Below, in pieces: positions 1 to 64,000 of a stretch of DNA of 64,000 nt. Origin of the DNA: Chromatiales bacterium (lineage in GTDB: Bacteria > Pseudomonadota > Gammaproteobacteria > SZUA-152); NCBI GenBank assembly GCA_026982555.1, contig JALSGT010000062.1, positions 2,610-66,609 on the forward strand, read 5' to 3'. A program made the translations under genes and the position numbers. Under the pieces are notes generated by a model, which did no database searches, had not been told where the DNA came from, and saw only the letters and a program-made list of their open reading frames with translations. Position 1 is the stretch's first letter. The number at the start of each line of letters is the position of its first letter.

Positions 1-1
1 A

Positions 2-1012
2 GTGGAACTGGCCGTTTCCAATCAGGCCAAAATTATCAATATTGATGGTTTGCACGAAATCGAGTGGATTGCGGATCTGGCGAAGCAGTATGGTCATCGC
101 CAGCGGGTCGGTGTGCGGGTAGTGACATCGGTGGGGTGGTCAGCGCAGTTTGGCCTGGGCATCGACAATGGTGATGCGTTGAAGGCATTTCAGCAATTAT
201 GTCAGCACGAACAGCTTGAACCTTGTGGCATACATGTACATCTGGGTACCGGGATTCGCGATATAGAAATCTACCTGACGGCGATAAAAGAAGTATTGGA
301 ATTTGCCCGTGTGCTGAAACGTGACCTTGATATTGATATTCGCTATTTTGATTTTGGCGGCGGTTTTGGTGTGCCCACTGTCCGGGAATTTTCCGGCGTG
401 GATATGATGATGCGAAACAATGACATGCCGGTGCGGCCCTTGGACACAGAGGCCTGCCCCAATATCTCGGAGTACGGGAAAGCCATTTCCCGGTTGATGA
501 GTCAGTATTATTCTTTGACTGACCCTGATGCGCCCACCCTGATATTTGAACCGGGACGCGCCATTACCAGCAGTGCGCAGATTTTGTTGCTGGAAGTACT
601 GGCCACCAAAGCTGGCGCTAATAACGTCACCAATATTATCGCCAATGGCGGAAAAAATATCGCTATGCCAACGGGCTACGAATATCACGAGTTGTTTGTG
701 GCCTCAAAAATGAGTGCGCCGCGTAGTGGACGTTGCAGTGTATTTGGCCCCCTGTGTCATCCCGGCGATATACTTTTCAAGCTAAAAGAACTGCCTGCCG
801 TTAACGCGGGCGATATTTTGGCGATCATGGATGCCGGCGCTTATTTTGTGCCGAACCAGATGAATTTTTCCAATCCGCGACCCTCGGCGGTCATGTTGCA
901 GGGAGGCAAGGCGGAGTTGATTCGTGAGCGGGAAAGTTTCGAGGACATCATTTCCCTGGATCAGTTACAAACTGAAGCCAGTCAGGGTGATTCTGCGGTG
1001 GTCAATCAATGA
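2..1012 (+). CDS. PLP-dependent decarboxylase, Orn/DAP/Arg decarboxylase fold (exosortase A system-associated type); 5' end truncated by the window edge
   Basis: The ORF is open to the window edge. It carries fold-type III decarboxylase motifs HVHLGT, FDFGGGFGV, EPGRA and GPLCHPGD. It sits immediately upstream of the XrtA-associated GT and xrtA, as in canonical XrtA loci (recalled from memory). Confidence 0.8.
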   Translation: MELAVSNQAKIINIDGLHEIEWIADLAKQYGHRQRVGVRVVTSVGWSAQFGLGIDNGDALKAFQQLCQHEQLEPCGIHVHLGTGIRDIEIYLTAIKEVLEFARVLKRDLDIDIRYFDFGGGFGVPTVREFSGVDMMMRNNDMPVRPLDTEACPNISEYGKAISRLMSQYYSLTDPDAPTLIFEPGRAITSSAQILLLEVLATKAGANNVTNIIANGGKNIAMPTGYEYHELFVASKMSAPRSGRCSVFGPLCHPGDILFKLKELPAVNAGDILAIMDAGAYFVPNQMNFSNPRPSAVMLQGGKAELIRERESFEDIISLDQLQTEASQGDSAVVNQ

Positions 1013-1030
1013 TTTGCAGGGCTGACTGAC

Positions 1031-2263
1031 GTGGAAGACCTGTTATTTCTCACTCATCGCATTCCTTATCCTCCCAACAAGGGTGATAAGATTCGTTCAT
1101 TTAATCTGCTCAAACAGCTGGTCAAAGATTATCGGGTACATCTTGGCACATTTATTGATGACCCTGTTGACTGGCAATATGTTGCCGAACTGGACAAACT
1201 TTGCGGGGAGACCTGTTATGAGGGGCTGAATCCGCTTTTTGCCAAATTGCGCAGTACCCGGGGTTTTCTCACGGGCGAGGCGTTGACGGTGCCTTACTAT
1301 CAGAATGCACGCATGCGCAACTGGGTGGATGCGACCCTGCGTGAGCATGCCATAAAAAGGGTGCTGGTTTTTTCTTCGGCGATGTGTCAGTACCTGTTAC
1401 AGGACAGTACCAGTCATATTCGCCGTGTGGTCGATTTTGTCGATATTGATTCCGATAAATGGCAGCAATACAGCGAGTCGTTAAAATGGCCCATGAGCTG
1501 GTTGTACAAACGTGAAAGCAAAACCCTGCTGACATTTGAGCGCCGTGTGGCCCGACAGTTTGATGCCTCAATTTTTGTATCGCAGACTGAATCGGACATG
1601 TTCAAAAAACTGGCACCGGAAAGCGCCTCCCGGGTGAGTTATATCGAAAACGGTGTTGATGCCGACTATTTTTCCCAAAATCAACGTCTGCAAAACCCCT
1701 ATGCACCGGGGGAGCGGGTATTGGTGTTTACAGGGGCAATGGATTATTGGGCCAATGCCGATGCGGTTGTGTGGTTTGCGCAAACGGTGTTCCCAAAGAT
1801 TCTTCAACGGGTGCCTGATGCACGGTTTTATATTGTCGGGGGACGCCCTGGCGAGGGGGTCAAAAAACTGGGTGCGGGGGCCGGTGTTCATGTGACAGGC
1901 TCTGTCAAAGATATTCGCCCTTATCTGGCTCACGCACAGGCTGCCGTTGCCCCGTTAAGAATTGCACGAGGTGTGCAAAACAAGGTGCTGGAGGCAATGG
2001 CCATGGAAAAACCCGTGCTGGCAACCTCGGCGGCACTGGATGGTATTGTGGGCTGTCCGGCACTGGAAACGCTGAGAGCGGATGAGCCGGAAGAGATGGT
2101 AAACAAGGCTGTTGACTTATTGACGACAGACCGTGGTGAGGCATTGGGTAAAGCGGGCCGTTCCTGTATTACTGAACATTACGACTGGACTCGCAACCTC
2201 AGTCGAATAGAACAGTTGTTGGAAAATACCGGCGACAGCAGTACAGGGGCGGAAAACCGATGA
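1031..2263 (+). CDS. GT-B glycosyltransferase, PEP-CTERM/exosortase-associated type
   Basis: GTG start. The N-terminus LFLTHRIPYPPNKGDKIR is typical of the XrtA-associated sugar transferase family. It has the GT-B C-terminal motif RGVQNKVLEAMAMEKPVLAT. Its stop overlaps the xrtA start (ATGA). Confidence 0.8.
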   Translation: MEDLLFLTHRIPYPPNKGDKIRSFNLLKQLVKDYRVHLGTFIDDPVDWQYVAELDKLCGETCYEGLNPLFAKLRSTRGFLTGEALTVPYYQNARMRNWVDATLREHAIKRVLVFSSAMCQYLLQDSTSHIRRVVDFVDIDSDKWQQYSESLKWPMSWLYKRESKTLLTFERRVARQFDASIFVSQTESDMFKKLAPESASRVSYIENGVDADYFSQNQRLQNPYAPGERVLVFTGAMDYWANADAVVWFAQTVFPKILQRVPDARFYIVGGRPGEGVKKLGAGAGVHVTGSVKDIRPYLAHAQAAVAPLRIARGVQNKVLEAMAMEKPVLATSAALDGIVGCPALETLRADEPEEMVNKAVDLLTTDRGEALGKAGRSCITEHYDWTRNLSRIEQLLENTGDSSTGAENR

Positions 2264-3918
2264 GTGGTACGAATCCGCTAACACAGGAAACCACAAAAAA
2301 TGCTGGTGACGATGACGGTATCGTTTCGACAAAAATGCCTGTTGTGAGTGCGGACGCCCACCATAAAAATGACCACTGGCGAAATGCCCTGATCTCTTTT
2401 GGCGTGCTTTTGTTGGTGACGCTAATCCTGTATTGGGAGACCGCTGCCTCCATTGTGGCGATCTGGATACGCTCAGAAACCTATGCCCATGGATTTTTGA
2501 TATTGCCAATCAGCATTTATCTTGTGTGGCAACGCCGGAAACAGTTGCGCCAGATGGTGCCTGTACCAAACTTGATGGCATTGCCGGTATTGGCCGTTGC
2601 TCTCTTGTTATGGTTAGCGGCGTGGGTTGCAGAAGTTCAACTCATACAGCAACTGGTTTTTGTTGGCCTCATTCCCCTTTTGGTGGTGCTGCTGTTTGGC
2701 AATGCTGTGGCAAGGGCAATGATGTTTCCCCTTGGCTATTTGATTTTTGCAGTACCCTTTGGTGAATTTCTGGTTGCGCCATTACAGGATCAAACGGCAT
2801 GGTTCGCCGTGCAGGCGTTGATATTGAGCGGGATACCTGTCTATTGGGAAGGGCTTTACCTCACCATTCCCGGCGGGCATTTTGTGGTGGCCGAAGGCTG
2901 TAGCGGTATTCGTTATCTGATTGCCTCCATTGCGCTCAGCAGCATTTATGCCTACATGACTTATCGCAGTTACTGGAAACGTACCGGTTTTATTTTATTG
3001 GGTATCATTGTGCCTATCGTTGCCAATGGCATACGTGCCTACGGCATTGTGCTGATCGCTTATCTCAGCGATATGCGTATTGCCACCGGAGTGGATCATA
3101 TCCTCTACGGCTGGGTTTTTTTCGGCATCGTTATGTTGTTGCTCTTCTGGTTTGGGTCTTTCTGGCGTGAGGAACCCATTGATGATTCCAATGTTCTGAA
3201 AAAACCACAAACCGGCCCCGTTGTACCGTCATCAAATAATTATCGAATGATGATTGCTTCAGCTTTTGCCATTGTTTTTCTTGCAGGTGGTACTTACGCC
3301 AGCAGCTTGTTGAGCGATTCATCCGCTGGCACAGGGCAGGAGGTGCGTCTTGAACTGCCGGAATCATCGGGTGTATGGGCGGGACCAACTGCCAGTGACG
3401 ATACCTGGCAACCCAGTTATACCGGTGCAGACAAGACTATTTACCGGCAATATCAAAACCAGGCTGAAACGGTTTATTTTTATGTTGCCTACTACGGAAA
3501 CCAGGATAATGGCAAGGAACTGGTCGGCTCTCTTAACCGGGTGTATGACCAGGAACAGTGGCGTCGTGTGCAGGATAATAGTATCTCCGTCACCATGCTG
3601 TCTGGAAAAAGTGTTTCTGTCGCAGAAACGGATATTCGCTCTGCGGACAAACGTCGCATCGTCTGGCACTGGTACAACATTAATGGTGCGGTTACGGCCA
3701 GCCGCGTGAAGGCCAAAATGCTGGAATCATGGGAGCGCCTGAGAAATCACAAGGTTGATGCGATGTTAGTGGTGGTTGCAAGGGACTACACGATAGATCC
3801 GCAAGAAGCGCGTGATGATTTAAAGGATTTTCTTGCGAATGTAGGCGCTGATATTGTTGTGGTAAATGAGAATACTGACACTGCAAAAGTCAATATTGTT
3901 GCGCCGGATCAACAATGA
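2260..3918 (+). CDS. xrtA: Exosortase A with fused C-terminal EpsI-family domain
   Basis: Polytopic N-terminal half with exosortase active-site-like motifs EGCSGIRYL (Cys), ANGIRAYG (Arg) and DHILYGWVFFG (His). An extra TM segment (MIASAFAIVFLAGG) follows, then a soluble roughly 200-aa domain typical of EpsI. Starts and stops overlap on both sides, suggesting translational coupling. Confidence 0.85.
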   Translation: MSGTNPLTQETTKNAGDDDGIVSTKMPVVSADAHHKNDHWRNALISFGVLLLVTLILYWETAASIVAIWIRSETYAHGFLILPISIYLVWQRRKQLRQMVPVPNLMALPVLAVALLLWLAAWVAEVQLIQQLVFVGLIPLLVVLLFGNAVARAMMFPLGYLIFAVPFGEFLVAPLQDQTAWFAVQALILSGIPVYWEGLYLTIPGGHFVVAEGCSGIRYLIASIALSSIYAYMTYRSYWKRTGFILLGIIVPIVANGIRAYGIVLIAYLSDMRIATGVDHILYGWVFFGIVMLLLFWFGSFWREEPIDDSNVLKKPQTGPVVPSSNNYRMMIASAFAIVFLAGGTYASSLLSDSSAGTGQEVRLELPESSGVWAGPTASDDTWQPSYTGADKTIYRQYQNQAETVYFYVAYYGNQDNGKELVGSLNRVYDQEQWRRVQDNSISVTMLSGKSVSVAETDIRSADKRRIVWHWYNINGAVTASRVKAKMLESWERLRNHKVDAMLVVVARDYTIDPQEARDDLKDFLANVGADIVVVNENTDTAKVNIVAPDQQ

Positions 3919-5123
3919 CAAAATCGCGTTCCGTCAACATTGGAGAAACCGGCGAAGACATGAAGGCTCAGCATACTTCGGCTGTACGAACTCCTCTTGT
4001 TGCGCATATTATTTTTCGCCTGGATGTGGGAGGGTTGGAAAACGGTCTTGTCAACCTGATCAACCGGACACCCCCTGGGCGTTATCGGCATGCCGTGATC
4101 TGCCTGACCGAATATACCGATTTTAAACAGCGTATTCTGAGTGACGATGTGCCGTTTTTTGCGCTGCACAAGCGTGAAGGTATCGATTACAAAATGTACC
4201 TTGATTTATGGAAATTACTGCGTAAATTGCGTCCCGATATTGTTCATACCCGAAATCTGGCAGCGATGGAAGGACTGGCCCCCGCGTTGTTGGCGGGTGT
4301 ACGCTGCCGTGTTCATGGAGAACACGGCCGGGAAATGGACCTCAATAGCAGTGAGTGGAAATACGCATTGTTACGGCGACTTTTTCGTCCGCTGGTACAC
4401 AAATACATTCCGCTTTCCCAGGATCTTGAAACCTGGTTGCGTGATAGCATTGGAGTGCCGGACAAAAAAATGGCGCAGATATACAATGGCGTTTCGTTGG
4501 ACACATTTTCTCCTGCTGTGCCTGCGCGCGAAAACCTTCCTCTGGAAAATTTTGCTGCGGCTGATTGTCTGGTCATCGGTACGGTCGGTCGGTTGGCGGC
4601 TATCAAGGATCAGGCTAACCTGGCCCGGGCTTTTGTGAAACTACTTGATGTTGTACCCGACGGACGAAAAAAATTGCGTCTGGTTATTATTGGAGATGGT
4701 CCCTTGAAGGCGGAAGTGTTGGATATTCTGGAAAAAGCCAATGCTGCCGATCTGGCCTGGTTGCCGGGTTCTCTGGATAATGTCCCCCAGCTCATGCGGT
4801 GTTTCGATGTGTTTGTTCTGCCGTCGAAATCAGAAGGTATTTCCAATACGATTCTGGAGGCCATGGCCACTGGACTTCCGGTGGTGGCGACCCGTGTTGG
4901 CGGGAATCCCGAGCTGGTGGAAGAAGGGATAACAGGGGAACTGGTTCCGGCGGAAAACCCGGCTGCGTTGGCAATGGCACTACAGAGCTACATCGATGAT
5001 AAAACCAAACAACAAAAGCAAGGACGCGCAGGACGGGCGCGTGTGGAACAACAGTTTTCTATCGAAAACATGGTGAACGAATATCTCACTGTCTATAGTG
5101 ATCTGCTGGCCGTAAAACATTGA
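3915..5123 (+). CDS. Group 1 (GT4-like) glycosyltransferase, PEP-CTERM/exosortase-associated type
   Basis: Motifs HIIFRLDVGGLENGL and PSKSEGISNTILEAMATGLPVVATRVGGNPELV (the E-x7-E region). The start may be internal (MKAQH...). Confidence 0.8.
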   Translation: MTKSRSVNIGETGEDMKAQHTSAVRTPLVAHIIFRLDVGGLENGLVNLINRTPPGRYRHAVICLTEYTDFKQRILSDDVPFFALHKREGIDYKMYLDLWKLLRKLRPDIVHTRNLAAMEGLAPALLAGVRCRVHGEHGREMDLNSSEWKYALLRRLFRPLVHKYIPLSQDLETWLRDSIGVPDKKMAQIYNGVSLDTFSPAVPARENLPLENFAAADCLVIGTVGRLAAIKDQANLARAFVKLLDVVPDGRKKLRLVIIGDGPLKAEVLDILEKANAADLAWLPGSLDNVPQLMRCFDVFVLPSKSEGISNTILEAMATGLPVVATRVGGNPELVEEGITGELVPAENPAALAMALQSYIDDKTKQQKQGRAGRARVEQQFSIENMVNEYLTVYSDLLAVKH

Positions 5124-5160
5124 ATACCGCTATTTAATATAATCGTAATCACTCAGCTTG

Positions 5161-5288
5161 GCTTTTAGAAGTGTGTAACATTATCAAACCAAGTGTTGTA
5201 AACGCAAAGGGCGCAGAGACGCAAAGAGCGCAAAGAAAAACAGCATATATTTTGCGTTCTTTGCGCCTTCGCGAACTTTGCGTTAAAT
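5161..5288. repeat. REP-like imperfect palindrome built from iterated CGCA(A/G)AG units (family 2, copy 1)
   Basis: The sequence gttgtaaacgcaaagggcgcagagacgcaaagagcgcaaag ... tttgcgttctttgcgccttcgcgaactttgcg lies directly after the stop of the 3915..5123 gene. It is homologous, in inverted orientation, to 33181..33290. Confidence 0.6.
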
Positions 5289-5384
5289 ACCCGGTGATGT
5301 TTAACGGTAGTGTGTTTTTGGCGTTTAATTCACATATTTAAAATAATTTTATTGAAAGTAATAAAGGGTTAACGGACAGTTATT

Positions 5385-7283
5385 GTGTGTGGACTAACAG
5401 GCATTTTTGATACGCGTTCAAAGCGCGAAGTGGACCGGGATTTACTGGTGCGTATGAATGAATCACTGTTTCATCGCGGGCCGGATGAAGGTGGTATTCA
5501 TACTGCGCCGGGTTTAGGCATGGGGCATCGTCGCCTGTCCATTATTGATCGTTCCGGGGGGCAGCAACCTCTGTTTAATGAAGATGGATCAGTGGTTGTG
5601 GTGTTCAACGGTGAAATTTACAATTTTGCCGAACTGGCAAAAGAGCTGCGCCAGAAAGGGCACACATTTCGCACACATTCCGATACCGAGGTGATTGTGC
5701 ATGCCTGGGAGGAATGGGGCGAAGCCTGTGTTGACCGTTTTCGCGGCATGTTTGTTTTTGCGATATGGGACAGTAAACGGGAACAATTGTTTATTGCGCG
5801 AGACCGGTTAGGTATCAAACCGCTGTATTATTCAATGCTGTCCAATGGACACTTCATTTTTGGCTCGGAATTGAAAGCGCTTTTACAGCACCCTGACCTT
5901 CCTCGCACTATCGAACCAACGGCGGTTGAAGATTATTTTGCTTACGGGTATGTACCCGAGCCTAAAACCATACTTTCCCACGCACATAAATTATCACCCG
6001 GATACACGTTGTCCATTACCCGGGATGGGCGTACGCCTGTTTGCAAGCAGTATTGGGATGTGCCTTTCACGCCATTGCCCAAACAGGAAGAAGCGGAATA
6101 CGCCAAAGAACTTGCTGATCGCATGACCGAAGCGGTGAAAATTCGCATGGTCGCCGAAGTGCCATTAGGGGCATTTCTTTCCGGTGGGCTGGATTCCAGC
6201 GCCGTGGTCGCGATGATGGCGGGTTTGTCCGATGATCCGGTCAACACCTGTTCAATTGCCTTTGCTGATCCGCGTTATGACGAATCTGGTTATGCTAATG
6301 AAGTCGCGAAACAATACAACACGCAACACACCGTCTGGCAGGTGGACAGCGATGATTTTGATCTGATTGATCGTTTGGCAATGTTGTACGATGAACCGTA
6401 CGCGGACAGTTCCGCTATTCCCACTTATCGGGTGTGTGAGCTGGCCAGGAAAAAGGTCACAGTGGCACTTTCCGGTGATGGCGGTGATGAAATTCTGGCG
6501 GGGTATCGACGTTATCAATGGTTTATGCGCGAGCAGAATCTCCGTGACGTATTCCCTCAGGGTTTTCGCAGTCTGGTGTTTGGCGGTTTGGGGAAGGTGT
6601 ACCCCAAGGCGCTGTGGGCTCCCCGGGTTTTTCGTGCCAAAGCGTTATTTCAGTCGCTGGCAAAAACGCCCGTCGAAAGCTATTTCGATATTTCCTGTGT
6701 GCTGAAGGACTCCCTGCGTCAGCAGCTTTTTTCACCCTCATTCCGATCAGAGCTTCAAGGTTATCATGCGCTCGAGGTGTTAAAAGGGCATGACAAAAAT
6801 TCACCGGCGGAGCACCCTTTATCAAAGATGCAATATCTGGATATGAAGACCTATCTTCCCGGTGATATCCTGACCAAGGTGGATCGTGTCAGCATGGCGC
6901 ATGCCCTGGAAGTGCGGGTGCCGTTACTGGACCACAAGGTGGTGGAGTGGGCATCGGGTTTGTCACCGGATCTGAAGCTGCGGGGTAACGACGGAAAATA
7001 TCTGTTCAAAAAAGCCATGGCACCGCACTTGTCACAGGATCTCATGTATCGGAAAAAACAGGGGTTTGCGGTACCTGTTGCACAATGGTTCCGTGGTCCG
7101 CTGCGTGAACGGGTACGGGAATCTGTGTTGAGTGATTGTCTGCTGGATACCGGTATATTTGACCGTCGTTTTCTGACCCGTTTAATTGATGATCATCAAT
7201 CGGGTTTGCAGGATCACAGTGCGGCCTTGTGGTCGTTGTTTATGTACGAGTCATTTCAGCGTCAGGTTTTGGGCGGAAAATGA
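5385..7283 (+). CDS. Asparagine synthase (glutamine-hydrolysing) family amidotransferase, exosortase A-associated type
   Basis: GTG start followed directly by Cys (MCGLTGIF), as required for an Ntn glutaminase. PP-loop FLSGGLDSSAV. Length 632 aa. Confidence 0.9.
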   Translation: MCGLTGIFDTRSKREVDRDLLVRMNESLFHRGPDEGGIHTAPGLGMGHRRLSIIDRSGGQQPLFNEDGSVVVVFNGEIYNFAELAKELRQKGHTFRTHSDTEVIVHAWEEWGEACVDRFRGMFVFAIWDSKREQLFIARDRLGIKPLYYSMLSNGHFIFGSELKALLQHPDLPRTIEPTAVEDYFAYGYVPEPKTILSHAHKLSPGYTLSITRDGRTPVCKQYWDVPFTPLPKQEEAEYAKELADRMTEAVKIRMVAEVPLGAFLSGGLDSSAVVAMMAGLSDDPVNTCSIAFADPRYDESGYANEVAKQYNTQHTVWQVDSDDFDLIDRLAMLYDEPYADSSAIPTYRVCELARKKVTVALSGDGGDEILAGYRRYQWFMREQNLRDVFPQGFRSLVFGGLGKVYPKALWAPRVFRAKALFQSLAKTPVESYFDISCVLKDSLRQQLFSPSFRSELQGYHALEVLKGHDKNSPAEHPLSKMQYLDMKTYLPGDILTKVDRVSMAHALEVRVPLLDHKVVEWASGLSPDLKLRGNDGKYLFKKAMAPHLSQDLMYRKKQGFAVPVAQWFRGPLRERVRESVLSDCLLDTGIFDRRFLTRLIDDHQSGLQDHSAALWSLFMYESFQRQVLGGK

Positions 7284-7377
7284 AAAACTGCCAGTACGAT
7301 CAGTTGAACCTGAATATTGCGCCATTCCACGGTAGAATAATCCGGGTGGTATTTTCAGAATATTATAGTGGTCATGA

Positions 7378-8658
7378 ATGAAACCAACGGCAATTAGTTT
7401 ATTTTGTGGTGCAGGTGGGTGTTCTCTTGGGTTCAAACAAGCGGGCTATTCCATTTTGTATGCAAATGATAAAGATGTTGCCGCAGTTGAGACTTATAAA
7501 AAAAATTTTCCTGGAACCTTATGTAGCCATGAAGATATTAATAATCTGGATTTCAAGGAAGTGATGACTGCTGTCGGTTTACAGTCTGGAGAACTTGACA
7601 TTCTTATTGGTGGCCCACCTTGCCAGGGGTTTTCAACAGCTGGAGCCCGTTTTTGGGATGACCCAAGAAATCACCTGCTTAAAAGCTATGTGCGGGCACT
7701 CAAAATAATAAACCCAAAATGGTTTATAATGGAAAACGTTGAAGGATTGCTAACTTCAAATAATGGAAAATATGTGTTTGAAGCTGCCAGTGCGTTTACT
7801 GAACTTGGATATGCTATCCGAATTGAAAAAATATATTCTCAAGAATATGGCGTTCCTCAAAGACGAAAACGAGTGCTGATTGTTGGTAATCAACTTGGTC
7901 ATGATTTTAAAGTGCCTGAACCAACCTTAAAAGTGTCTGGCCAGATTTTCAGAAATTCTGATGTTACGATCAGTCATGCCATAAGCAGTCTTCCTTCTGC
8001 AACAAGTAATAAGTTTCATGTTTTAAAACCTTTGAATGTACCGCCAATTGATGATTTTGACTTATTGCTAAGAGGGGACTCAACAGAAATAACGGATCAT
8101 TATTTTTCGGAAGTCAAAGGTATTCAGCTGGAAAGAATCGCAGCCTTAAAGCCGGGCCAGACAATGAAGGATTTACCTTTAAAGCTTCAGCATGAATCAT
8201 TCAAAAAAAGGGCTAACAGACGAGTAGCTGATGGCACGCCAACGGAAAAACGAGGTGGCGCACCTTCAGGCTTAAAGAAATTACATGCCAACGAACCGTG
8301 TTTAACGATAACGAGTGCAGCCACGCGGGAACTTATCCATCCTGTTGAAGATCGTCCTTTGACTATTCGAGAATCAGCGCGCATACAGACTTTCCCGGAT
8401 AGTTTCAGTTTTTGTGGCAATGCATCACAGAAAATACAGCAGGTGGGTAATGCAATTCCACCGCTATTGGCACGCATATTTGCCGAACACATCAAGGATG
8501 ATTACGGTTTTAATACCAAATCCACAGGCCCCGGAAAAATACTTGGGTTTTCGCTCACAAAAGCAGGTGCAATGAGCCCGGCCCTTAAACGAACAGAGCT
8601 GTTGTTAAGAAGGCTTTCAAGTAATAACAAGGACCAGCAGGGAAACCTGTTCGAATAA
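7378..8658 (+). CDS. dcm: DNA (cytosine-5)-methyltransferase
   Basis: All canonical m5C-MTase motifs are present: I LFCGAGG, IV GGPPCQGFS, VI ENVEGL, VIII QRRKRVLIVG, IX RESARIQTFPDSF, X GNAIPP. A roughly 150-aa variable target-recognition region lies between VIII and IX. Confidence 0.92.
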   Translation: MKPTAISLFCGAGGCSLGFKQAGYSILYANDKDVAAVETYKKNFPGTLCSHEDINNLDFKEVMTAVGLQSGELDILIGGPPCQGFSTAGARFWDDPRNHLLKSYVRALKIINPKWFIMENVEGLLTSNNGKYVFEAASAFTELGYAIRIEKIYSQEYGVPQRRKRVLIVGNQLGHDFKVPEPTLKVSGQIFRNSDVTISHAISSLPSATSNKFHVLKPLNVPPIDDFDLLLRGDSTEITDHYFSEVKGIQLERIAALKPGQTMKDLPLKLQHESFKKRANRRVADGTPTEKRGGAPSGLKKLHANEPCLTITSAATRELIHPVEDRPLTIRESARIQTFPDSFSFCGNASQKIQQVGNAIPPLLARIFAEHIKDDYGFNTKSTGPGKILGFSLTKAGAMSPALKRTELLLRRLSSNNKDQQGNLFE

Positions 8659-8662
8659 CAAT

Positions 8663-9694
8663 ATGTCTGGCACAGCTTTTATTAGAAATCTGTATTCAAA
8701 ATGTAAAATGCACGGCTCAGGTGGTGCTCAGGTGGTTCTGTCAGACAGTGAACTGTTATCTTTAATTTCAATCGCAATAAACGATTTGGGTTGGTCGTTT
8801 GAGGGCGCTGATATAAATGCCATTACATTACCTGATGATGCATACTATCGAATACCTTTAAGCTGGTTTGATGAGCAAAAATATAATGATATTACACCTG
8901 AGTTAATCCTTGATTCTTTAGCATTATGTTTTAATAAGGATAATGACTTTGGGTTGTTTATTGAAAACCTTTCAGCCTTGCACCGTCGTCGAATTAAATA
9001 CAGAAGAATTCTTTCTTTTCAACCAGTGCCTGATATGGACCAAATTGGCCCCAGAGTCCTTTTGGAATATGGAGAGTGTCATACTGCTCTTCTTGCTAAC
9101 TGGATGGTTTGGCGTAAATGGATTTATGATATAGACAATCGTTCTGCACAGGAAACAGGCTATTTATTTGAGCCAATTCTGGCGAGTTGTCTCGGCGGTG
9201 AGCCTGTTGGGGCAAGAAACTCTCCCGTTAAAAGACTTGACTCTGATGGTCAGCCGATAAATAAAGGTCGGCAAATTGATTGTTTCGTTCCAGCCAGCAA
9301 TCGCACCTATGAACTTAAGCTGCGCGTTACCATTGCGGCTAGCGGACAAGGTAGATTCAGCGAAGAACTTTCATTTCCTGTTGAAAGTCAGGCGGCAGGG
9401 TTTATACCTGTATTATTAGTTTTAGATCCAACGCCATCGGACAGGTTGACTGAGCTGTCAAATAAATTTATGCAATGCGGTGGTGCATTCTATCATGGTG
9501 AAGAAGCATGGAACCATATCGAGGAAGAAGCAGGGGATGTGATTTCTGTTTTCATAGAAAATTATATTAAACCGGTAATACAAAGCATAGAAGACATTGA
9601 AATACCATTGCCGCAATCGATTAATCTACGCTGGTCAGAAAAAACCATCGAGATTTCAAATGAAGAACATAATTATATAATTGCTCGGGCATAA
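8663..9694 (+). CDS. Putative type II restriction endonuclease, PD-(D/E)XK-like; specificity unknown
   Basis: Starts 4 nt after the dcm stop and shares the same AT-rich composition. Candidate catalytic signature ...YLFEPIL... RQIDCFVPASNRTYELKLRV (E ... D-x12-E-L-K). I recognised no other family. Confidence 0.6.
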   Translation: MSGTAFIRNLYSKCKMHGSGGAQVVLSDSELLSLISIAINDLGWSFEGADINAITLPDDAYYRIPLSWFDEQKYNDITPELILDSLALCFNKDNDFGLFIENLSALHRRRIKYRRILSFQPVPDMDQIGPRVLLEYGECHTALLANWMVWRKWIYDIDNRSAQETGYLFEPILASCLGGEPVGARNSPVKRLDSDGQPINKGRQIDCFVPASNRTYELKLRVTIAASGQGRFSEELSFPVESQAAGFIPVLLVLDPTPSDRLTELSNKFMQCGGAFYHGEEAWNHIEEEAGDVISVFIENYIKPVIQSIEDIEIPLPQSINLRWSEKTIEISNEEHNYIIARA

Positions 9695-9750
9695 GTGCTA
9701 ATGAATTTGGCGTATATATGTGCCACTGAAAAATCGGGATTTAGTCAGCG

Positions 9751-10959
9751 ATGAAAATATTACACGTACTGGATCATTCCATTCCGCTTCATAGTGGGTA
9801 CACTTTTCGTACAGCGGCGATTTTGCGTCAGCAGCATGCCATGGGCTGGGAAACATTCCATCTCACCAGCCCAAAGCATTATCTGGATTCGCCTGCGGAA
9901 GAGGATATCGATGGGTTGCATTTTTATCGCACGCCTCCGGTTTCCAGCTGGCTGGCAAAACTGCCCATACTGAATCAGCTGGCGATTATTCCGGCGCTGA
10001 CCTGTCGGCTGGAGAAAGTGTTGGCCGAGGTGAAACCGGATATCCTGCATGCACATTCTCCGGCATTAAACGGTATTGCCGCGTTACGGGCGGGGCGTCG
10101 TTTGGGCATTCCAGTGGTTTATGAGGTGCGTGCGTTTTGGGAGGATGCCGCCGTTGATCATGGTACTTCAAGTGAGGGTGGCCTCCGCTATCGTTTGACG
10201 CGCGCCATGGAAACGCATGTGTTACGACGGGCCAATGCCGTTACGACTATTTGTGAGGGTTTGCGAGGCGATATCGCTAACCGGGGGGTTGCAGAAAACC
10301 GTATTACGGTGATCCCCAATGCGGTGGATGCAGAAAAATTTGAAGTGGGTGGTGTGGCGGACCCCGCACTGTTGAGTGAACTTGGACTTGAGGGAAAACA
10401 GGTGCTGGGTTTCATCGGTTCTTTTTATGCCTATGAAGGGCTTCCCTTATTGGTGGAGGCCATGCCCGGAATATTAAAAACAAATCCGGATGCGCGCCTG
10501 CTGCTGGTTGGTGGTGGGCCGCAGGATGAACAGTTGCGCAAGCAGGTGAAGGATCTGGGGCTGGATCAGCAGGTTATCTTCACTGGCCGGGTTCCCCATG
10601 AGCAGGTGCAGCGTTATTACAATCTGGTGGATATTTTTGTTTATCCACGTCTTTCCATGCGCCTGACAGATCTGGTTACGCCACTAAAACCGCTGGAAGC
10701 GATGGCGCAGGGACGCATTGTGTTGGCATCCGATGTTGGGGGGCACAAAGAATTAATTGTCGATGGAAAAACGGGGTGTTTGTTTCGTGCAGGTGACGCC
10801 GGTGCGCTTGCCGATGCCGCTATTGAATTGTTTGATCAACGCGAGCATTGGGCTGATTTACGCAAGGCCGGGCGCGAATTTGTGGACCGGGAACGGAACT
10901 GGCCTGTCAGTGTGGCACGCTATCGTGATGTTTACGCCATGGCGATGGCAGGTCAATAG
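9751..10959 (+). CDS. Group 1 glycosyltransferase, exosortase A-associated type
   Basis: MKILHVLDHSIPLHSGYTFR N-terminus. GT-B C-terminal region TPLKPLEAMAQGRIVLASDVGGHKELI. Confidence 0.8.
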   Translation: MKILHVLDHSIPLHSGYTFRTAAILRQQHAMGWETFHLTSPKHYLDSPAEEDIDGLHFYRTPPVSSWLAKLPILNQLAIIPALTCRLEKVLAEVKPDILHAHSPALNGIAALRAGRRLGIPVVYEVRAFWEDAAVDHGTSSEGGLRYRLTRAMETHVLRRANAVTTICEGLRGDIANRGVAENRITVIPNAVDAEKFEVGGVADPALLSELGLEGKQVLGFIGSFYAYEGLPLLVEAMPGILKTNPDARLLLVGGGPQDEQLRKQVKDLGLDQQVIFTGRVPHEQVQRYYNLVDIFVYPRLSMRLTDLVTPLKPLEAMAQGRIVLASDVGGHKELIVDGKTGCLFRAGDAGALADAAIELFDQREHWADLRKAGREFVDRERNWPVSVARYRDVYAMAMAGQ

Positions 10960-10961
10960 CC

Positions 10962-12092
10962 GTGTCCCCCAGTCATTCAGAAGATAAAAAAGCGCATGAT
11001 ATGACGGGGCTGAATGTGGTGATGGCGGGTCCGCTGCCACCAGCTATTGGTGGCATGGCAACGGTTATTGGTGATATCAGTCAGTCCAGCCTTGCTGACC
11101 GGGTGGCACTTGTGCCGTTCAATACAGCAAAGCAAACCTCCGAAGGACGGTCCCTGTTAACGGGCATGGTTGCCCGTGTCAGTTTGTGGAAGCGCTGGGC
11201 ATCCGCATTGCGTGGCAAAGGCCCGACTGTCGCGCATATTCATACCTGTAGCGGGCTGACCTATTTTCTGGACGGGACATTGTTGATTATTGCGCGGTTA
11301 TTGGCACAACCGGTGGTATTGCACATTCATGGTGCCCGTTTTGACCATTTTTTGGATGAATTGCCTGCGCCGCTATTGTTTCTCGCCAGATGGCTGGCAC
11401 GTCGGGCCAACCGGGTGGTGGTGTTGTCGAAGACCTGGCAGGAAACCCTGACGGACAGACTGCCCGGCGCGCAATTACGTGTTATTGCCAATGGTGTTCC
11501 TGTGCGTGATGAGCCGGTGGAAACAGAAAATGCGACGCAAACCGTGTTTATTTTATTTCTCGGCAATTTGTCGCAACGCAAGGGTGTGTGGGAATTGATT
11601 GATGCCATGCGTGCCGTTCCGCTCGAGGCCACGCTGGCCTTGGTGGGCGGGGAAGATGACCCGGGTATTTCAGATGCAGCGCAGGCCCGTATTAACGAGG
11701 CGGGCATGACGGATCGCGTCAAGCTGATTGGACCGGCCTATGGCGAGGATAAACACCGTTGGCTGGAAAAAGCCGATATTTTTGTGCTGCCCTCACATGC
11801 GGAAGGTTTGCCCATTGCCCTGCTTGAAGCAATGGGCGGAGGTATCCCGGCGGTAGTGACGGCGGTGGGGGCAATGCCCACGGTCATCGATGACGGGGTT
11901 CAGGGGAAAGTGGTACTGCCGGGTGATGTTGATGCCTTGTCTGCCGCATTAACGGCGCTGGTTAATGATCAGGCGTTACGACGGACGATGGGAGAAGCGG
12001 CTCGCAAACGCTGTCTTGCCGATTATGGTGTAGAGCGTAGCGCGGAAAATTATCTGCGTTTGTATGCAGAAATAGTCAGTATTGAGAAATAA
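10962..12092 (+). CDS. Group 1 glycosyltransferase
   Basis: PSHAEGLPIALLEAMGGGIPAVVTAVGAMPTVI (E-x7-E region). GTG start at 10962; an alternative ATG lies at 11001. Confidence 0.8.
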   Translation: MSPSHSEDKKAHDMTGLNVVMAGPLPPAIGGMATVIGDISQSSLADRVALVPFNTAKQTSEGRSLLTGMVARVSLWKRWASALRGKGPTVAHIHTCSGLTYFLDGTLLIIARLLAQPVVLHIHGARFDHFLDELPAPLLFLARWLARRANRVVVLSKTWQETLTDRLPGAQLRVIANGVPVRDEPVETENATQTVFILFLGNLSQRKGVWELIDAMRAVPLEATLALVGGEDDPGISDAAQARINEAGMTDRVKLIGPAYGEDKHRWLEKADIFVLPSHAEGLPIALLEAMGGGIPAVVTAVGAMPTVIDDGVQGKVVLPGDVDALSAALTALVNDQALRRTMGEAARKRCLADYGVERSAENYLRLYAEIVSIEK

Positions 12093-12262
12093 ACCAGCGG
12101 TACCGGCACGCTGAGTGTTGTTAACGCAGAGGAAACAAAAAAATAAGGCTTTGTGGTCATAACAACGAAAAAGAAGGCCGGGGAATAGATAAAAAATGGT
12201 AAAATACGGCACTTATCTATTTATGTCTTGCATATTCTGCACGACGACAAACTCACACTGAT

Positions 12263-13618
12263 ATGAAAAACCTGTACACCTCATTAATATCCGGTGCCGT
12301 ATTTCCCTTGCACGAAAAGCTGAAGGGACATACCACCGTCAGCGTCAAAAAGGCCATGGAAAACAGTCAGTGGTGGTCTCGCGAAGCATTGGAAACGTAC
12401 CGTGTGCAGCGTTTGCAGGCCTTTCTTTCCCAGGTTTATGCGCATGTACCTTATTACCGGTCCCTGTTTGACGGGCTTGGGTTTGATGTTTCATCGGTGA
12501 AATCCGTTACTGATCTTCAGCAGTTGCCTTTTCTGGACAAAAAGCTGATCAAAGACAATCAGCAGGATTTAAAAGCGGATAATGCGACTCAGCTTTCACA
12601 ATTCAATACAGGCGGGTCATCTGGAGAACCGCTGGTCTTTTTTATTGGACATTCCCGCGTGAGTCACGATGTTGCCGCCAAGTGGCGTGCGACACGCTGG
12701 TGGGATGTGGATATTGGTGACAGGGAAATTGTACTCTGGGGCTCACCGATTGAACTGGGTGCCCAGGACCGGTTTCGTTTGTTGCGTGACCGCATGTTCA
12801 GGTCAACATTACTGCCTGCTTTTGAAATGTCTGAAACTCACTTGAATGAGTTTATCGCTGCCATTCGTTCCATACGTCCGCGCATGTTGTTCGGTTATCC
12901 ATCGGTACTGGCGCACATTGCCCAGCATGCAGAAAGCAAGGGTTTGCCGTTAGACGATCTTGGCATCAACGTCGCTTTTGTGACGTCAGAGCGATTGTAT
13001 CCGGAGCAACGGGAAAAAATTGAACGCAGTTTCGGTTGCAAGGTGGCCAATGGTTACGGTGGGCGTGATGCTGGTTTTATCGCTCACGAATGTCCCGAAG
13101 GGGGCATGCACATCACCGCAGAAGACATCATCGTTGAGATCGTAGACTCGCAGGGCAACGTTGTGCCGGATGGCGAAAGCGGTGAAGTGGTTATTACTCA
13201 TCTGTTCACCGATGACTTTCCCTTTATTCGCTATCGTACCGGCGATGTGGCTTCGTTGAGTACAGAAACCTGTTCATGTGGGCGTGGATTGCCCATGCTC
13301 AAGGAAATTCACGGCAGAACCACTGATTTTATTATTGCTGCCGATGGCACCGTGATGCACGGGTTGGCACTGATTTATGTATTACGTGAAATAGAAGCCA
13401 TAACGTCATTTAAAATTATTCAGGAAACCCTGGAATGGACGCGTGTGGAAGTGGTGGGTGATGAACACTTTTCAGAACAGCATGTTGCAACTATCAGATC
13501 CGGTTTTAAACAACGTCTTGGCGAGAATGTCAGCATTGATGTGGAAAGGGTGGAAAAAATAAAACCGGAGCGATCAGGAAAATATCGTTATGTTATCAGC
13601 AAGGTTGCGGTGACATAG
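12263..13618 (+). CDS. Phenylacetate-CoA ligase / CapK / F390-synthetase-like adenylate-forming enzyme
   Basis: FNTGGSSGEPLVF (P-loop-like AMP-binding motif), YRTGD, and a C-terminal SGKYRYV lysine motif. Length 451 aa. Confidence 0.78.
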   Translation: MKNLYTSLISGAVFPLHEKLKGHTTVSVKKAMENSQWWSREALETYRVQRLQAFLSQVYAHVPYYRSLFDGLGFDVSSVKSVTDLQQLPFLDKKLIKDNQQDLKADNATQLSQFNTGGSSGEPLVFFIGHSRVSHDVAAKWRATRWWDVDIGDREIVLWGSPIELGAQDRFRLLRDRMFRSTLLPAFEMSETHLNEFIAAIRSIRPRMLFGYPSVLAHIAQHAESKGLPLDDLGINVAFVTSERLYPEQREKIERSFGCKVANGYGGRDAGFIAHECPEGGMHITAEDIIVEIVDSQGNVVPDGESGEVVITHLFTDDFPFIRYRTGDVASLSTETCSCGRGLPMLKEIHGRTTDFIIAADGTVMHGLALIYVLREIEAITSFKIIQETLEWTRVEVVGDEHFSEQHVATIRSGFKQRLGENVSIDVERVEKIKPERSGKYRYVISKVAVT

Positions 13619-13665
13619 GTGTGTGATTTGACGTGAAATACGGTTATTGATTTGATAAGCGGAGC

Positions 13666-15696
13666 ATGAAATTGGGATTTGGAAAAAAACTGCGTGGTGC
13701 GGCTATATTTCTGGTGGTCGTTGTGTTGGCGCTGGTGGGCGGATTTGCGGCTGAACACTATTTATCAAAAGATATTTCGCTGGCTGATGTGGCCTGGGAA
13801 GGGCCGGTATCGGGTGAGAATCGTTACGTGTTTTACCCCCGGTATTTACCGGAGAACTGTGAGGAAAAGCTGGCAGCCCTTGATAAGGGGGAACTGAAAC
13901 TGGATAGCACTGCGTCGAGGGGCATTGGCCTGAACCCGGAATGGGATCTGGGTGACAATGTCTCCGGGTACTCCTATTTTTATCTTCATTCTTTGCGGTT
14001 TACTGCATGCCTCATCAAAGCGGGAGGTGAGGGAGATATTGTGCGTATGTCTCAGGCAGACAGCATCTTGCGCAGTTGGTTGGCAGGCAATCCACAGGAT
14101 GCTCCTGCCTCTGACTGGGCATGGACCGAACATGCGACATCCTGGCGTTCTATTGCATTTTCCTGGTTTTTGCTGACAGCGCAACGGGTGAATTATCTTG
14201 ATGCGGATAATATTGCGATGTTTAGCGATGCGATTGCCGAGCATGCGGCATTTGCCCGGCGGCCTTCGATTTACCGGCCTGATCATAATCATGGGTTGAA
14301 TAATGCGCTTGCCCTGCTGGCGCTGGCCACGGTAGAGACTGACTCCCGGTTGCAACGTGAGTTATTGCAGCTGGGGTTTTCCCGGGCTGAACAGCAAATG
14401 GCGGATAATGTTTCCGCTGACGGTATTCATCTTGAACAATCCGGTTTTTATCATTTTTATACGCTTCATTCATTTCTCGAAATACTGCGTGTTGCCCGGA
14501 ATATTGGTTGGCCTATCTCCGACCGGTATCAACAAAAACTCGCGCACATGATTACGGCTGGCCTCTACATGGCAGGGGCGGATGGTGAAGTGGACGGCAT
14601 GCCTTACAGCAAACCGGGAGAAGAGATGACCGTGTTGTTTGATATGAACCCGGATCTTGTGCGTAACGGCCATCTGCTCGATACAAAGGGCAATGTGATC
14701 GATACTTCCCCGCGCAAACGACTGGGTGTTTTTGCAGAGGGCGGATACAGTTTTTTTGTGGCGGAACAAAAAGACGATATTGAGATAGTCTTTCATACAC
14801 GTATTCTGGAAGCCCCGCATGCTCTCCGGGATGCGCTGGGAATCAGCGTGCGTAATGGTGATGGGGTATTAATACCGTTTACGTCCACCATGTATACATC
14901 GGAGAATTATCGCCACTGGCGGGAATATTTCTCAAGTTCGGCTTCGCATAATGGCGTGACGGTGGAAGGCGTGGAGCAAGTGCCGCTGAGTCGTCGTCGT
15001 GAAGGTTTACCCGCCCTGCTAGCAGATTCCTGGAAACTGAATGCTATTGTGGAATCAGCAGGGCTTGGGGACTGGTTTGCGGGATTCCGGCGGCGGCATC
15101 AGCTCGACCGGCTAAGTCTTCAGGAGCGTGCGGTGCCCAGCGGAGGACTTGTTCTGAATTCCGGCAGCAAAGGCATTGTGGATTATGTTACAGCAGAGCA
15201 CACAACTTATGAGGGTGTCAAACAGACACGGACAGTGGTTAAAGTAGGGGCAGGTTTGTTGTTGGTTTGGGATCGTCTTCGTGGTGACACGGTGAATCGT
15301 TATACCCAGCAGTTTCATTTTTTACCTGACAGCTCCGTTGAGCTGAAAGGGAGAGCCGGGATTATTAAAAGAAACGGGAAAGTGATTGCCCGGGCACAGC
15401 AATTGATGCCGGTTGAGACACAGGTGTGCAAGGGCCAGGAACAACCCGCTCCTTGTGGCTGGTACACTGATTCGCCTTTTTTGCCTCATGCCACGCCGGT
15501 TTTAATGCATTCAGCGAATGATGCGCAGGTGGAGTTTTTATGGGTATTGCAATCCGGAGAGGCGGCCTTAACAGCGCTCCGAAAAGATGACGGCAACGGC
15601 GATGCCCGCAGAATACAGGTTGATGTGAATGGTTCACAATACACGATAGAATTGACGGACCGGGGAGTGAGCGCCGAACTTGCAGCAGCTTCGTGA
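13666..15696 (+). CDS. Heparinase II/III-like (alginate-lyase-fold) protein with N-terminal membrane anchor
   Basis: N-terminal TM segment AAIFLVVVVLALVGGFAA. Motifs RPDHNHGLNNALALLAL and DGIHLEQSGFYHFY resemble the heparinase II/III N-terminal toroid signature (NHG ... EQSxxYH). Confidence 0.65.
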   Translation: MKLGFGKKLRGAAIFLVVVVLALVGGFAAEHYLSKDISLADVAWEGPVSGENRYVFYPRYLPENCEEKLAALDKGELKLDSTASRGIGLNPEWDLGDNVSGYSYFYLHSLRFTACLIKAGGEGDIVRMSQADSILRSWLAGNPQDAPASDWAWTEHATSWRSIAFSWFLLTAQRVNYLDADNIAMFSDAIAEHAAFARRPSIYRPDHNHGLNNALALLALATVETDSRLQRELLQLGFSRAEQQMADNVSADGIHLEQSGFYHFYTLHSFLEILRVARNIGWPISDRYQQKLAHMITAGLYMAGADGEVDGMPYSKPGEEMTVLFDMNPDLVRNGHLLDTKGNVIDTSPRKRLGVFAEGGYSFFVAEQKDDIEIVFHTRILEAPHALRDALGISVRNGDGVLIPFTSTMYTSENYRHWREYFSSSASHNGVTVEGVEQVPLSRRREGLPALLADSWKLNAIVESAGLGDWFAGFRRRHQLDRLSLQERAVPSGGLVLNSGSKGIVDYVTAEHTTYEGVKQTRTVVKVGAGLLLVWDRLRGDTVNRYTQQFHFLPDSSVELKGRAGIIKRNGKVIARAQQLMPVETQVCKGQEQPAPCGWYTDSPFLPHATPVLMHSANDAQVEFLWVLQSGEAALTALRKDDGNGDARRIQVDVNGSQYTIELTDRGVSAELAAAS

Positions 15697-15724
15697 ATGT
15701 GAAGAAAAACCGCCGTCCTTTGAT

Positions 15725-16915
15725 ATGAAAACAAACAATACCGCTCACCCGCCCCAACTGGACATTGTTGCTATGGCTCCCAATGCGTGGGATGGGCCGT
15801 GGATGAATCGGCAGCAGCTGCTTTCACGGCTGGGAAGCCAGCACAATATTGTTTATACCAACGGCTTGTGGAGTGTGTGGGACAGAGATCAGGCAGCGTG
15901 GAAAGCAGCATCGGTCAACGGTGAATTTTGCGCTCAGGATCAGGTGCTGGTGGATCATCCCCCAAAGTTTTTGCTGCGCTGGCCCCGGTTTTCGACGCTT
16001 GATCATCTGGCAATCCGTATGGCAATACGCCGTTGGACACGGGCCTGGGGTGTAAAGAAAAATGCTCTTCGAGTTGTCTATTTGTTTCATCCGCAGTTTT
16101 ACCCCTATGTTAAAAAAATCCAGGCCGATTTTGTGGTTTACCATGCCTATGACATGCTCAGTTTGACGCCTGGGTGGAATCGTGAGTTGGAGGAGCAACA
16201 GCAGGCGCTTTTAGCCATGGCCGATCTGGTGCTGGCATCATCGGATATTATTGCTGAAGAGCTTGCGGCAATTAGCGGAAAACCCGTCGAAGTGCTTCCC
16301 AATGGTGCGGACTTTACGGCTTTTTGCGGTGCGGCTACAGGAGATTGTCCCGAACCTGATGATCTTGCAAACATTCCCCATCCACGCATTGGCTATGTGG
16401 GAAATCTTAATCTCAAGGTTGATTTTCCATTAATTGCTTCACTGGCAAACGGTCAGCAGAACTGGAATTTTGTCTTTGTCGGCGGCAAAGGGAAACTGGA
16501 TGCCCGCACGCAAGAGGGATTTGATGAGTGTGCCAGGCTAAAAAATGTCTATTTTCTCGGTGCGAAAAACTACCGTGAGATACCGGGTTATGCTGCCAAT
16601 ATGGATGTCAATCTCATGTGTTATCGAGTGGAAGGCGACGTGTGGACCCGTGGTATATATCCATTGAAACTTCATGAATATCTGGCCACAGGAAAGCCGG
16701 TTGTCAGTTCCGGTATTCCCAGTGTCGTTCCTTTTGAATCAAATGTTGCCATTGCGCGCACCGCTGATCAGTGGCCGGAATTGATAGAAGCGGCATTGCA
16801 GGGCAACGGTGCGGGCAGCACAGAGCAAAGACGCATGGTGGCAAAAGAAAACAGCTGGGATGCGAGAGCAGAGCGGTTGAACGTTTGTTTGACAGATATG
16901 CTGAATGATCAATAA
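15725..16915 (+). CDS. GT-B glycosyltransferase (distant paralogue of 41703..42914)
   Basis: Blocks shared with the 41.7-kb gene: PNAWDGPWMNRQQLLSRL / PDEWGGPWESRHQVLTRL, IPHPRIGYVG, and YPLKLHEYLATGKPVV / YPLKLHEYLAAGKPIV. I prefer the ATG at 15725 to the TTG at 15680, which overlaps the upstream gene. Confidence 0.7.
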   Translation: MKTNNTAHPPQLDIVAMAPNAWDGPWMNRQQLLSRLGSQHNIVYTNGLWSVWDRDQAAWKAASVNGEFCAQDQVLVDHPPKFLLRWPRFSTLDHLAIRMAIRRWTRAWGVKKNALRVVYLFHPQFYPYVKKIQADFVVYHAYDMLSLTPGWNRELEEQQQALLAMADLVLASSDIIAEELAAISGKPVEVLPNGADFTAFCGAATGDCPEPDDLANIPHPRIGYVGNLNLKVDFPLIASLANGQQNWNFVFVGGKGKLDARTQEGFDECARLKNVYFLGAKNYREIPGYAANMDVNLMCYRVEGDVWTRGIYPLKLHEYLATGKPVVSSGIPSVVPFESNVAIARTADQWPELIEAALQGNGAGSTEQRRMVAKENSWDARAERLNVCLTDMLNDQ

Positions 16916-17004
16916 AACGTATCTATTTTTTTGATACTGTACTTTTGAGCGTAAATAGTGATGTATCACCGCTTATAACGCCTATGACAGCGAGAGCCTG
17001 ATAA

Positions 17005-18342
17005 ATGAGAGACATAGCTGTAACGCTTATCGTTTTTGGCGTATTACCCTATATCCTGATGCGACCCCACATTGGCGTGTATGCGTGGTCGTGGATCGGG
17101 TATATGGCTCCTCACCGGTTAGGGTGGGGGTTTGCCGCTAGTTTACCTTTTGCTGCACTGATCGGAGCAGCAACATTGGTTGCCCTGTTGTTTTCGAAAG
17201 AGCCAAAGCGCATTCCACTGACACCGATAACAGTCACCTTGATATTGTTTTTGGTATGGATGGTGATTACGACAATATTTGCCATTCACCCGGACGAGGC
17301 GATGGCGAAATTGTCCAAGGTGCTTAAAATACAATTAATGATTTTTCTTACCTTGATGTTATTCAACCACCGGGAGCGTATTCACGGGTTGGTTTGGGTC
17401 ATTGTTATTTCATTGGGGTTTTATGGCGTGAAAGGAGGCATTTTCACATTGTTGACCGGTGGACAATTTCACGTCGTCGGGCCTCCCGGCAGTTTTATTG
17501 TGGGTAATACCTCGCTGGCACTGGCGCTGGTGATGGTGGTGCCGCTTATGCGTTATTTGTATACCCAGGCAGATAATAAGTGGGTTAAACGTGGGCTTAT
17601 TGCGGCAATGGGGTTTTCTGCATTGTCGATACTGGGTTCTTATTCCCGGGGAGGGCTGCTTGCTATCGCCGCCATGGGCGCCTTTATGATACTCAAAAGC
17701 AAGAAGCGGGGGATGATGATAGTCGTGCTGATTTTAGCTATTCCCGTGGCTGTTGCATTTATGCCGGAGCGTTGGACGGCGCGTATGCAGACGGTGCAAA
17801 CTTATGAAGAAGATGCTTCTGCCATGGGACGTATCACCGCGTGGCTGTTTGCCATTGAAATGGCAAAGGGCCGGTTTTTAGGAGGAGGTTTTGAGTCTTT
17901 TACACCCGCTAACTATCATCTTTATGCCCCCGAGATTGTTGAGATGTTAATGGAAAAGGCAGCCGGGCGTTATCAGGGGGCTCACAGCAGCTATTTTTCA
18001 GTGTTGGGAGAGCATGGTTTTGTTGGATTATTCCTTTTTCTGCTATTAGGGTTTGTATCATGGCGTACGGGGTCGTGGGTGACGAAGCATGCGGCTGATT
18101 CCGATAGTTTGGCGTGGGCAAAAGAACTTGCGGGAATGATTCAGGTCAGTCTGGTGGGGTTTGCCGTGGGCGGAGCATTTCTCTCGCTGGCTTATTTTGA
18201 TCTTCTGTATCACTTGATGGCACTGCTGGTTTTGTTGAAGTTACAAGTAGAGCAATCCCTTGCTGCGGGAAATACGGATAGGCAATCGACGTTATCACAC
18301 GATAACCCGAAAATACCTATGCAACGTAGAGGTGGATATTAA
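17005..18342 (+). CDS. O-antigen ligase/polymerase (Wzy_C)-like polytopic membrane protein, exosortase A-associated putative O-glycosylation ligase type
   Basis: About 10-12 predicted TM helices. Wzy_C-like SRGGLLAIAAMGAFMIL and a periplasmic-loop HSSYFSVLGEHGFVGL motif. Confidence 0.75.
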   Translation: MRDIAVTLIVFGVLPYILMRPHIGVYAWSWIGYMAPHRLGWGFAASLPFAALIGAATLVALLFSKEPKRIPLTPITVTLILFLVWMVITTIFAIHPDEAMAKLSKVLKIQLMIFLTLMLFNHRERIHGLVWVIVISLGFYGVKGGIFTLLTGGQFHVVGPPGSFIVGNTSLALALVMVVPLMRYLYTQADNKWVKRGLIAAMGFSALSILGSYSRGGLLAIAAMGAFMILKSKKRGMMIVVLILAIPVAVAFMPERWTARMQTVQTYEEDASAMGRITAWLFAIEMAKGRFLGGGFESFTPANYHLYAPEIVEMLMEKAAGRYQGAHSSYFSVLGEHGFVGLFLFLLLGFVSWRTGSWVTKHAADSDSLAWAKELAGMIQVSLVGFAVGGAFLSLAYFDLLYHLMALLVLLKLQVEQSLAAGNTDRQSTLSHDNPKIPMQRRGGY

Positions 18343-19094
18343 TGTCCCGGAAAGACTCTTCAAAAAGCAGTAATTTTGAACGCGGCTGGAAAAAACGCTT
18401 TGGCCAATATGCTGATGCACGAGATGACGATGCGGGTATTGCGGGTTGGACGCAAAGCGGACTGGAGACTCGTGTTCGTAACTTTGATGCTTTGTGGGCA
18501 CCAACCACTGAGGCGCGTTCATGGCTGGATGCCGGCTGTGGTGCGGGCACCTACTCCCGGTTTATGGCGGGCAAGGGAAAGCAGGTTATTGGGCTGGATT
18601 ATTGTTTTCCTGCTGTGAAAAAGGCATTAAGCCGAAGTTCTGATGGCGTGGGGTGGGGGGTTGCGGATGTCACACGATTACCCATCGCAAATGGAAGCTT
18701 TGATGGCGCCATATGTTTTGGTGTTACTCAGGCATTATCAACGTCGAACGACGTGTCCCGGGAGCTGGCCGCCGCAGTGAAACCTGGCGGAGAAATATGG
18801 ATCGACGCGCTGAACAGTGCCTGCCTGCCACATCTTATTGGTCGATTGAAACGGAAACTTTTGCAGCGTGATATGCATTTGCGTTATGAGTCGCCACGGC
18901 AGCTTCGTCGTGCCATGGAAGATGCAGGGATTGTGAAACTAAAACGCTACTGGATTCCGATTTTGCCTTACCGTTTTTGTCGTTATCAATGGTTGTTTGA
19001 AACCCGGGTGATGCGCTGGTTATTGCATTCAGTGCCGGTACTCGGCGCACTCTTAAGTCATGGGTTTGTGATAAAAGGATACCGGCAGCAATGA
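18342..19094 (+). CDS. Class I SAM-dependent methyltransferase
   Basis: Motif I LDAGCGAGTYS; post-I GLDY; motif II FDGAICFGV. The start overlaps the upstream stop by 1 nt. Confidence 0.8.
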   Translation: MSRKDSSKSSNFERGWKKRFGQYADARDDDAGIAGWTQSGLETRVRNFDALWAPTTEARSWLDAGCGAGTYSRFMAGKGKQVIGLDYCFPAVKKALSRSSDGVGWGVADVTRLPIANGSFDGAICFGVTQALSTSNDVSRELAAAVKPGGEIWIDALNSACLPHLIGRLKRKLLQRDMHLRYESPRQLRRAMEDAGIVKLKRYWIPILPYRFCRYQWLFETRVMRWLLHSVPVLGALLSHGFVIKGYRQQ

Positions 19095-19131
19095 ATAATC
19101 ATTCCATTTTAGAAAATAAAGGAATAAGTAA

Positions 19132-20115
19132 ATGAGAGCACTGGTTCGTGCGGCAAGCGCAATTGTTTCTTCAAAGGGTGCTAATGCCAAATTGCTTATA
19201 TTACTTTACCATCGAGTACATCCGGTTGCTGATCCACTGCGTCCGGATGATGTGGACGCGGTTGCGTTTGATTGGCAGATGGAAGTTTTGGCACGCTATT
19301 TCACGCCATTGGCTCTGGATAATGCTATGGAGCTTCTTCGGCAAGGAAAGTTACCTGCCAATGCAGTCTGCGTCACTTTTGATGACGGTTATGCCGATAA
19401 CGTTGAGGTGGCGCTACCTATTCTGCAACGCTGGGCTGTACCCGCTACCTTTTTTCTGACCACTGGGTTTTTTGAGCATGGTTGCATGTGGAATGACCGT
19501 GTTATTGAATTATTGCGGAAAGTGGATACACCAAAGGTATCTCTATTAAACCTGGGGCTGGGTGAATACGAAATAACATCGATGGACGCGAGACTGCAAA
19601 TGGTGAATTCGGTGCTTCGTCAATTAAAGCATTTGCCACTTAAGGAAAGAGATCAGCAGGTTCAGCGTCTTGAGAATGAATTGAATAGTGATGTTTCATA
19701 CTCCCCCATGATGAAAAAAGAGCAGGTGTCGGTATTGCTCAAGGCGGGAATGGGTGTGGGCGCACATACCGTTAATCATCCTATACTTGCGAAAATCAGC
19801 CTGGATGAAGCAAGGCAGGAAATTGAGTCAGGGAAACAACAGCTGGAGATGTTGACTGAAAAGGAAGTTACCCTGTTTGCTTATCCCAATGGGGCTCCAG
19901 GCAAGGACTATGGTGTGGAGCACGTTGATTTGGTAAAAGCGGCAGGTTTTGATGCTGCTTTTTCAACAGCCTGGGCGGCAGCACAACACACGGACGATTT
20001 TATGCAAATGCCGCGTGTGGGATCCTGGGATAATACGCGGTTTCGTTTTTATTTGCGTTTGGTGCGTAACTATCGTATCGGAAATGCAGAGCGTGTAGTT
20101 GTGGATGCCGGGTAA
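19132..20115 (+). CDS. Polysaccharide deacetylase (NodB homology domain)
   Basis: VCVTFDDGYADN (Asp-Asp metal/catalytic motif) and HTVNHP (His-His motif). Confidence 0.85.
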   Translation: MRALVRAASAIVSSKGANAKLLILLYHRVHPVADPLRPDDVDAVAFDWQMEVLARYFTPLALDNAMELLRQGKLPANAVCVTFDDGYADNVEVALPILQRWAVPATFFLTTGFFEHGCMWNDRVIELLRKVDTPKVSLLNLGLGEYEITSMDARLQMVNSVLRQLKHLPLKERDQQVQRLENELNSDVSYSPMMKKEQVSVLLKAGMGVGAHTVNHPILAKISLDEARQEIESGKQQLEMLTEKEVTLFAYPNGAPGKDYGVEHVDLVKAAGFDAAFSTAWAAAQHTDDFMQMPRVGSWDNTRFRFYLRLVRNYRIGNAERVVVDAG

Positions 20116-20128
20116 TATGCCTGTAGCA

Positions 20129-20153
20129 ATTGAACCTGAAATTCGCAGTTGAA
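20129..20153. repeat. Possible solo terminal-inverted-repeat remnant of the MITE family
   Basis: ttgaaCCTGAAATTCGCAGTTGAatgg aligns to the MITE left end ttaaaCCTAAATTCCGCAGTTGAccg with about 19 matches and two 1-nt indels. It lies between convergent genes. Confidence 0.4.
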
Positions 20154-20179
20154 TGGCCGGGAATTTTTTGGGTGGACTA

Positions 20180-22027
20180 TTACTCGTGTGCCTGAAGCCA
20201 AAGCTCAAGCATCATGAACACCCAGATTGCTGTGCCGTAATATGCGGCGTGTTCATCGCGATGTTGACGCGTCAGGTTGTCAATAAATTCAGGGCGAACA
20301 AAGTCCCGGCGTTTCAGGTCCGTCAAACTATCCTTTGCGAGTTGCTGTAGCTGGGGGTGGGAGGACAACCAGATGCCAAAGGGCAGCCCAAAACCGTGTT
20401 TGCTTTTGCTTTGTACCTGCGGCGGTAAAAAATCACGCAGCGCTTCTTTGAAAAAATAACGCAGCTTCAATCCCTTAACCTTGAAGTCAGGTGGAATGCG
20501 GGTTGAAAAGTCAATGAGGTTGTCTTGAAGTAACGGAAACTGTGCATCAACGCCTGCCAGTGAACACATGCGTGTGACCTTGCGAAGATCATTGTCAGCC
20601 AATACCTGTTTCCATTCGAGGTAGAGCATGCGATTGATGATGGAATCACTGCGGGTATTCGCGTATCGCTCGCGTTGGAGTTTCTGTGGGTGATCAGTGT
20701 CGATTGAGGAAAGAAAATTGTCAGTGAATACTTCTTTGGCGACAATGCGATTGATAAAATTGTAGCTTTCCAAACGATCAGGCAGTGGAATGTTGGCTTG
20801 TTCGATATAACTGCGGGCTTTGCGGATGGGCATGATATTTTTGCCACCGGGAAAGGCAAAAACCAAAGGCTCCAGCAGTCGGCTTCGCAGCATTCCCGGT
20901 GCGCAGCCATAAAACTCAAAAATCTTTTGTTGCGCGTACCGTTCGTTTCCTCCGAATAATTCGTCACCGCCATCACCGGACAACAGGGTATCGGTACCAT
21001 CATTTTTTGCCAGCAGTGCGCAAAAATAGGTGGGTACCGCAGAGGCATTTCCAAAAGGCTCATCATAGGCGCTGGCGATACGGGGAATCAAATCACAGAC
21101 ATCTTCCGGTGTGACATAGTATTCATGATGAAGGGTGCCATAAAATTTTGATGATGCACGGGCGTAATCCATTTCATCGTAGCCTTTGGCGGCAAATCCG
21201 ATGGAATATGTGTTTACCGGTTTTCCCAGTACTTTTCCAAGCATGCCGGATACCGCAGAACTATCCACACCTCCGCTGAGAAATGCGCCGATTGTCCCCG
21301 TCGTGTCCGTACAGTTTTTTACTGCCGACTGTAGCTCGCTATAGAGTTCATTTTTGAAACGTGAAAAATCACCGTGTTTGGCATCATTAAAGCGGGGGTT
21401 CCAATAGGTCTCTATTTCCAGTTTTCCACGTTTAAAATGTGCGTACTGTCCGGGCAGTAATTTTTGTTGTTCGTGATAGATGGTGCCAGGGCTGGGAACG
21501 GCGTGAAAAAACAGATAAGAGAAAATGTGTTGATTGTCGATGGTGGCGTCCATTTCCGGGTGTTGCCGAACGGCATCGGCAGTGGAGCCAAAAACCAGTC
21601 CACCCTGCGTTGTTTGTCCGTAACACAGGCGCTGGATTCCTATGCGATCAATGGCCAGTATTGCTTCGTTTTTATTATTGTCAATAATGGTAAGCTCGAA
21701 GGAGCCATGCAGATAATTGAGGAGTTTTGGGCCGTGCTGTTGGTAGGCATTCATCAGCGTGGCGGCATGTCCCTGCTCTTGTGCCTGTGCTGAAAAGTTT
21801 TCATCCAGCCAGATGGGTTGGCCGATCATTGAAATGATCAGATCGTTGCTTTCGAGAAAATGCAGGCGATCTTCCCTGGCCTGCACAAGCAGTGCTTGCG
21901 AACCGGATTTTTTCGTTACAGAATGCGTCACTGGCGCGGGAACCAGTCCGCAGGCCATGGTGTTCAGTAAGGTTGTGGAAGTGTATTTATTACACTCCAG
22001 GTTCATCCAGCCACAAATTCCAGTCAT
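20180..22027 (-). CDS. Asparagine synthase (glutamine-hydrolysing) family amidotransferase, second copy
   Basis: PP-loop FLSGGVDSSAV and GDGGDELFGG. The N-terminus reads MTGICGW, so the catalytic-type Cys is residue 5 rather than 2. Confidence 0.88.
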   Translation of the reverse strand: MTGICGWMNLECNKYTSTTLLNTMACGLVPAPVTHSVTKKSGSQALLVQAREDRLHFLESNDLIISMIGQPIWLDENFSAQAQEQGHAATLMNAYQQHGPKLLNYLHGSFELTIIDNNKNEAILAIDRIGIQRLCYGQTTQGGLVFGSTADAVRQHPEMDATIDNQHIFSYLFFHAVPSPGTIYHEQQKLLPGQYAHFKRGKLEIETYWNPRFNDAKHGDFSRFKNELYSELQSAVKNCTDTTGTIGAFLSGGVDSSAVSGMLGKVLGKPVNTYSIGFAAKGYDEMDYARASSKFYGTLHHEYYVTPEDVCDLIPRIASAYDEPFGNASAVPTYFCALLAKNDGTDTLLSGDGGDELFGGNERYAQQKIFEFYGCAPGMLRSRLLEPLVFAFPGGKNIMPIRKARSYIEQANIPLPDRLESYNFINRIVAKEVFTDNFLSSIDTDHPQKLQRERYANTRSDSIINRMLYLEWKQVLADNDLRKVTRMCSLAGVDAQFPLLQDNLIDFSTRIPPDFKVKGLKLRYFFKEALRDFLPPQVQSKSKHGFGLPFGIWLSSHPQLQQLAKDSLTDLKRRDFVRPEFIDNLTRQHRDEHAAYYGTAIWVFMMLELWLQAHE

Positions 22028-22149
22028 TTAAATTGGGTCAACTTTCTTTGGGGGAACGCCTGTCAGTGTCACGTTGGTGAACACTGGAACGAAAGCAGCG
22101 GCATTGCTCAGCGCTTTCCGAAACAGCGATTCCTTGAGTATGGTGTCAG

Positions 22150-22887
22150 TTATTGTTTCTGTTGGTCTTCTTGCTGTAGATGCGCACTTTTTTGTTTTTC
22201 GGGGATATCTTTCCATGCCCCGAGTTTTTTCAGTTTGTTTTTTAGTCCGGGGAGAGGGAAACCCATGGAATAAGCGATGTGGGCGTGCTTCAGTGCAGCC
22301 GGATAATCATTTCTTTCAATCAGCAGAAGTCCGAGATTATAGTGTATTTCAGAATTGTTCGGTGTTATTGACAGTGCTGACTCATATTGCTCCTGGGCTT
22401 TCGCGTATTTTTTTTGCTTGTGCAGATAAATGGCATAAAGCATAGGTGCCGTGGCATCCACTGGCCGGGGTTTCGGTGACGGTTTGTACTCGATAGCTTT
22501 TCGGAAATAGTATTCAACGTTTTTGTCCGGCGGGTGCGGGTATTCCGGCAGCCAGCGAGCCATGAATTGAAGACCTTGCGGGTGGTTTGGAAACCAGCGC
22601 AGAATGAAGTCAATCTCTCCCCAGATATTGTAATGCTTTCCTCCCGTGTATCCATTGGTCACCTGGTTCTGAGCGGGTACCAGATGATTGGAGTTTACTG
22701 AGCGAAGATACTCATGTGTCCACGAACTCGTGTCGTAGTAGTCATTAGGACCGCCTTCCACAATTGCCTGGACATTGGCAGGAATCAGTACATACAAAGC
22801 GAGAAAGATGATGAACGGCTTGATAAGCCCTGGATGTGAGTTTTTGTTGTATGGGCAAATCGTCGGCGGGTAAAGAGTATTGTCCAT
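22150..22887 (-). CDS. TPR-repeat protein with N-terminal signal/anchor
   Basis: Hydrophobic segment PFIIFLALYVLIPANVQA. C-terminal TPR-like repeats (AIYLHKQKKYAKAQEQYESALSITPNNSEIHYNLGLLLIERNDYPAALKHAHIAY). Confidence 0.6.
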   Translation of the reverse strand: MDNTLYPPTICPYNKNSHPGLIKPFIIFLALYVLIPANVQAIVEGGPNDYYDTSSWTHEYLRSVNSNHLVPAQNQVTNGYTGGKHYNIWGEIDFILRWFPNHPQGLQFMARWLPEYPHPPDKNVEYYFRKAIEYKPSPKPRPVDATAPMLYAIYLHKQKKYAKAQEQYESALSITPNNSEIHYNLGLLLIERNDYPAALKHAHIAYSMGFPLPGLKNKLKKLGAWKDIPEKQKSAHLQQEDQQKQ

Positions 22888-23161
22888 TTTTGTTGGCGAC
22901 CTTTGAAAGGAGGGTTCCTCAATAATCAGTTTTATTGGCTGTGGATTTCGGTCGGGAAAACCGGTGCCTCATCAAGTTGCTCACGGGAGCTATTCTATTG
23001 CAAAAAAATGGGATAGTACAGAGAACGATTGAGTTGTTCCTGTTGCATATTATCCGTATTATTGCGGGGATGGTGGCAGCGGGTGTCGCCGTATCGATTA
23101 CAGAATGATCAACATTATTTTTGGCACGACTGGCGAGTGATGCAAGCTATATCCGTGGTGT

Positions 23162-23291
23162 TTGAGATTTAGGCTTTTAGTGTGCGTCATATTCATGGCA
23201 AGGCGAAATGACGAGTAATAGCCGGACTATTGCGAGGAGTTTCAACGATGCCATGGAATGAAGAGGGCGTACAATAAAACCTAAATCTCAA
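23162..23291. repeat. Short inverted-repeat element sharing a roughly 40-nt internal module with MITE copies A and C
   Basis: The ends ttgagatttaggc ... acctaaatctcaa are inverted repeats. The internal ggcaaggcgaaatgacgagtaatagccggactattgcgagg is the reverse complement of cgcaatagcgggctattactcctcatcgcgccttgcc in copy A, at about 35/40 matches. Confidence 0.45.
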
Positions 23292-23302
23292 TCGCTACGG
23301 GT

Positions 23303-24487
23303 ATGCATATGATGGGCGCAGGAAAAGCACAGATGCCATCGGGCAGACTGATTATCCTTGGAGCCAGCGTGACTGCGCTGGCCATTGTGCGTAATGCCGC
23401 CGCCATTAATGTGACCCCGGTGTTGCTGGATACCCGTGAGGGCGTTGCTTTTCGGTCTTCGCTGGCACAGTCATTTTATTGTGACGGATATGACGACAGT
23501 GAGGTGTTGCACACGCTGCTGGCGATGGGCCGGGCCGGACAAGGGGCGCTTATCGCAACCAGTGATCGCTGGATTGATTTTCTGGTGGTTAATCGCACTC
23601 AACTGGAACAGGTTTTTGATCCGCTGCTTCAGGCCAGTAATGATGTTTTGTCAATTTGTACTGACAAACTTCGGTTTGCGCACTGGTGTGATGAAAATAA
23701 TGTGGCAGCTCCGCTTTTGCACCAGGTTAATGAACTGGGGTTGTTGTCGGAGGCAGAAGAACATTATCCGCTACTGGTGCGTCCGTACAAAGGCGTGATG
23801 AATTCATCGGCTCATGGGCTTCCCAAGGCGGTAGAAGTGGTTGATCGCACGGCGCTTCAGCAGTGCCTGAAAAAATTTCGTGATGCACAGGTTCAGCCCA
23901 TTGTTACGCAATCGCTGCTCGGTCTTGATTTAACACAATATTCCGTCGGGCTGGCACGCAATGACAAACGAATGGTGAGCTTTGTTGCGGAAAAGTTACG
24001 GCCTGTTGCGAGCCAGTGTGCAGTGGGTTGCTATGTGGCGTTACGTGAAAACCCCGTGGTGGAAAAGTTGGCGCGTGATGTGGCGGATCATCTCGATTAT
24101 TTTGGTATTGCAGAGTTTGAAATTCTGCATGCAAAAAAAACCGGGGAAAATTATTTGATCGAGATTAACGCCCGACCCTGGATTCAATATGAACTCGGCC
24201 TCCGGTCGGGACATAATTTGTTGCAGGTTCTCCTGGATACCCCGGTCTGTGATGTTTCCCCGGAAAAAAAATCCGGTATCTACTGGCTGGATTTCAATGA
24301 CGACCTGTTTAATTGTTTTTCCCGCAGTGTGGGTATCGTGCGCAAAGGGGAGGTCTCTTTGTTTCGCTATTTTGTTTCGTTGCTGCGGGCCAATGCTTTT
24401 GCAAAGTGGCACCTTCGGGATCAACGGCCATTTTGGTGGGCGATGGGTCGCTCAATATCTGACATTTTTACTCGTGGCCGTCGTTGA
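23303..24487 (+). CDS. ATP-grasp domain protein (carboxylate-amine ligase-like)
   Basis: YPLLVRPYKG, GIAEFEIL and YLIEINARPW are typical ATP-grasp motifs. Confidence 0.7.
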   Translation: MHMMGAGKAQMPSGRLIILGASVTALAIVRNAAAINVTPVLLDTREGVAFRSSLAQSFYCDGYDDSEVLHTLLAMGRAGQGALIATSDRWIDFLVVNRTQLEQVFDPLLQASNDVLSICTDKLRFAHWCDENNVAAPLLHQVNELGLLSEAEEHYPLLVRPYKGVMNSSAHGLPKAVEVVDRTALQQCLKKFRDAQVQPIVTQSLLGLDLTQYSVGLARNDKRMVSFVAEKLRPVASQCAVGCYVALRENPVVEKLARDVADHLDYFGIAEFEILHAKKTGENYLIEINARPWIQYELGLRSGHNLLQVLLDTPVCDVSPEKKSGIYWLDFNDDLFNCFSRSVGIVRKGEVSLFRYFVSLLRANAFAKWHLRDQRPFWWAMGRSISDIFTRGRR

Positions 24488-24513
24488 AAGGCTGTGAGGA
24501 TTCGGAGCGGTGT

Positions 24514-25755
24514 ATGTCCAAACGTGTATTGATGGTGGCATTTCAGTTTCCTCCCTTTCAGGGAAGTAGCGGTATTCATCGCACCTTGAGTTTTTGCCGG
24601 TATTTACCGGAAAACGATTGGCAGCCATTGGTGCTGGTACCAAAGGCGCGCGCCTATCCGCGTCAGTCGGATGACTTGTTAGGTAAGATCCCCAAGGAAC
24701 TGGTGGTGAAAAAAACCTTTGCTCTGGATGCTGCGCGAGATTTGGCCATCATGGGCCGGTATCTGCGCTGGTCGGCCATTCCGGATCAGTGGGCGAGCTG
24801 GTGGTTCAGTGCGGTGCCTGCCGGACTGCGGATGATCAAACAGTATCGCCCGCAGGCTATCTGGTCCACTTATCCCACCTCGTCAGCACATATGATTGCG
24901 ATGACTCTGCAACGGATTAGCGGCCTGCCCTGGATTGCCGATTTTCGCGATCCCATGATTTATGAAAGTTTTCCCACGGAACCCGTGACTCGCCGCAGCC
25001 GCTCCTGGCTGGAGCGAAAAACCTTGCAGAATTGTACCCGGGCGGTGTTTGTCACCCCCAGTGCGCGAGCGCTGTATCGCGAGCGCTATCCGTCATTGCC
25101 GGACTCGCGTTTTGCGTTGGTTTCCAATGGTTACGATGAAGAAAGTTTTTCGTCGTTGTCAGAGGCGGTACCCGCATCAACGGATGTCAACAGGCCGCTT
25201 GTGCTGGTACACAGTGGTCTGCTGGAGCCGCAAGACCGTAATCCCGAACCGTTCTTTGCCGCGCTGGCAAAATTGCTGGAGCAGGGGAGCATTCAGCGGA
25301 AAAAACTGAAGGTCATCTTGCGTGCGAGTGGTGATGCATTACTGTACCAGGAACAGATCAAGGCGCGTGGTCTGTCCGATGTGGTAACGCTGGAGCCTCA
25401 TTGCTCCTACCAGCAGGCTCTGGAGGAAATGCTTTCCGCCGATGGCCTGCTGGTGTTTCAGGGACCGGATTGCAATCGACAAATCCCCGGCAAGATTTAT
25501 GAATATATCCGTGCCCGCAAACCTATTTTATCACTGGTGGATATGCAGGGTGATACAGCGCAACTGTTGAAAACTCTCGGCATTGATACCTATGCAAAGA
25601 TTGACGATGCAGAGAGTATTGCCCAGGCATTGGATCGTTTTATCACATTGGTGGGGCAGGGCCAGGCACCCGTGGCAAGTGAAGAAGATGTACTGCGGTT
25701 TTCACGTCACCACAAGGCGATTGAATTGGCGCAGTTATTGGATTCCGTCCTGTGA
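24514..25755 (+). CDS. Probable GT-B fold glycosyltransferase
   Basis: VLMVAFQFPPFQGSSGIHRTLSFCRYL N-terminus and a Rossmann-like C-terminal half (LVLVHSGLL ... IYEYIRARKPILSL). I prefer the ATG at 24514 to the overlapping TTG at 24484. The family call is by resemblance only. Confidence 0.55.
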   Translation: MSKRVLMVAFQFPPFQGSSGIHRTLSFCRYLPENDWQPLVLVPKARAYPRQSDDLLGKIPKELVVKKTFALDAARDLAIMGRYLRWSAIPDQWASWWFSAVPAGLRMIKQYRPQAIWSTYPTSSAHMIAMTLQRISGLPWIADFRDPMIYESFPTEPVTRRSRSWLERKTLQNCTRAVFVTPSARALYRERYPSLPDSRFALVSNGYDEESFSSLSEAVPASTDVNRPLVLVHSGLLEPQDRNPEPFFAALAKLLEQGSIQRKKLKVILRASGDALLYQEQIKARGLSDVVTLEPHCSYQQALEEMLSADGLLVFQGPDCNRQIPGKIYEYIRARKPILSLVDMQGDTAQLLKTLGIDTYAKIDDAESIAQALDRFITLVGQGQAPVASEEDVLRFSRHHKAIELAQLLDSVL

Positions 25756-27021
25756 TGTGACATCCATGCGTTTTTGTGAGACCCGTTTTTGTATCTTTGT
25801 GATGACCTGTGGATTATTGGCCACATAGGCTTGGGCAGCAGCCCGTTGCCGGGTCAAGTGCTGCTCAATGTTTGCCACTGATATCAGAGACCCAAACTCA
25901 AGTTTAACGGTATCTTTCGGGCAATCATTGCCAAGCATCCGGTTCAGCATCAGGTCACCTAATTCTTTGCGGTAATGAGCCGGTTCCCAAAACCAGTTCA
26001 TAACATCTGCTGGTTTTTTATCCACAGGCTCAGCTTCGGTTGTGTAGGCGTTGTAGCCGCTGAAATCCCAAATGACATCGTGGCTATAACCGTCAGTGAG
26101 TTTGACAAGTTCCCGTTTCCATTGCTCGAATAACGGCCACTTGCCTGTCTGGCGAATACTTTCCAGATACTGGGCATGGTAGGGATTTATAAATAAAATA
26201 AGTTCGGCACTGTGTTTTTTACTGGTTTCCATGAGCTGTTTCAATGCTTCGAAGTCACGAGACCAACGGGTGCCTGCATGATATATCGACCAGTTTTTTC
26301 CCAGCAGTGTGGATATGACCTGGTCGTTTTTCTGTCGAAACAAAACAGCTTGACCTTCACTGTGAATAATATCCAGATAGTCCCTGGCGGGGTTGAATCC
26401 CCATTCTGTCTGATTGCTGGCATTGATGTTGCCTTGAGAGGCGATGGTTTGAAGTGAGTCTTCCAGGGTATCTAACGAAAGCACAGTGGTCACGTAATCC
26501 CGAATGGATTGCCGCCAGTATGTGTCATTATCCTGACCTGTTGCGGTGACGGATAACCGGTGTTCAAATTCCCTGACTGCCGGAGGCCACTGGTAGGGGT
26601 CAGCATGATTTTCCGGAGCAACCAGGAAATCAAGAAAATCGACCCCGACAATCATCAGCTTTGCCGGGGTGCTGGCAAGTGCATGTTGTGTTTGGCGCAT
26701 CTGCATGTATACGCTGGCTCCCGGGGTTGTCAGACTATAAACCGGTCGTTTTTCAACAGGCCAGCATTCATGATCAGGATCAAGTCCCATCTCCGGCCGG
26801 GAATTCCCGATAATCAATGCATGTGGCTGAACGCGGGTGACCTGATAAGGTTTGACAACCCGGACTCTTGTGTTTGCTGTCGGTTTCTTTTCATTAAACC
26901 CCGATATCCGGGCTGTACCGAACAAACCATAAGGGTCTACCAGATAGTTGAATCCCGCTGTTGTGATGAGCAACAGCAGAAGCACTATTATCCATGAGCG
27001 AAGAAAATGTTTGGGATTCAT
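25735..27021 (-). CDS. Periplasmic partner protein of the MBOAT O-acyltransferase (DltD/AlgJ-like role inferred)
   Basis: I moved the start to the ATG at 27021 (MNPKHFLRSWIIVLLLLLITTAGF signal anchor), 7 nt after the MBOAT stop. The track's longer ORF would overlap the MBOAT gene by 143 nt. The function is inferred from its position downstream of an AlgI-like gene. Confidence 0.5.
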   Translation of the reverse strand: MNPKHFLRSWIIVLLLLLITTAGFNYLVDPYGLFGTARISGFNEKKPTANTRVRVVKPYQVTRVQPHALIIGNSRPEMGLDPDHECWPVEKRPVYSLTTPGASVYMQMRQTQHALASTPAKLMIVGVDFLDFLVAPENHADPYQWPPAVREFEHRLSVTATGQDNDTYWRQSIRDYVTTVLSLDTLEDSLQTIASQGNINASNQTEWGFNPARDYLDIIHSEGQAVLFRQKNDQVISTLLGKNWSIYHAGTRWSRDFEALKQLMETSKKHSAELILFINPYHAQYLESIRQTGKWPLFEQWKRELVKLTDGYSHDVIWDFSGYNAYTTEAEPVDKKPADVMNWFWEPAHYRKELGDLMLNRMLGNDCPKDTVKLEFGSLISVANIEQHLTRQRAAAQAYVANNPQVITKIQKRVSQKRMDVTSQDGIQ

Positions 27022-27028
27022 GTTGTGC

Positions 27029-28618
27029 TTAAAATTGGAAGTAGAGGAATTCTGACACGCTGGACAGAGAGAGCAGCCCGCAGGCGGAGGTGATGGCAAT
27101 GAATATTCCCCATGTCCGGGTTGGCTGCCATGTTGAACGCTTTTCCAGTATTTTCGTGAGTTGAAGGGCATCAGCGACGCCGGATTTGTGTTTATTGAAC
27201 GCAGGGGAAAAATGTCTCATTATTTCCTGTGTATTCGGCATAAACAGCGCAATGAACAGCAGTGCGATTATCCATAAATAGGTGAAGAGAAATTGAGATC
27301 CTCCGCCGAGATAAAATGTCATTCCCAGATCATTGAGAAGTGTCTGGAAACCACCCATGCGGATGGCGATGGCATTGGGGATGGCAAACCCGTTCTGCCC
27401 GCTCATACCTTCCAGAATAGCAATGGCTGACGATAAATCGGATGCGCGAAAAAAGACCCAGCCGATAACAACGCAGAAAAAGGTGAGTCCCCAGGCCGCG
27501 ATTTTATAGAACGGGGCTGCCCGTCCTGCGGTAAGGTTCAGCGTGCTTTGTATTTTCCGCCAGCCATGGTTGACGGCCAGGTATATGCCGTGCAGACCAC
27601 CCCATATCACAAAAGTCCAACCGGCCCCGTGCCAAAGTCCACCTAACAACATGGTGATCATCATGTTGGAATAGCGCCGATAGTGTCCTTTTTTGTTGCC
27701 GCCTAACGGTATGTATACATAGTCCCGCAAAAAACGTGAAAGGGTCATATGCCATCGACGCCAAAACTCCGAGATGCTGGTGGCCTTGTAGGGCGAATGA
27801 AAATTCAGGGGGAGTTTGATGCCAAACATGCGTGCTGCACCAATGGCCATATCGGAATAGCCGGAGAAATCAAAATACAGTTGCAGGGTATAGGCAAGGG
27901 CACCGCCCCATGCCTCGAAAAAGGTTAATGTTTCACCTTGTGCGGCGGCATCAAAGACGGGACTTGCATATACGGCGATACCATCTGCCAGCACCACTTT
28001 TTTGAAAAGGCCAATGGAAAAAATGGCGATGCCGACAGATAAATCATCTGCGTTGAAGCGCAGTGTTTTTTTCGACATGAATTGCGGGAGCATTTCCCGG
28101 TGATGCACAATGGGACCGGCGATCAGCTGCGGGAAAAAGGTGACGAACAGGGCGTAGTGTAAAAATTTGAACTCACTGGTTATGCCTTTGTGAGCATCAA
28201 TCAGGTATGCAATTTGCTGGAAAGTGAAGAAAGAAATAGCCAGGGGAAGTATGATGGTTTCCAGTTGAAAAGAGGTTTCTGCGACAATATTAAAATTTGA
28301 AACGAAAAAATTGGCATACTTGAAATAGCCGAGCGCCCCAAGATTTGCGACTATTCCAATGGTTAACAGAATTTTCCCCTGTCGCACAGCACCATTCGAG
28401 TGATGACGAGCCAGTAATTTTCCCATGCCATAATTAATGACCATGGATAAAATAATCAGTGCCAGATAGGTAACACTCCACCATGCATAGAATATCAACG
28501 AAGCGGAAACCAGCCAGGCGATAGCGGGCTCATGACCGTACCGGGAAATGACAAAGAAAAAGACTGCCAGGGTTATGGGAAGAAAGGCGAGAATGAACTC
28601 ATAAGAGTTAAAGAGCAT
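27029..28618 (-). CDS. MBOAT-family membrane O-acyltransferase (AlgI/PatA-like)
   Basis: Polytopic. FWRRWHMTLSRFLRDYVYIPLGGN and the invariant-His region LLGGLWHGAGWTFVIWG. Confidence 0.9.
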   Translation of the reverse strand: MLFNSYEFILAFLPITLAVFFFVISRYGHEPAIAWLVSASLIFYAWWSVTYLALIILSMVINYGMGKLLARHHSNGAVRQGKILLTIGIVANLGALGYFKYANFFVSNFNIVAETSFQLETIILPLAISFFTFQQIAYLIDAHKGITSEFKFLHYALFVTFFPQLIAGPIVHHREMLPQFMSKKTLRFNADDLSVGIAIFSIGLFKKVVLADGIAVYASPVFDAAAQGETLTFFEAWGGALAYTLQLYFDFSGYSDMAIGAARMFGIKLPLNFHSPYKATSISEFWRRWHMTLSRFLRDYVYIPLGGNKKGHYRRYSNMMITMLLGGLWHGAGWTFVIWGGLHGIYLAVNHGWRKIQSTLNLTAGRAAPFYKIAAWGLTFFCVVIGWVFFRASDLSSAIAILEGMSGQNGFAIPNAIAIRMGGFQTLLNDLGMTFYLGGGSQFLFTYLWIIALLFIALFMPNTQEIMRHFSPAFNKHKSGVADALQLTKILEKRSTWQPTRTWGIFIAITSACGLLSLSSVSEFLYFQF

Positions 28619-29065
28619 GTATGTTAGTTCCTTCGATCATATTGTCTTTGCTCAGCATTCCTGATTTGAAAAGTCTTTGACGTGGGAGCAGGTCGAGATT
28701 CAGAAGAGGTGTATGGAATCCGCGAATGTTGAATCCCAGCCTAATGCATATAGCATTACTGACGGCGCCCTTAATTATTTTTTTGGTTGCATTGACGTTA
28801 GCCGGGAATTGTACCGCAGGAGTCCGGGCATAGAAACCGGGACAGCCGACGGACAGTATTGGACCAGGGGATTAATTTTTGATAGGCCAGGAAAGGTACG
28901 GTGTTTTAGATCCCCAAATCCCCAGATAACACCGATTCCGCCAACCATTTGAATTTGTTTGAGTAAATTCCCGGGCGCTCGTGTCATTTTTTATAAGTAA
29001 ATAGCCGGTCATTCCAACACCAAAAGCCGAAACGGTCATCCAAAATACGATACCCATCGATATAC

Positions 29066-29917
29066 TCAGGGCGCAATACTGACAGGGGTCATGCGAATAC
29101 CCAAAGGGCCGCGTTGCACGTAAAACTCCATGCGTCTGTTGTCTCGCATAACCTCAATGGTGATTGTTTCATTGATGTCACCCTGGGTTGTGGCACTGCG
29201 CAGGTCTCGCCCATTGTAAATTCTCTGGTTGTCGTAACGTAAAATCTGATCGCCGGGCTGTATTCCTGAATTATCGGCGGAAGAACCGCTCAACACGCTT
29301 TGTACCGCAATCTGGTTGGGTTGGCCGCTGGCAAACAAATAGGCGGCATAGGCTTCTTCGTCCAGTTCTTCTTTCAGGTTACTGGTTTGTGCTTCCAGTT
29401 TTTGCAGTTCTTCGCGATAACGGGCACTGCCAAGCCAGCCTTCGCGTATGGCTTTGTCGCGCAGGTAAAGTGTTTCCAGTTCCTGTTTTTCAAAGCGTTC
29501 TTTTAATTGCTGTGCCTCGGCAGTATCCATTCCTGCATCGATTAACGCCTGTTGGTTGAACCAGGTGCTGTTTGCGCGAGTGGAGGATATTGTGTTGTGC
29601 GGGGCGGTTGTCGGGTTTTCTTCTGTTTGGGTGACGTTTTGTTTTTCGAGTAATGTGATTTTTTTATCCAGTTGAGCGACCTGGGCTTGCAGGCTTTTTC
29701 GAGCCTCTATTTCTTGTTGCAGTTTTTGCGCGATGTTGTTGATGTTGATATCGATGTTGGCAATTTCTGCGGGAGCGGGCGATGTTGCTATATTTTGCGC
29801 GGTTGTGACGGCCATCGGTTTTATTGCCGGGGGCACGGTGTCAGGTGATTGCAGTAGCAGGCCGATGACAAGGCCAATGATAACGGCGAAGGCGAGGCTG
29901 ATGATGGATAGGCGCAT
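29066..29917 (-). CDS. Membrane-anchored coiled-coil protein with C-terminal PDZ domain
   Basis: ATG at 29917 preceded by aggaa. TM segment ISLAFAVIIGLVIGLLL. Heptad-like QQEIEARKSLQAQVAQLDKKITLLEKQ. PDZ-like GIQPGDQILRYDNQRIYNGRDL ... ITIEVMRDNRRMEF. Confidence 0.65.
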   Translation of the reverse strand: MRLSIISLAFAVIIGLVIGLLLQSPDTVPPAIKPMAVTTAQNIATSPAPAEIANIDININNIAQKLQQEIEARKSLQAQVAQLDKKITLLEKQNVTQTEENPTTAPHNTISSTRANSTWFNQQALIDAGMDTAEAQQLKERFEKQELETLYLRDKAIREGWLGSARYREELQKLEAQTSNLKEELDEEAYAAYLFASGQPNQIAVQSVLSGSSADNSGIQPGDQILRYDNQRIYNGRDLRSATTQGDINETITIEVMRDNRRMEFYVQRGPLGIRMTPVSIAP

Positions 29918-30111
29918 GGGTTTGGTTTCCTGGTGTATGATTGTCGGGTAAATGACTGTCGTCACAGGGTTAAAGGTGAAAATCCTGCAAAGGAAAATTT
30001 TCTTTGCAGACGCTGCGGTAATAATACCGCTGGTATTCTGTGGGTGGTCGTGCCTGTGTCACAAATGTATTGTTACTCCTCTGTTCCGACAATGGTGTTT
30101 TGATGAGAGTT

Positions 30112-31815
30112 CTATTGCCATTGGCCCTCGCGGATACGGTTAATCGCTGCCGCCAGTTCGTGCAGCCGGGGCAGGGCGAGATTACCTACTTTATAGGGAC
30201 TGAAAATATCGAGCCCGTGGCGCTGCGCGTCGGCGATCACTTTTTGTAATCCCTGAATCAGGTTTTCATTGCTGGCGGCATAATGTTGCGAAAAATAATA
30301 AATCATCAGGCCGATGCTGCGGGTTTGACCAATGTCGATAAGTTGTTCTACCTGCGAGAGGTCAATGTGATGCTCCCCGTACAATAAATCATTCACGCCG
30401 CGTGTATTGATTTTGACTTCCCGATGGGCGCGGGCGGGGCTGAGTACGTCGGCGCCGGGACAACGGCTGACCGGTGCGTCAAATGTTTTGCCGGGTATGG
30501 TTGCGGGGGGAATGGGCCTTGCCAGCGCCCGGGCCTGTTCGGTCACGTCGTGAGGTTGATAGGCATCAAGCATGATCACGGTATCGGCCACATCAAAATA
30601 ATCACCGGAACCGCCCATTACAATGACGGAAGACACACCGCGTTGCTGGTACAAATCCCGTACCCGGTGAATCAGCGGGGTGATGGGCTCTTTGTCATCT
30701 GCCACCAGCGCCTGCATGCGTTTATCACGAATCATAAAGTTGGTGGCGGAGGTGTCTTCGTCGATGAGTAATAATTGTGTACCGCATTCCAGTGCTTCGA
30801 TGATGTTGGCGGCTTGCGAGGTGCTGCCACTGGCGTTTTCCGTGGAAAATGCCACGGTGTCGCGACCAAAGGGCAGGTGGTCAATAAAGGGGCTGATATT
30901 GACCCGTGAAATGGCACGGCTGTCTTCTGCGCGGACTTTCACGGCACTTTCGACGGTGGCAACACGCTCGCGGCCATCACCGGGGATGTGGTTGTATACG
31001 CCACGTTCCAGTGCGTGCAGCAGGGTGGACTTGCCGTGGAAACCGCCGCCGACAATCAGAGTGATACCGTGGCCGATGCCGAGGCCGCGTATTTCACCTG
31101 CGTTGGGCAGGGTTACCGTGTGTGCCAGTGATTCAGGTGCCCGGAAGGGGAGTGCATCTTTGCGCAGCGGGCGGTCATCCACACCGCTGGCGCGCGGCAG
31201 CAATGCACCGTCGGCAACAAAGGCGACCAGCCCGGCTTCTTGCAGCCAGTGGCGCAGGGCATTCTGGTCTTCCACACTGTGTACATGTTGGCGGATTTGC
31301 TGGCCGTCGAGGTTTTGGTAATACAGTGCGGCGTCGATGACTTTGGGCAGTTCATCGATGAGCATGGCGACAGCTTCTTGTCCTGCGGCACGTCGCCCCT
31401 GCGCAGGCAGACCCAGGGTGAACCGTGCTTCAATAATGTCCGTGTTTACCAATACCGCATTGCGTACCAGTACTTGCTGGCCGCTGGTGGATATATGAAA
31501 TTCACCACTGCCCCCACTGCCCCGGTGGCCTTTGACAAAGCGGCCAATGGCGTGTTGGATGGCGCGGCCAAGAAAATCCTCCAGTGCCATGCGGCGCACG
31601 TCGGTTTGCCACAGTTCGGGAGGAAATGCAGCTTTGCGGGTATCAACTGAGACACTGATGCGCGAAGGTGTGGCGAAGGGGTCGCCTTGTACGTGATCAA
31701 TACTGAGGGCAAAGGCCGGGAAGGTGTAGGTTCCGGTGATGGCTTTGTAGGCTTTGTAGCCTTTGCCGTCCAGTGCCAGCAGTTTGTTGTGTAAGCTGTC
31801 CATTGGTTTCGTCAT
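30112..31815 (-). CDS. ABC_ATPase-family protein (predicted ATPase of the ABC class, PF09818-like)
   Basis: N-terminal LDGKGYKAYKAITGTYTFPAFALSIDHVQGDPFATPSRISV. Walker A GGGFHGKSTLL. Walker B LLLIDEDTSATNF. The start is uncertain (31815 or 31803; the TTG at 31866 is less likely). Confidence 0.75.
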   Translation of the reverse strand: MTKPMDSLHNKLLALDGKGYKAYKAITGTYTFPAFALSIDHVQGDPFATPSRISVSVDTRKAAFPPELWQTDVRRMALEDFLGRAIQHAIGRFVKGHRGSGGSGEFHISTSGQQVLVRNAVLVNTDIIEARFTLGLPAQGRRAAGQEAVAMLIDELPKVIDAALYYQNLDGQQIRQHVHSVEDQNALRHWLQEAGLVAFVADGALLPRASGVDDRPLRKDALPFRAPESLAHTVTLPNAGEIRGLGIGHGITLIVGGGFHGKSTLLHALERGVYNHIPGDGRERVATVESAVKVRAEDSRAISRVNISPFIDHLPFGRDTVAFSTENASGSTSQAANIIEALECGTQLLLIDEDTSATNFMIRDKRMQALVADDKEPITPLIHRVRDLYQQRGVSSVIVMGGSGDYFDVADTVIMLDAYQPHDVTEQARALARPIPPATIPGKTFDAPVSRCPGADVLSPARAHREVKINTRGVNDLLYGEHHIDLSQVEQLIDIGQTRSIGLMIYYFSQHYAASNENLIQGLQKVIADAQRHGLDIFSPYKVGNLALPRLHELAAAINRIREGQWQ

Positions 31816-31874
31816 GTTTTTGCGCGTTTCTGTTTTATCGTGCTTAATGGACAATCTGCCAAACAAAAAAATCC

Positions 31875-33179
31875 ATGTCTATGTTCTTCAAAAAAAAATC
31901 CGGCACCCATCAACGTACCGTCAACCAGAGCATCGTGGCCTGGGCGCTTTATGATTGGGCGAATTCCGCTTTTGCCACCACGGTGATGGCGGGATTTTTC
32001 CCGATTTTTTTCAAGCAATACTGGAGCGCAGGTGTCGCCAGCACAGAAAGCACTTTTCATTTGGGCGTGGGTAATGCATTAGCGAGTTTGTTCATTGTAC
32101 TGGTGGCACCATTGTTGGGGGCGATTGCAGACAGAGGTGGTTTGCGTCGGCGGTTTTTGTTTTTGTTCGCAGGGACGGGCATGGTGGCCACGGCAGCACT
32201 TTATGGGGTGGAGCAGGGTGAGTGGCTGATGGCGCTGGTATTGTTTGTCACTGCAACCATTGGTTTTATGGGGGCAAACGTCTTTTATGATGCCTTGCTG
32301 GTCAGTGTGGCGAAAAAATCACAGTGGGATTTCATTTCGGCTTTGGGTTATGCGCTGGGTTATCTGGGCGGTGGCCTGTTATTTTCCGTGAATGTGGCGA
32401 TGAGTTTGTCGCCGGAAAGTTTTGGTCTGGAGAGTGCAACCGAGGCGGTGCGTTTGTCGTTTATCAGCGTTGCTGTCTGGTGGGCGGTATTTTCCCTGCC
32501 GTTGTTATTATTGGTGAAAGAAACACCGCCTGCGCAGCGGGTTTCCGGCTGGGCTGTGGCGCGGGCCGGTTACGCGCAATTAGTGGATACCTTTCATCAC
32601 CTGCGGCAGATGCGTGTGGTGGTGATTTTTTTGCTGGCTTATTGGTTTTATATCGACGGTGTGGATACCGTGGTGCGCATGGCGGTGGATTATGGTCTTT
32701 CCATTGGCTTGCAGCAGGAGAATCTGATTACTGCCTTGTTGATCACTCAGTTTGTGGGGCTGCCTGCGACGTTGCTCTTCGGTTTTCTCGCGGCGAGAAT
32801 GGGGACCGGGGGGCAGGGGGCGAAAAGAGGTATCTTTTTTGCGTTAGTTGTTTATGTACTGGCGGTGATCGGTGCTTTTTTCATGGACAGCAGTGCAGAA
32901 TTTTATGCGTTGGCGGTAACAATTGGTCTGGTGCAGGGTGGGGTGCAGGCGCTGAGTCGCTCACTGTATGCGCGGATGATTCCCCTAGACAAATCTGCTG
33001 AGTTTTTCGGTTTTTACAACATGCTGGGGAAATTTGCGGCTGTACTGGGGCCATTGCTGGTGGGTGCGGTCAGTCTGGCTTCTGGCAGCCATCGTTGGGG
33101 GATGCTGTCAGTCGTGGTGTTATTTTTAGTGGGAGGATGGTTGCTGGCTAAAGTGGATGTGCGGCAGATTCGGCAGTGA
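31875..33179 (+). CDS. MFS transporter, UMF1/Atg22-like family
   Basis: AWALYDWANSAFATTVMAGFFPIFFK signature and about 12 TM helices. Confidence 0.8.
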   Translation: MSMFFKKKSGTHQRTVNQSIVAWALYDWANSAFATTVMAGFFPIFFKQYWSAGVASTESTFHLGVGNALASLFIVLVAPLLGAIADRGGLRRRFLFLFAGTGMVATAALYGVEQGEWLMALVLFVTATIGFMGANVFYDALLVSVAKKSQWDFISALGYALGYLGGGLLFSVNVAMSLSPESFGLESATEAVRLSFISVAVWWAVFSLPLLLLVKETPPAQRVSGWAVARAGYAQLVDTFHHLRQMRVVVIFLLAYWFYIDGVDTVVRMAVDYGLSIGLQQENLITALLITQFVGLPATLLFGFLAARMGTGGQGAKRGIFFALVVYVLAVIGAFFMDSSAEFYALAVTIGLVQGGVQALSRSLYARMIPLDKSAEFFGFYNMLGKFAAVLGPLLVGAVSLASGSHRWGMLSVVVLFLVGGWLLAKVDVRQIRQ

Positions 33180-33180
33180 T

Positions 33181-33290
33181 TTTAGCGCAAAGTTTTTAGT
33201 GTTTTTCTCCTCTGCGCCCTTTGCGTCTTTGCGACCTCTGCGTTTACAACACGTTACTTGTTATTACCACGACAGCATAACCTCTAAAGA
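33181..33290. repeat. REP-like element of CGCA(A/G)AG iterations (family 2, copy 2, inverted relative to copy 1)
   Basis: The reverse complement reads gtgttgtaaacgcagaggtcgcaaagacgcaaagggcgcagag ... aactttgcgctaaa and aligns along its length with 5161..5288. It begins 2 nt after the MFS stop. Confidence 0.6.
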
Positions 33291-33310
33291 CACTGGAACG
33301 ATTGTCCTAT

Positions 33311-33385
33311 TGTAGGTTGGTGGTGAGCTTGCGAACCCCAACAGCATAGCAGCGCCGGGGTTCGCAAGTTCACCGCCGACCTACA
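33311..33385. repeat. Long REP-type hairpin (29-nt arms, 17-nt loop); possible bidirectional terminator
   Basis: tgtaggttggtggtgagcttgcgaacccc / ggggttcgcaagttcaccgccgacctaca, with 3 mismatches, all compatible with G-U pairs on one strand. It lies between convergent genes, and the right arm overlaps the last codon and the stop of the response regulator. Confidence 0.6.
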
Positions 33386-33854
33386 CCAGCTCAGGTTGCT
33401 GATTCAGCGATAACCAGTAAGGGCCGAGCTGGCCAATGGTTTTCATGAATTCATCAAAATCCACGGGCTTGCGGATGTAACTGTTGGCCCCCAGGCCATA
33501 CCCCTGGAGGATGTCCTCTTGTTCGGCAGAAGAGGTTAGAATAACCACAGGTAGATAGCGGGTATGTGCCGCGGCACGCAGTCTTTTTAATACGCCGAAA
33601 CCATCGATCCTGGGCAGTTGAATATCGAGCAATACCAGGGCAGGTATTTGTGCGGCATCACGCCCTTCGTACTTTCCTTCTGCAAACAGGTAATCCAGTG
33701 CCTCGACACCATCCCGGGCGACAACAATTTCATTCATCACATTGTTTTTGGTCAGGGCTCTTAGCGTGAGCGCTTCGTCATCAGGGCTGTCTTCAACCAG
33801 TAAAATTGTATTGCGTGTTACGCTGGGAAGCATTGATTGTAATCCGTGTATCAC
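33381..33854 (-). CDS. Single-domain response regulator (CheY-like receiver only)
   Basis: LLVEDSPDD acidic pocket, LVLLDIQLP phospho-acceptor Asp, VVILTSS and YIRKP. 157 aa with no output domain and no adjacent kinase. Confidence 0.9.
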   Translation of the reverse strand: MIHGLQSMLPSVTRNTILLVEDSPDDEALTLRALTKNNVMNEIVVARDGVEALDYLFAEGKYEGRDAAQIPALVLLDIQLPRIDGFGVLKRLRAAAHTRYLPVVILTSSAEQEDILQGYGLGANSYIRKPVDFDEFMKTIGQLGPYWLSLNQQPELV

Positions 33855-33924
33855 TCATTCATTTTCGTTGTATACAGTTAAATAGAAACCCGTCAGCTTG
33901 TCTACGGTCTCTCTGGTAAATAAT

Positions 33925-34159
33925 CCTAGATTCCGCAGTTGACCGCTTCGAGGATGTATTAACATTTTGATAAATAGCTGGTTTGGTGGTTTTGGCGCAT
34001 TCACCTGGTTGAGTGAGTTGCTACGACCTGTATAGCACGTTGCCTTTTGCGCCTAGCCGCGTTGCGCATCGTCGCAATAGCGGGCTATTACTCCTCATCG
34101 CGCCTTGCCAGCCACAAAATTCAACGCACGCTACAGGCCATTCAACTGCGGCATCCAGG
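33925..34159. mobile_element. MITE-like non-autonomous element, copy A (235 bp)
   Basis: Terminal inverted repeats CCTAGATTCCGCAGTTGA ... TCAACTGCGGCATCCAGG, flanked by the direct repeat ATAAT on both sides (33920-33924 and 34160-34164). No ORF. Homologous over its full length to 52442..52639 and 60953..61185. Confidence 0.72.
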
Positions 34160-34201
34160 ATAATACCTGTTGCTAATCATCATTTTGTATAGACGGGTGG
34201 T

Positions 34202-37200
34202 TTATTTTACTGAGAGGGATAGGGGTTTCCACGCTAACATATCAGTAAATAACAGTCCTGCTTTAATGGGTAACGTTGGCCACAGGCGTTGAATGCCAAT
34301 GCGATAGTAGTTGAGCTGTGGTTGATAGTGTTCGGCCAGCGCGTCGAGTTTGGCTGTATTATCAATGTGATGGGTTTTGTAATCCACCAGCCAGATACAT
34401 TTTTTACTGATAACCAGACGATCAATAATGCCATACACACTTTGGCCTTCGTTAGTGTAATGCAGCGGCACTTCGTTGTGTGCATTGATGAACTGCGCGG
34501 GGTCAAACAGATGGCTGAATGTTGCTGAGTGGAATACGGTGTTGGCGCTGTTGAACCATGTTATCAAGTGGTCATCATCTGTTGACAGGTCTAACTCAGT
34601 GGCGACACGCTGTGGAATATCTGTCGCCTGTTCGCTCAGTAACTGCAACATGCGATGAATGGCGATGCCGCGAGTGCGGGCATCCGGGTCAGCCATATGG
34701 GGCGTCAGAGGCGCAGCCGGACTGACTGATATGTTGCTGGGGGCAATGTTGCTTTTTGGTTTTTCCAGGATAAGTGGCTGAATTTTATGTTGTGGTACGG
34801 TGTCAGCCTCTGGCACGGCAGTGGTTTCTGTTATGTGTGTTGCTGCTTGACCACTGGTGAATATCCATCCAGTGGTTGACAGTTCTTCAGCGGTTTCAAC
34901 AAAGGGCGCTTGCAAAAAACCATACCAGCCTAATGCGTCTCCACGCCGTGGCTGACAACCGGAAATAAACAAAAATTGTTTGGGGCGGGTAATGGCCACA
35001 TACAGCAGGTTGGCATCCTCTCGTGTTTCTGCCTTTGCATGCTGGTCGAGAATATTTTGTGTGAAAGTATCTTGTTGTTCTTTAGTGCCCGTCAGCAAAA
35101 AACTGACGGGACGCGGTGCTTGTGCCGGCCAGTCCACAATGGCCTGGTGTGCGACAGAATTGTTGCGTACGTTGGTGCTGTCCACCAAAAAAACCACGGG
35201 TGCTTCCAGACCTTTAGCGGCATGAATCGTCATCAGGCGGACACGGGAACCCGCCTGCAAAGGGCTGCCTTCATCCGGCGCATCCTGTTCCTGCTGTTGC
35301 AGGGTGTGCAGTCGCGATACAAAACGTCCAATGGAGGGATAGCGGCCACTGTCGATTTCCAATGCCAGTTCAATAAAGCGTGTGAGGTTGGCTGCCACCC
35401 GATGTTGCAGGTGTGCCGGATAGGCTGAATGGTAGCGGTTGAGTACATCGCCTTCACAGTAAATGCGATCCAGTAAATCGTGTACGGGCAGGGTGTCTAC
35501 CTGTGCCCGCCAGCGTGACAATAGCATGTGCGCGCGTTGTAAGGCGCTGCTCCTGTTTTCAAGGGCAACAATTGTCGTCAGGCGATCTATCCACTGGCCA
35601 TCTGTATGACTGGCGAGGGCAATGAGATCTTCGTGGCTGCAATCAAACAGGGGGGAGCGCAGTACGCTGGCGAGTCCAAGATTGTTGAAGGGGGTGACCA
35701 GTAATGACAATAAACGTACCAGGTCTTGCACTTCCAGGCTTTGCAGCAGGGTGCCGCGATTAGCTCCGATGTAAGGGATGTCGGCTTCGCGCAGGGCTTT
35801 TTCGTAGTCACCGGCGTGGGTGCGATGGCGCAGCAGAATAATAATATCGCCGTAATTCAATGGGCGCGCTGCATCGGTGGTGCCGGTGAGGGTATTGTTG
35901 TCAATCAGGTGACGGATTTTTTTTGCCACCAGCCGACCCTCTTCAAGGTGACGCTGATCCTGTTTTAGCAGGCGGGGCGTTTGCAGGGGGTTGCGCAGGG
36001 GGGCGCATAACTCGCCAGATGTTCTGTCCGTGCTTCCTGTTTCGTCGTCTGCGGCAGCAATGAGGGGTAAAAATTCAACGTGCCCCCACAGTTGCGGATG
36101 ATGCGTGGCATGGGTGGAAAATTGCATGAGCTGTTGATGCAGTGGACCCTCGCCAAACACACGGTTCACCAAGGTCATAATGGCTTCTGCGGAACGCCAG
36201 GAAGTGTCCAGCGGCTGGGTGATGGCATCAAGCTGTGTATCCAGCCAGTTTTGTGCGGTAACAAACAGTTCCGGGTCGGCGCGTCGAAAGCGATAAATGG
36301 ATTGTTTATTGTCGCCCACCAGAAACACGCTACGGCTGTGCCGGGTTTCATTGGCTGCCAGTTCTTCCAGCAATGGCAGGATGAGTCGCCACTGGGTGGG
36401 GTTGGTATCCTGAAATTCATCAATCAGTAAATGGTCTATGCGTTGATCCAGTTTGTACTGAATCCATTGAACATTGTCACTGTGATTTAACAACTGGTAA
36501 GCCTGCCATTCCAGGTCCGCAAAATCCAACAGGCGTTGTTCGGTTTTCAGTTGTTGATAGTGGGCCAGTAATGCATTGCCCGCCTGATACCAGGCACCGG
36601 TACGGCACAGTGTGTCCATGGCGTTGCGAATGTTCAGGGTCTGTGCAATTTGTTCACATATCCGGTGGTGGAGTTCCAGAAAGCGTTGTTGGCCTGTGTC
36701 ACCCATGGATTTTGCCTGGGTTTTGGACTCTTTGCGTGCCAGTGGTGTGCCGGAAGCCGTTAAAAAGGCTTTACAGCATTGTGCAAAACGTCTGTCGGGC
36801 TTCTCGTTTTCATCGCGGGCGATAGCGAGGGCATCTAATGCCGCAGCATTTTTTTTGCCGGGATGTTTTTGCAGCAGGCCCACAAATTCTGCGAGCAGGG
36901 TCAGTGTGGCCGTGTTGAAAAAATCGGTTTCCGGTTTATCCGTTGCACTGACATTGAGCTGTGTGCTCAATGTTTCCATGGCAAAGCCGAGCGGGTCCGC
37001 TTGTGACTCGGTGAAGGCCCACCAGTCACTGCGATGTTCGAGAAAACGGTTGAGCGCGGTTTGTGTATTGGCCAGACTGTTGCAGCTTTCAAACAGTGTT
37101 TCGATGGCCTGGGCATTATCGCTCTGCGGGTGGCGACTGGCGTCTGCACATAAAGCATCCCAGGCGGCACGTTTTAATTCCGCGGTAGATTCCAGTAATT

Positions 37201-37621
37201 CAAAACCGGGTGGAATACCGGCCTCCAGCGGGAAGCGTCGCAGGATATCCTGGCAAAAGGCATGGAAGGTGGTGGTTTTTACCTTGAAAGGCGAGCGCAA
37301 TAAATCTTCGTACAGTGTGGTGGCTCGTTTGAGTGTCACAGCATCAGCGGGCGCATCGATTTGCTGAAGTAAGGTTTTCAGCCCGGCAGGTGTACTCTGC
37401 GCCAGTTCCAGCAGGCGGGCATTGAGGCGGGTCTGCATTTCTGTGGCGGCCTTGCGGGTAAAAGTGACCGCAAGGATGCCGTCGGCCCGTGCGCCAGCAA
37501 GCAGTAAGCGAATCAGCCGGGTGACCAGCAACCAGGTTTTGCCAGTGCCTGCGGAGGCGTTAACAGTGGCGTTATGTTCGGGGTCGCAAGCGCGCAGGGG
37601 GTTGGCCATGGTGAGGCGCAT
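34202..37621 (-). CDS. UvrD/Rep-family helicase fused to a C-terminal RecB-type PD-(D/E)XK nuclease (AddA-like)
   Basis: Walker A ASAGTGKTW, motif II LLIDEFQDTNPTQW, C-terminal nuclease motif GIIDRLV ... WLVDYKTH. Length 1139 aa. Confidence 0.85.
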   Translation of the reverse strand: MRLTMANPLRACDPEHNATVNASAGTGKTWLLVTRLIRLLLAGARADGILAVTFTRKAATEMQTRLNARLLELAQSTPAGLKTLLQQIDAPADAVTLKRATTLYEDLLRSPFKVKTTTFHAFCQDILRRFPLEAGIPPGFELLESTAELKRAAWDALCADASRHPQSDNAQAIETLFESCNSLANTQTALNRFLEHRSDWWAFTESQADPLGFAMETLSTQLNVSATDKPETDFFNTATLTLLAEFVGLLQKHPGKKNAAALDALAIARDENEKPDRRFAQCCKAFLTASGTPLARKESKTQAKSMGDTGQQRFLELHHRICEQIAQTLNIRNAMDTLCRTGAWYQAGNALLAHYQQLKTEQRLLDFADLEWQAYQLLNHSDNVQWIQYKLDQRIDHLLIDEFQDTNPTQWRLILPLLEELAANETRHSRSVFLVGDNKQSIYRFRRADPELFVTAQNWLDTQLDAITQPLDTSWRSAEAIMTLVNRVFGEGPLHQQLMQFSTHATHHPQLWGHVEFLPLIAAADDETGSTDRTSGELCAPLRNPLQTPRLLKQDQRHLEEGRLVAKKIRHLIDNNTLTGTTDAARPLNYGDIIILLRHRTHAGDYEKALREADIPYIGANRGTLLQSLEVQDLVRLLSLLVTPFNNLGLASVLRSPLFDCSHEDLIALASHTDGQWIDRLTTIVALENRSSALQRAHMLLSRWRAQVDTLPVHDLLDRIYCEGDVLNRYHSAYPAHLQHRVAANLTRFIELALEIDSGRYPSIGRFVSRLHTLQQQEQDAPDEGSPLQAGSRVRLMTIHAAKGLEAPVVFLVDSTNVRNNSVAHQAIVDWPAQAPRPVSFLLTGTKEQQDTFTQNILDQHAKAETREDANLLYVAITRPKQFLFISGCQPRRGDALGWYGFLQAPFVETAEELSTTGWIFTSGQAATHITETTAVPEADTVPQHKIQPLILEKPKSNIAPSNISVSPAAPLTPHMADPDARTRGIAIHRMLQLLSEQATDIPQRVATELDLSTDDDHLITWFNSANTVFHSATFSHLFDPAQFINAHNEVPLHYTNEGQSVYGIIDRLVISKKCIWLVDYKTHHIDNTAKLDALAEHYQPQLNYYRIGIQRLWPTLPIKAGLLFTDMLAWKPLSLSVK

Positions 37622-38425
37622 ATTATCCTAACACGTTGGCCGCATCCACTCTCACCCACTGTTTCGGCGTTACTCTGATAATCCACTGATTAGCCGTATC
37701 TTCATAATTCCATGTGGTGCGCAAATAACCAAAGTGCAGAGTAAAGTAGTTTTTCAGAATATGTTGAATTTTCTATAAGGCGTCAGGCGGCGCATTTTTT
37801 ATTCAAAATAATTTGAAAAATACGTTGCCTTTTGCGCTGTTTATTCACTATTTCTGGTGGTAAATGGAGGTGCAACTGATTGAATGTTAGATATTTCAAT
37901 AAATGAAATGAAATCTCGGAAAATGATAATAAGAAAACGGTTTTGCATAACTTGATTTTGCTTCCGCTATAAGCAGTGGTAGTATTCGCAGTTATGTTGT
38001 AGTGCTGTGTCGTTTGGGAATGTTAGGCTGTGCCTGCCCGTTTAGTTTTCGCACCTGTTAGTTTGGTTTTTTGCGATTACCTAACGGTAGCGTACTTCAT
38101 ATCAAAATATCCCATAACTGATTTTAGTGAGAGCAGGTGATGGAAGAGGAAACAGCCGGGCAGGCACACGTTGGATTAAAAAGTTAGCTGCATAACACAT
38201 AAATAATAAGAAGTTGACTTTCGTTTGCTTAGGTTAGGAATAAAAGCGTCAATCATCAATTAGGGGAGGTGTTTATTCTTGGTTACAGTCATATTTAATT
38301 TTATTTAGGAACCGATTGTTTTGTCGGAGAGCTAAGCCGGGTTGAAGTCAAAGAAACTTTAATATTCTGGAACGTTAGCTTGATATTGTTTTTACGCAGG
38401 AGCACGCAGGAGAGTAGGTATAAGC
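37622..38425. promoter_or_regulatory. 804-bp AT-rich non-coding region upstream of the repeat lipoprotein gene and of addA (divergent)
   Basis: There is no ORF of 60 aa or more on either strand and the composition is strongly AT-rich. It contains the 15-mer ACGTTGCCTTTTGCG (37822-37836), which also occurs in all three MITE copies. I could not place a promoter with confidence. Confidence 0.4.
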
Positions 38426-40588
38426 ATGGATACAAGGAAAAAAATTATTATTGCGGGGATTTTAACGTCATCACTGGTGATCGCAGGCTGTAGCGATAAC
38501 GCATCCGACGATTCCTCTTCAAATTCAGAACCAGAACCAAAACCAGATGGTATTTACTCTCTTAACCTGACTGGAGGCCTGGGTGGTACCAATGGTGGGT
38601 CAGGTGGTGACGGTAACAATGTCAGCCTTTACAAGGCAGCAGGTACGGGAAGTGTCGAAGTGCTGGCCGACGGCGCCGCTGATGCCGGTTTTACCCGTAT
38701 TACCCCCGATGTCAACCTGGGGAGTAATCCGCTGGATATTACAACGGGTATTACCGTCGATGTTTTTGCGGAAGACGCGGATGAGCCCGCTGCGGGCACT
38801 CCCTATCTGATTGAGGATAACGGAAGACTGTTTGTATCGGACGGTAATACTGTTCTGGGTGACGAAGCCCCGGTAACGGGCATTAGCGTCGCCAGTGGCG
38901 TTACCTTGACCCTTGGTCTCAACGACACAACTTACGCCCGAATCAGTTTTGATAACGACGTGCTCAATTCCGGTGTCATAACCACGGCGGATATCGATGA
39001 GCTGCATCGTGGTGGTTTGCGCATTTATCCTGCATCGTATGTGGGACAGGCTGACAGCCGTATTGATACTGCCGGTACACAGGACAGTCAAAACGGTGGT
39101 GATGTGCTGATATCAGCTGATTATTCTGTATACAATCATGGCGCAGTTAACACAAGCGGATCAGATAGCGTCGATGACGATGCTGCTGCTGGCGGATATG
39201 TTGAACTCTATGCCGACTATCTCGTGCAAAACACCGGTGATATTGATAGCTCGGGTGGTGATGCCCCCAACGGTGAGGCAGGTCGTGGCGGGAATATTGA
39301 TCTGGCATCCGATTTTGGCAATATGTATAACAGCGGTCGTCTGGTCAATTATGGCGGTGATGGCCAGCTCGGCGGCGACGGCGGCCTGATTAATCTCTAT
39401 GCCGTTGGTGACATGCTGAACAGCGGTGATATCAATGCCCGGGGCGGTATCGGTGGCGCAGATGACGGCGGTAATGGTGCCAGCGTCGAGATGTACGCTT
39501 CCGGTCGCAAACTGGTGAACAGTGGTAACATTTTGGCCGCAGGTGGTAATACAACCGATGCTGATTCCGATGGTGGTGACGGTGGAGAGTTGTATGTTTA
39601 TGCAGAGTACGGCCCTGTTGACAGAGACGCACCCGCAGGTGGTCTTTTTGTTTCCGGCAATATTGATCTTTCCGGCGGCGACGCGGTAGCGACAGGTTAT
39701 GGTGACGGTGGTGTTGCCGGTTCCATTGATGTTCAGGTCTATGGCTCCAATTATCCTTCCGAAGTGGGCTTGGCCCTCCTGGGTTATACCGATATTGACA
39801 CCACAGGTGGTGATGCCAACTTTGGTGGTTCTGCCGGTGATGTGCTTATCTTCAACGATAGCGTGCAGGCCAATGCCGGTGTATACGTGCCGTCTGGCAA
39901 TGTCACCAACGAAGCCGACGTGACTGCTCGTGGCGGCAGTGTCGTGGCGGAGGCGGAAACAATACCGGCGGATGGTGGATCAGGTGGTAATTTCAGGCTG
40001 GAAACTGAAGATAAATATGGTTACATCAATCCTCAGCTGGAGATAACGACTAACAAAGGCAATATTGATGTGTCGGGTGGTAATGGTCTGGAATCAATGA
40101 TGAACGATATCAATCGTTCCGGCTCTGTCTGGCTTTGGGGTTACAACGGCGTCACCAATACCGGCAACATCACTGCAAATGGCGGCGCTGATCTGGGCAC
40201 CGACGGTGATGACACAGGCTACGGTGGTTATGCCAATGATATTGAAATGTATGCAGAGCTAGGCCAGGCCAGCAACAGCGGCAGCATTACGAATAATGGT
40301 GGTGCTGGTGAATACCGGGGTGGTCGTTCAGATGGTTTTAAACTGTATGGAATCACAGTCAGCAATAGTGGTGTGATCAGCTCGAATGGTGGTAATGCAG
40401 ATGCAAGTCTGGAGGGTTCTATCGGTGGCTCCGGTGGCTGGGTTGAGTTTTTCTCGCCGGGTGGTGTTGCCGGTGTGACTCATTCAGGCTCCGTAAGCCA
40501 CACTGCCGGTACGGGTGAAACCGCTAACGATGGTGGTGCCTTTATTCGCGGTGGCATGTGTGTCAGTGGTGATTGTAAGCCTCAGTAA
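38426..40588 (+). CDS. Gly/Asp-rich repeat lipoprotein (predicted surface or periplasmic beta-solenoid-like protein), unknown family
   Basis: Lipoprotein signal MDTRKKIIIAGILTSSLVIAG|C with Ser at +2, then an S/D/P-rich linker. Ten or more degenerate units of the form N(S/T)G-x-I-x3-GG-x(4-10)-GG-x-GG-x-(I/V)-x-(L/M)-Y-A follow. The C-terminus is CVSGDCKPQ. Confidence 0.7.
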   Translation: MDTRKKIIIAGILTSSLVIAGCSDNASDDSSSNSEPEPKPDGIYSLNLTGGLGGTNGGSGGDGNNVSLYKAAGTGSVEVLADGAADAGFTRITPDVNLGSNPLDITTGITVDVFAEDADEPAAGTPYLIEDNGRLFVSDGNTVLGDEAPVTGISVASGVTLTLGLNDTTYARISFDNDVLNSGVITTADIDELHRGGLRIYPASYVGQADSRIDTAGTQDSQNGGDVLISADYSVYNHGAVNTSGSDSVDDDAAAGGYVELYADYLVQNTGDIDSSGGDAPNGEAGRGGNIDLASDFGNMYNSGRLVNYGGDGQLGGDGGLINLYAVGDMLNSGDINARGGIGGADDGGNGASVEMYASGRKLVNSGNILAAGGNTTDADSDGGDGGELYVYAEYGPVDRDAPAGGLFVSGNIDLSGGDAVATGYGDGGVAGSIDVQVYGSNYPSEVGLALLGYTDIDTTGGDANFGGSAGDVLIFNDSVQANAGVYVPSGNVTNEADVTARGGSVVAEAETIPADGGSGGNFRLETEDKYGYINPQLEITTNKGNIDVSGGNGLESMMNDINRSGSVWLWGYNGVTNTGNITANGGADLGTDGDDTGYGGYANDIEMYAELGQASNSGSITNNGGAGEYRGGRSDGFKLYGITVSNSGVISSNGGNADASLEGSIGGSGGWVEFFSPGGVAGVTHSGSVSHTAGTGETANDGGAFIRGGMCVSGDCKPQ

Positions 40589-40610
40589 TCAGGTTTTGAA
40601 CGAGGTATCG

Positions 40611-40642
40611 GCGTGGCGGGATTTTCCCGCCACGCTTTTTTT
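40611..40642 (+). terminator. Rho-independent terminator after the lipoprotein gene
   Basis: gcgtggcggg-attttc-ccgccacgc (perfect 9-10 bp GC-rich stem) followed by T7, 23 nt after the stop. Confidence 0.85.
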
Positions 40643-40668
40643 AACTCTGAAATAATGGATGGTATGAA

Positions 40669-41430
40669 ATGGCTTCTTCTTACAGGCTGCTTTGCCAAAT
40701 ATTGTTTACCAGTATTGTTCTTTTTATGAGCAGCCAGCTTTGGGCTGAGTCACCTCATGTTTCTTATGATAAATCAACAGATACGATTTCTATCGTGGCA
40801 ACGGATGCATCGTACAAAGCAATAATGGCACGTATTGCGACGCTGAGCGGTGTTGAAATTCTTATGGACCCCAAAGCTGAACATAATATTACTATCGAGG
40901 TGAGTGATTTGCCTCTCGAAACGGCGCTGAAGCAACTGAGCCGTCAAACCAGTTTTGTGCTTATTCATGATATTCCTGAAACGGATGTGAATGAATCCCA
41001 GGAGAAATCAGTTCAGCCTGTACTGGTTCGTATGCGCATACTGCCGGAAGGTGAGTTTACTACGGATGCGATATACCCTGTTTTGGCCCCTGGGGGTGAA
41101 GCTTTTATTCGAGAAAAAAATCGTTACTTAGCACCTGCCCAGCAGGTTGACATTTTTAATCATGCCCAAAGGCGTTGGGAAGCCCGGCTGAAAGCAATGT
41201 CGCCGGAAAAACGGGAAAAACTTCTGGATATCGCACAAGAAAAACGTGAACAAATGGCCCAGAATCGTGCTGAACAGGCGCAAAGAAAAAAAGAACTTGC
41301 AGAAAAGCGCGAAGCTTATAAAAAACGACGTGATGCCCGGCTTGAGGAATTAAAATTAATGGACCCGGAACGATATGAACTCCGAATGAAACGGCGAATG
41401 GAAAGGCAGCAGGGCGTTAACAGCGAGTAA
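40669..41430 (+). CDS. Secreted protein with an STN/secretin-N-like module and a K/R/E-rich coiled-coil tail
   Basis: Sec signal MASSYRLLCQILFTSIVLFMSSQLWA|ES. ISIVATDASYKAIMARIATLSGVEILMDPKAEHNITIEVSDLPLETALKQLSR follows the STN pattern. C-terminal RRWEARLKAMSPEKREKLLDIAQEKREQMAQNRAEQAQRKKELAEKREAYKKRRDARLEEL. Confidence 0.6.
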   Translation: MASSYRLLCQILFTSIVLFMSSQLWAESPHVSYDKSTDTISIVATDASYKAIMARIATLSGVEILMDPKAEHNITIEVSDLPLETALKQLSRQTSFVLIHDIPETDVNESQEKSVQPVLVRMRILPEGEFTTDAIYPVLAPGGEAFIREKNRYLAPAQQVDIFNHAQRRWEARLKAMSPEKREKLLDIAQEKREQMAQNRAEQAQRKKELAEKREAYKKRRDARLEELKLMDPERYELRMKRRMERQQGVNSE

Positions 41431-41702
41431 AAATATCACTGACATCTGATCTGGCACGACGTTGTGAGCGCGATTATATTGAATCGGTTTTGGTGGAGCG
41501 GTGAGTGATTTTGTGCCATACAGCCGGGTCAGAATGAAATAAATTAAGTGGTATCACAAAAAAATAGTGGGTGACTTAACGCTGATAATAAGGCAGATTA
41601 CCCGTTTTGAGGGTAGTGTTTGGGCAAGGGAAGCGCCTAATATCGTTGTGCTGAGAAAATTATTTCCAGCTTTCCCTGAAATTAGCGACAAGGAAACACA
41701 AA

Positions 41703-42914
41703 ATGCCAGAAAATGATCGTCCGCCCTATATGCCAGATGTCGGTATCACGGCTGTTGTGCCTGATGAGTGGGGTGGTCCCTGGGAGTCTCGTCATCAGGT
41801 TTTAACCCGGCTGGCAAAGTATTTTAATGTTGTGTGGGTAAACCCCGTGGAATGGTGGAATGAATCATGGTTTGGGGCTCGCAGTGACAGATTTTTGTCT
41901 TCTCGAACTCAGGATTTACCGCATGGGTTTTCAGTTTTTGACAGAAGTTATTTTTTCCCCGGTTTTGGAAAGCCATGGATTGACTATGCCAGTGAATACA
42001 GCCGTCTTGCCATCGCAAGGAATACATTGCGAAAGCGAGGCAGCAAAGCGCACGTACTTTACCTTTGGAGAGATTCATTTTTCTCCGCGATGGATCGGGG
42101 AAGGTATGATGCAAGCTGTTATCACATTGATGACGAGTATACTTTTTCGGATGTTGATATTCCTAATTCCCCCAGAGAGGAAAACCTGATTAAAAGAGTT
42201 GATCAGGTTTTTATTTCTTCTCCTGCCCTGATGGCTAAAAAAGGGCATTTAAATTCACAGACTGCCCGCATTCCTAATGGGGTAAATGTTCGTGAATATA
42301 TCATCCCCAAGGATGAGCCCGAAGATATGGTGGGTATTCCCCACCCGCGAATCGGTTACGTTGGTATTATCAAACGGCAGTTGAATGTTGATTTGTTACT
42401 TGAAGTGGCAGTACGACACCCCGAATATTCTTTTGTGTTTGTTGGTCCAAAACGGCCTGACCTGCAAGATGATGGAAAAAAGTGGGAAAAGCTTGAGTCG
42501 CTTTCCAATACATATTTCGTTGGAGGAAAGCCGGTTTTTGAGCTTCCCGCCTATACGCAGCATATGGATGTTTGCATGTTGTGTTATACCCTTAACGACT
42601 ACACGAAGTATATCTATCCGTTAAAGCTGCATGAATACCTTGCTGCCGGCAAGCCTATTGTGGGTGTCCCGCTGGAGTCTTTAAAAGGGTTCGCTGAATA
42701 TATCCATTTTGCCGTTACCGTTGATGAATGGGAAGCTGGAATTCAGTTGGCTTTGAATGATGCGTCACGATCAGATGAAAGGGTGGAGGCACGAAAAAAT
42801 GTTGCGCGTGAGCATGACTGGGATGTGTTGACGTATAAAATTGCGCATAAAATCTGCGAACGTCTTGGCCCAGACTATGTAGCACGGTTACCGGAAGAAA
42901 CAAAAATAGAATAA
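41703..42914 (+). CDS. GT-B glycosyltransferase (distant paralogue of 15725..16915)
   Basis: It shares sequence blocks with the EPS-locus gene (see that feature) and lies between two secreted-protein genes. Confidence 0.7.
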   Translation: MPENDRPPYMPDVGITAVVPDEWGGPWESRHQVLTRLAKYFNVVWVNPVEWWNESWFGARSDRFLSSRTQDLPHGFSVFDRSYFFPGFGKPWIDYASEYSRLAIARNTLRKRGSKAHVLYLWRDSFFSAMDRGRYDASCYHIDDEYTFSDVDIPNSPREENLIKRVDQVFISSPALMAKKGHLNSQTARIPNGVNVREYIIPKDEPEDMVGIPHPRIGYVGIIKRQLNVDLLLEVAVRHPEYSFVFVGPKRPDLQDDGKKWEKLESLSNTYFVGGKPVFELPAYTQHMDVCMLCYTLNDYTKYIYPLKLHEYLAAGKPIVGVPLESLKGFAEYIHFAVTVDEWEAGIQLALNDASRSDERVEARKNVAREHDWDVLTYKIAHKICERLGPDYVARLPEETKIE

Positions 42915-43280
42915 TTGGAATCGCAAAAATTGCGAACCAATGAATACAATCCCTCCACAACATGCACGTTGTATTTGTGTACCTCTTGGCGAATTAATAT
43001 TTCGGGCCGTCGGTTTTTTTTACACCTTTCGCATGTTTGCCATGGATGACGGTCATAATTGGCTGAATTATAAGTAAAAAAAATAGATGGTACACAATGT
43101 GCTTGGAACCATAGCATTGCAGTATGTAATGGCAACGTTATATGCAGTCGGCGTTTTATGCTCCCATTGGTTCGGATGCTCAAGTAGGAGACAGGGAATT
43201 GTTTGGATGTTGGGCACCAGTTGGCTTTGAATCGGTGGGAAAGTTGTTTACGGATTTGAAGTGCTTACAGGTGATTTGTT

Positions 43281-46200
43281 ATGGTGGTAAGGCTAGATAG
43301 AAGTAGACTGTATTGCGGTGCGATTGTCGCACTGTTCTTATTGATCAGCGTGAGCACAGCACAGGCAATGTCATTTACATCAGATGATTTTAGTTCCTCT
43401 TCTCTGGACGCATCATTGTGGACCGTAGTTGATCCCCGTGGTGACAGTACACTCCAGTTAAACGGTACCCAGTTAACTATTTCCGTACCCGATGGCCTGA
43501 GCCATGATCTCTGGGAAACCGATCAGAATGCTGTTCGTGTTTTGCAGAATATTGACGATACCGATTTTGAGATTGAAATAAAGTTTGAATCGAACCTGAG
43601 CCAACGATTTCAGGTTCAGGGGTTATTTGTTGAGCAGGATGATCAAAATTTTCTGCGGTTCGATTTTTATTATGATGGTGCTGTTCTTCGTGTTTTTGCG
43701 GCGAGTTTCATTGCTGGAATCCCTACGATTCAACATGAGGCAATCATTACAAATGGCTCGCCGCTATACCTGCGCGTTCAACGGGCAGGGGACCAGTGGA
43801 CGCAGTTTTATTCCTATGATGGTACTAACTGGAATCAGGGCGCGGCATTTTCACACCCGTTGCTTGTCACAAGAGCTGGTCCCTTTGCGGGTAACGCTGG
43901 CAGCCCCGCTCCCGCGTTTACCGCAGTGGTTGATTATGCTTTCAATACCGCGTCCCCGATTATTTTTGAAGATGCAAACGATCCTCTCGATACTATGCCT
44001 CCGTCTATTTCAGATATTGCGATACAGGAAGGCCCGACGCGGGCCCGGGTAAGCTGGTCAACGGATGAGCCGACAATAGGGGCGGTTGAGTATGGCACAA
44101 CGGCCAGCTTTGAGCTTGGGCAGGTTGCCACCGTATCAGGCGGCCAGCAATTTGATGTTTTGCTCGATAATCTCTTACCGGACACAACTTACTATTTCCG
44201 GATTACATCGGAGGATGCCAATGGCAATACCCGGCAGTCAGAGGCATCGCAGTTTGTGACCGCAACTGATGCAGTGCCGCCTGGCCCTTTGATAGACGTA
44301 TGGTATGGTCCAAATCAGCGATTTGGGAATCTGGGTACGCCTCAGCGCTGGGTCAATATTGTGGGTAAAGTGACAGATCCAAATGGCGTGAAATCCCTGT
44401 CCTATCGCGTCAACGGTCAACCTGCCCGACAGCTTTCAATGGGGCCTGATGAAAATCGTTTACATTCTTTAGGCGATTTCAATGCTGAAATCAATGCAGT
44501 TGGGCCGGATGCCGAGTTGAATGTCGGTTTGAATACTGTTGAAATTACGGCGGTGGATAATCTCGATTATTCCACCGTTGAAGTTGTTACTGTGGAATTC
44601 AGCAATAATACTGTTTGGTCACTGCCATATGCTGTCGATTGGTCAAGTGTTACGCAGCCCTGGGATGCGGTTCAAATTGTCGATGGGCTTTGGGATATAC
44701 AAGGTTCTGAAGCCCGGCCTTTGGAACTGGGCTACGACAGGCTGATTGCCATTGGTGATATGTCCTGGACGGATTATGAAATTACCGTGCCGTTTACTGT
44801 GCATGGACTTGAGCCGGGTTATGTTTACGCTGGCCCCTCATTCAGTCCGGGAATCGGTGTTTTATTACGGTGGAGCGGACACTTTGACTGGAATGGCGCG
44901 CAACCTAATACGGGCTGGTGGTCATTTGGCGGGTTTGGGTGGTATCGCTGGAGACAGCCATCTGCGGGTGGTGAGCGTTTTCAAATCATGGGCAATGATG
45001 GCAGTATCATTGCGGATCGCGCTGAATCAAATTTCCCGTTCGGTGTTCCTCATGTTCTCAAGATGAGAGTAGAAACGCCGCCTAACGAAGGCAGCATATA
45101 CAGTCTCAAGATGTGGGAGCAGGCGCAACCTGAGCCGGCGGGATGGGATCTTGTCTCCCAGGAATTACCCACAGACCCTCAAAGCGGTTCACTGCTTCTG
45201 GTTGCACATCATGTTGACGCAACCTTTGGTAATGTCACGATTGTTCCCGCAGGAGATACGACAGGGCCCACGAACAGCAATATTCAGGTGACCAGCTCAG
45301 AAACAGTGGCGACCATTAGTTGGGTGACGAATGAGCCAGCAGCGGTGTCTCTGGCGTATGGTGTTACCAGTAATTATGAATTGGGAACGGTCTCCGACCC
45401 TGCTCTGAATACCAGCCACTCCGTCGAGCTTACCGGGTTAAGCTCTGCTACCGCCTACCAATTCCAGCTGACGGCGACGGATGAAACCGGGAACAGCAGC
45501 AGTTCCGTGAACAGGATTTTTGCCACTTCGGGCGTGATTCCACCTGGCCCGCAATCGGATTATTTTAATGCCGCGACACTGGATGCCCGCTGGACCACAG
45601 TAGACCCGCTGAATGATAACAATGTCACACTGACCGGCACCCAGGTTGCACTGAATATTGTTGGTGGCCCATCGCATGATGTGTGGGCCTCAGGCAACGA
45701 TACCTTGCGTTTGATGCAAGATGTCCTGGACCAGGATTTTATGGCGGAAGTGAAATTTGACTCTCTGCCAACTCAGCAGTATCAGATACAAGGGATACTG
45801 GTTGAGCAGGACAATGATAATTTCCTGCGCTTTGATTATTTTAGTGATGGAACAGACCTGCGGATATTTTCGGCCAGCTTTGTCAACGGGGTACCGACGG
45901 TGCGAGTGGACGATGTTGTATCATTAAGTGCGCCGATGTATCTGCGTGTAGTACGAGTGAGTGACACCTGGATATTGTTGTACAGCGGGGATGGCGTGAG
46001 CTGGACAGCGGCGGGAAGTTATATGCATAGCTTGCAGATGAATACCATGGGTATATTTGCTGGCAATGCACAGGCAGGTAATGCACCTGCCTATACTGCA
46101 CTGGTGGATTATTTTTTGACGGATGTTGAAGCACCGATTCCGGATACCACCCCGCCACTGATTGATAATATTGTGGTGGACAGTGCGGGTGAAGAAGCAA

Positions 46201-49200
46201 CACTGAGCTGGATAACGGATGAACCTGCTGACAGTCAGGTTATGTACGGCACGGCACCCGGGACGTATGAACTGGGTACCGTATCGAGCGCGACACTGAC
46301 ACAGAACCACAGTATTACCCTGACGGGACTGACTCTCGGCACTGTGTATTACTACCAGGTGAGTAGCAGTGATGCGGACAACAATACTGGTAGCAGCGTT
46401 GATCTTAATTTCCTTGCGGAAGATCTGACAGCACCGACAATCAGCGATGTTCAAATTGTGAGAGTGGATAGCAGTGCGACCATCAGTTGGGTCACCAATG
46501 AACCTGCCGACAGTATGCTCGACTATGGCGAGACCACTGCCTATGAGCTGGGTACGGTTTCGAGTGCTGCAGGTACCAGTCACTCTGTTGTGCTTAACGG
46601 ATTGACGCCAGGTGTCATGTATTATTTCCAGCTTACGGCGACCGATAGCAGCAATAACAGCGGCAGTTTATCGAATCAGGCATTTTTAATGTTTGGGCCA
46701 CAATCAGATGACTTTAATGCCGCAACACTGGATGCCCGCTGGATCACGGTAGACCCGCTGGGTGATAACAGTGTTGCATTGACGGGCAGTCAGCTTGAGT
46801 TGAATGTTACCGGCGGTCAGCCGCACGATGTGTGGACTTCGGGCAACGATGCCTTGCGTTTAATGCAAACAGTGGTAGATCAGGACTTTGTGGTGGAAGT
46901 AAAGTTTGATTCTCTGCCAACTCAGCGATATCAGATACAAGGCATTCTGGTTGAGCAGGACAATGGTAATTTCCTGCGTTTTGATTATCTGAGTGATGGC
47001 ACGGACCTGCGGATATTTTCGGCCAGTTTTGCCAATGGAGTGCCGACAGCGCAAATAAATAATATTGTGTCGTTGGGTGTACCTCTGTATTTACGTGTGG
47101 AACGAGTGAGTGATACCTGGACACTGTCTCACAGTGAGGATGGTGCGAACTGGACAGTGGCTGGAAGCTATGTACACAGTCTGCAAGTGAATACTATCGG
47201 TGTGTTTGCGGGTAACACTGGCGGGAGTGGTTCCCCGGCCTACACCGCACTGGTGGACTCTTTTGTGACGAATGCGGTGGTACCTGTCCCGGATACGACT
47301 GCGCCACTGATTGATAATGTTATGGTGGATCGTGCGGGTGAGGAAGCAACGTTGAGCTGGACAACGGATGAACCTGCTGACAGTCAGGTCATGTATGGCA
47401 CGGCACCGGGGACATATGAACTGGGTACCGTATCGAGTGCGGCGTTAACACAAAACCATAGCATTACCTTGACGGGGCTGATCCCCGGCACCGTGTATTA
47501 CTACCAGCTGAGCAGTCGTGATGCGAACAACAACACCGGCAGCAGTGCCGATCTTAATTTCCTGGCGGAAGACCTGGTGCCGCCGACGATCAGTGATGTT
47601 CAGGTTACGAGAGCTGACAGCAGTGCAACCATCAGCTGGATCACAAACGAACCCGCCAGTAGTGTGCTTGAGTATGGCGAGACTAATGCCTACGAGCTGG
47701 GCTCAGTTTCGAGTGGCAGCACAGGTACCAGTCACTCTGTTGTGCTGAGTGGGTTAACGTCTGATGTTATGTATTATTTCCAGCTCACGGCGACTGATGG
47801 CAACAATAATAGCAACAGTCTGTCGAATCAGACATTTATGATGTCCGGGGTACAATCGGATGACTTTAACACGACGATATTGGATTCCCGCTGGACCACG
47901 ATAGACCCGCTGGGCGATAACAGTGTTGCATTAACGGGCAGTCAGCTTGAGCTGAGTGTCGCGGGTGGTCAGCCGCATGATGTGTGGATCTCGGGCAACA
48001 ATGCTTTGCGTTTAATGCAAACCGTGGTGGACCAGGATTTTGTGGCGGAAGTGAAGTTTGATTCTCTGCCGACCCAGCGATATCAGATACAAGGCATTCT
48101 GGTTGAGCAGGACAATGGTAATTTCCTGCGCTTTGATTATATTAGTGACGGCACGGACCTGCGGATATTTTCGGCCAGCTTTGTTGATGGTGTACCTACG
48201 TCACGGGTTTACGATGTTGTGTCACCGGGTCTGCCACTGTATTTACGTGTGGAGCGGGTGGGGGACACCTGGACGCTGTCGTATAGCGGGGACGCTGTGA
48301 ACTGGACGATAGCTGTCAGTTATGTACACAGCCTGCAAGTGAATGCCATCGGCGTGTTTGCAGGTAACACCGGAGGGAGTGGTTCTCCTGCTTACACGGC
48401 ACTGGTGGATTATTTTCTTACGAATGCCACAGCCTTTGTTCTGGATACGATTCCACCAGTGATCGGCGATATTATGGTGGACAGTGTGGGCGAAGAAGCA
48501 ACACTGAGCTGGACAACGAATGAACCGGCAAACAGTCAGGTCATGTACGGCACGGCACCGGGGACATATGAACTGGGTACCGTATCAAGTGCGGCGTTAA
48601 CACAAAATCACAGCATTACCCTGACGGGACTGACCCCCGGTACCGTGTATTACTACCAGCTGAGCAGCAGTGATGCAGACAACAACACCGGTAGTAGTGC
48701 CGATCTTAATTTCCTTGTGGAAGACCTGACGGCACCGGTGATCAGTAATGTTCAAGTCGTGAGAACGGCGGCCAGTGTGACCATCAGCTGGGTCACCAAT
48801 GAATCCGCCAGTAGTGTGCTTGAGTATGGCGAGACTAATGCCTACGAGCTGGGCTCAGTTTCGAGTGGCAGCACAGGCACCAGTCACTCTGTTGTACTGA
48901 GTGGGCTAACGCCTGACGTTGTGTACTATTTACAGATCACGGCAACTGACAACAGCAATAACAGCAGTTTAGTGAATCAGACGTTTTTAATATCGGACTC
49001 ACAATCGGATGATTTTAACACCACAATATTGGATGCCCGCTGGACCGTGGTGGATCCGCTGGGTGATGGCAGTGTTGGTCTGACGGGCAGCCAGCTTGAA
49101 CTGAATGTCCCCGGTGGTCAGTCTCACGATGCATGGACCGCAGGTAACGATACATTACGTTTAATGCAAAATGTCGAGGACCAGGATTTTGTGGCGGAAG

Positions 49201-49589
49201 TGAAGTTTGACTCCCTGCCAACCCGGCGATATCAGATACAAGGCATTCTGGTTGAGCAGGATAATGGTAACTTCCTGCGTTTTGATTATATTAGTGACGG
49301 CACGAGCCTGCGGATATTTTCGGCCAGTTTTGTGGATGGAGTACCCACGTCACGGGTTTACGATGTTGTGTCGTTGGACGCACCGTTGTATCTGCGTGTG
49401 GAGCGGGTGGGTGATACCTGGACATTGTCGCACAGTGGGGATGGTGTGAGCTGGACGGTGGCCGTGAGTTATGTGCATAGCCTGCAGGTGAATGCCATTG
49501 GTGTATTTGCCGGTAACACATGGGGCGCTGGTTCACCTGCCCACACAGCACTGGTAGACTATTTTACGACGGATGCAGTTGCGCAGTAA
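43281..49589 (+). CDS. Giant secreted multidomain protein (2102 aa): 5 ConA-like lectin/glucanase-type modules, 1 divergent jelly-roll region and about 8 FN3-like modules
   Basis: Signal peptide ...IVALFLLISVSTAQA|MS. Recurring roughly 200-aa module SDDF..(L)D.RW..VDP.GD ... HD.W ... RL.Q ... DF..EVKFDS ... YQIQGILVEQD..NFLRFDY ... LRIFSA ... LYLRV.R.GD.W ... S.DG..W ... FAGN ... YTALVDYF. Recurring FN3-like module (A)TISWVTNEPA.S ... YG ... YELG.VSS ... HS(I/V).L.GL.P..VYY(Y/F)Q(L/V). No C-terminal PEP-CTERM, LPXTG or T9SS-like tag is visible. Confidence 0.85.
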   Translation: MVVRLDRSRLYCGAIVALFLLISVSTAQAMSFTSDDFSSSSLDASLWTVVDPRGDSTLQLNGTQLTISVPDGLSHDLWETDQNAVRVLQNIDDTDFEIEIKFESNLSQRFQVQGLFVEQDDQNFLRFDFYYDGAVLRVFAASFIAGIPTIQHEAIITNGSPLYLRVQRAGDQWTQFYSYDGTNWNQGAAFSHPLLVTRAGPFAGNAGSPAPAFTAVVDYAFNTASPIIFEDANDPLDTMPPSISDIAIQEGPTRARVSWSTDEPTIGAVEYGTTASFELGQVATVSGGQQFDVLLDNLLPDTTYYFRITSEDANGNTRQSEASQFVTATDAVPPGPLIDVWYGPNQRFGNLGTPQRWVNIVGKVTDPNGVKSLSYRVNGQPARQLSMGPDENRLHSLGDFNAEINAVGPDAELNVGLNTVEITAVDNLDYSTVEVVTVEFSNNTVWSLPYAVDWSSVTQPWDAVQIVDGLWDIQGSEARPLELGYDRLIAIGDMSWTDYEITVPFTVHGLEPGYVYAGPSFSPGIGVLLRWSGHFDWNGAQPNTGWWSFGGFGWYRWRQPSAGGERFQIMGNDGSIIADRAESNFPFGVPHVLKMRVETPPNEGSIYSLKMWEQAQPEPAGWDLVSQELPTDPQSGSLLLVAHHVDATFGNVTIVPAGDTTGPTNSNIQVTSSETVATISWVTNEPAAVSLAYGVTSNYELGTVSDPALNTSHSVELTGLSSATAYQFQLTATDETGNSSSSVNRIFATSGVIPPGPQSDYFNAATLDARWTTVDPLNDNNVTLTGTQVALNIVGGPSHDVWASGNDTLRLMQDVLDQDFMAEVKFDSLPTQQYQIQGILVEQDNDNFLRFDYFSDGTDLRIFSASFVNGVPTVRVDDVVSLSAPMYLRVVRVSDTWILLYSGDGVSWTAAGSYMHSLQMNTMGIFAGNAQAGNAPAYTALVDYFLTDVEAPIPDTTPPLIDNIVVDSAGEEATLSWITDEPADSQVMYGTAPGTYELGTVSSATLTQNHSITLTGLTLGTVYYYQVSSSDADNNTGSSVDLNFLAEDLTAPTISDVQIVRVDSSATISWVTNEPADSMLDYGETTAYELGTVSSAAGTSHSVVLNGLTPGVMYYFQLTATDSSNNSGSLSNQAFLMFGPQSDDFNAATLDARWITVDPLGDNSVALTGSQLELNVTGGQPHDVWTSGNDALRLMQTVVDQDFVVEVKFDSLPTQRYQIQGILVEQDNGNFLRFDYLSDGTDLRIFSASFANGVPTAQINNIVSLGVPLYLRVERVSDTWTLSHSEDGANWTVAGSYVHSLQVNTIGVFAGNTGGSGSPAYTALVDSFVTNAVVPVPDTTAPLIDNVMVDRAGEEATLSWTTDEPADSQVMYGTAPGTYELGTVSSAALTQNHSITLTGLIPGTVYYYQLSSRDANNNTGSSADLNFLAEDLVPPTISDVQVTRADSSATISWITNEPASSVLEYGETNAYELGSVSSGSTGTSHSVVLSGLTSDVMYYFQLTATDGNNNSNSLSNQTFMMSGVQSDDFNTTILDSRWTTIDPLGDNSVALTGSQLELSVAGGQPHDVWISGNNALRLMQTVVDQDFVAEVKFDSLPTQRYQIQGILVEQDNGNFLRFDYISDGTDLRIFSASFVDGVPTSRVYDVVSPGLPLYLRVERVGDTWTLSYSGDAVNWTIAVSYVHSLQVNAIGVFAGNTGGSGSPAYTALVDYFLTNATAFVLDTIPPVIGDIMVDSVGEEATLSWTTNEPANSQVMYGTAPGTYELGTVSSAALTQNHSITLTGLTPGTVYYYQLSSSDADNNTGSSADLNFLVEDLTAPVISNVQVVRTAASVTISWVTNESASSVLEYGETNAYELGSVSSGSTGTSHSVVLSGLTPDVVYYLQITATDNSNNSSLVNQTFLISDSQSDDFNTTILDARWTVVDPLGDGSVGLTGSQLELNVPGGQSHDAWTAGNDTLRLMQNVEDQDFVAEVKFDSLPTRRYQIQGILVEQDNGNFLRFDYISDGTSLRIFSASFVDGVPTSRVYDVVSLDAPLYLRVERVGDTWTLSHSGDGVSWTVAVSYVHSLQVNAIGVFAGNTWGAGSPAHTALVDYFTTDAVAQ
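45552..49589 (+). repeat. In-frame tandem DNA repeat, period 1149-1152 bp, about 3.5 copies, inside the giant gene
   Basis: Unit starts caatc(g/a)gat(t/g)a(t/c)tttaa at 45552, 46701, 47853 and 49002. Long stretches are near-identical between copies, for example 47670-47760 vs 48823-48913 and 46901-47040 vs 48060-48200, which differ at only scattered positions. Confidence 0.88.
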
Positions 49590-49670
49590 TGCCGTAATAA
49601 AATCAGCATCGGGTGGTATTTAAACCCGAAGAAGGTGTGTTTCCAATTGTTATGTTAGTGCTGACTTGAT

Positions 49671-49704
49671 ACCCATGGCCATTAAGATATTAATGGCCAT
49701 GGGT
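49671..49704 (+). terminator. Hairpin terminator between the convergent giant gene and the GT2 gene
   Basis: Perfect 14-bp stem acccatggccatta / taatggccatgggt with a 6-nt loop, followed by a T-rich tract on the + strand. It lies 82 nt after the giant gene stop and 9 nt from the GT2 stop. Confidence 0.7.
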
Positions 49705-49712
49705 TTATGTTT

Positions 49713-50639
49713 TTATTTGCGGGCTCGTTTGCGCCTTATTTCATTGACGAGTTCTTTCCATAATTCCTTCCGCAGCCAAAAAAGCTCTTTACCGACCGAT
49801 TTTAGTAAATCAAGCTTATGCTGAAAGGACAGCGGTGAACGAATAATGCTGGAAGCAATTTTTTGGAGACAGGTCCATGATTGCAACGAAATGCGGTTTT
49901 TGGTTGCCGGGTCGTAGAATTCCTGTTTACTTGCTGTTTCAGCTTCGGGCCATGAAAAAGATTGGTCATGGCGTCTCATTGATAGCAGGCAGTCAGGCAC
50001 CTCACAGAATTTGCCGAGCAGTATCAGTTCGATGAGCAGTGTCGTATCTGCACCAATGTAATTGCCGATCAAGCGCGTTTTTCGCAGAGCATCTGATTGA
50101 ATAAGACCGAATATATACGTTCCCTTCCATCCAGAGACACGCTTGCCTGAGCGCTGGAACATTTCCATTAATGCATGGTATCGCATGCGTGGATCATTTG
50201 AGGTCAGGCTCAGATAGTCATCCAGTACCAGACCTTTGATTGGTGTTCCCTGGTCGTCAATACCATCTCCCCTGGAAAACGCCAACACGGCTTCAGGATC
50301 ACTCCGGCCAGCTTTCAGGCAACTTTCCAGATACGTTGGCTCGCAAATATCATCAGCAGCTGCCCATTTGAAATAGTCTCCTGTTGCTAATGCAAATGTG
50401 TTGTTAAAATTCCATGCGGCACCCCGGTTATGGTCATAACGGTAGTATCGAATACGTTCATCATTAGTCGCGTATTTTTCACAGATTTCACCTGTGCGAT
50501 CTGTTGAGCCATTGTCAGATATGATGAGTTCAAAATCCGGGAAGGTTTGGCCTAGAATGGAGTCTATTGCTGCGCTGAGGAATTTTTCACCGTTGTAAAC
50601 GGGAATGCCGATACTGATTAGCGGTTTTTTTGTCATCAA
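49713..50639 (-). CDS. Family 2 glycosyltransferase
   Basis: ISIGIPVYNGEKFLSAAIDSILGQTFPDFELIISDNGSTD, a classic GT-A/GT2 N-terminus. Confidence 0.9.
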   Translation of the reverse strand: MMTKKPLISIGIPVYNGEKFLSAAIDSILGQTFPDFELIISDNGSTDRTGEICEKYATNDERIRYYRYDHNRGAAWNFNNTFALATGDYFKWAAADDICEPTYLESCLKAGRSDPEAVLAFSRGDGIDDQGTPIKGLVLDDYLSLTSNDPRMRYHALMEMFQRSGKRVSGWKGTYIFGLIQSDALRKTRLIGNYIGADTTLLIELILLGKFCEVPDCLLSMRRHDQSFSWPEAETASKQEFYDPATKNRISLQSWTCLQKIASSIIRSPLSFQHKLDLLKSVGKELFWLRKELWKELVNEIRRKRARK

Positions 50640-50673
50640 TTGCTAAACCCTGTTGTCACATAATCTATTTTAT

Positions 50674-52158
50674 TTAGTTATTAGATTTTAGTTTTTCTTT
50701 TATAATATCAAAAAGTTTGATTTCCATGGAGGTTTCCGGATGTGTTGTACATATGCGCAGCAATAAAAAGAGACTGGCAAAATAGCTTGCGGCGCCAACA
50801 GCAGATAACGATATCAGTTTAATCAGGTGCGCCAGAATTGATGAAGTCTCACCCCATAGCGTCAGTGCAGATAAAACGATTGCGGCCATAAATAAAGAAG
50901 AAACAACAGGCCGCCACAGCAGGCTTATGACTTGTAACAGGTTGAGGTTCAGTTTGCGTGACAGGATGATGAAATTGATTGGCATCGACAGAAAAGCGAT
51001 TATGGCAATGGCCCAGGCTGCCATCAGGACGCCACTGGAGGCCAGTGCCCATATGATGGCAGGATAAATGAGGAAAACAGTAAATATTGATAAATAGGTA
51101 ATTATTTTAGGAATTCCCAATGCCAGGTATATTGCCCCCGTATTTGCTTGCAGCGCACGGAATATTCCTGTTATAGCAAGAGCCTGGATAAGGGGAATGC
51201 TATCTAACCACTTTTGTCCCAGAAAAACCTGAACAAGAGGGTCGGCCAAAAGAGCGATACCTGTGCCAATGGGTACGGTAAAAAGTGCAACCAGAGAGAA
51301 AACATCAAGAAAGCCTTTTCTCAACATCGCGATATCATTAGACATCTTGGCATATCCGGGAAATACCGCCCGGGTAACAGGGAATACCAGTTCAGATGTG
51401 GGAAGATTAGATATCTCATAGGATACGCTGTACATCCCAAGTGCTTGTGTTCCCGCCATTTTGCCGATAACAAAATCAATGCCGCGAATATTGACGAAAA
51501 TCAGAATATTGTTTATCAGCATCCACTTTGAAAAATGAAAAAGCTCCGAGGCTTTGGCAAGAGAAAAACGTGGTCGATAGGGGTGCATCATATAGCTTAT
51601 TATCAGGCCAACAAGCTTTGATGTGATGATGCCGGCAACAAGTGCCCAATAGTTTTTGAAGGTGAAGGCAAGGGATATGGTGACAAGGAAAGATACAATT
51701 TTTTGTATGAGCAGAAAATTAAACTCTTTCCTGAAGTTAAGTTCCTTACGAAATGCAACGATACCGATGTTTTCAAAACCCTGAATCAGTGTCGCCAGGG
51801 CAAGAAAGTGCATTATCCCTGCGAGATTCGGCTCCTCAAAGAAAGCCGCCGCCGGATTCGCAAGCAAGAAAAGGGCAGTAGCGGCAAAAATGGCGTACAA
51901 CACATTGAATGTCCATGCCGTATCGTAGTGCTGCCGGGAAGCCTTTTGGTTCTGGATCAGCGCAAGGTCAAAACTGAATGCGCCCATAATTTCCAGTGCG
52001 GCAAAAATGGCCATTGCGATGGCGACAAGCCCGAAATCCTCGGGTACAAGCAGGCGGGCCAGTATTACCGTACTAATCAGGCCAAGGCCACGCTGGGAAA
52101 ATTTAAAAAGCACCATCCACCCGGCACCCTTGGCCATTTTTTTATTTAAGTCCTCCAT
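50674..52158 (-). CDS. Wzx-like polysaccharide flippase (MOP/PST family, Polysacc_synt)
   Basis: KGAGWMVLFKFSQRGLGLISTVILARLLVPEDFGLVA N-terminus typical of PST flippases. About 14 TM helices, 494 aa. Confidence 0.8.
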   Translation of the reverse strand: MEDLNKKMAKGAGWMVLFKFSQRGLGLISTVILARLLVPEDFGLVAIAMAIFAALEIMGAFSFDLALIQNQKASRQHYDTAWTFNVLYAIFAATALFLLANPAAAFFEEPNLAGIMHFLALATLIQGFENIGIVAFRKELNFRKEFNFLLIQKIVSFLVTISLAFTFKNYWALVAGIITSKLVGLIISYMMHPYRPRFSLAKASELFHFSKWMLINNILIFVNIRGIDFVIGKMAGTQALGMYSVSYEISNLPTSELVFPVTRAVFPGYAKMSNDIAMLRKGFLDVFSLVALFTVPIGTGIALLADPLVQVFLGQKWLDSIPLIQALAITGIFRALQANTGAIYLALGIPKIITYLSIFTVFLIYPAIIWALASSGVLMAAWAIAIIAFLSMPINFIILSRKLNLNLLQVISLLWRPVVSSLFMAAIVLSALTLWGETSSILAHLIKLISLSAVGAASYFASLFLLLRICTTHPETSMEIKLFDIIKEKLKSNN

Positions 52159-52441
52159 TGATACCCCGGCATGAGATTTAAACCACCCGCATTAGATTAG
52201 TACAACACTGCGCCAGAGACCTCTGGGGAACGGCATGAGTTGTAAGTGAAAAAACCGCACAGCATACCAAATAGATCACTATTTTACTTTGTTTGTGTGA
52301 GGTGCAAAGTACCACTAACAGATTGACACGTACTTGGATTATTATTTTGTACTAGGCCCGAGTTTAGGCTGGCTTTGAGTGACAATTTGAAAATGGGGTC
52401 TACACGGGAAAATCACAGGTTTTTGGTCGGCGATGGTTAAA

Positions 52442-52639
52442 CCTAAATTCCGCAGTTGACCGCTTCGAGGATGTATTCACATTTTGATAAATCGCTTGCT
52501 GGGTGGTTTTGGCGCATTCATTGGTTGAATGAGTCGCGACGACCTGTATAGCACGTTGCCTTTTGCGTCTGGCCGCGTCGCGCCTTGCCAGCCACAAAAT
52601 TCAACGCACTCTACAGGCCGTTCAACTGCGGAATCTAGG
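52442..52639. mobile_element. MITE-like element, copy B (198 bp; lacks a roughly 35-bp internal module)
   Basis: TIRs CCTAAATTCCGCAGTTGA ... TCAACTGCGGAATCTAGG flanked by the direct repeat TTAAA (52437-52441 and 52640-52644). It lies in the divergent wzx / rfbF intergenic region. Confidence 0.75.
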
Positions 52640-52957
52640 TTAAATGACGGTCATGAATTACTGAATTGTGGTCATGAGTTACACAAGCGGTTGGAACGCA
52701 AATGAGAAAAGGCCGGCAAGGGAGAAAGTCGGGCTGGCTATGTTATCATTGCCCCCGAAAACGGGGTCCCACCCTGTGAAGAAATGGAGCCGATTTTAAG
52801 CTCCCGGCATATAGAGCTGCTGAGCATTCCACTGTTGGTGTAAGCCAAGGTAAGATGGCGACCTCCGGCTGTTGTTGTGTGGCGGAGCAGGGTATAAGGC
52901 CGTGCCGGAGTTGTGGGTGCATTGGATGACAGAAAACAAGATAACTTGGAGAATTAT

Positions 52958-53728
52958 ATGAAAGTAGCGTTTCTGGCAGGAGGATACGGTACTCGCCTGG
53001 CGGAGGAGACCGAAGTACGCCCGAAGCCGATGGTTGAGATTGGCGGGCATCCCATTCTTTGGCACATCATGATGCATTACCATCGCTATGGGTATAACGA
53101 ATTTGTTGTTGCACTGGGTTACAAGGGCGATTACATCAAGCGCTGGATGAAGGATTTTGCTTCATTAAACGGCCATTTGACGGTGAAAACAGCGACCGGC
53201 AAGGTGACTTCTCACGGTGCAAACAACCCGGACTGGACCGTGGATCTGGTGGATACCGGGTTAACCACACTCACCGGCGGACGTATCAAGCGCCTGCAAC
53301 CCTGGGTGGGGGAAGAGACGTTCATGCTGACCTGGGGAGATGGTGTTTCTGACGTGGACCTCGACAAACTGCTTGCATTCCACAAATCTCATGGCAAGTT
53401 GGCGACAATGACGGCGGTGCGTCCACCTGCACGTTACGGCCACCTGGAATTCGACGGCGACAAAATCATGAGCTTTACGGAAAAACCACAAACCAGCGAA
53501 GGCTGGATCAATGGTGCTTTTTTTGTACTGGAGCCGGGTATTTTTGATTATATTTCCGGTGACCAGATCATGTGGGAGGAGGAGCCGCTTGAGAATCTTG
53601 CAAAAGATGGTCAATTGATGGCCTATCGTCATGATTCTTTTTGGCAGTGCATGGATACATTGCGCGAAAAACATCTTTTGGAACGTTTGTGGCAGGCAGG
53701 GTCTCCGCCATGGAAAACATGGGAATAA
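52958..53728 (+). CDS. rfbF: Glucose-1-phosphate cytidylyltransferase
   Basis: MKVAFLAGGYGTRLAEETEVRPKPMVEIGGHPILWHIMMHY. 257 aa from the ATG at 52958, which has GGAG 6 nt upstream. The C-terminal WQCMDTLREK motif is typical of RfbF. Confidence 0.9.
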   Translation: MKVAFLAGGYGTRLAEETEVRPKPMVEIGGHPILWHIMMHYHRYGYNEFVVALGYKGDYIKRWMKDFASLNGHLTVKTATGKVTSHGANNPDWTVDLVDTGLTTLTGGRIKRLQPWVGEETFMLTWGDGVSDVDLDKLLAFHKSHGKLATMTAVRPPARYGHLEFDGDKIMSFTEKPQTSEGWINGAFFVLEPGIFDYISGDQIMWEEEPLENLAKDGQLMAYRHDSFWQCMDTLREKHLLERLWQAGSPPWKTWE

Positions 53729-53734
53729 TGTGAA

Positions 53735-54757
53735 ATGAAAGTATTAGTAACAGGACATTCGGGGTATATCGGGACTGTATTGGTTCCCATGTTGTTGGAC
53801 CACGGACATGATGTTTCCGGGCTGGATAACGGCTGGTTTGAACACTGCGTGTTCACGGGTGAAGTGGTTCAGATACCCGGCATTAAAAAAGATGTGCGTG
53901 ACGTGGAAAAAGCGGACCTGGAAGGCTTTGATGCGATTATTCATCTGGCAGGTCTATCCAATGACCCGCTGGGTGATTATCGGCCTGGCCTGACCGAAGA
54001 GATTAACGACAAAGCCTCCGTCAGGATCGCCACGCTGGCGAAAGAAGTGGGGGTTGAGCGATTTATATTCGCCTCATCATGCAGCAACTATGGCGCTTCG
54101 GGTGATCAGTTTTTAACCGAAGATGCTGCCTTTAATCCGGTGACCCCTTACGGCGTGTCCAAAGTCAAAGTGGAAGAAGGGTTGGATAAACTGGCCGACG
54201 ACAGCTTTTGTCCCGTTTATTTACGCGCATCCACCGCCTATGGCATGTCACCGATTATTCGTTTCGATCTCGTGCTTAACAATTTGACGGCATGGGCTTT
54301 CACAACGGGTCAAGTATATCTGAAGAGTGACGGCACACCGTGGCGTCCCATTGTGCATGTGGAGGATATCTGTCGTGCCTATGTGGCAGCTCTGCATGCA
54401 CCACGGGATGTGGTTTTCAATCGTGGCTTCAATGTAGGCACTACCACGGAAAACTATCAGATCCGTGAGCTTGCGGAAATCGTGCAGGATGTCGTGCCCA
54501 ATTGCCGTGTTGAGTTTGCCGACGATGCCGGGCCGGACAAACGTTGTTATCGGGTTGACTGTAATCGTATTGCCACTGAACTCCATGAGTTCAAACCGCA
54601 ATGGACTGCACACCAGGGTGTTGTGGAACTGTACGAAACCTACAAGAAAGTGGGTTTGACGCTCGACGAATTCGAGGGAGAGAAATTCAAACGTATCGCA
54701 CATCTTCAGAAATTAGTAAAAGATAAAAAACTGGATGAAACGTTGCGCTGGGCCTGA
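53735..54757 (+). CDS. Extended SDR, NAD-dependent sugar epimerase/dehydratase/reductase family
   Basis: VLVTGHSGYIGT (GxxGxxG), SSCSNYG, PYGVSK (YxxxK). I did not recognise it as a canonical CDP-glucose 4,6-dehydratase. Confidence 0.82.
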   Translation: MKVLVTGHSGYIGTVLVPMLLDHGHDVSGLDNGWFEHCVFTGEVVQIPGIKKDVRDVEKADLEGFDAIIHLAGLSNDPLGDYRPGLTEEINDKASVRIATLAKEVGVERFIFASSCSNYGASGDQFLTEDAAFNPVTPYGVSKVKVEEGLDKLADDSFCPVYLRASTAYGMSPIIRFDLVLNNLTAWAFTTGQVYLKSDGTPWRPIVHVEDICRAYVAALHAPRDVVFNRGFNVGTTTENYQIRELAEIVQDVVPNCRVEFADDAGPDKRCYRVDCNRIATELHEFKPQWTAHQGVVELYETYKKVGLTLDEFEGEKFKRIAHLQKLVKDKKLDETLRWA

Positions 54758-54872
54758 TTCCTGATCAAGGAAAGACACTTTCAGGGTCGGCGTAAATTCA
54801 CGTCAACTGTACGGCCACGGCGTATTGCCCGGTGATGCCGTCACGAACACTTCAACAGGTGAAATTAAGGAT

Positions 54873-56102
54873 ATGAGTGCTGAAATAACTGCTTGCAGAT
54901 CATGCAACAAACCCGGTCTTGAAACCTTTCTGGATTTGGGGCGAACGCCACTGGCAGACCGTATACTGACCCCCGCTCAACTGGAAGAGCATGAGCCAAT
55001 GTATCCGTTGAAAGTGGCTTTTTGTCCCGGCTGCGGACTGATGCAAATTACGGAAACGGTGGAGCCTGATGAACTGTTCTGTGATGACTATCCGTACTTT
55101 TCGTCTTTTTCCGACTACCTGCTTGAGCATTCAAAAGAAAATGTTCTGGATGTCATTGAACGGCGGAAACTGGGAGCCGATAGCTTTGTGGTTGAGCTTG
55201 CCAGCAATGATGGTTACTTGCTGAAAAATTATGTTGAACACGGCATCCCCGTTTTGGGTATCGACCCGGCAGACGGGCCCGCTGCCGCTGCGGAAAAAAT
55301 CGGTGTGCCGACCCGCAATACCTTTTTTACCAAAGCGCTTGCGCAGGAACTGGTTCAGCAAGGGTCGCAGGCTGACGTGATACATGGTAACAATGTACTG
55401 GCACATGTTGCAGACACCAATGGCTTTGTTTCCGGCATGGCAGACCTGCTCAAAGAGGATGGTGTTATCGTGATTGAAGCGCCATACGCCAAGGATTTGA
55501 TTGACCATTGTGAATTCGACACCATTTACCACGAGCATCTCTGCTATTTTTCCGTGACGGCATTAAATAATTTGTTTCGCCAACACGGCCTGTATCTGAA
55601 TGAAATTAAGCAATTGTCTGTCCATGGCGGCTCCCTGCGGCTTTATGTGGAAAAACAGGAAAACATGGGTTCGTCAGTGAAAGATTTACTGGCGCTGGAG
55701 CAAGCAGAAAAAGTTGATAAAATTGATTTTTACCGGGATTTTTCCACTCGGGTTGAAGCGGTAAAAGCCGCATTATTGGCGTTGCTGACTGATCTGAAAT
55801 CCCAGGGGAAAAGTATCGCTGCCTACGGGGCTGCGGCGAAGGGCAGCACACTGATCAACTACATGGGGATTGGCACAGACCTGATTGATTTTGTGGTGGA
55901 TAGAAACATACACAAACAGGGTCGTTTCATGCCGGGGCAACATATCCCGATTTTTGCACCTGAAAAAATAATGGAAGAACGCCCCGATTATGTACTTATT
56001 TTACCCTGGAATGTGACCGACGAAATTCTCAAGCAACAGCAGGAATATCGTGATCAGGGTGGAAAATTTATTGTGCCTATTCCTGAACCAAAAATTATCT
56101 AA
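54873..56102 (+). CDS. Zinc-ribbon SAM-dependent methyltransferase, NDP-hexose C-methyltransferase-like (paralogue 1)
   Basis: N-terminal CRSCN ... CPGCG four-Cys ribbon, a SAM-binding region VVELASNDGYLL, and a C-terminal Rossmann-like domain (IAAYGAAAKGSTLINY). The start is uncertain (ATG 54873 vs TTG 54825). Confidence 0.72.
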   Translation: MSAEITACRSCNKPGLETFLDLGRTPLADRILTPAQLEEHEPMYPLKVAFCPGCGLMQITETVEPDELFCDDYPYFSSFSDYLLEHSKENVLDVIERRKLGADSFVVELASNDGYLLKNYVEHGIPVLGIDPADGPAAAAEKIGVPTRNTFFTKALAQELVQQGSQADVIHGNNVLAHVADTNGFVSGMADLLKEDGVIVIEAPYAKDLIDHCEFDTIYHEHLCYFSVTALNNLFRQHGLYLNEIKQLSVHGGSLRLYVEKQENMGSSVKDLLALEQAEKVDKIDFYRDFSTRVEAVKAALLALLTDLKSQGKSIAAYGAAAKGSTLINYMGIGTDLIDFVVDRNIHKQGRFMPGQHIPIFAPEKIMEERPDYVLILPWNVTDEILKQQQEYRDQGGKFIVPIPEPKII

Positions 56103-56197
56103 GCAGATATCGTTAAGTCATCACAATTGGCCTGAATATAGCCACTGTGATACAGCGCGAAAAATGTATAAAACACTATTTTAGAGATAGCAAAACG

Positions 56198-57385
56198 ATG
56201 AATACAGAACACACATGCCCCAGCTGTAACACCGATAATATGCAAGTTTTTTATGAACAAAAATCGGTACCTTCAAATAGTTGCATACTGTTAGACAGTG
56301 AAAAAGCGGCCATTGAATATCCGCGTGGAGACATAGAGCTTTGTTTTTGTCCCGAATGCGGTTTTATGTCCAATATGGCATTCGACGCGAAACTGACCGA
56401 ATATTCCGGGCGCTATGAAGAAACACAGGGCTTTTCAGGCACGTTTAACAAATTTCATCACGCATTGGCGGAGCGACTCGTTGAGCGTTACGACCTGCAT
56501 GACAAGGACGTTCTGGAAATTGGCTGTGGCAAAGGTGAATTTATCACCATGCTGAGCGAGCTGGGAAACAACCGGGGGGTCGGGTTTGATCCCGGCTATC
56601 GTGCTGATCGTAATGCCAGTGAAAGCGCGCAAAAGAATGTCACATTCATTACGGATTTTTATTCAGAAAAATACAGTGATTATCAAGCTGATTTTTTATG
56701 TTGCAAGATGACACTGGAGCATATTCACCCAACCTCCGACTTCATTAATACCGTGCGCCGATCCATTGGTGACCGGGAAGACACCATTGTGTTTTTCCAG
56801 ATACCGGAATCAACACGCATTCTGCGCGATTGTGCATTTGAAGATATTTATTACGAGCATTGCTCCTATTTTTCCCCCGGGTCATTGGCAAGATTGTTTC
56901 GCGCAAAAGGGTTTGATGTAATCAATATCGAAACGGAATACGATGATCAATACCTGACGATTGAAGCCCGGCCAAGTAATGGCAGCCCGCAAAGCGCGGT
57001 GCTTGAACAGGAAAACGATCTTGAATCATTGAAAGAGCTGGTGGCGACCTTTCCTCAACGGCTTAAAGAAAAATTATCCGGGTGGCAAAAAGAACTGGAT
57101 GACCTGCATGCAAATGGCAGTAAGGTGGTGTTGTGGGGATCAGGGTCAAAGGGCGTTTCATTTTTGGCGACGCTGGATGCAGGCGACAACATTGAATACG
57201 TGGTGGACATCAATCCGCACAGACAGGGCTATTACATGTCAGGCACCGGACAGGAAATCGTCTCCCCGGATTTTTTGAAAGAGTATCAGCCGGATGTGGT
57301 GATCGTCATGAATGCCATTTATTGTGATGAAATTGGGGAAGACCTGAAAAAGCTGGGGCTGTCTCCAAAGATCATGGCAGTTTGA
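56198..57385 (+). CDS. Zinc-ribbon SAM-dependent methyltransferase, C-methyltransferase-like (paralogue 2)
   Basis: CPSCN ... CPECG; VLEIGCGKGEF motif I; C-terminal VVLWGSGSKGVSFL. Clearly paralogous to 57414..58616. Confidence 0.75.
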   Translation: MNTEHTCPSCNTDNMQVFYEQKSVPSNSCILLDSEKAAIEYPRGDIELCFCPECGFMSNMAFDAKLTEYSGRYEETQGFSGTFNKFHHALAERLVERYDLHDKDVLEIGCGKGEFITMLSELGNNRGVGFDPGYRADRNASESAQKNVTFITDFYSEKYSDYQADFLCCKMTLEHIHPTSDFINTVRRSIGDREDTIVFFQIPESTRILRDCAFEDIYYEHCSYFSPGSLARLFRAKGFDVINIETEYDDQYLTIEARPSNGSPQSAVLEQENDLESLKELVATFPQRLKEKLSGWQKELDDLHANGSKVVLWGSGSKGVSFLATLDAGDNIEYVVDINPHRQGYYMSGTGQEIVSPDFLKEYQPDVVIVMNAIYCDEIGEDLKKLGLSPKIMAV

Positions 57386-57413
57386 TGGCAATGTCAGCAG
57401 GAGAAGAATAGCA

Positions 57414-58616
57414 ATGGCTGATACACACGAAGAAAAGTGTCCTGTTTGTGACTCATCGAATATCGATGCCTCCATTGATATTCCTGACGTTCCCATTTAT
57501 TGCAATGTGCTCTGGCCTTCGCGCGAGGTGGCTTTGGACGCAGCAAAAGGGGATATCTCGGTAGGTTACTGCCGTGAGTGCGGGCATGTATTCAACACAT
57601 CTTTTGATCCTTCGCTGATGTCTTACACAGAGGATTATGAAAACTCACTTCACTATTCTCCCACTTTTAACGAATATGCAGAGTCTCTTGCATCAAGACT
57701 GCTCGAAAAATATCAGCTCAACAACAAAAGCATCATCGAAATTGGTTGTGGCAAGGGTGACTTCCTTTCCATGCTGTGTGCGAAAGGTGAAAATCGCGGC
57801 TATGGTTTTGATAAAAGCTTTGAAACTGATCGAGTGGCATCAGACACGCACAAGAACATCACGTTTATCCAGGATTTCTACGGCGAAAAATATGCCGATT
57901 ATGATGCCGACCTGATTGTCTGCCGACACGTACTTGAGCATATCCAGCATCCGCAACGTTTCCTTCAAGACATCCGGCAGGTCATTGGTGACCGCACAGA
58001 CACGGTGGTGTATTTTGAAGTGCCCAATGCGTTATACACACTGAAAGACATGGGTATCTGGGATCTTATTTATGAGCACTGCGGATACTTTAATGTTAAC
58101 TCGTTATCCCGGGCATTTGAACTTGCCGGGTTTGACGTTTGTGAAACGGGCGAATCTTTTGGCGGGCAATTTATTTACCTGGAAGCAAAGCCGCGTACCC
58201 GTGAAAATACGGTAGATAAAAACAGTACGATAGCACTGCAAAAACGGGAGCTGGAAGACCTGGCTACCTGCGTGACGGCATTTGAAAGTAACTATAAGGC
58301 CAAAGTGGACGGGTGGCGTAAAAAACTGGACGCACTGCAAAAGAATAACGAAAGCGCAGTGATCTGGGGCGGAGGATCAAAAGGCATTACGTTCCTGAAT
58401 GTCTTGCAGACGGAACAGGTCATTGCTCATATTGTAGACCTGAACCCCCATAAACAGGGATTGTTTGCGCCGGGAACAGGACAGGAAGTCATCGGGCCGG
58501 AAGCCTTGAAAGCATTGCGTCCGGAACATGTCATCATCATGAATGGTATTTATCAGGATGAAATTACGGGCATGCTGGCTGATCTTGGAATTACCGCAGA
58601 AATCAGTTGTGTTTGA
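57414..58616 (+). CDS. Zinc-ribbon SAM-dependent methyltransferase, C-methyltransferase-like (paralogue 3)
   Basis: CPVCD ... CRECG; IIEIGCGKGDF motif I; C-terminal AVIWGGGSKGITFL. Confidence 0.75.
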   Translation: MADTHEEKCPVCDSSNIDASIDIPDVPIYCNVLWPSREVALDAAKGDISVGYCRECGHVFNTSFDPSLMSYTEDYENSLHYSPTFNEYAESLASRLLEKYQLNNKSIIEIGCGKGDFLSMLCAKGENRGYGFDKSFETDRVASDTHKNITFIQDFYGEKYADYDADLIVCRHVLEHIQHPQRFLQDIRQVIGDRTDTVVYFEVPNALYTLKDMGIWDLIYEHCGYFNVNSLSRAFELAGFDVCETGESFGGQFIYLEAKPRTRENTVDKNSTIALQKRELEDLATCVTAFESNYKAKVDGWRKKLDALQKNNESAVIWGGGSKGITFLNVLQTEQVIAHIVDLNPHKQGLFAPGTGQEVIGPEALKALRPEHVIIMNGIYQDEITGMLADLGITAEISCV

Positions 58617-58619
58617 CCG

Positions 58620-59822
58620 GTGAAAAAAACAGACCTGCTTGTGATCGGTGGGGGCGTCATCGGTCTTAATATTGCCCTGGCCTTCCAGCGCCGCTATCCC
58701 CGACAAAAAGTGGTTTTGCTGGAAAAAGAAACACAGTTTGGTGCGCATGCCAGTGGCAGAAACAGTGGCGTATTGCACGCGGGCTTTTATTATACGGCAG
58801 ACAGCTTAAAAGCTCGTTTTACCCGGGAAGGAAACAAGCTGTTAACCGAGTATTGCGTGGAAAGAGGCTTGCGAATCAATCGCTGCGGTAAGCTGGTTGT
58901 CACACAAAATGAAGCAGAATTGGAAACGCTGGATGTGTTGTTGCAACGGGGGAAAGCCGGTGGAATAACGGTGCATGAACTCACCGAGCGTGAGGCCCAT
59001 GACATTGAACCCCGGGCAAAAACCTATCAAAGAGCACTTTTTTCACCCACAACCTCATCGGTTGATCCACTGGAAGTAGTGGAATCCATGGTGCAAGACG
59101 CAAAAGATATCGGTATTGAAATCCTTACCGGAACCGCCTATCTGGGACGAAAGGGGCAGGAAATTCGTACCACTCAGGGGAAAATTCTGGCGGGTTATGT
59201 CATTAATGCCGCTGGCTTATACGCGGACAAAGTTGCGCAGGATTTTGGGTTTTCGGAACACTACAGAATTATTCCTTTCAAGGGGCTTTATCTTTACAGT
59301 GATGAACCAGTTGGTTCGCTGCGCACGCATATCTACCCGGTTCCGGATCTTCGCAATCCTTTTTTGGGCGTACATTTCACCTTGACAGCGGATGGCCATG
59401 TGAAAGTAGGGCCAACAGCAATCCCGGCTTTTTGGCGGGAACATTATAATGGGTTTGAAAACTTCAGCGCATCAGAGGTTTTTGAAATTACGATGCGCGA
59501 ACTGGGCTTGATGCTGAACAACGATTTTGGTTTTCGCAAACTCGCTGTCACCGAAATGTCAAAATATTACAGACCGCGTATGGTGAAGCTGGCGTCCAAT
59601 CTTTTATCCGGTATGGATAAAAAAGCATACCGTCGGTGGGGGCGGCCCGGTATTCGTGCCCAGCTATTTGATTTGCGCAACAGGCGTTTAGAGCAGGATT
59701 TTTGTTTTGAAGGTGATCAGAACTCCTTTCACGTATTAAATGCTGTATCGCCTGCCTTTACCTGTTCGATTCCTTTTTGTGAATATCTGATTGATCAGGT
59801 TGCAATAAGTCGTTCACAATAA
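58620..59822 (+). CDS. FAD-dependent oxidoreductase, L-2-hydroxyglutarate oxidase (LhgO)-like DAO family
   Basis: GTG start. DLLVIGGGVIGLNIAL dinucleotide-binding motif, SGRNSGVLHAGFYY, and a C-terminal FHVLNAVSPAFTCS typical of LhgO-like proteins. Confidence 0.78.
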   Translation: MKKTDLLVIGGGVIGLNIALAFQRRYPRQKVVLLEKETQFGAHASGRNSGVLHAGFYYTADSLKARFTREGNKLLTEYCVERGLRINRCGKLVVTQNEAELETLDVLLQRGKAGGITVHELTEREAHDIEPRAKTYQRALFSPTTSSVDPLEVVESMVQDAKDIGIEILTGTAYLGRKGQEIRTTQGKILAGYVINAAGLYADKVAQDFGFSEHYRIIPFKGLYLYSDEPVGSLRTHIYPVPDLRNPFLGVHFTLTADGHVKVGPTAIPAFWREHYNGFENFSASEVFEITMRELGLMLNNDFGFRKLAVTEMSKYYRPRMVKLASNLLSGMDKKAYRRWGRPGIRAQLFDLRNRRLEQDFCFEGDQNSFHVLNAVSPAFTCSIPFCEYLIDQVAISRSQ

Positions 59823-59848
59823 CGGTATTTAGCCTCTTTAATTAGCCT

Positions 59849-60928
59849 TCAAAAGAATTGACGGACAATCAGATTTGCCGCCTGTTCAATGCCATCCGGG
59901 CGGGGTGGTGTGGGGGCTTTGCTTATGCATAATGTTTCAATGATGTTTACAATATTACCGGTTGCAAAATCATCCGGTTGTATTTCGATGCAGCGTCCAT
60001 GCAGTTTCAGCCAGTCAGTCAGGCAATCAACTTCCGGCCAGTTTTTTCGTTGCAAATACAATACCGGAATACCCAAGCAGGCGGCCTCCACAAAACTGCC
60101 GTATCCGGGTTTGGTGATCAGTGCATCACATGAAGCCAACACGTCAGCAAAGGGCATGTTGAGGCTTTCCAGGTCGAGGGTATCCGGGTGTTGTGAGTGC
60201 CAGGCTGTGGGTACGATAAAACGCACTCCGGGTTGTCGGGGCCAACTGTGGACAGGCAGATGTAAATCCATGCCGCCCAGTGAAAGCATGACGAGGCGTT
60301 GCCCCGGATGCAGACCGATCTGGCTGGCGATTTCAGTTTTCCGGTTTTCCCCAAGCTGTGCAACCGGACCGATGACTTGTGTGTTGTGTAAATCAGGCAT
60401 CGACATGGACGGTGTGAGCTGCAAAAAAACATGGGCACCCTGGTAAGCCGCCAAAATCTGTTGGAAAATGGTGTCTGCTTCTGGCCTGACATTGAGAAAA
60501 TAATGTTTATAAATATCGGCCCAGTTCAAAGAGCACATGGCAATGGACGGTATGTTGGCGCGTTTTGCGCCTGCCAGTGCGAGGTAGGGGACATTGGCCA
60601 GCAGCAGATCCGCATCAAGTGCGGATAGCTGTGAGGCTTCCGCAGAAACCTTGTCTTCCCAGTGTGTGTGAAAATCACGATAGGCTTCGGCGCTTTCATT
60701 TTCTGACACTTGCAAGGCACTTGCTTGTATCATTCCGATGTCTGTGTTGGTGGGCTGTATGTCGATATTCTGGCCGAACCGTTCAAGTAGTTTGTCTTTG
60801 GGCGCATTGCTGCGAATGGTCACGCGGAGGTTGGGTAATCGCTTTTGTAAAGCTCGAACGATAGGAGCCGTTTGGCCGATATGGCCAAAGCCGTGGGAAG
60901 ACAAAGCGACAACAAGGTGGCGGGTCAT
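59849..60928 (-). CDS. GT-B fold glycosyltransferase (GT1/GT28-like)
   Basis: N-terminal ALSSHGFGHIGQTAPIVRAL and C-terminal CDALITKPGYGSFVEAACLGIPVLYL resemble the MGT/Glyco_tran_28_C pattern. Confidence 0.55.
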   Translation of the reverse strand: MTRHLVVALSSHGFGHIGQTAPIVRALQKRLPNLRVTIRSNAPKDKLLERFGQNIDIQPTNTDIGMIQASALQVSENESAEAYRDFHTHWEDKVSAEASQLSALDADLLLANVPYLALAGAKRANIPSIAMCSLNWADIYKHYFLNVRPEADTIFQQILAAYQGAHVFLQLTPSMSMPDLHNTQVIGPVAQLGENRKTEIASQIGLHPGQRLVMLSLGGMDLHLPVHSWPRQPGVRFIVPTAWHSQHPDTLDLESLNMPFADVLASCDALITKPGYGSFVEAACLGIPVLYLQRKNWPEVDCLTDWLKLHGRCIEIQPDDFATGNIVNIIETLCISKAPTPPRPDGIEQAANLIVRQFF

Positions 60929-60952
60929 GATTTTGGCCGGTTAATATTTAAA

Positions 60953-61185
60953 CCTAAATCCAGCAGTTGATCGCTTAGAGGATGTAATGACACATTGATA
61001 AGCATTATATTTTGAGTTTTTGTTGGGTTCACTGGTTGGGTGGGTTGCTATGGTCGGTATAGCACGTTGCCTTTTGCGTCTGGCCGCGTTGCGAATCGAC
61101 GCAATAGCGGGCTATTACTTCTCTAGCATCTTGTCAGCCACAACATTCAACGTACTCTACCGGCCATTCCGTCGCAGATTTTAGG
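60953..61185. mobile_element. MITE-like element, copy C (233 bp, most diverged)
   Basis: TIRs CCTAAATCCAGCAGTTGA ... CCGTCGCAGATTTTAGG flanked by the direct repeat TTAAA (60948-60952 and 61186-61190). It lies between a divergent GT gene and a protease gene. Confidence 0.7.
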
Positions 61186-61321
61186 TTAAATGCGAATATG
61201 ATGGGGCAATCATGTTCTGCTTGGTGTTTTCGGTCAACGTGTTTGTGAAATGGAGGTTGTTGTGAAAGAAAAAAAGGATGCTTTTGAAGGTGATCGTTTG
61301 GCATTCCGGTGCCCTTCGAGA

Positions 61322-62077
61322 ATGTTGTTTTTGATTTTTTTCATAGCTTGTCTGGTAGGGGGGAGCGCCAGTCATGCCAGTGAAATGATTGCTACCATCG
61401 CGAAGGTAAAGAAAAGTGTTGTGGGTGTGGGTACACTGATGCCAACACGCAGTCCGCGGGCCAGTCTGTTTGGAACAGGATTCATTGTTGCCGATGGGAA
61501 TCATGTTTTGACCAATGCTCATGTGGTGTCTCGGGAGCTTGATTTTCAAGGTAAAGAATCATTGGTGGTTTTTATTGGGCATGGAATGAGTCCGGAGGCG
61601 CGTGTTGCGAGCATTGCACAACTTGATAAAGAGCATGATTTGGCGTTGCTCAAAATCTCTGGCCCGCCATTAACGCCGCTTTTGTTAGGTGACTCGGGTA
61701 CTGTACAAGAAGGTCAGGGAATCGCATTTACGGGCTATCCTATTGGTGCGGTACTAGGCCTGTTTCCAGTGACACACCGTGGGATTATTTCTGCTATTAC
61801 ACCCATTGCCATACCGTTGGACAGCGGGCGGCAACTTACCCCGAGCCTGATAAAGCGTTTGCGCGCACGCTATGATGTATTTCAATTGGATGCGACAGCC
61901 TACCCGGGTAATAGTGGTAGTCCGTTGTATAATCCTGCCACGGGAGAGGTTATTGGGATTCTGAATATGGTTTTTGTAAAAGAATCCAGGGAGACGGTGC
62001 TACAGAAACCGAGTGGGATCGCCTATGCGATCCCCAGTCGCTATGCGGTTGATCTTATTGATAAACTTAATGATTAG
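61322..62077 (+). CDS. Secreted trypsin-like (S1/S1C) serine protease without a PDZ domain
   Basis: Signal MLFLIFFIACLVGGSASHA. Catalytic triad contexts TNAHVV (His), DLALLKI (Asp) and GNSGSPL (Ser). An upstream alternative start lies at 61250. Confidence 0.85.
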   Translation: MLFLIFFIACLVGGSASHASEMIATIAKVKKSVVGVGTLMPTRSPRASLFGTGFIVADGNHVLTNAHVVSRELDFQGKESLVVFIGHGMSPEARVASIAQLDKEHDLALLKISGPPLTPLLLGDSGTVQEGQGIAFTGYPIGAVLGLFPVTHRGIISAITPIAIPLDSGRQLTPSLIKRLRARYDVFQLDATAYPGNSGSPLYNPATGEVIGILNMVFVKESRETVLQKPSGIAYAIPSRYAVDLIDKLND

Positions 62078-62215
62078 TCAGCTGTAGATATTCATTTGCA
62101 CATTGCTTAAAACTATGTAAGGTGTTGATATTATTTTGAATATTTATCATGAGCGCGGCTTTGTGTACAATAGGGGCAACGATAACCGATGGAATTGAAG
62201 TAACGCCAAAATACT

Positions 62216-62467
62216 ATGTTTGATCACGTAAAAACCGTATTGGGTGAGGCCCTGCAAATCGAAGAACGTACCTCGGAAATGACGGGGGGCACGCTTTTGT
62301 TGGGTAATCTTCCTGAGCTGGATTCTATGGCGGTGGTCACCGTATTAACTGCACTGGAAGACAATTTTGGCTTTGTAATCGATGACGATGACTTGGTGTC
62401 TGACGCTTTTTTAACGCTTGGCAGCTTGGTGAACTTTGTCGAAGATAAAACCCGTCGGTGCGCCTGA
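62216..62467 (+). CDS. Acyl carrier protein-like (phosphopantetheine attachment site)
   Basis: 83 aa and acidic. LPELDSMAVVTVLTALEDNFG contains the DSx Ser attachment motif at the start of helix 2. Confidence 0.72.
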   Translation: MFDHVKTVLGEALQIEERTSEMTGGTLLLGNLPELDSMAVVTVLTALEDNFGFVIDDDDLVSDAFLTLGSLVNFVEDKTRRCA

Positions 62468-62627
62468 AAGCACTGGCTGTTGACTCAAGGTGTAAAGGGT
62501 TTGGTGTCTACATGTTGCTGTGTCATGGCGATTAGAATGAAGCTCATACGAGTCGGGAGTTAATACCGCTCTTTATCGCGGTTTAATGGCTTGGGGTTTA
62601 ATTCCCCACAGCGTGCTGTGATACCGT

Positions 62628-62721
62628 CATTCCGGCCTGTTTTTAGCCGGAATCCATAGATTGCCTAAAAGCGCCCACTTTTGGTGAACTCCCGTCACTC
62701 CGGGCCTTCGCCGGAGTGACG
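62628..62721. repeat. Cluster of REP-like hairpins
   Basis: cattccggc-ctgttttta-gccggaatc (62628-62655) and cgtcactccgg-gccttcg-ccggagtgacg (62693-62721), in a 420-bp non-coding stretch. Confidence 0.45.
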
Positions 62722-62846
62722 TGATGGTATTGATACTCCGCTTTTGTGTAGCAAAAGTCGAGCGTTAGCGAGATAGCTTGCTGCGGGGTAGTTTATTTTT
62801 TACACTTTGGCCGCAACGAAAAAAAATCAAAACAATCCCACAAAAA

Positions 62847-62881
62847 CACCGTTCCCCACATATGGGAAACGGTGTTTTTTT
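62847..62881. terminator. Bidirectional rho-independent terminator
   Basis: caccgttcccca-cat(a)-tgggaaacggtg followed by T7 on the + strand and by a T-rich tract on the - strand. It lies 6 nt downstream of the stop of the minus-strand gene 62887..63090. Confidence 0.75.
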
Positions 62882-62886
62882 ATGCG

Positions 62887-63090
62887 CTAGCTAAAAGCCT
62901 GTCCTGGCTTTGCTCTCGTTTTTTTCAGAATGGAAGCCAGTGGACAAAACCCGGTAAATGCCGATTGGAACATATTGATGCCTACAAAGGCGGTCAACCA
63001 TAGCCAGTTGGCAGAATGCAGCTGTGACAATGCAAGACTGCTTATGATAACAATGCCTGCAAAAGCAAAAATAATTTTATCGATGTTCAT
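62887..63090 (-). CDS. Small inner-membrane protein, DUF2892/YgaP-C-like
   Basis: [22 protein letters not shown] ... [29 protein letters not shown] (two TM segments, FTGFCP motif). I prefer the ATG at 63090 because GGAG lies 8 nt upstream. Confidence 0.6.
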
Positions 63091-63347
63091 AATATGCTCC
63101 AAGGGCATCTTTGTGCTGTATAGTTAATTAGAATATTAGCATAATCTAATTGATATGACGACACCAAGGGGGAAGTTTTTCAGGACCGGGGGCACAGTCA
63201 AAGATTCCTCGTTGCTTGCCGATAGTGGAAGTAAATTCTCACGGTTTTTGTGATGTGTGGGTATGCTATTTATAACTTACTGTATTTTCTATAAATAATG
63301 AAGTTTTTGAAGCTAGGAATACGTAAGCATATGATGAAGGATCTATT

Positions 63348-64000
63348 TTGACAGGAAGCCCAGTGGTAAATGGCAGGGATCGACGTGCTTATGAGCGCTA
63401 CCCGGTTAATCTGCGTGCAAAAGTCAATTCTCAGGGAGCGGTAGCACGGGAGTGTGTGGTACGGGATTTTTGCGTTGGGGGCATGTATCTGGTATTCGAG
63501 TATGCAGTAGAGGGTGCCAATGTGGCGCATCTGTACTCACCGGTAAAAAATGCCCAGGTTGCCATTGAGTGTTCAGTGCCGGGCGGTGAAACCCCCCGTC
63601 TTTTGACGCTTTCCGCACAGGTGGTGCGCAAACAGGGGGATGGGTTTGCCCTGCGTTTTATCAATCCTGACTTGGGCGCATTACAAACACTTCTGGATTA
63701 TGCCAAGTCTTTGCGCAAAAAGAATGATGAGCAATGCGCAGAAGAACATTGTCTGGTGTCGCTGAACAGCGAAATATTTAATGGCAAAAGTGCGCGGGAA
63801 ATCATCGAGCACTGTAACCGGATGGTCAATGACACGGCGGGTCATCTGGTGGCTCGGTTTCATGAAGATGTTGTGGATTATCTGATTGAGGTATCTAAGG
63901 CATCACTCGATATTGCTGAGCAAAATACTTATTTTGATGCTTTGAAAGTGCTGAATAATGCCAAAGATACATTGGGTAAGCATTTTCTTGTAGCACTTGA
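63348..64000 (+). CDS. PilZ-domain protein, 3' end truncated by the window edge (not in the supplied ORF track)
   Basis: The frame is open from the stop at 63324-63326 to the window end. TTG at 63348 has AAGGA 6 nt upstream (alternative GTG at 63363). N-terminal DRRAYERYPV ... VVRDFCVGGMYL ... GDGFALRF matches the PilZ RxxxR / (D/N)xSxxG pattern. Confidence 0.6.
   Translation, partial: MTGSPVVNGRDRRAYERYPVNLRAKVNSQGAVARECVVRDFCVGGMYLVFEYAVEGANVAHLYSPVKNAQVAIECSVPGGETPRLLTLSAQVVRKQGDGFALRFINPDLGALQTLLDYAKSLRKKNDEQCAEEHCLVSLNSEIFNGKSAREIIEHCNRMVNDTAGHLVARFHEDVVDYLIEVSKASLDIAEQNTYFDALKVLNNAKDTLGKHFLVAL

Follow-up and report, generated by a model that had tools for sequence, protein, structure and literature searches.

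A widespread CDP-hexose cassette with three methyltransferase paralogues, a predicted C4-dehydrogenase and, in some lineages, an adjoining predicted L-2-hydroxyglutarate oxidiser

How could a CDP-hexose cassette that carries three methyltransferase paralogues obtain its keto-sugar when no CDP-glucose 4,6-dehydratase (RfbG) is evident, and what would a flavoenzyme contribute at its end? The question is raised by a locus in a 64-kb stretch of DNA from a Chromatiales bacterium (the window), for which a preliminary description was available. Profile searches confirmed the gene content and order given there, i.e. rfbF, an extended SDR, three zinc-ribbon methyltransferases (MT1, MT2 and MT3) and an LhgO-like FAD oxidase, all six on the + strand, and supported the view that the cassette provides a CDP-hexose for a surface glycan.

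Gene content and distribution of the cassette

The first gene, rfbF (ddhA; 52958..53728, + strand), encodes a glucose-1-phosphate cytidylyltransferase (TIGR02623, 345 bits against a cut-off of 300) and has a GGAG ribosome-binding site 7 nt upstream of its ATG. The reported frame of wzx/GT2 on one side and a glycosyltransferase on the other was found in place: a Wzx-type MOP flippase (50674..52158, - strand; Polysacc_synt_3, 3e-79; NF007773 at 211 bits, under its 273-bit cut-off), transcribed divergently from the cassette, and a GT2 glycosyltransferase (49713..50639, - strand; PF00535, 4e-31) lie before rfbF, and a further gene, GTx (59849..60928, - strand), follows the cassette. The reported lack of an evident RfbG was also borne out, as the SDR scores 23 bits on TIGR02622 against a cut-off of 278 and no other ORF of at least 180 aa in the 64 kb contains an epimerase/dehydratase domain.

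The core rfbF-SDR-MT1-MT2-MT3 is present with all five genes in 58 of 80 related loci, in 44 of the 80 in the same order and on the same strand. These loci come from Gamma- and Alphaproteobacteria, Thermodesulfobacteriota, Verrucomicrobiales, Gemmatimonadota, Fibrobacteraceae, Chloroflexia and Krumholzibacteriia, and include pSymB of Sinorhizobium meliloti. The position of rfbF directly 5' of the SDR is kept in 59 loci, and MT3 is missing from some cassettes.

The SDR and the linked L-2-hydroxyglutarate oxidisers

The SDR (53735..54757, + strand; PF01370, 1.6e-40) had been suggested to replace the dehydratase. That this lone SDR must supply the keto-sugar is supported, but the protein does not look like a dehydratase; from its sequence it is predicted to be a CDP-glucose C4-dehydrogenase of the Cj1427 type. 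Cj1427 is its best PDB sequence match (6vo6, E 3.6e-34; runner-up 2.8e-18) and provides its top Foldseek matches (6vo8 and 6vo6), although this closest characterised relative is only ~29% identical. Orthologues from different phyla share 66-77% identity, with G7/G10/G13, D31, S115, Y139 and K143 invariant in the family. The position of the dehydratase acid/base pair is occupied by S114-S115-C116-S117; S-C-S is invariant in the alignment, and no acidic residue or lysine follows the catalytic serine. Because of this S-C-S and of Cj1427 being the nearest relative, the likely product of the SDR is a 4-keto hexose with its 6-OH kept.

Cj1427 is a ping-pong C4-dehydrogenase in which alpha-ketoglutarate re-oxidises the tightly bound NADH and is itself reduced to L-2-hydroxyglutarate (PMC10680097, PMC7949155). 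The flavoenzyme thus finds a context, as this product is the substrate of LhgO, and alpha-ketoglutarate reduction of the Cj1427 type could explain the presence of the gene. The protein encoded in the window (58620..59822, + strand) is predicted to be a genuine L-2-hydroxyglutarate oxidase/dehydrogenase: it passes the equivalog cut-off of NF008726 (308 bits, cut-off 299), matches Drosophila L2HGDH in the PDB (8w75, E 1.2e-50) and conserves all six 2-oxoglutarate-contact residues (S49, H53, Y239, L249, H252 and R346).

We propose, giving this reading an even chance, that the cassette encodes a self-contained route to a nucleotide sugar destined for a surface polysaccharide or LPS, in which CDP-4-keto-glucose is formed without 6-deoxygenation and methylated by MT1 and then by MT2/MT3, while LhgO recycles alpha-ketoglutarate. 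From its family assignment, RfbF would produce CDP-D-glucose, which the SDR, with tightly held NAD, would oxidise at C4 to CDP-4-keto-D-glucose, leaving the 6-OH in place. MT1 would then methylate C3 via the 4-keto enolate, as suggested by its orthology with TcaB9, MtmC and KijD1, and MT2 and MT3, old paralogues that are not redundant and look catalytically intact, would attach one or two further methyls, with C5 and/or an oxygen as candidate sites. Judging from Cj1427 biochemistry and gene linkage, the NADH-loaded SDR would be discharged by alpha-ketoglutarate, and LhgO would convert the resulting L-2-hydroxyglutarate back to alpha-ketoglutarate, passing electrons to O2 or quinone. The product, probably a multiply methylated surface sugar, would be transferred by GT2 and/or GTx and exported by Wzx. 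As no C4-reductase, nor any other further oxidoreductase, is conserved among the 58 full cassettes, either the sugar would stay a 4-ulose and the pathway would be oxidative overall, or the methylated product would be re-reduced by the SDR in its NADH form.

The second of these fates is the basis of a redox-neutral cycle, in which the SDR both makes the 4-keto sugar and reduces it again after methylation, and LhgO, outside the pathway proper, is a housekeeping gene that hitch-hikes or at most a repair enzyme for L-2-hydroxyglutarate formed now and then. Besides the lack of a conserved reductase, this cycle would account for the distribution of the oxidiser, since a predicted one adjoins the cassette in only nine of 54 judgeable loci and is absent from the other 45, and no residue sets the SDRs of LhgO-linked cassettes apart from those of LhgO-free ones. 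It also agrees with the finding of LhgO relatives at ~60% identity in unrelated housekeeping contexts, e.g. beside pgk and gap, which shows that the linked gene is an ordinary LhgO and not a member of a dedicated clade. Part of the linkage may moreover be inherited rather than independent, because all LhgO-type cases belong to Gammaproteobacteria or Pseudomonadota. Against the cycle stands the linkage itself, which involves two subfamilies of predicted L-2-hydroxyglutarate oxidisers that directly adjoin the cassette in three arrangements, spread over six lineages. An LhgO-type gene lies 3' of MT3 in four lineages with differing flanking genes; in a fifth (L014) it lies upstream and overlaps the start of rfbF; and in a sixth (L063) a Bp3253/3DME-type oxidiser, only 34% identical and with all six contact residues kept, follows MT2. 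Two of the arrangements are coupled to the cassette, by the start/stop overlap in L014 and, in the window, by a gap of 3 nt between the stop codon of MT3 and LhgO. For a gene with one or two copies per genome we estimate the probability of chance adjacency at ~1e-3 per locus. We therefore consider the redox-neutral cycle possible, but doubtful.

Three methyltransferases and the flanking glycosyltransferases

By sequence, MT1 (54825..56102, + strand; probable ATG start at 54873) is a bona fide relative of the NDP-hexose 3-C-methyltransferases of the TylC3/TcaB9/MtmC/KijD1 type, in agreement with the kinship proposed earlier. Its Methyltransf_13, Methyltransf_23 and Methyltransf_14 domains are full and above the Pfam cut-offs (82, 63 and 218 bits), its PDB matches include 4rv9 (E 8.8e-90), 5t64 and 3ndi (~1e-86), and its 38% identity to MtmC, TcaB9 and KijD1 is about the similarity among those three. 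It keeps Y76, H181, Y222, E224 and H225, and in the tree it joins the enzymes of solved structure.

MT2 (56147..57385, + strand; probable ATG start at 56198) and MT3 (57414..58616, + strand; PDB match 5t64, E 2.5e-17) are divergent TcaB9-like methyltransferases. Methyltransf_23 (73 and 85 bits) and Methyltransf_14 (58 and 53 bits) were found in both, each above its cut-off; the zinc-ribbon model remained under its cut-off, but the cysteines of the CxxC...CxxC pattern line up with their TcaB9 counterparts. The earlier view of the two genes as recent duplicates proved wrong: they are 42% identical (MT2 and MT1, 26%), and sequence comparison assigns them to separate orthologous groups that arose by ancient duplication and are conserved across phyla. 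In the tree, MT1, MT2 and MT3 each belong to a monophyletic group of their own, and catalytic residues are conserved in all three groups. H181, Y222, E224 and H225 are invariant among the 53 members of the MT2 group, in which Y76 is Y/F/C, while the 52 members of the MT3 group have invariant H181, E224 and H225, with Y222 off by one position. At E<=1e-30, MT3 matches 1,780 cluster representatives, and two proteins (P0241 and P0242) combine MT2 with an MT3-type half. Because all three paralogues retain the TcaB9 catalytic His/Glu/His/Tyr set, multiple methylation, as originally suggested, would be their natural reading.

A C4 ketone is flanked by two carbons only, so three C-methylations are left unexplained by the C4-dehydrogenase model. 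This would be accommodated if only MT1 C-methylated the nucleotide sugar and MT2 and/or MT3 either O-methylated the sugar or the growing glycan, or, in one case, were the missing C4-ketoreductase. There is a precedent in the bifunctional MtmC, the best PDB match of MT1, in which the cofactor decides between 3-C-methylation and, with NADPH bound, 4-ketoreduction (PMC10269268). The clade of MT2 and MT3 is also separate from all solved C-methyltransferases, and a fusion of MT3 with GT2 (P0375) together with the pairing of MT2 with GT2 in Mesorhizobium and Sinorhizobium suggests action near the transfer step. Yet MT2 and MT3 keep SAM motif I in canonical form (EIGCGKG), the His/Glu/His set and the nucleotide-binding Methyltransf_14 domain, and sequence does not tell O- from C-methylation. 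We regard a division of labour of this kind as unlikely.

GT2, which along its whole length shares 37% identity with the C-terminal half of P0375, belongs to a cluster present in 32 of the 80 loci. GTx yielded no Pfam match at cut-off and no PDB sequence match; its AF2 model (pLDDT 93) retrieved the GT1 enzymes SnogD, OleD and CalG-type in Foldseek (E ~1e-11), indicating a GT-B, GT1-like glycosyltransferase. Of the 80 loci, 10 have it next to the cassette, L097 and L098 have a gene of like length without Pfam matches after MT3, and a Thioploca homologue is unlinked to the cassette. GTx may be the enzyme that transfers the modified sugar.

Dehydratase or epimerase activity, and the cassette in Sinorhizobium

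To our knowledge, every characterised TcaB9/TylC3-type enzyme acts on 4-keto-6-deoxy sugars, which counts against the 6-OH-bearing substrate that we propose. Such a substrate would be avoided if the SDR were an unconventional dehydratase, either 4,6- or TunA-like 5,6-, that forms a 6-deoxy-4-keto sugar, with LhgO an unrelated neighbour. The SDR does match TunA (3vps), both in sequence and in fold, and most cassettes do not have LhgO. However, the SDR reaches only 18-44 bits on dehydratase models with cut-offs of 278-415 (TIGR01181, 44 against 365), has the S-C-S described above and is far closer to Cj1427 than to any dehydratase, and the recurrent, twice-independent linkage to L-2-hydroxyglutarate oxidisers would be left without explanation. 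We therefore judge a dehydratase quite improbable. An ordinary CDP-hexose 4- or 2-epimerase, with methyltransferases acting on a non-keto sugar, is very improbable: GalE is the best NCBIfam match of the SDR (105 bits, under its cut-off of 262) and 4-epimerases are nearly as close as Cj1427 in Foldseek (E 1e-18 against 9e-20), but CDP-tyvelose 2-epimerase is absent from the PDB matches at E<=1e-10, MT1 is orthologous to enzymes that need the 4-keto group for C3 deprotonation and keeps their catalytic residues, and the conserved core has no other enzyme capable of forming the ketone.

Whether the cassette had already been characterised was considered in the preliminary description. This is the case at the genetic level only: the S. 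meliloti orthologues ddhA, ddhB and SMb21418 are established as LPS genes, their annotation being that of a 3,6-dideoxyhexose pathway, and the LPS of ddhB mutants is altered (PMC5539429). Biochemically, the five-gene pathway is unstudied and, at the same time, widespread; the recurrence of its core means that the cassette is not a local oddity, and the pathway can be tested in a model organism.

Gene content, distribution and surroundings of the cassette

Six closely packed genes running in one direction occupy positions 52958-59822 of the forward strand. The first, rfbF, starts with an ATG at 52958 that has GGAG ahead of it, and its product matches the glucose-1-phosphate cytidylyltransferase equivalog TIGR02623 over the whole profile (positions 1-255 of 255; 345.2 bits, cut-off 300.25). 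The gene of an extended SDR of 340 amino acids (53735-54757) begins 6 nt past rfbF and is followed by three genes for TcaB9-like methyltransferases of about 400 amino acids each (MT1, 54825-56102; MT2, 56147-57385; MT3, 57414-58616) and by the gene of an FAD enzyme of 400 amino acids, LhgO (58620-59822), whose GTG start codon lies 3 nt beyond the stop codon of MT3. The gene anatomy given in the preliminary description is correct, except that MT2 and MT3, taken there for recent duplicates, share only 42% identity and fall into separate monophyletic groups; its interpretation was right in part, and the finding is more general than it supposed. An Rfam scan of the 49-64 kb region gave no match, and promoter and terminator scans found sites no more numerous than in shuffled sequence.

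Relatives of the SDR number in the thousands, the best 120 all being 71-98% identical to it, and we fetched 80 genomic loci around such relatives. All five genes from rfbF to MT3 were present in 58 of the 80 loci, in 44 of them in the same order and on the same strand, and three more metagenomic loci showed this arrangement. The window host is an uncultured gammaproteobacterium, and MAG contigs encode proteins 97-99% identical to its SDR. Other hosts include Thiocapsa, Thiococcus, Methylocaldum, Competibacter, Contendobacter, Thioalkalivibrio and many Mesorhizobium species, as well as Thermodesulfobacteriota, Verrucomicrobiales, Gemmatimonadota, Fibrobacteraceae, Chloroflexia and Krumholzibacteriia. 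This is an old and widely distributed cassette. Among the annotated recurrent ORF clusters of the 80 loci there was no further conserved reductase, epimerase or aminotransferase, the only recurrent extra ORFs being those for PIG-L, GT2, GT4, FkbM, Bac_transf and FG-GAP proteins. The PIG-L de-N-acetylase is the commonest extra neighbour after GT2, occurring in 15 of the 80 loci and in two metagenomic ones (L012, L038, L044-L064, L097, L099 and others); further recurrent neighbours are an FG-GAP repeat protein and a methyltransferase of the FkbM type.

The window is an exosortase/PEP-CTERM-type exopolysaccharide region. Its GT2 glycosyltransferase (49713-50639, reverse strand) recurs in 32 of the 80 loci. 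A second glycosyltransferase, GTx (59849-60928, reverse strand), belongs to no Pfam family, scoring only 18 bits against EryCIII-like_C (cut-off 31.7), and had no match among PDB sequences at E <= 1. Foldseek comparison of its AF2 model (pLDDT 93) retrieved SnogD, OleD, CalG and UGTs (E 1e-11 to 1e-10, TM 0.5-0.66), and a two-Rossmann, GT1-like GT-B fold can be predicted confidently from this model. GTx adjoins the cassette in about a dozen loci; the linkage is not strict, a Thioploca homologue being placed elsewhere in its genome. The family comprises about 1,200 homologues, mostly annotated as 'hypothetical'.

Positions 1-28600 of the window encode an exosortase EpsH (2260-3918), two AsnB (asparagine-synthase) homologues, several GT4 glycosyltransferases, a Wzy-like protein with DUF5935, a heparinase II/III-like protein, a polysaccharide deacetylase and an MBOAT acyltransferase. 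Within this polysaccharide locus, a low-GC stretch (0.42) at 7378-9694 (forward strand) encodes a C-5 cytosine DNA methylase (PF00145, 2e-69) and has an adjoining ORF of 343 amino acids without a family; it may be an inserted restriction-modification module. Four ORFs (23303-24487, 25735-27171, 38426-40588 and 40669-41430; 394, 478, 720 and 253 amino acids) had no Pfam match at E <= 1e-5. Upstream of the cassette, 43281-49589 (forward strand) encodes a protein of 2102 amino acids with ConA-like DUF1349/GH43_C2 domains and many Fn3/Pur_ac_phosph_N repeats. In L099 the cassette has as a neighbour a protein of 2399 amino acids that shares this Pfam domain set, proteins that cluster with it adjoin the cassette in L003 and L007, and Laminin_G_3 proteins come after the cassette in two more loci (L097 and L098). 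The 2102-amino-acid protein might itself be glycosylated with the sugar, or bind it as a lectin.

Keto-sugar formation and the flavoenzyme

Enzymes of the MT1 type depend on a 4-keto group, and the cassette core has no oxidoreductase other than the SDR; hence the ketone must come from the SDR. The preliminary description had found no recognisable CDP-glucose 4,6-dehydratase and proposed that the SDR may stand in for RfbG. The absence was borne out: against TIGR02622 (RfbG/DdhB) the SDR reached 23.2 bits, through its N-terminal 30 residues only, for a cut-off of 278.45, and no such enzyme is encoded elsewhere in the 64 kb, where none of the other ORFs of at least 180 amino acids contains an epimerase or dehydratase domain. 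The SDR also stayed far under the cut-offs of the dTDP-glucose and GDP-mannose dehydratase models. The proposed replacement holds as far as the supply of the ketone goes, but the SDR has no dehydratase signature. In 4,6-dehydratases an Asp-Glu or Asp-Lys acid/base pair stands right after the catalytic Ser/Thr and serves C5 deprotonation and water loss from C6; at this site the SDR has S114-S115-C116-S117, invariant across the aligned family members. It retains the features of extended SDRs, i.e. a GxxGxxG motif, an Asp ending beta-2 (NAD preference) and a Ser/Thr-Tyr-Lys triad, with G7, G10, G13, D31, S115, Y139 and K143 invariant in its family.

The nearest characterised relative of the SDR is Cj1427, a ping-pong C4-dehydrogenase of Campylobacter jejuni, which was the best match of a phmmer search against PDB sequences (E 3.6e-34; runner-up 2.8e-18) and shares 57 of the 126 family-invariant positions, with a Thr at the position of S115. 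A Foldseek search with the AlphaFold model of the SDR (pLDDT 82) also placed Cj1427 first (9e-20), with 4-epimerases close behind (1e-18); fold comparison therefore fails to part Cj1427 from 4-epimerases, and sequence comparison alone does so. Cj1427 oxidises GDP-manno-heptose at C4 without deoxygenation and holds its NADH tightly, the cofactor being re-oxidised by alpha-ketoglutarate (alpha-KG), which is reduced to L-2-hydroxyglutarate (L-2-HG) (PMC10680097; PMC7949155). Like Cj1427, the SDR would provide tailoring enzymes with a 4-keto sugar nucleotide without 6-deoxygenation, and the co-product of Cj1427, L-2-HG, is the substrate of the neighbouring LhgO. There are also differences: the two share only about 29% identity, the substrate of the SDR would be a CDP-hexose and not a GDP-heptose, methyltransferases lie downstream instead of C3/C5 epimerases, and the cassette encodes no NADPH-dependent C4-reductase equivalent to Cj1428. 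The argument that the SDR must make the ketone stands apart from the homology to Cj1427.

L-2-HG oxidases and dehydrogenases, such as E. coli LhgO/YgaF, animal L2HGDH and Bordetella Bp3253, are known from glutarate and lysine catabolism and from metabolite repair. The LhgO of the window passes the L-2-hydroxyglutarate oxidase equivalog NF008726, if narrowly (308.4 bits, cut-off 299; profile positions 2-388 of 389), and keeps the ligand contacts, whereas unlike these enzymes it is operon-linked to a nucleotide-sugar pathway. Among other cassette copies, that of L014 scored 320 bits and that of Thiocapsa 289, just under the cut-off. The 2-oxoglutarate contacts of Drosophila L2HGDH are S88, H92, Y289, L299, H302 and R393 (PMC10726252), and all six are kept in LhgO and in 11 of 11 cassette-linked copies, including those of the Bp3253 type, which are only 34% identical to LhgO. 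We expect LhgO to be a genuine L-2-HG oxidase or dehydrogenase.

A predicted L-2-HG oxidiser lies within 1 kb of the cassette in nine of the 54 loci in which both flanks could be judged. These nine belong to six lineages with differing flanking genes and show three arrangements: the gene is found downstream of MT3 (the window clade, Thiocapsa, L010 and L012), upstream and overlapping the start of rfbF (L014), or after MT2 (Thioalkalivibrio, L063). The last of these genes belongs to the Bp3253/3DME subfamily (E 3e-119 to 3dme), and a gene of the same type lies about 5 kb upstream of the Oricola cassette. The LhgO clade is not specific to the cassette, as relatives of about 60% identity adjoin pgk/gap and other unrelated genes; most cassettes have no L-2-HG oxidiser as a neighbour, and we found no SDR residues separating LhgO-linked from LhgO-free cassettes. 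We read the association as functional yet dispensable, since its part could be played equally well by a housekeeping LhgO from another site in the genome. The recurrent adjacency of predicted L-2-HG oxidisers is an indirect hint that the SDR may hold NADH tightly and have it re-oxidised by alpha-KG, yielding L-2-HG. In the literature we found no description of an L-2-HG oxidase as a partner of Cj1427, nor of a C-methyltransferase together with 2-hydroxyglutarate in a sugar pathway.

Three non-redundant methyltransferases

The zinc-ribbon, SAM and C-terminal nucleotide-binding domains of MT1 (Methyltransf_13, Methyltransf_23 and Methyltransf_14) all score over their Pfam gathering thresholds (PF08421, 82 bits for 31; PF13489, 63 for 27; PF08484, 218 for 23.5). 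MT2 and MT3 pass for the SAM domain PF13489 and for Methyltransf_14 (PF08484); PF08421 has no match in MT2 and gives 20 bits for 31 in MT3, and the four cysteines of both align with the TcaB9 zinc ribbon. MT1, and apparently MT2 and MT3 as well, share the three-domain architecture of TylC3, TcaB9, KijD1 and MtmC, and all three paralogues have the four zinc-ribbon cysteines. MT1 is as close to those enzymes as they are to one another, whereas MT2 and MT3 differ from the TylC3/TcaB9 type in SAM motif I and in their shorter C-terminus.

A neighbour-joining tree of 160 methyltransferases from the fetched loci resolved three clean monophyletic groups. TcaB9, MtmC and KijD1 join MT1; MT2 and MT3 lie outside the clade of solved enzymes and form two further, new clades within the TcaB9 family. 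In 40 loci each group was represented by exactly one enzyme, and MT3 is missing from some alphaproteobacterial and Thioalkalivibrio cassettes. Together these observations indicate that the three enzymes are non-redundant and that MT3 is an optional step. Five residues, which we take to be those of TcaB9 probed by mutagenesis (Y76, H181, Y222, E224 and H225; mutant structures 4E2W-4E33), are all kept in MT1. H181, E224 and H225 are invariant in the three groups, while Y76 is kept in MT1 and MT3 and is Y, F or C in MT2 orthologues; in MT3, Y222 is replaced by Ile, with a Tyr one residue on, at 223. MT1, and perhaps MT2 and MT3, would methylate a carbon of an NDP-4-keto sugar.

Searching 1.84 billion cluster representatives with MT3 gave 1,780 matches at E <= 1e-30, among which were two MT2-MT3 fusion proteins (P0241 and P0242, 815 and 820 amino acids), one of them without zinc-ribbon cysteines in either half. 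A further protein, P0375 (748 amino acids), fuses an MT3-type enzyme to a GT2 whose full length is 37% identical to the window GT2. We take these fusions to argue for a joint action of MT2 and MT3 near the transfer step.

The Sinorhizobium meliloti ddh locus and a candidate pathway

In a plasmid protein search, S. meliloti pSymB and Leisingera plasmids proved to carry the cassette; on the latter, the three methyltransferase genes are named just 'class I SAM-dependent methyltransferase'. In S. meliloti 1021, SMb21416 (ddhA), SMb21417 (ddhB), SMb21418 and their neighbours are the same cassette (identity to the window: SDR 68%, MT1 67%, MT2 46%, MT3 43%), including the MT2-GT2 pair; unlike in the window, no LhgO lies within 9 kb. 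These genes are annotated as a 3,6-dideoxyhexose pathway, with ddhB as 'CDP-glucose 4,6-dehydratase', a name that is very probably wrong given the identity of SMb21417 to the window SDR. In the pSymB record (L094; NC_003078.1, 692140-711303), the ddhA/rfbF match at locus coordinates 17837-18609 is broken into two pieces that overlap but differ in frame, and its ORF has only 174 amino acids, suggesting a frameshift or a sequence error in the record; in PLSDB, pSymB carries no annotation. Mutation of ddhB in S. meliloti alters the LPS and impairs symbiosis (Campbell et al. 2003, as cited in PMC5539429), and transposon insertions in ddhA and ddhB reduce competitiveness under polymyxin B (PMC5539429). 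We did not find a definition of the sugar product of the S. meliloti cassette in the literature.

Building on the enzyme families and their conservation, we infer the following route. CDP-glucose would be oxidised at C4 to CDP-4-keto-glucose by the C4-dehydrogenase chemistry of the SDR, the bound NADH being discharged onto alpha-KG; MT1 would methylate C3, MT2 and MT3 would add further methyl groups, and LhgO would return L-2-HG to alpha-KG. We give this complete model, from C4 oxidation through methylation to alpha-KG/L-2-HG cycling, about an even chance. The ketone has just two alpha carbons, which leaves a third C-methylation without an obvious site. With no conserved C4-reductase, the sugar may stay a 4-ulose, or the product may be reduced again by the SDR in its NADH form; C4 reduction may also fall to an unlinked enzyme or to a paralogue acting as a reductase, as MtmC can (PMC10269268).

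The route shares its starting point, CDP-glucose from an RfbF orthologue, with the RfbF-RfbG (ddhA-ddhB) 3,6-dideoxyhexose pathway and with those to vinelose (Azotobacter) and cereose (Bacillus cereus). The latter two are CDP-based C-methyl sugars and provide a precedent for C-methylation of a CDP-4-keto sugar. Unlike the present cassette, all these routes open with a true CDP-glucose 4,6-dehydratase and yield 6-deoxy sugars. Pathways of the TylC3/TcaB9/KijD1/MtmC type differ further, in that a single enzyme acts on a dTDP-4-keto-6-deoxy sugar in antibiotic biosynthesis, whereas here three enzymes, encoded in surface-glycan loci, would act on a CDP-sugar whose 6-OH is probably retained.

Taken together, and tentatively, since we hold the joint reading to be somewhat less probable than its negation, bacteria of many phyla including S. 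meliloti would place on their LPS or EPS a hexose with an intact 6-OH, at most three methyl groups (on C3 and probably on C5 and/or oxygen) and possibly a lasting 4-oxo group, C4 oxidation being driven by a dedicated alpha-KG/L-2-HG shuttle whose electrons reach the respiratory chain through an L-2-HG oxidase. If so, the sugar would be one so far undescribed, this would be the first LhgO with an integral part in the redox chemistry of a glycan pathway, and the linkage would be the first in vivo indication that Cj1427-type dehydrogenases use alpha-KG as their physiological oxidant. The cassette brings enzymes of known kinds together in an as yet undescribed pathway. New here are a Cj1427-type source for the keto sugar, an explanation for the presence of LhgO, the great age of MT2 and MT3 and their occurrence in fusions, and the recognition that the S. 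meliloti ddh locus, mis-annotated so far, is the same cassette.

On a practical matter, the regiochemistry of MT2 and MT3 could widen the toolbox for sugar engineering. The S. meliloti 'ddhB' name is a long-standing annotation to correct and, because ddhB affects LPS, symbiosis and resistance to host peptides, our hypothesis is directly testable in this tractable organism. The work on Cj1427 left the fate of L-2-HG and the true cellular oxidant open, and the gene linkage described here offers a testable answer. C-branched sugars have been thought to derive from the 4-keto-6-deoxy intermediates made by 4,6-dehydratases; a widespread pathway beginning with simple C4 dehydrogenation would give cell envelopes access to branched or poly-methylated hexoses that are not deoxy sugars.
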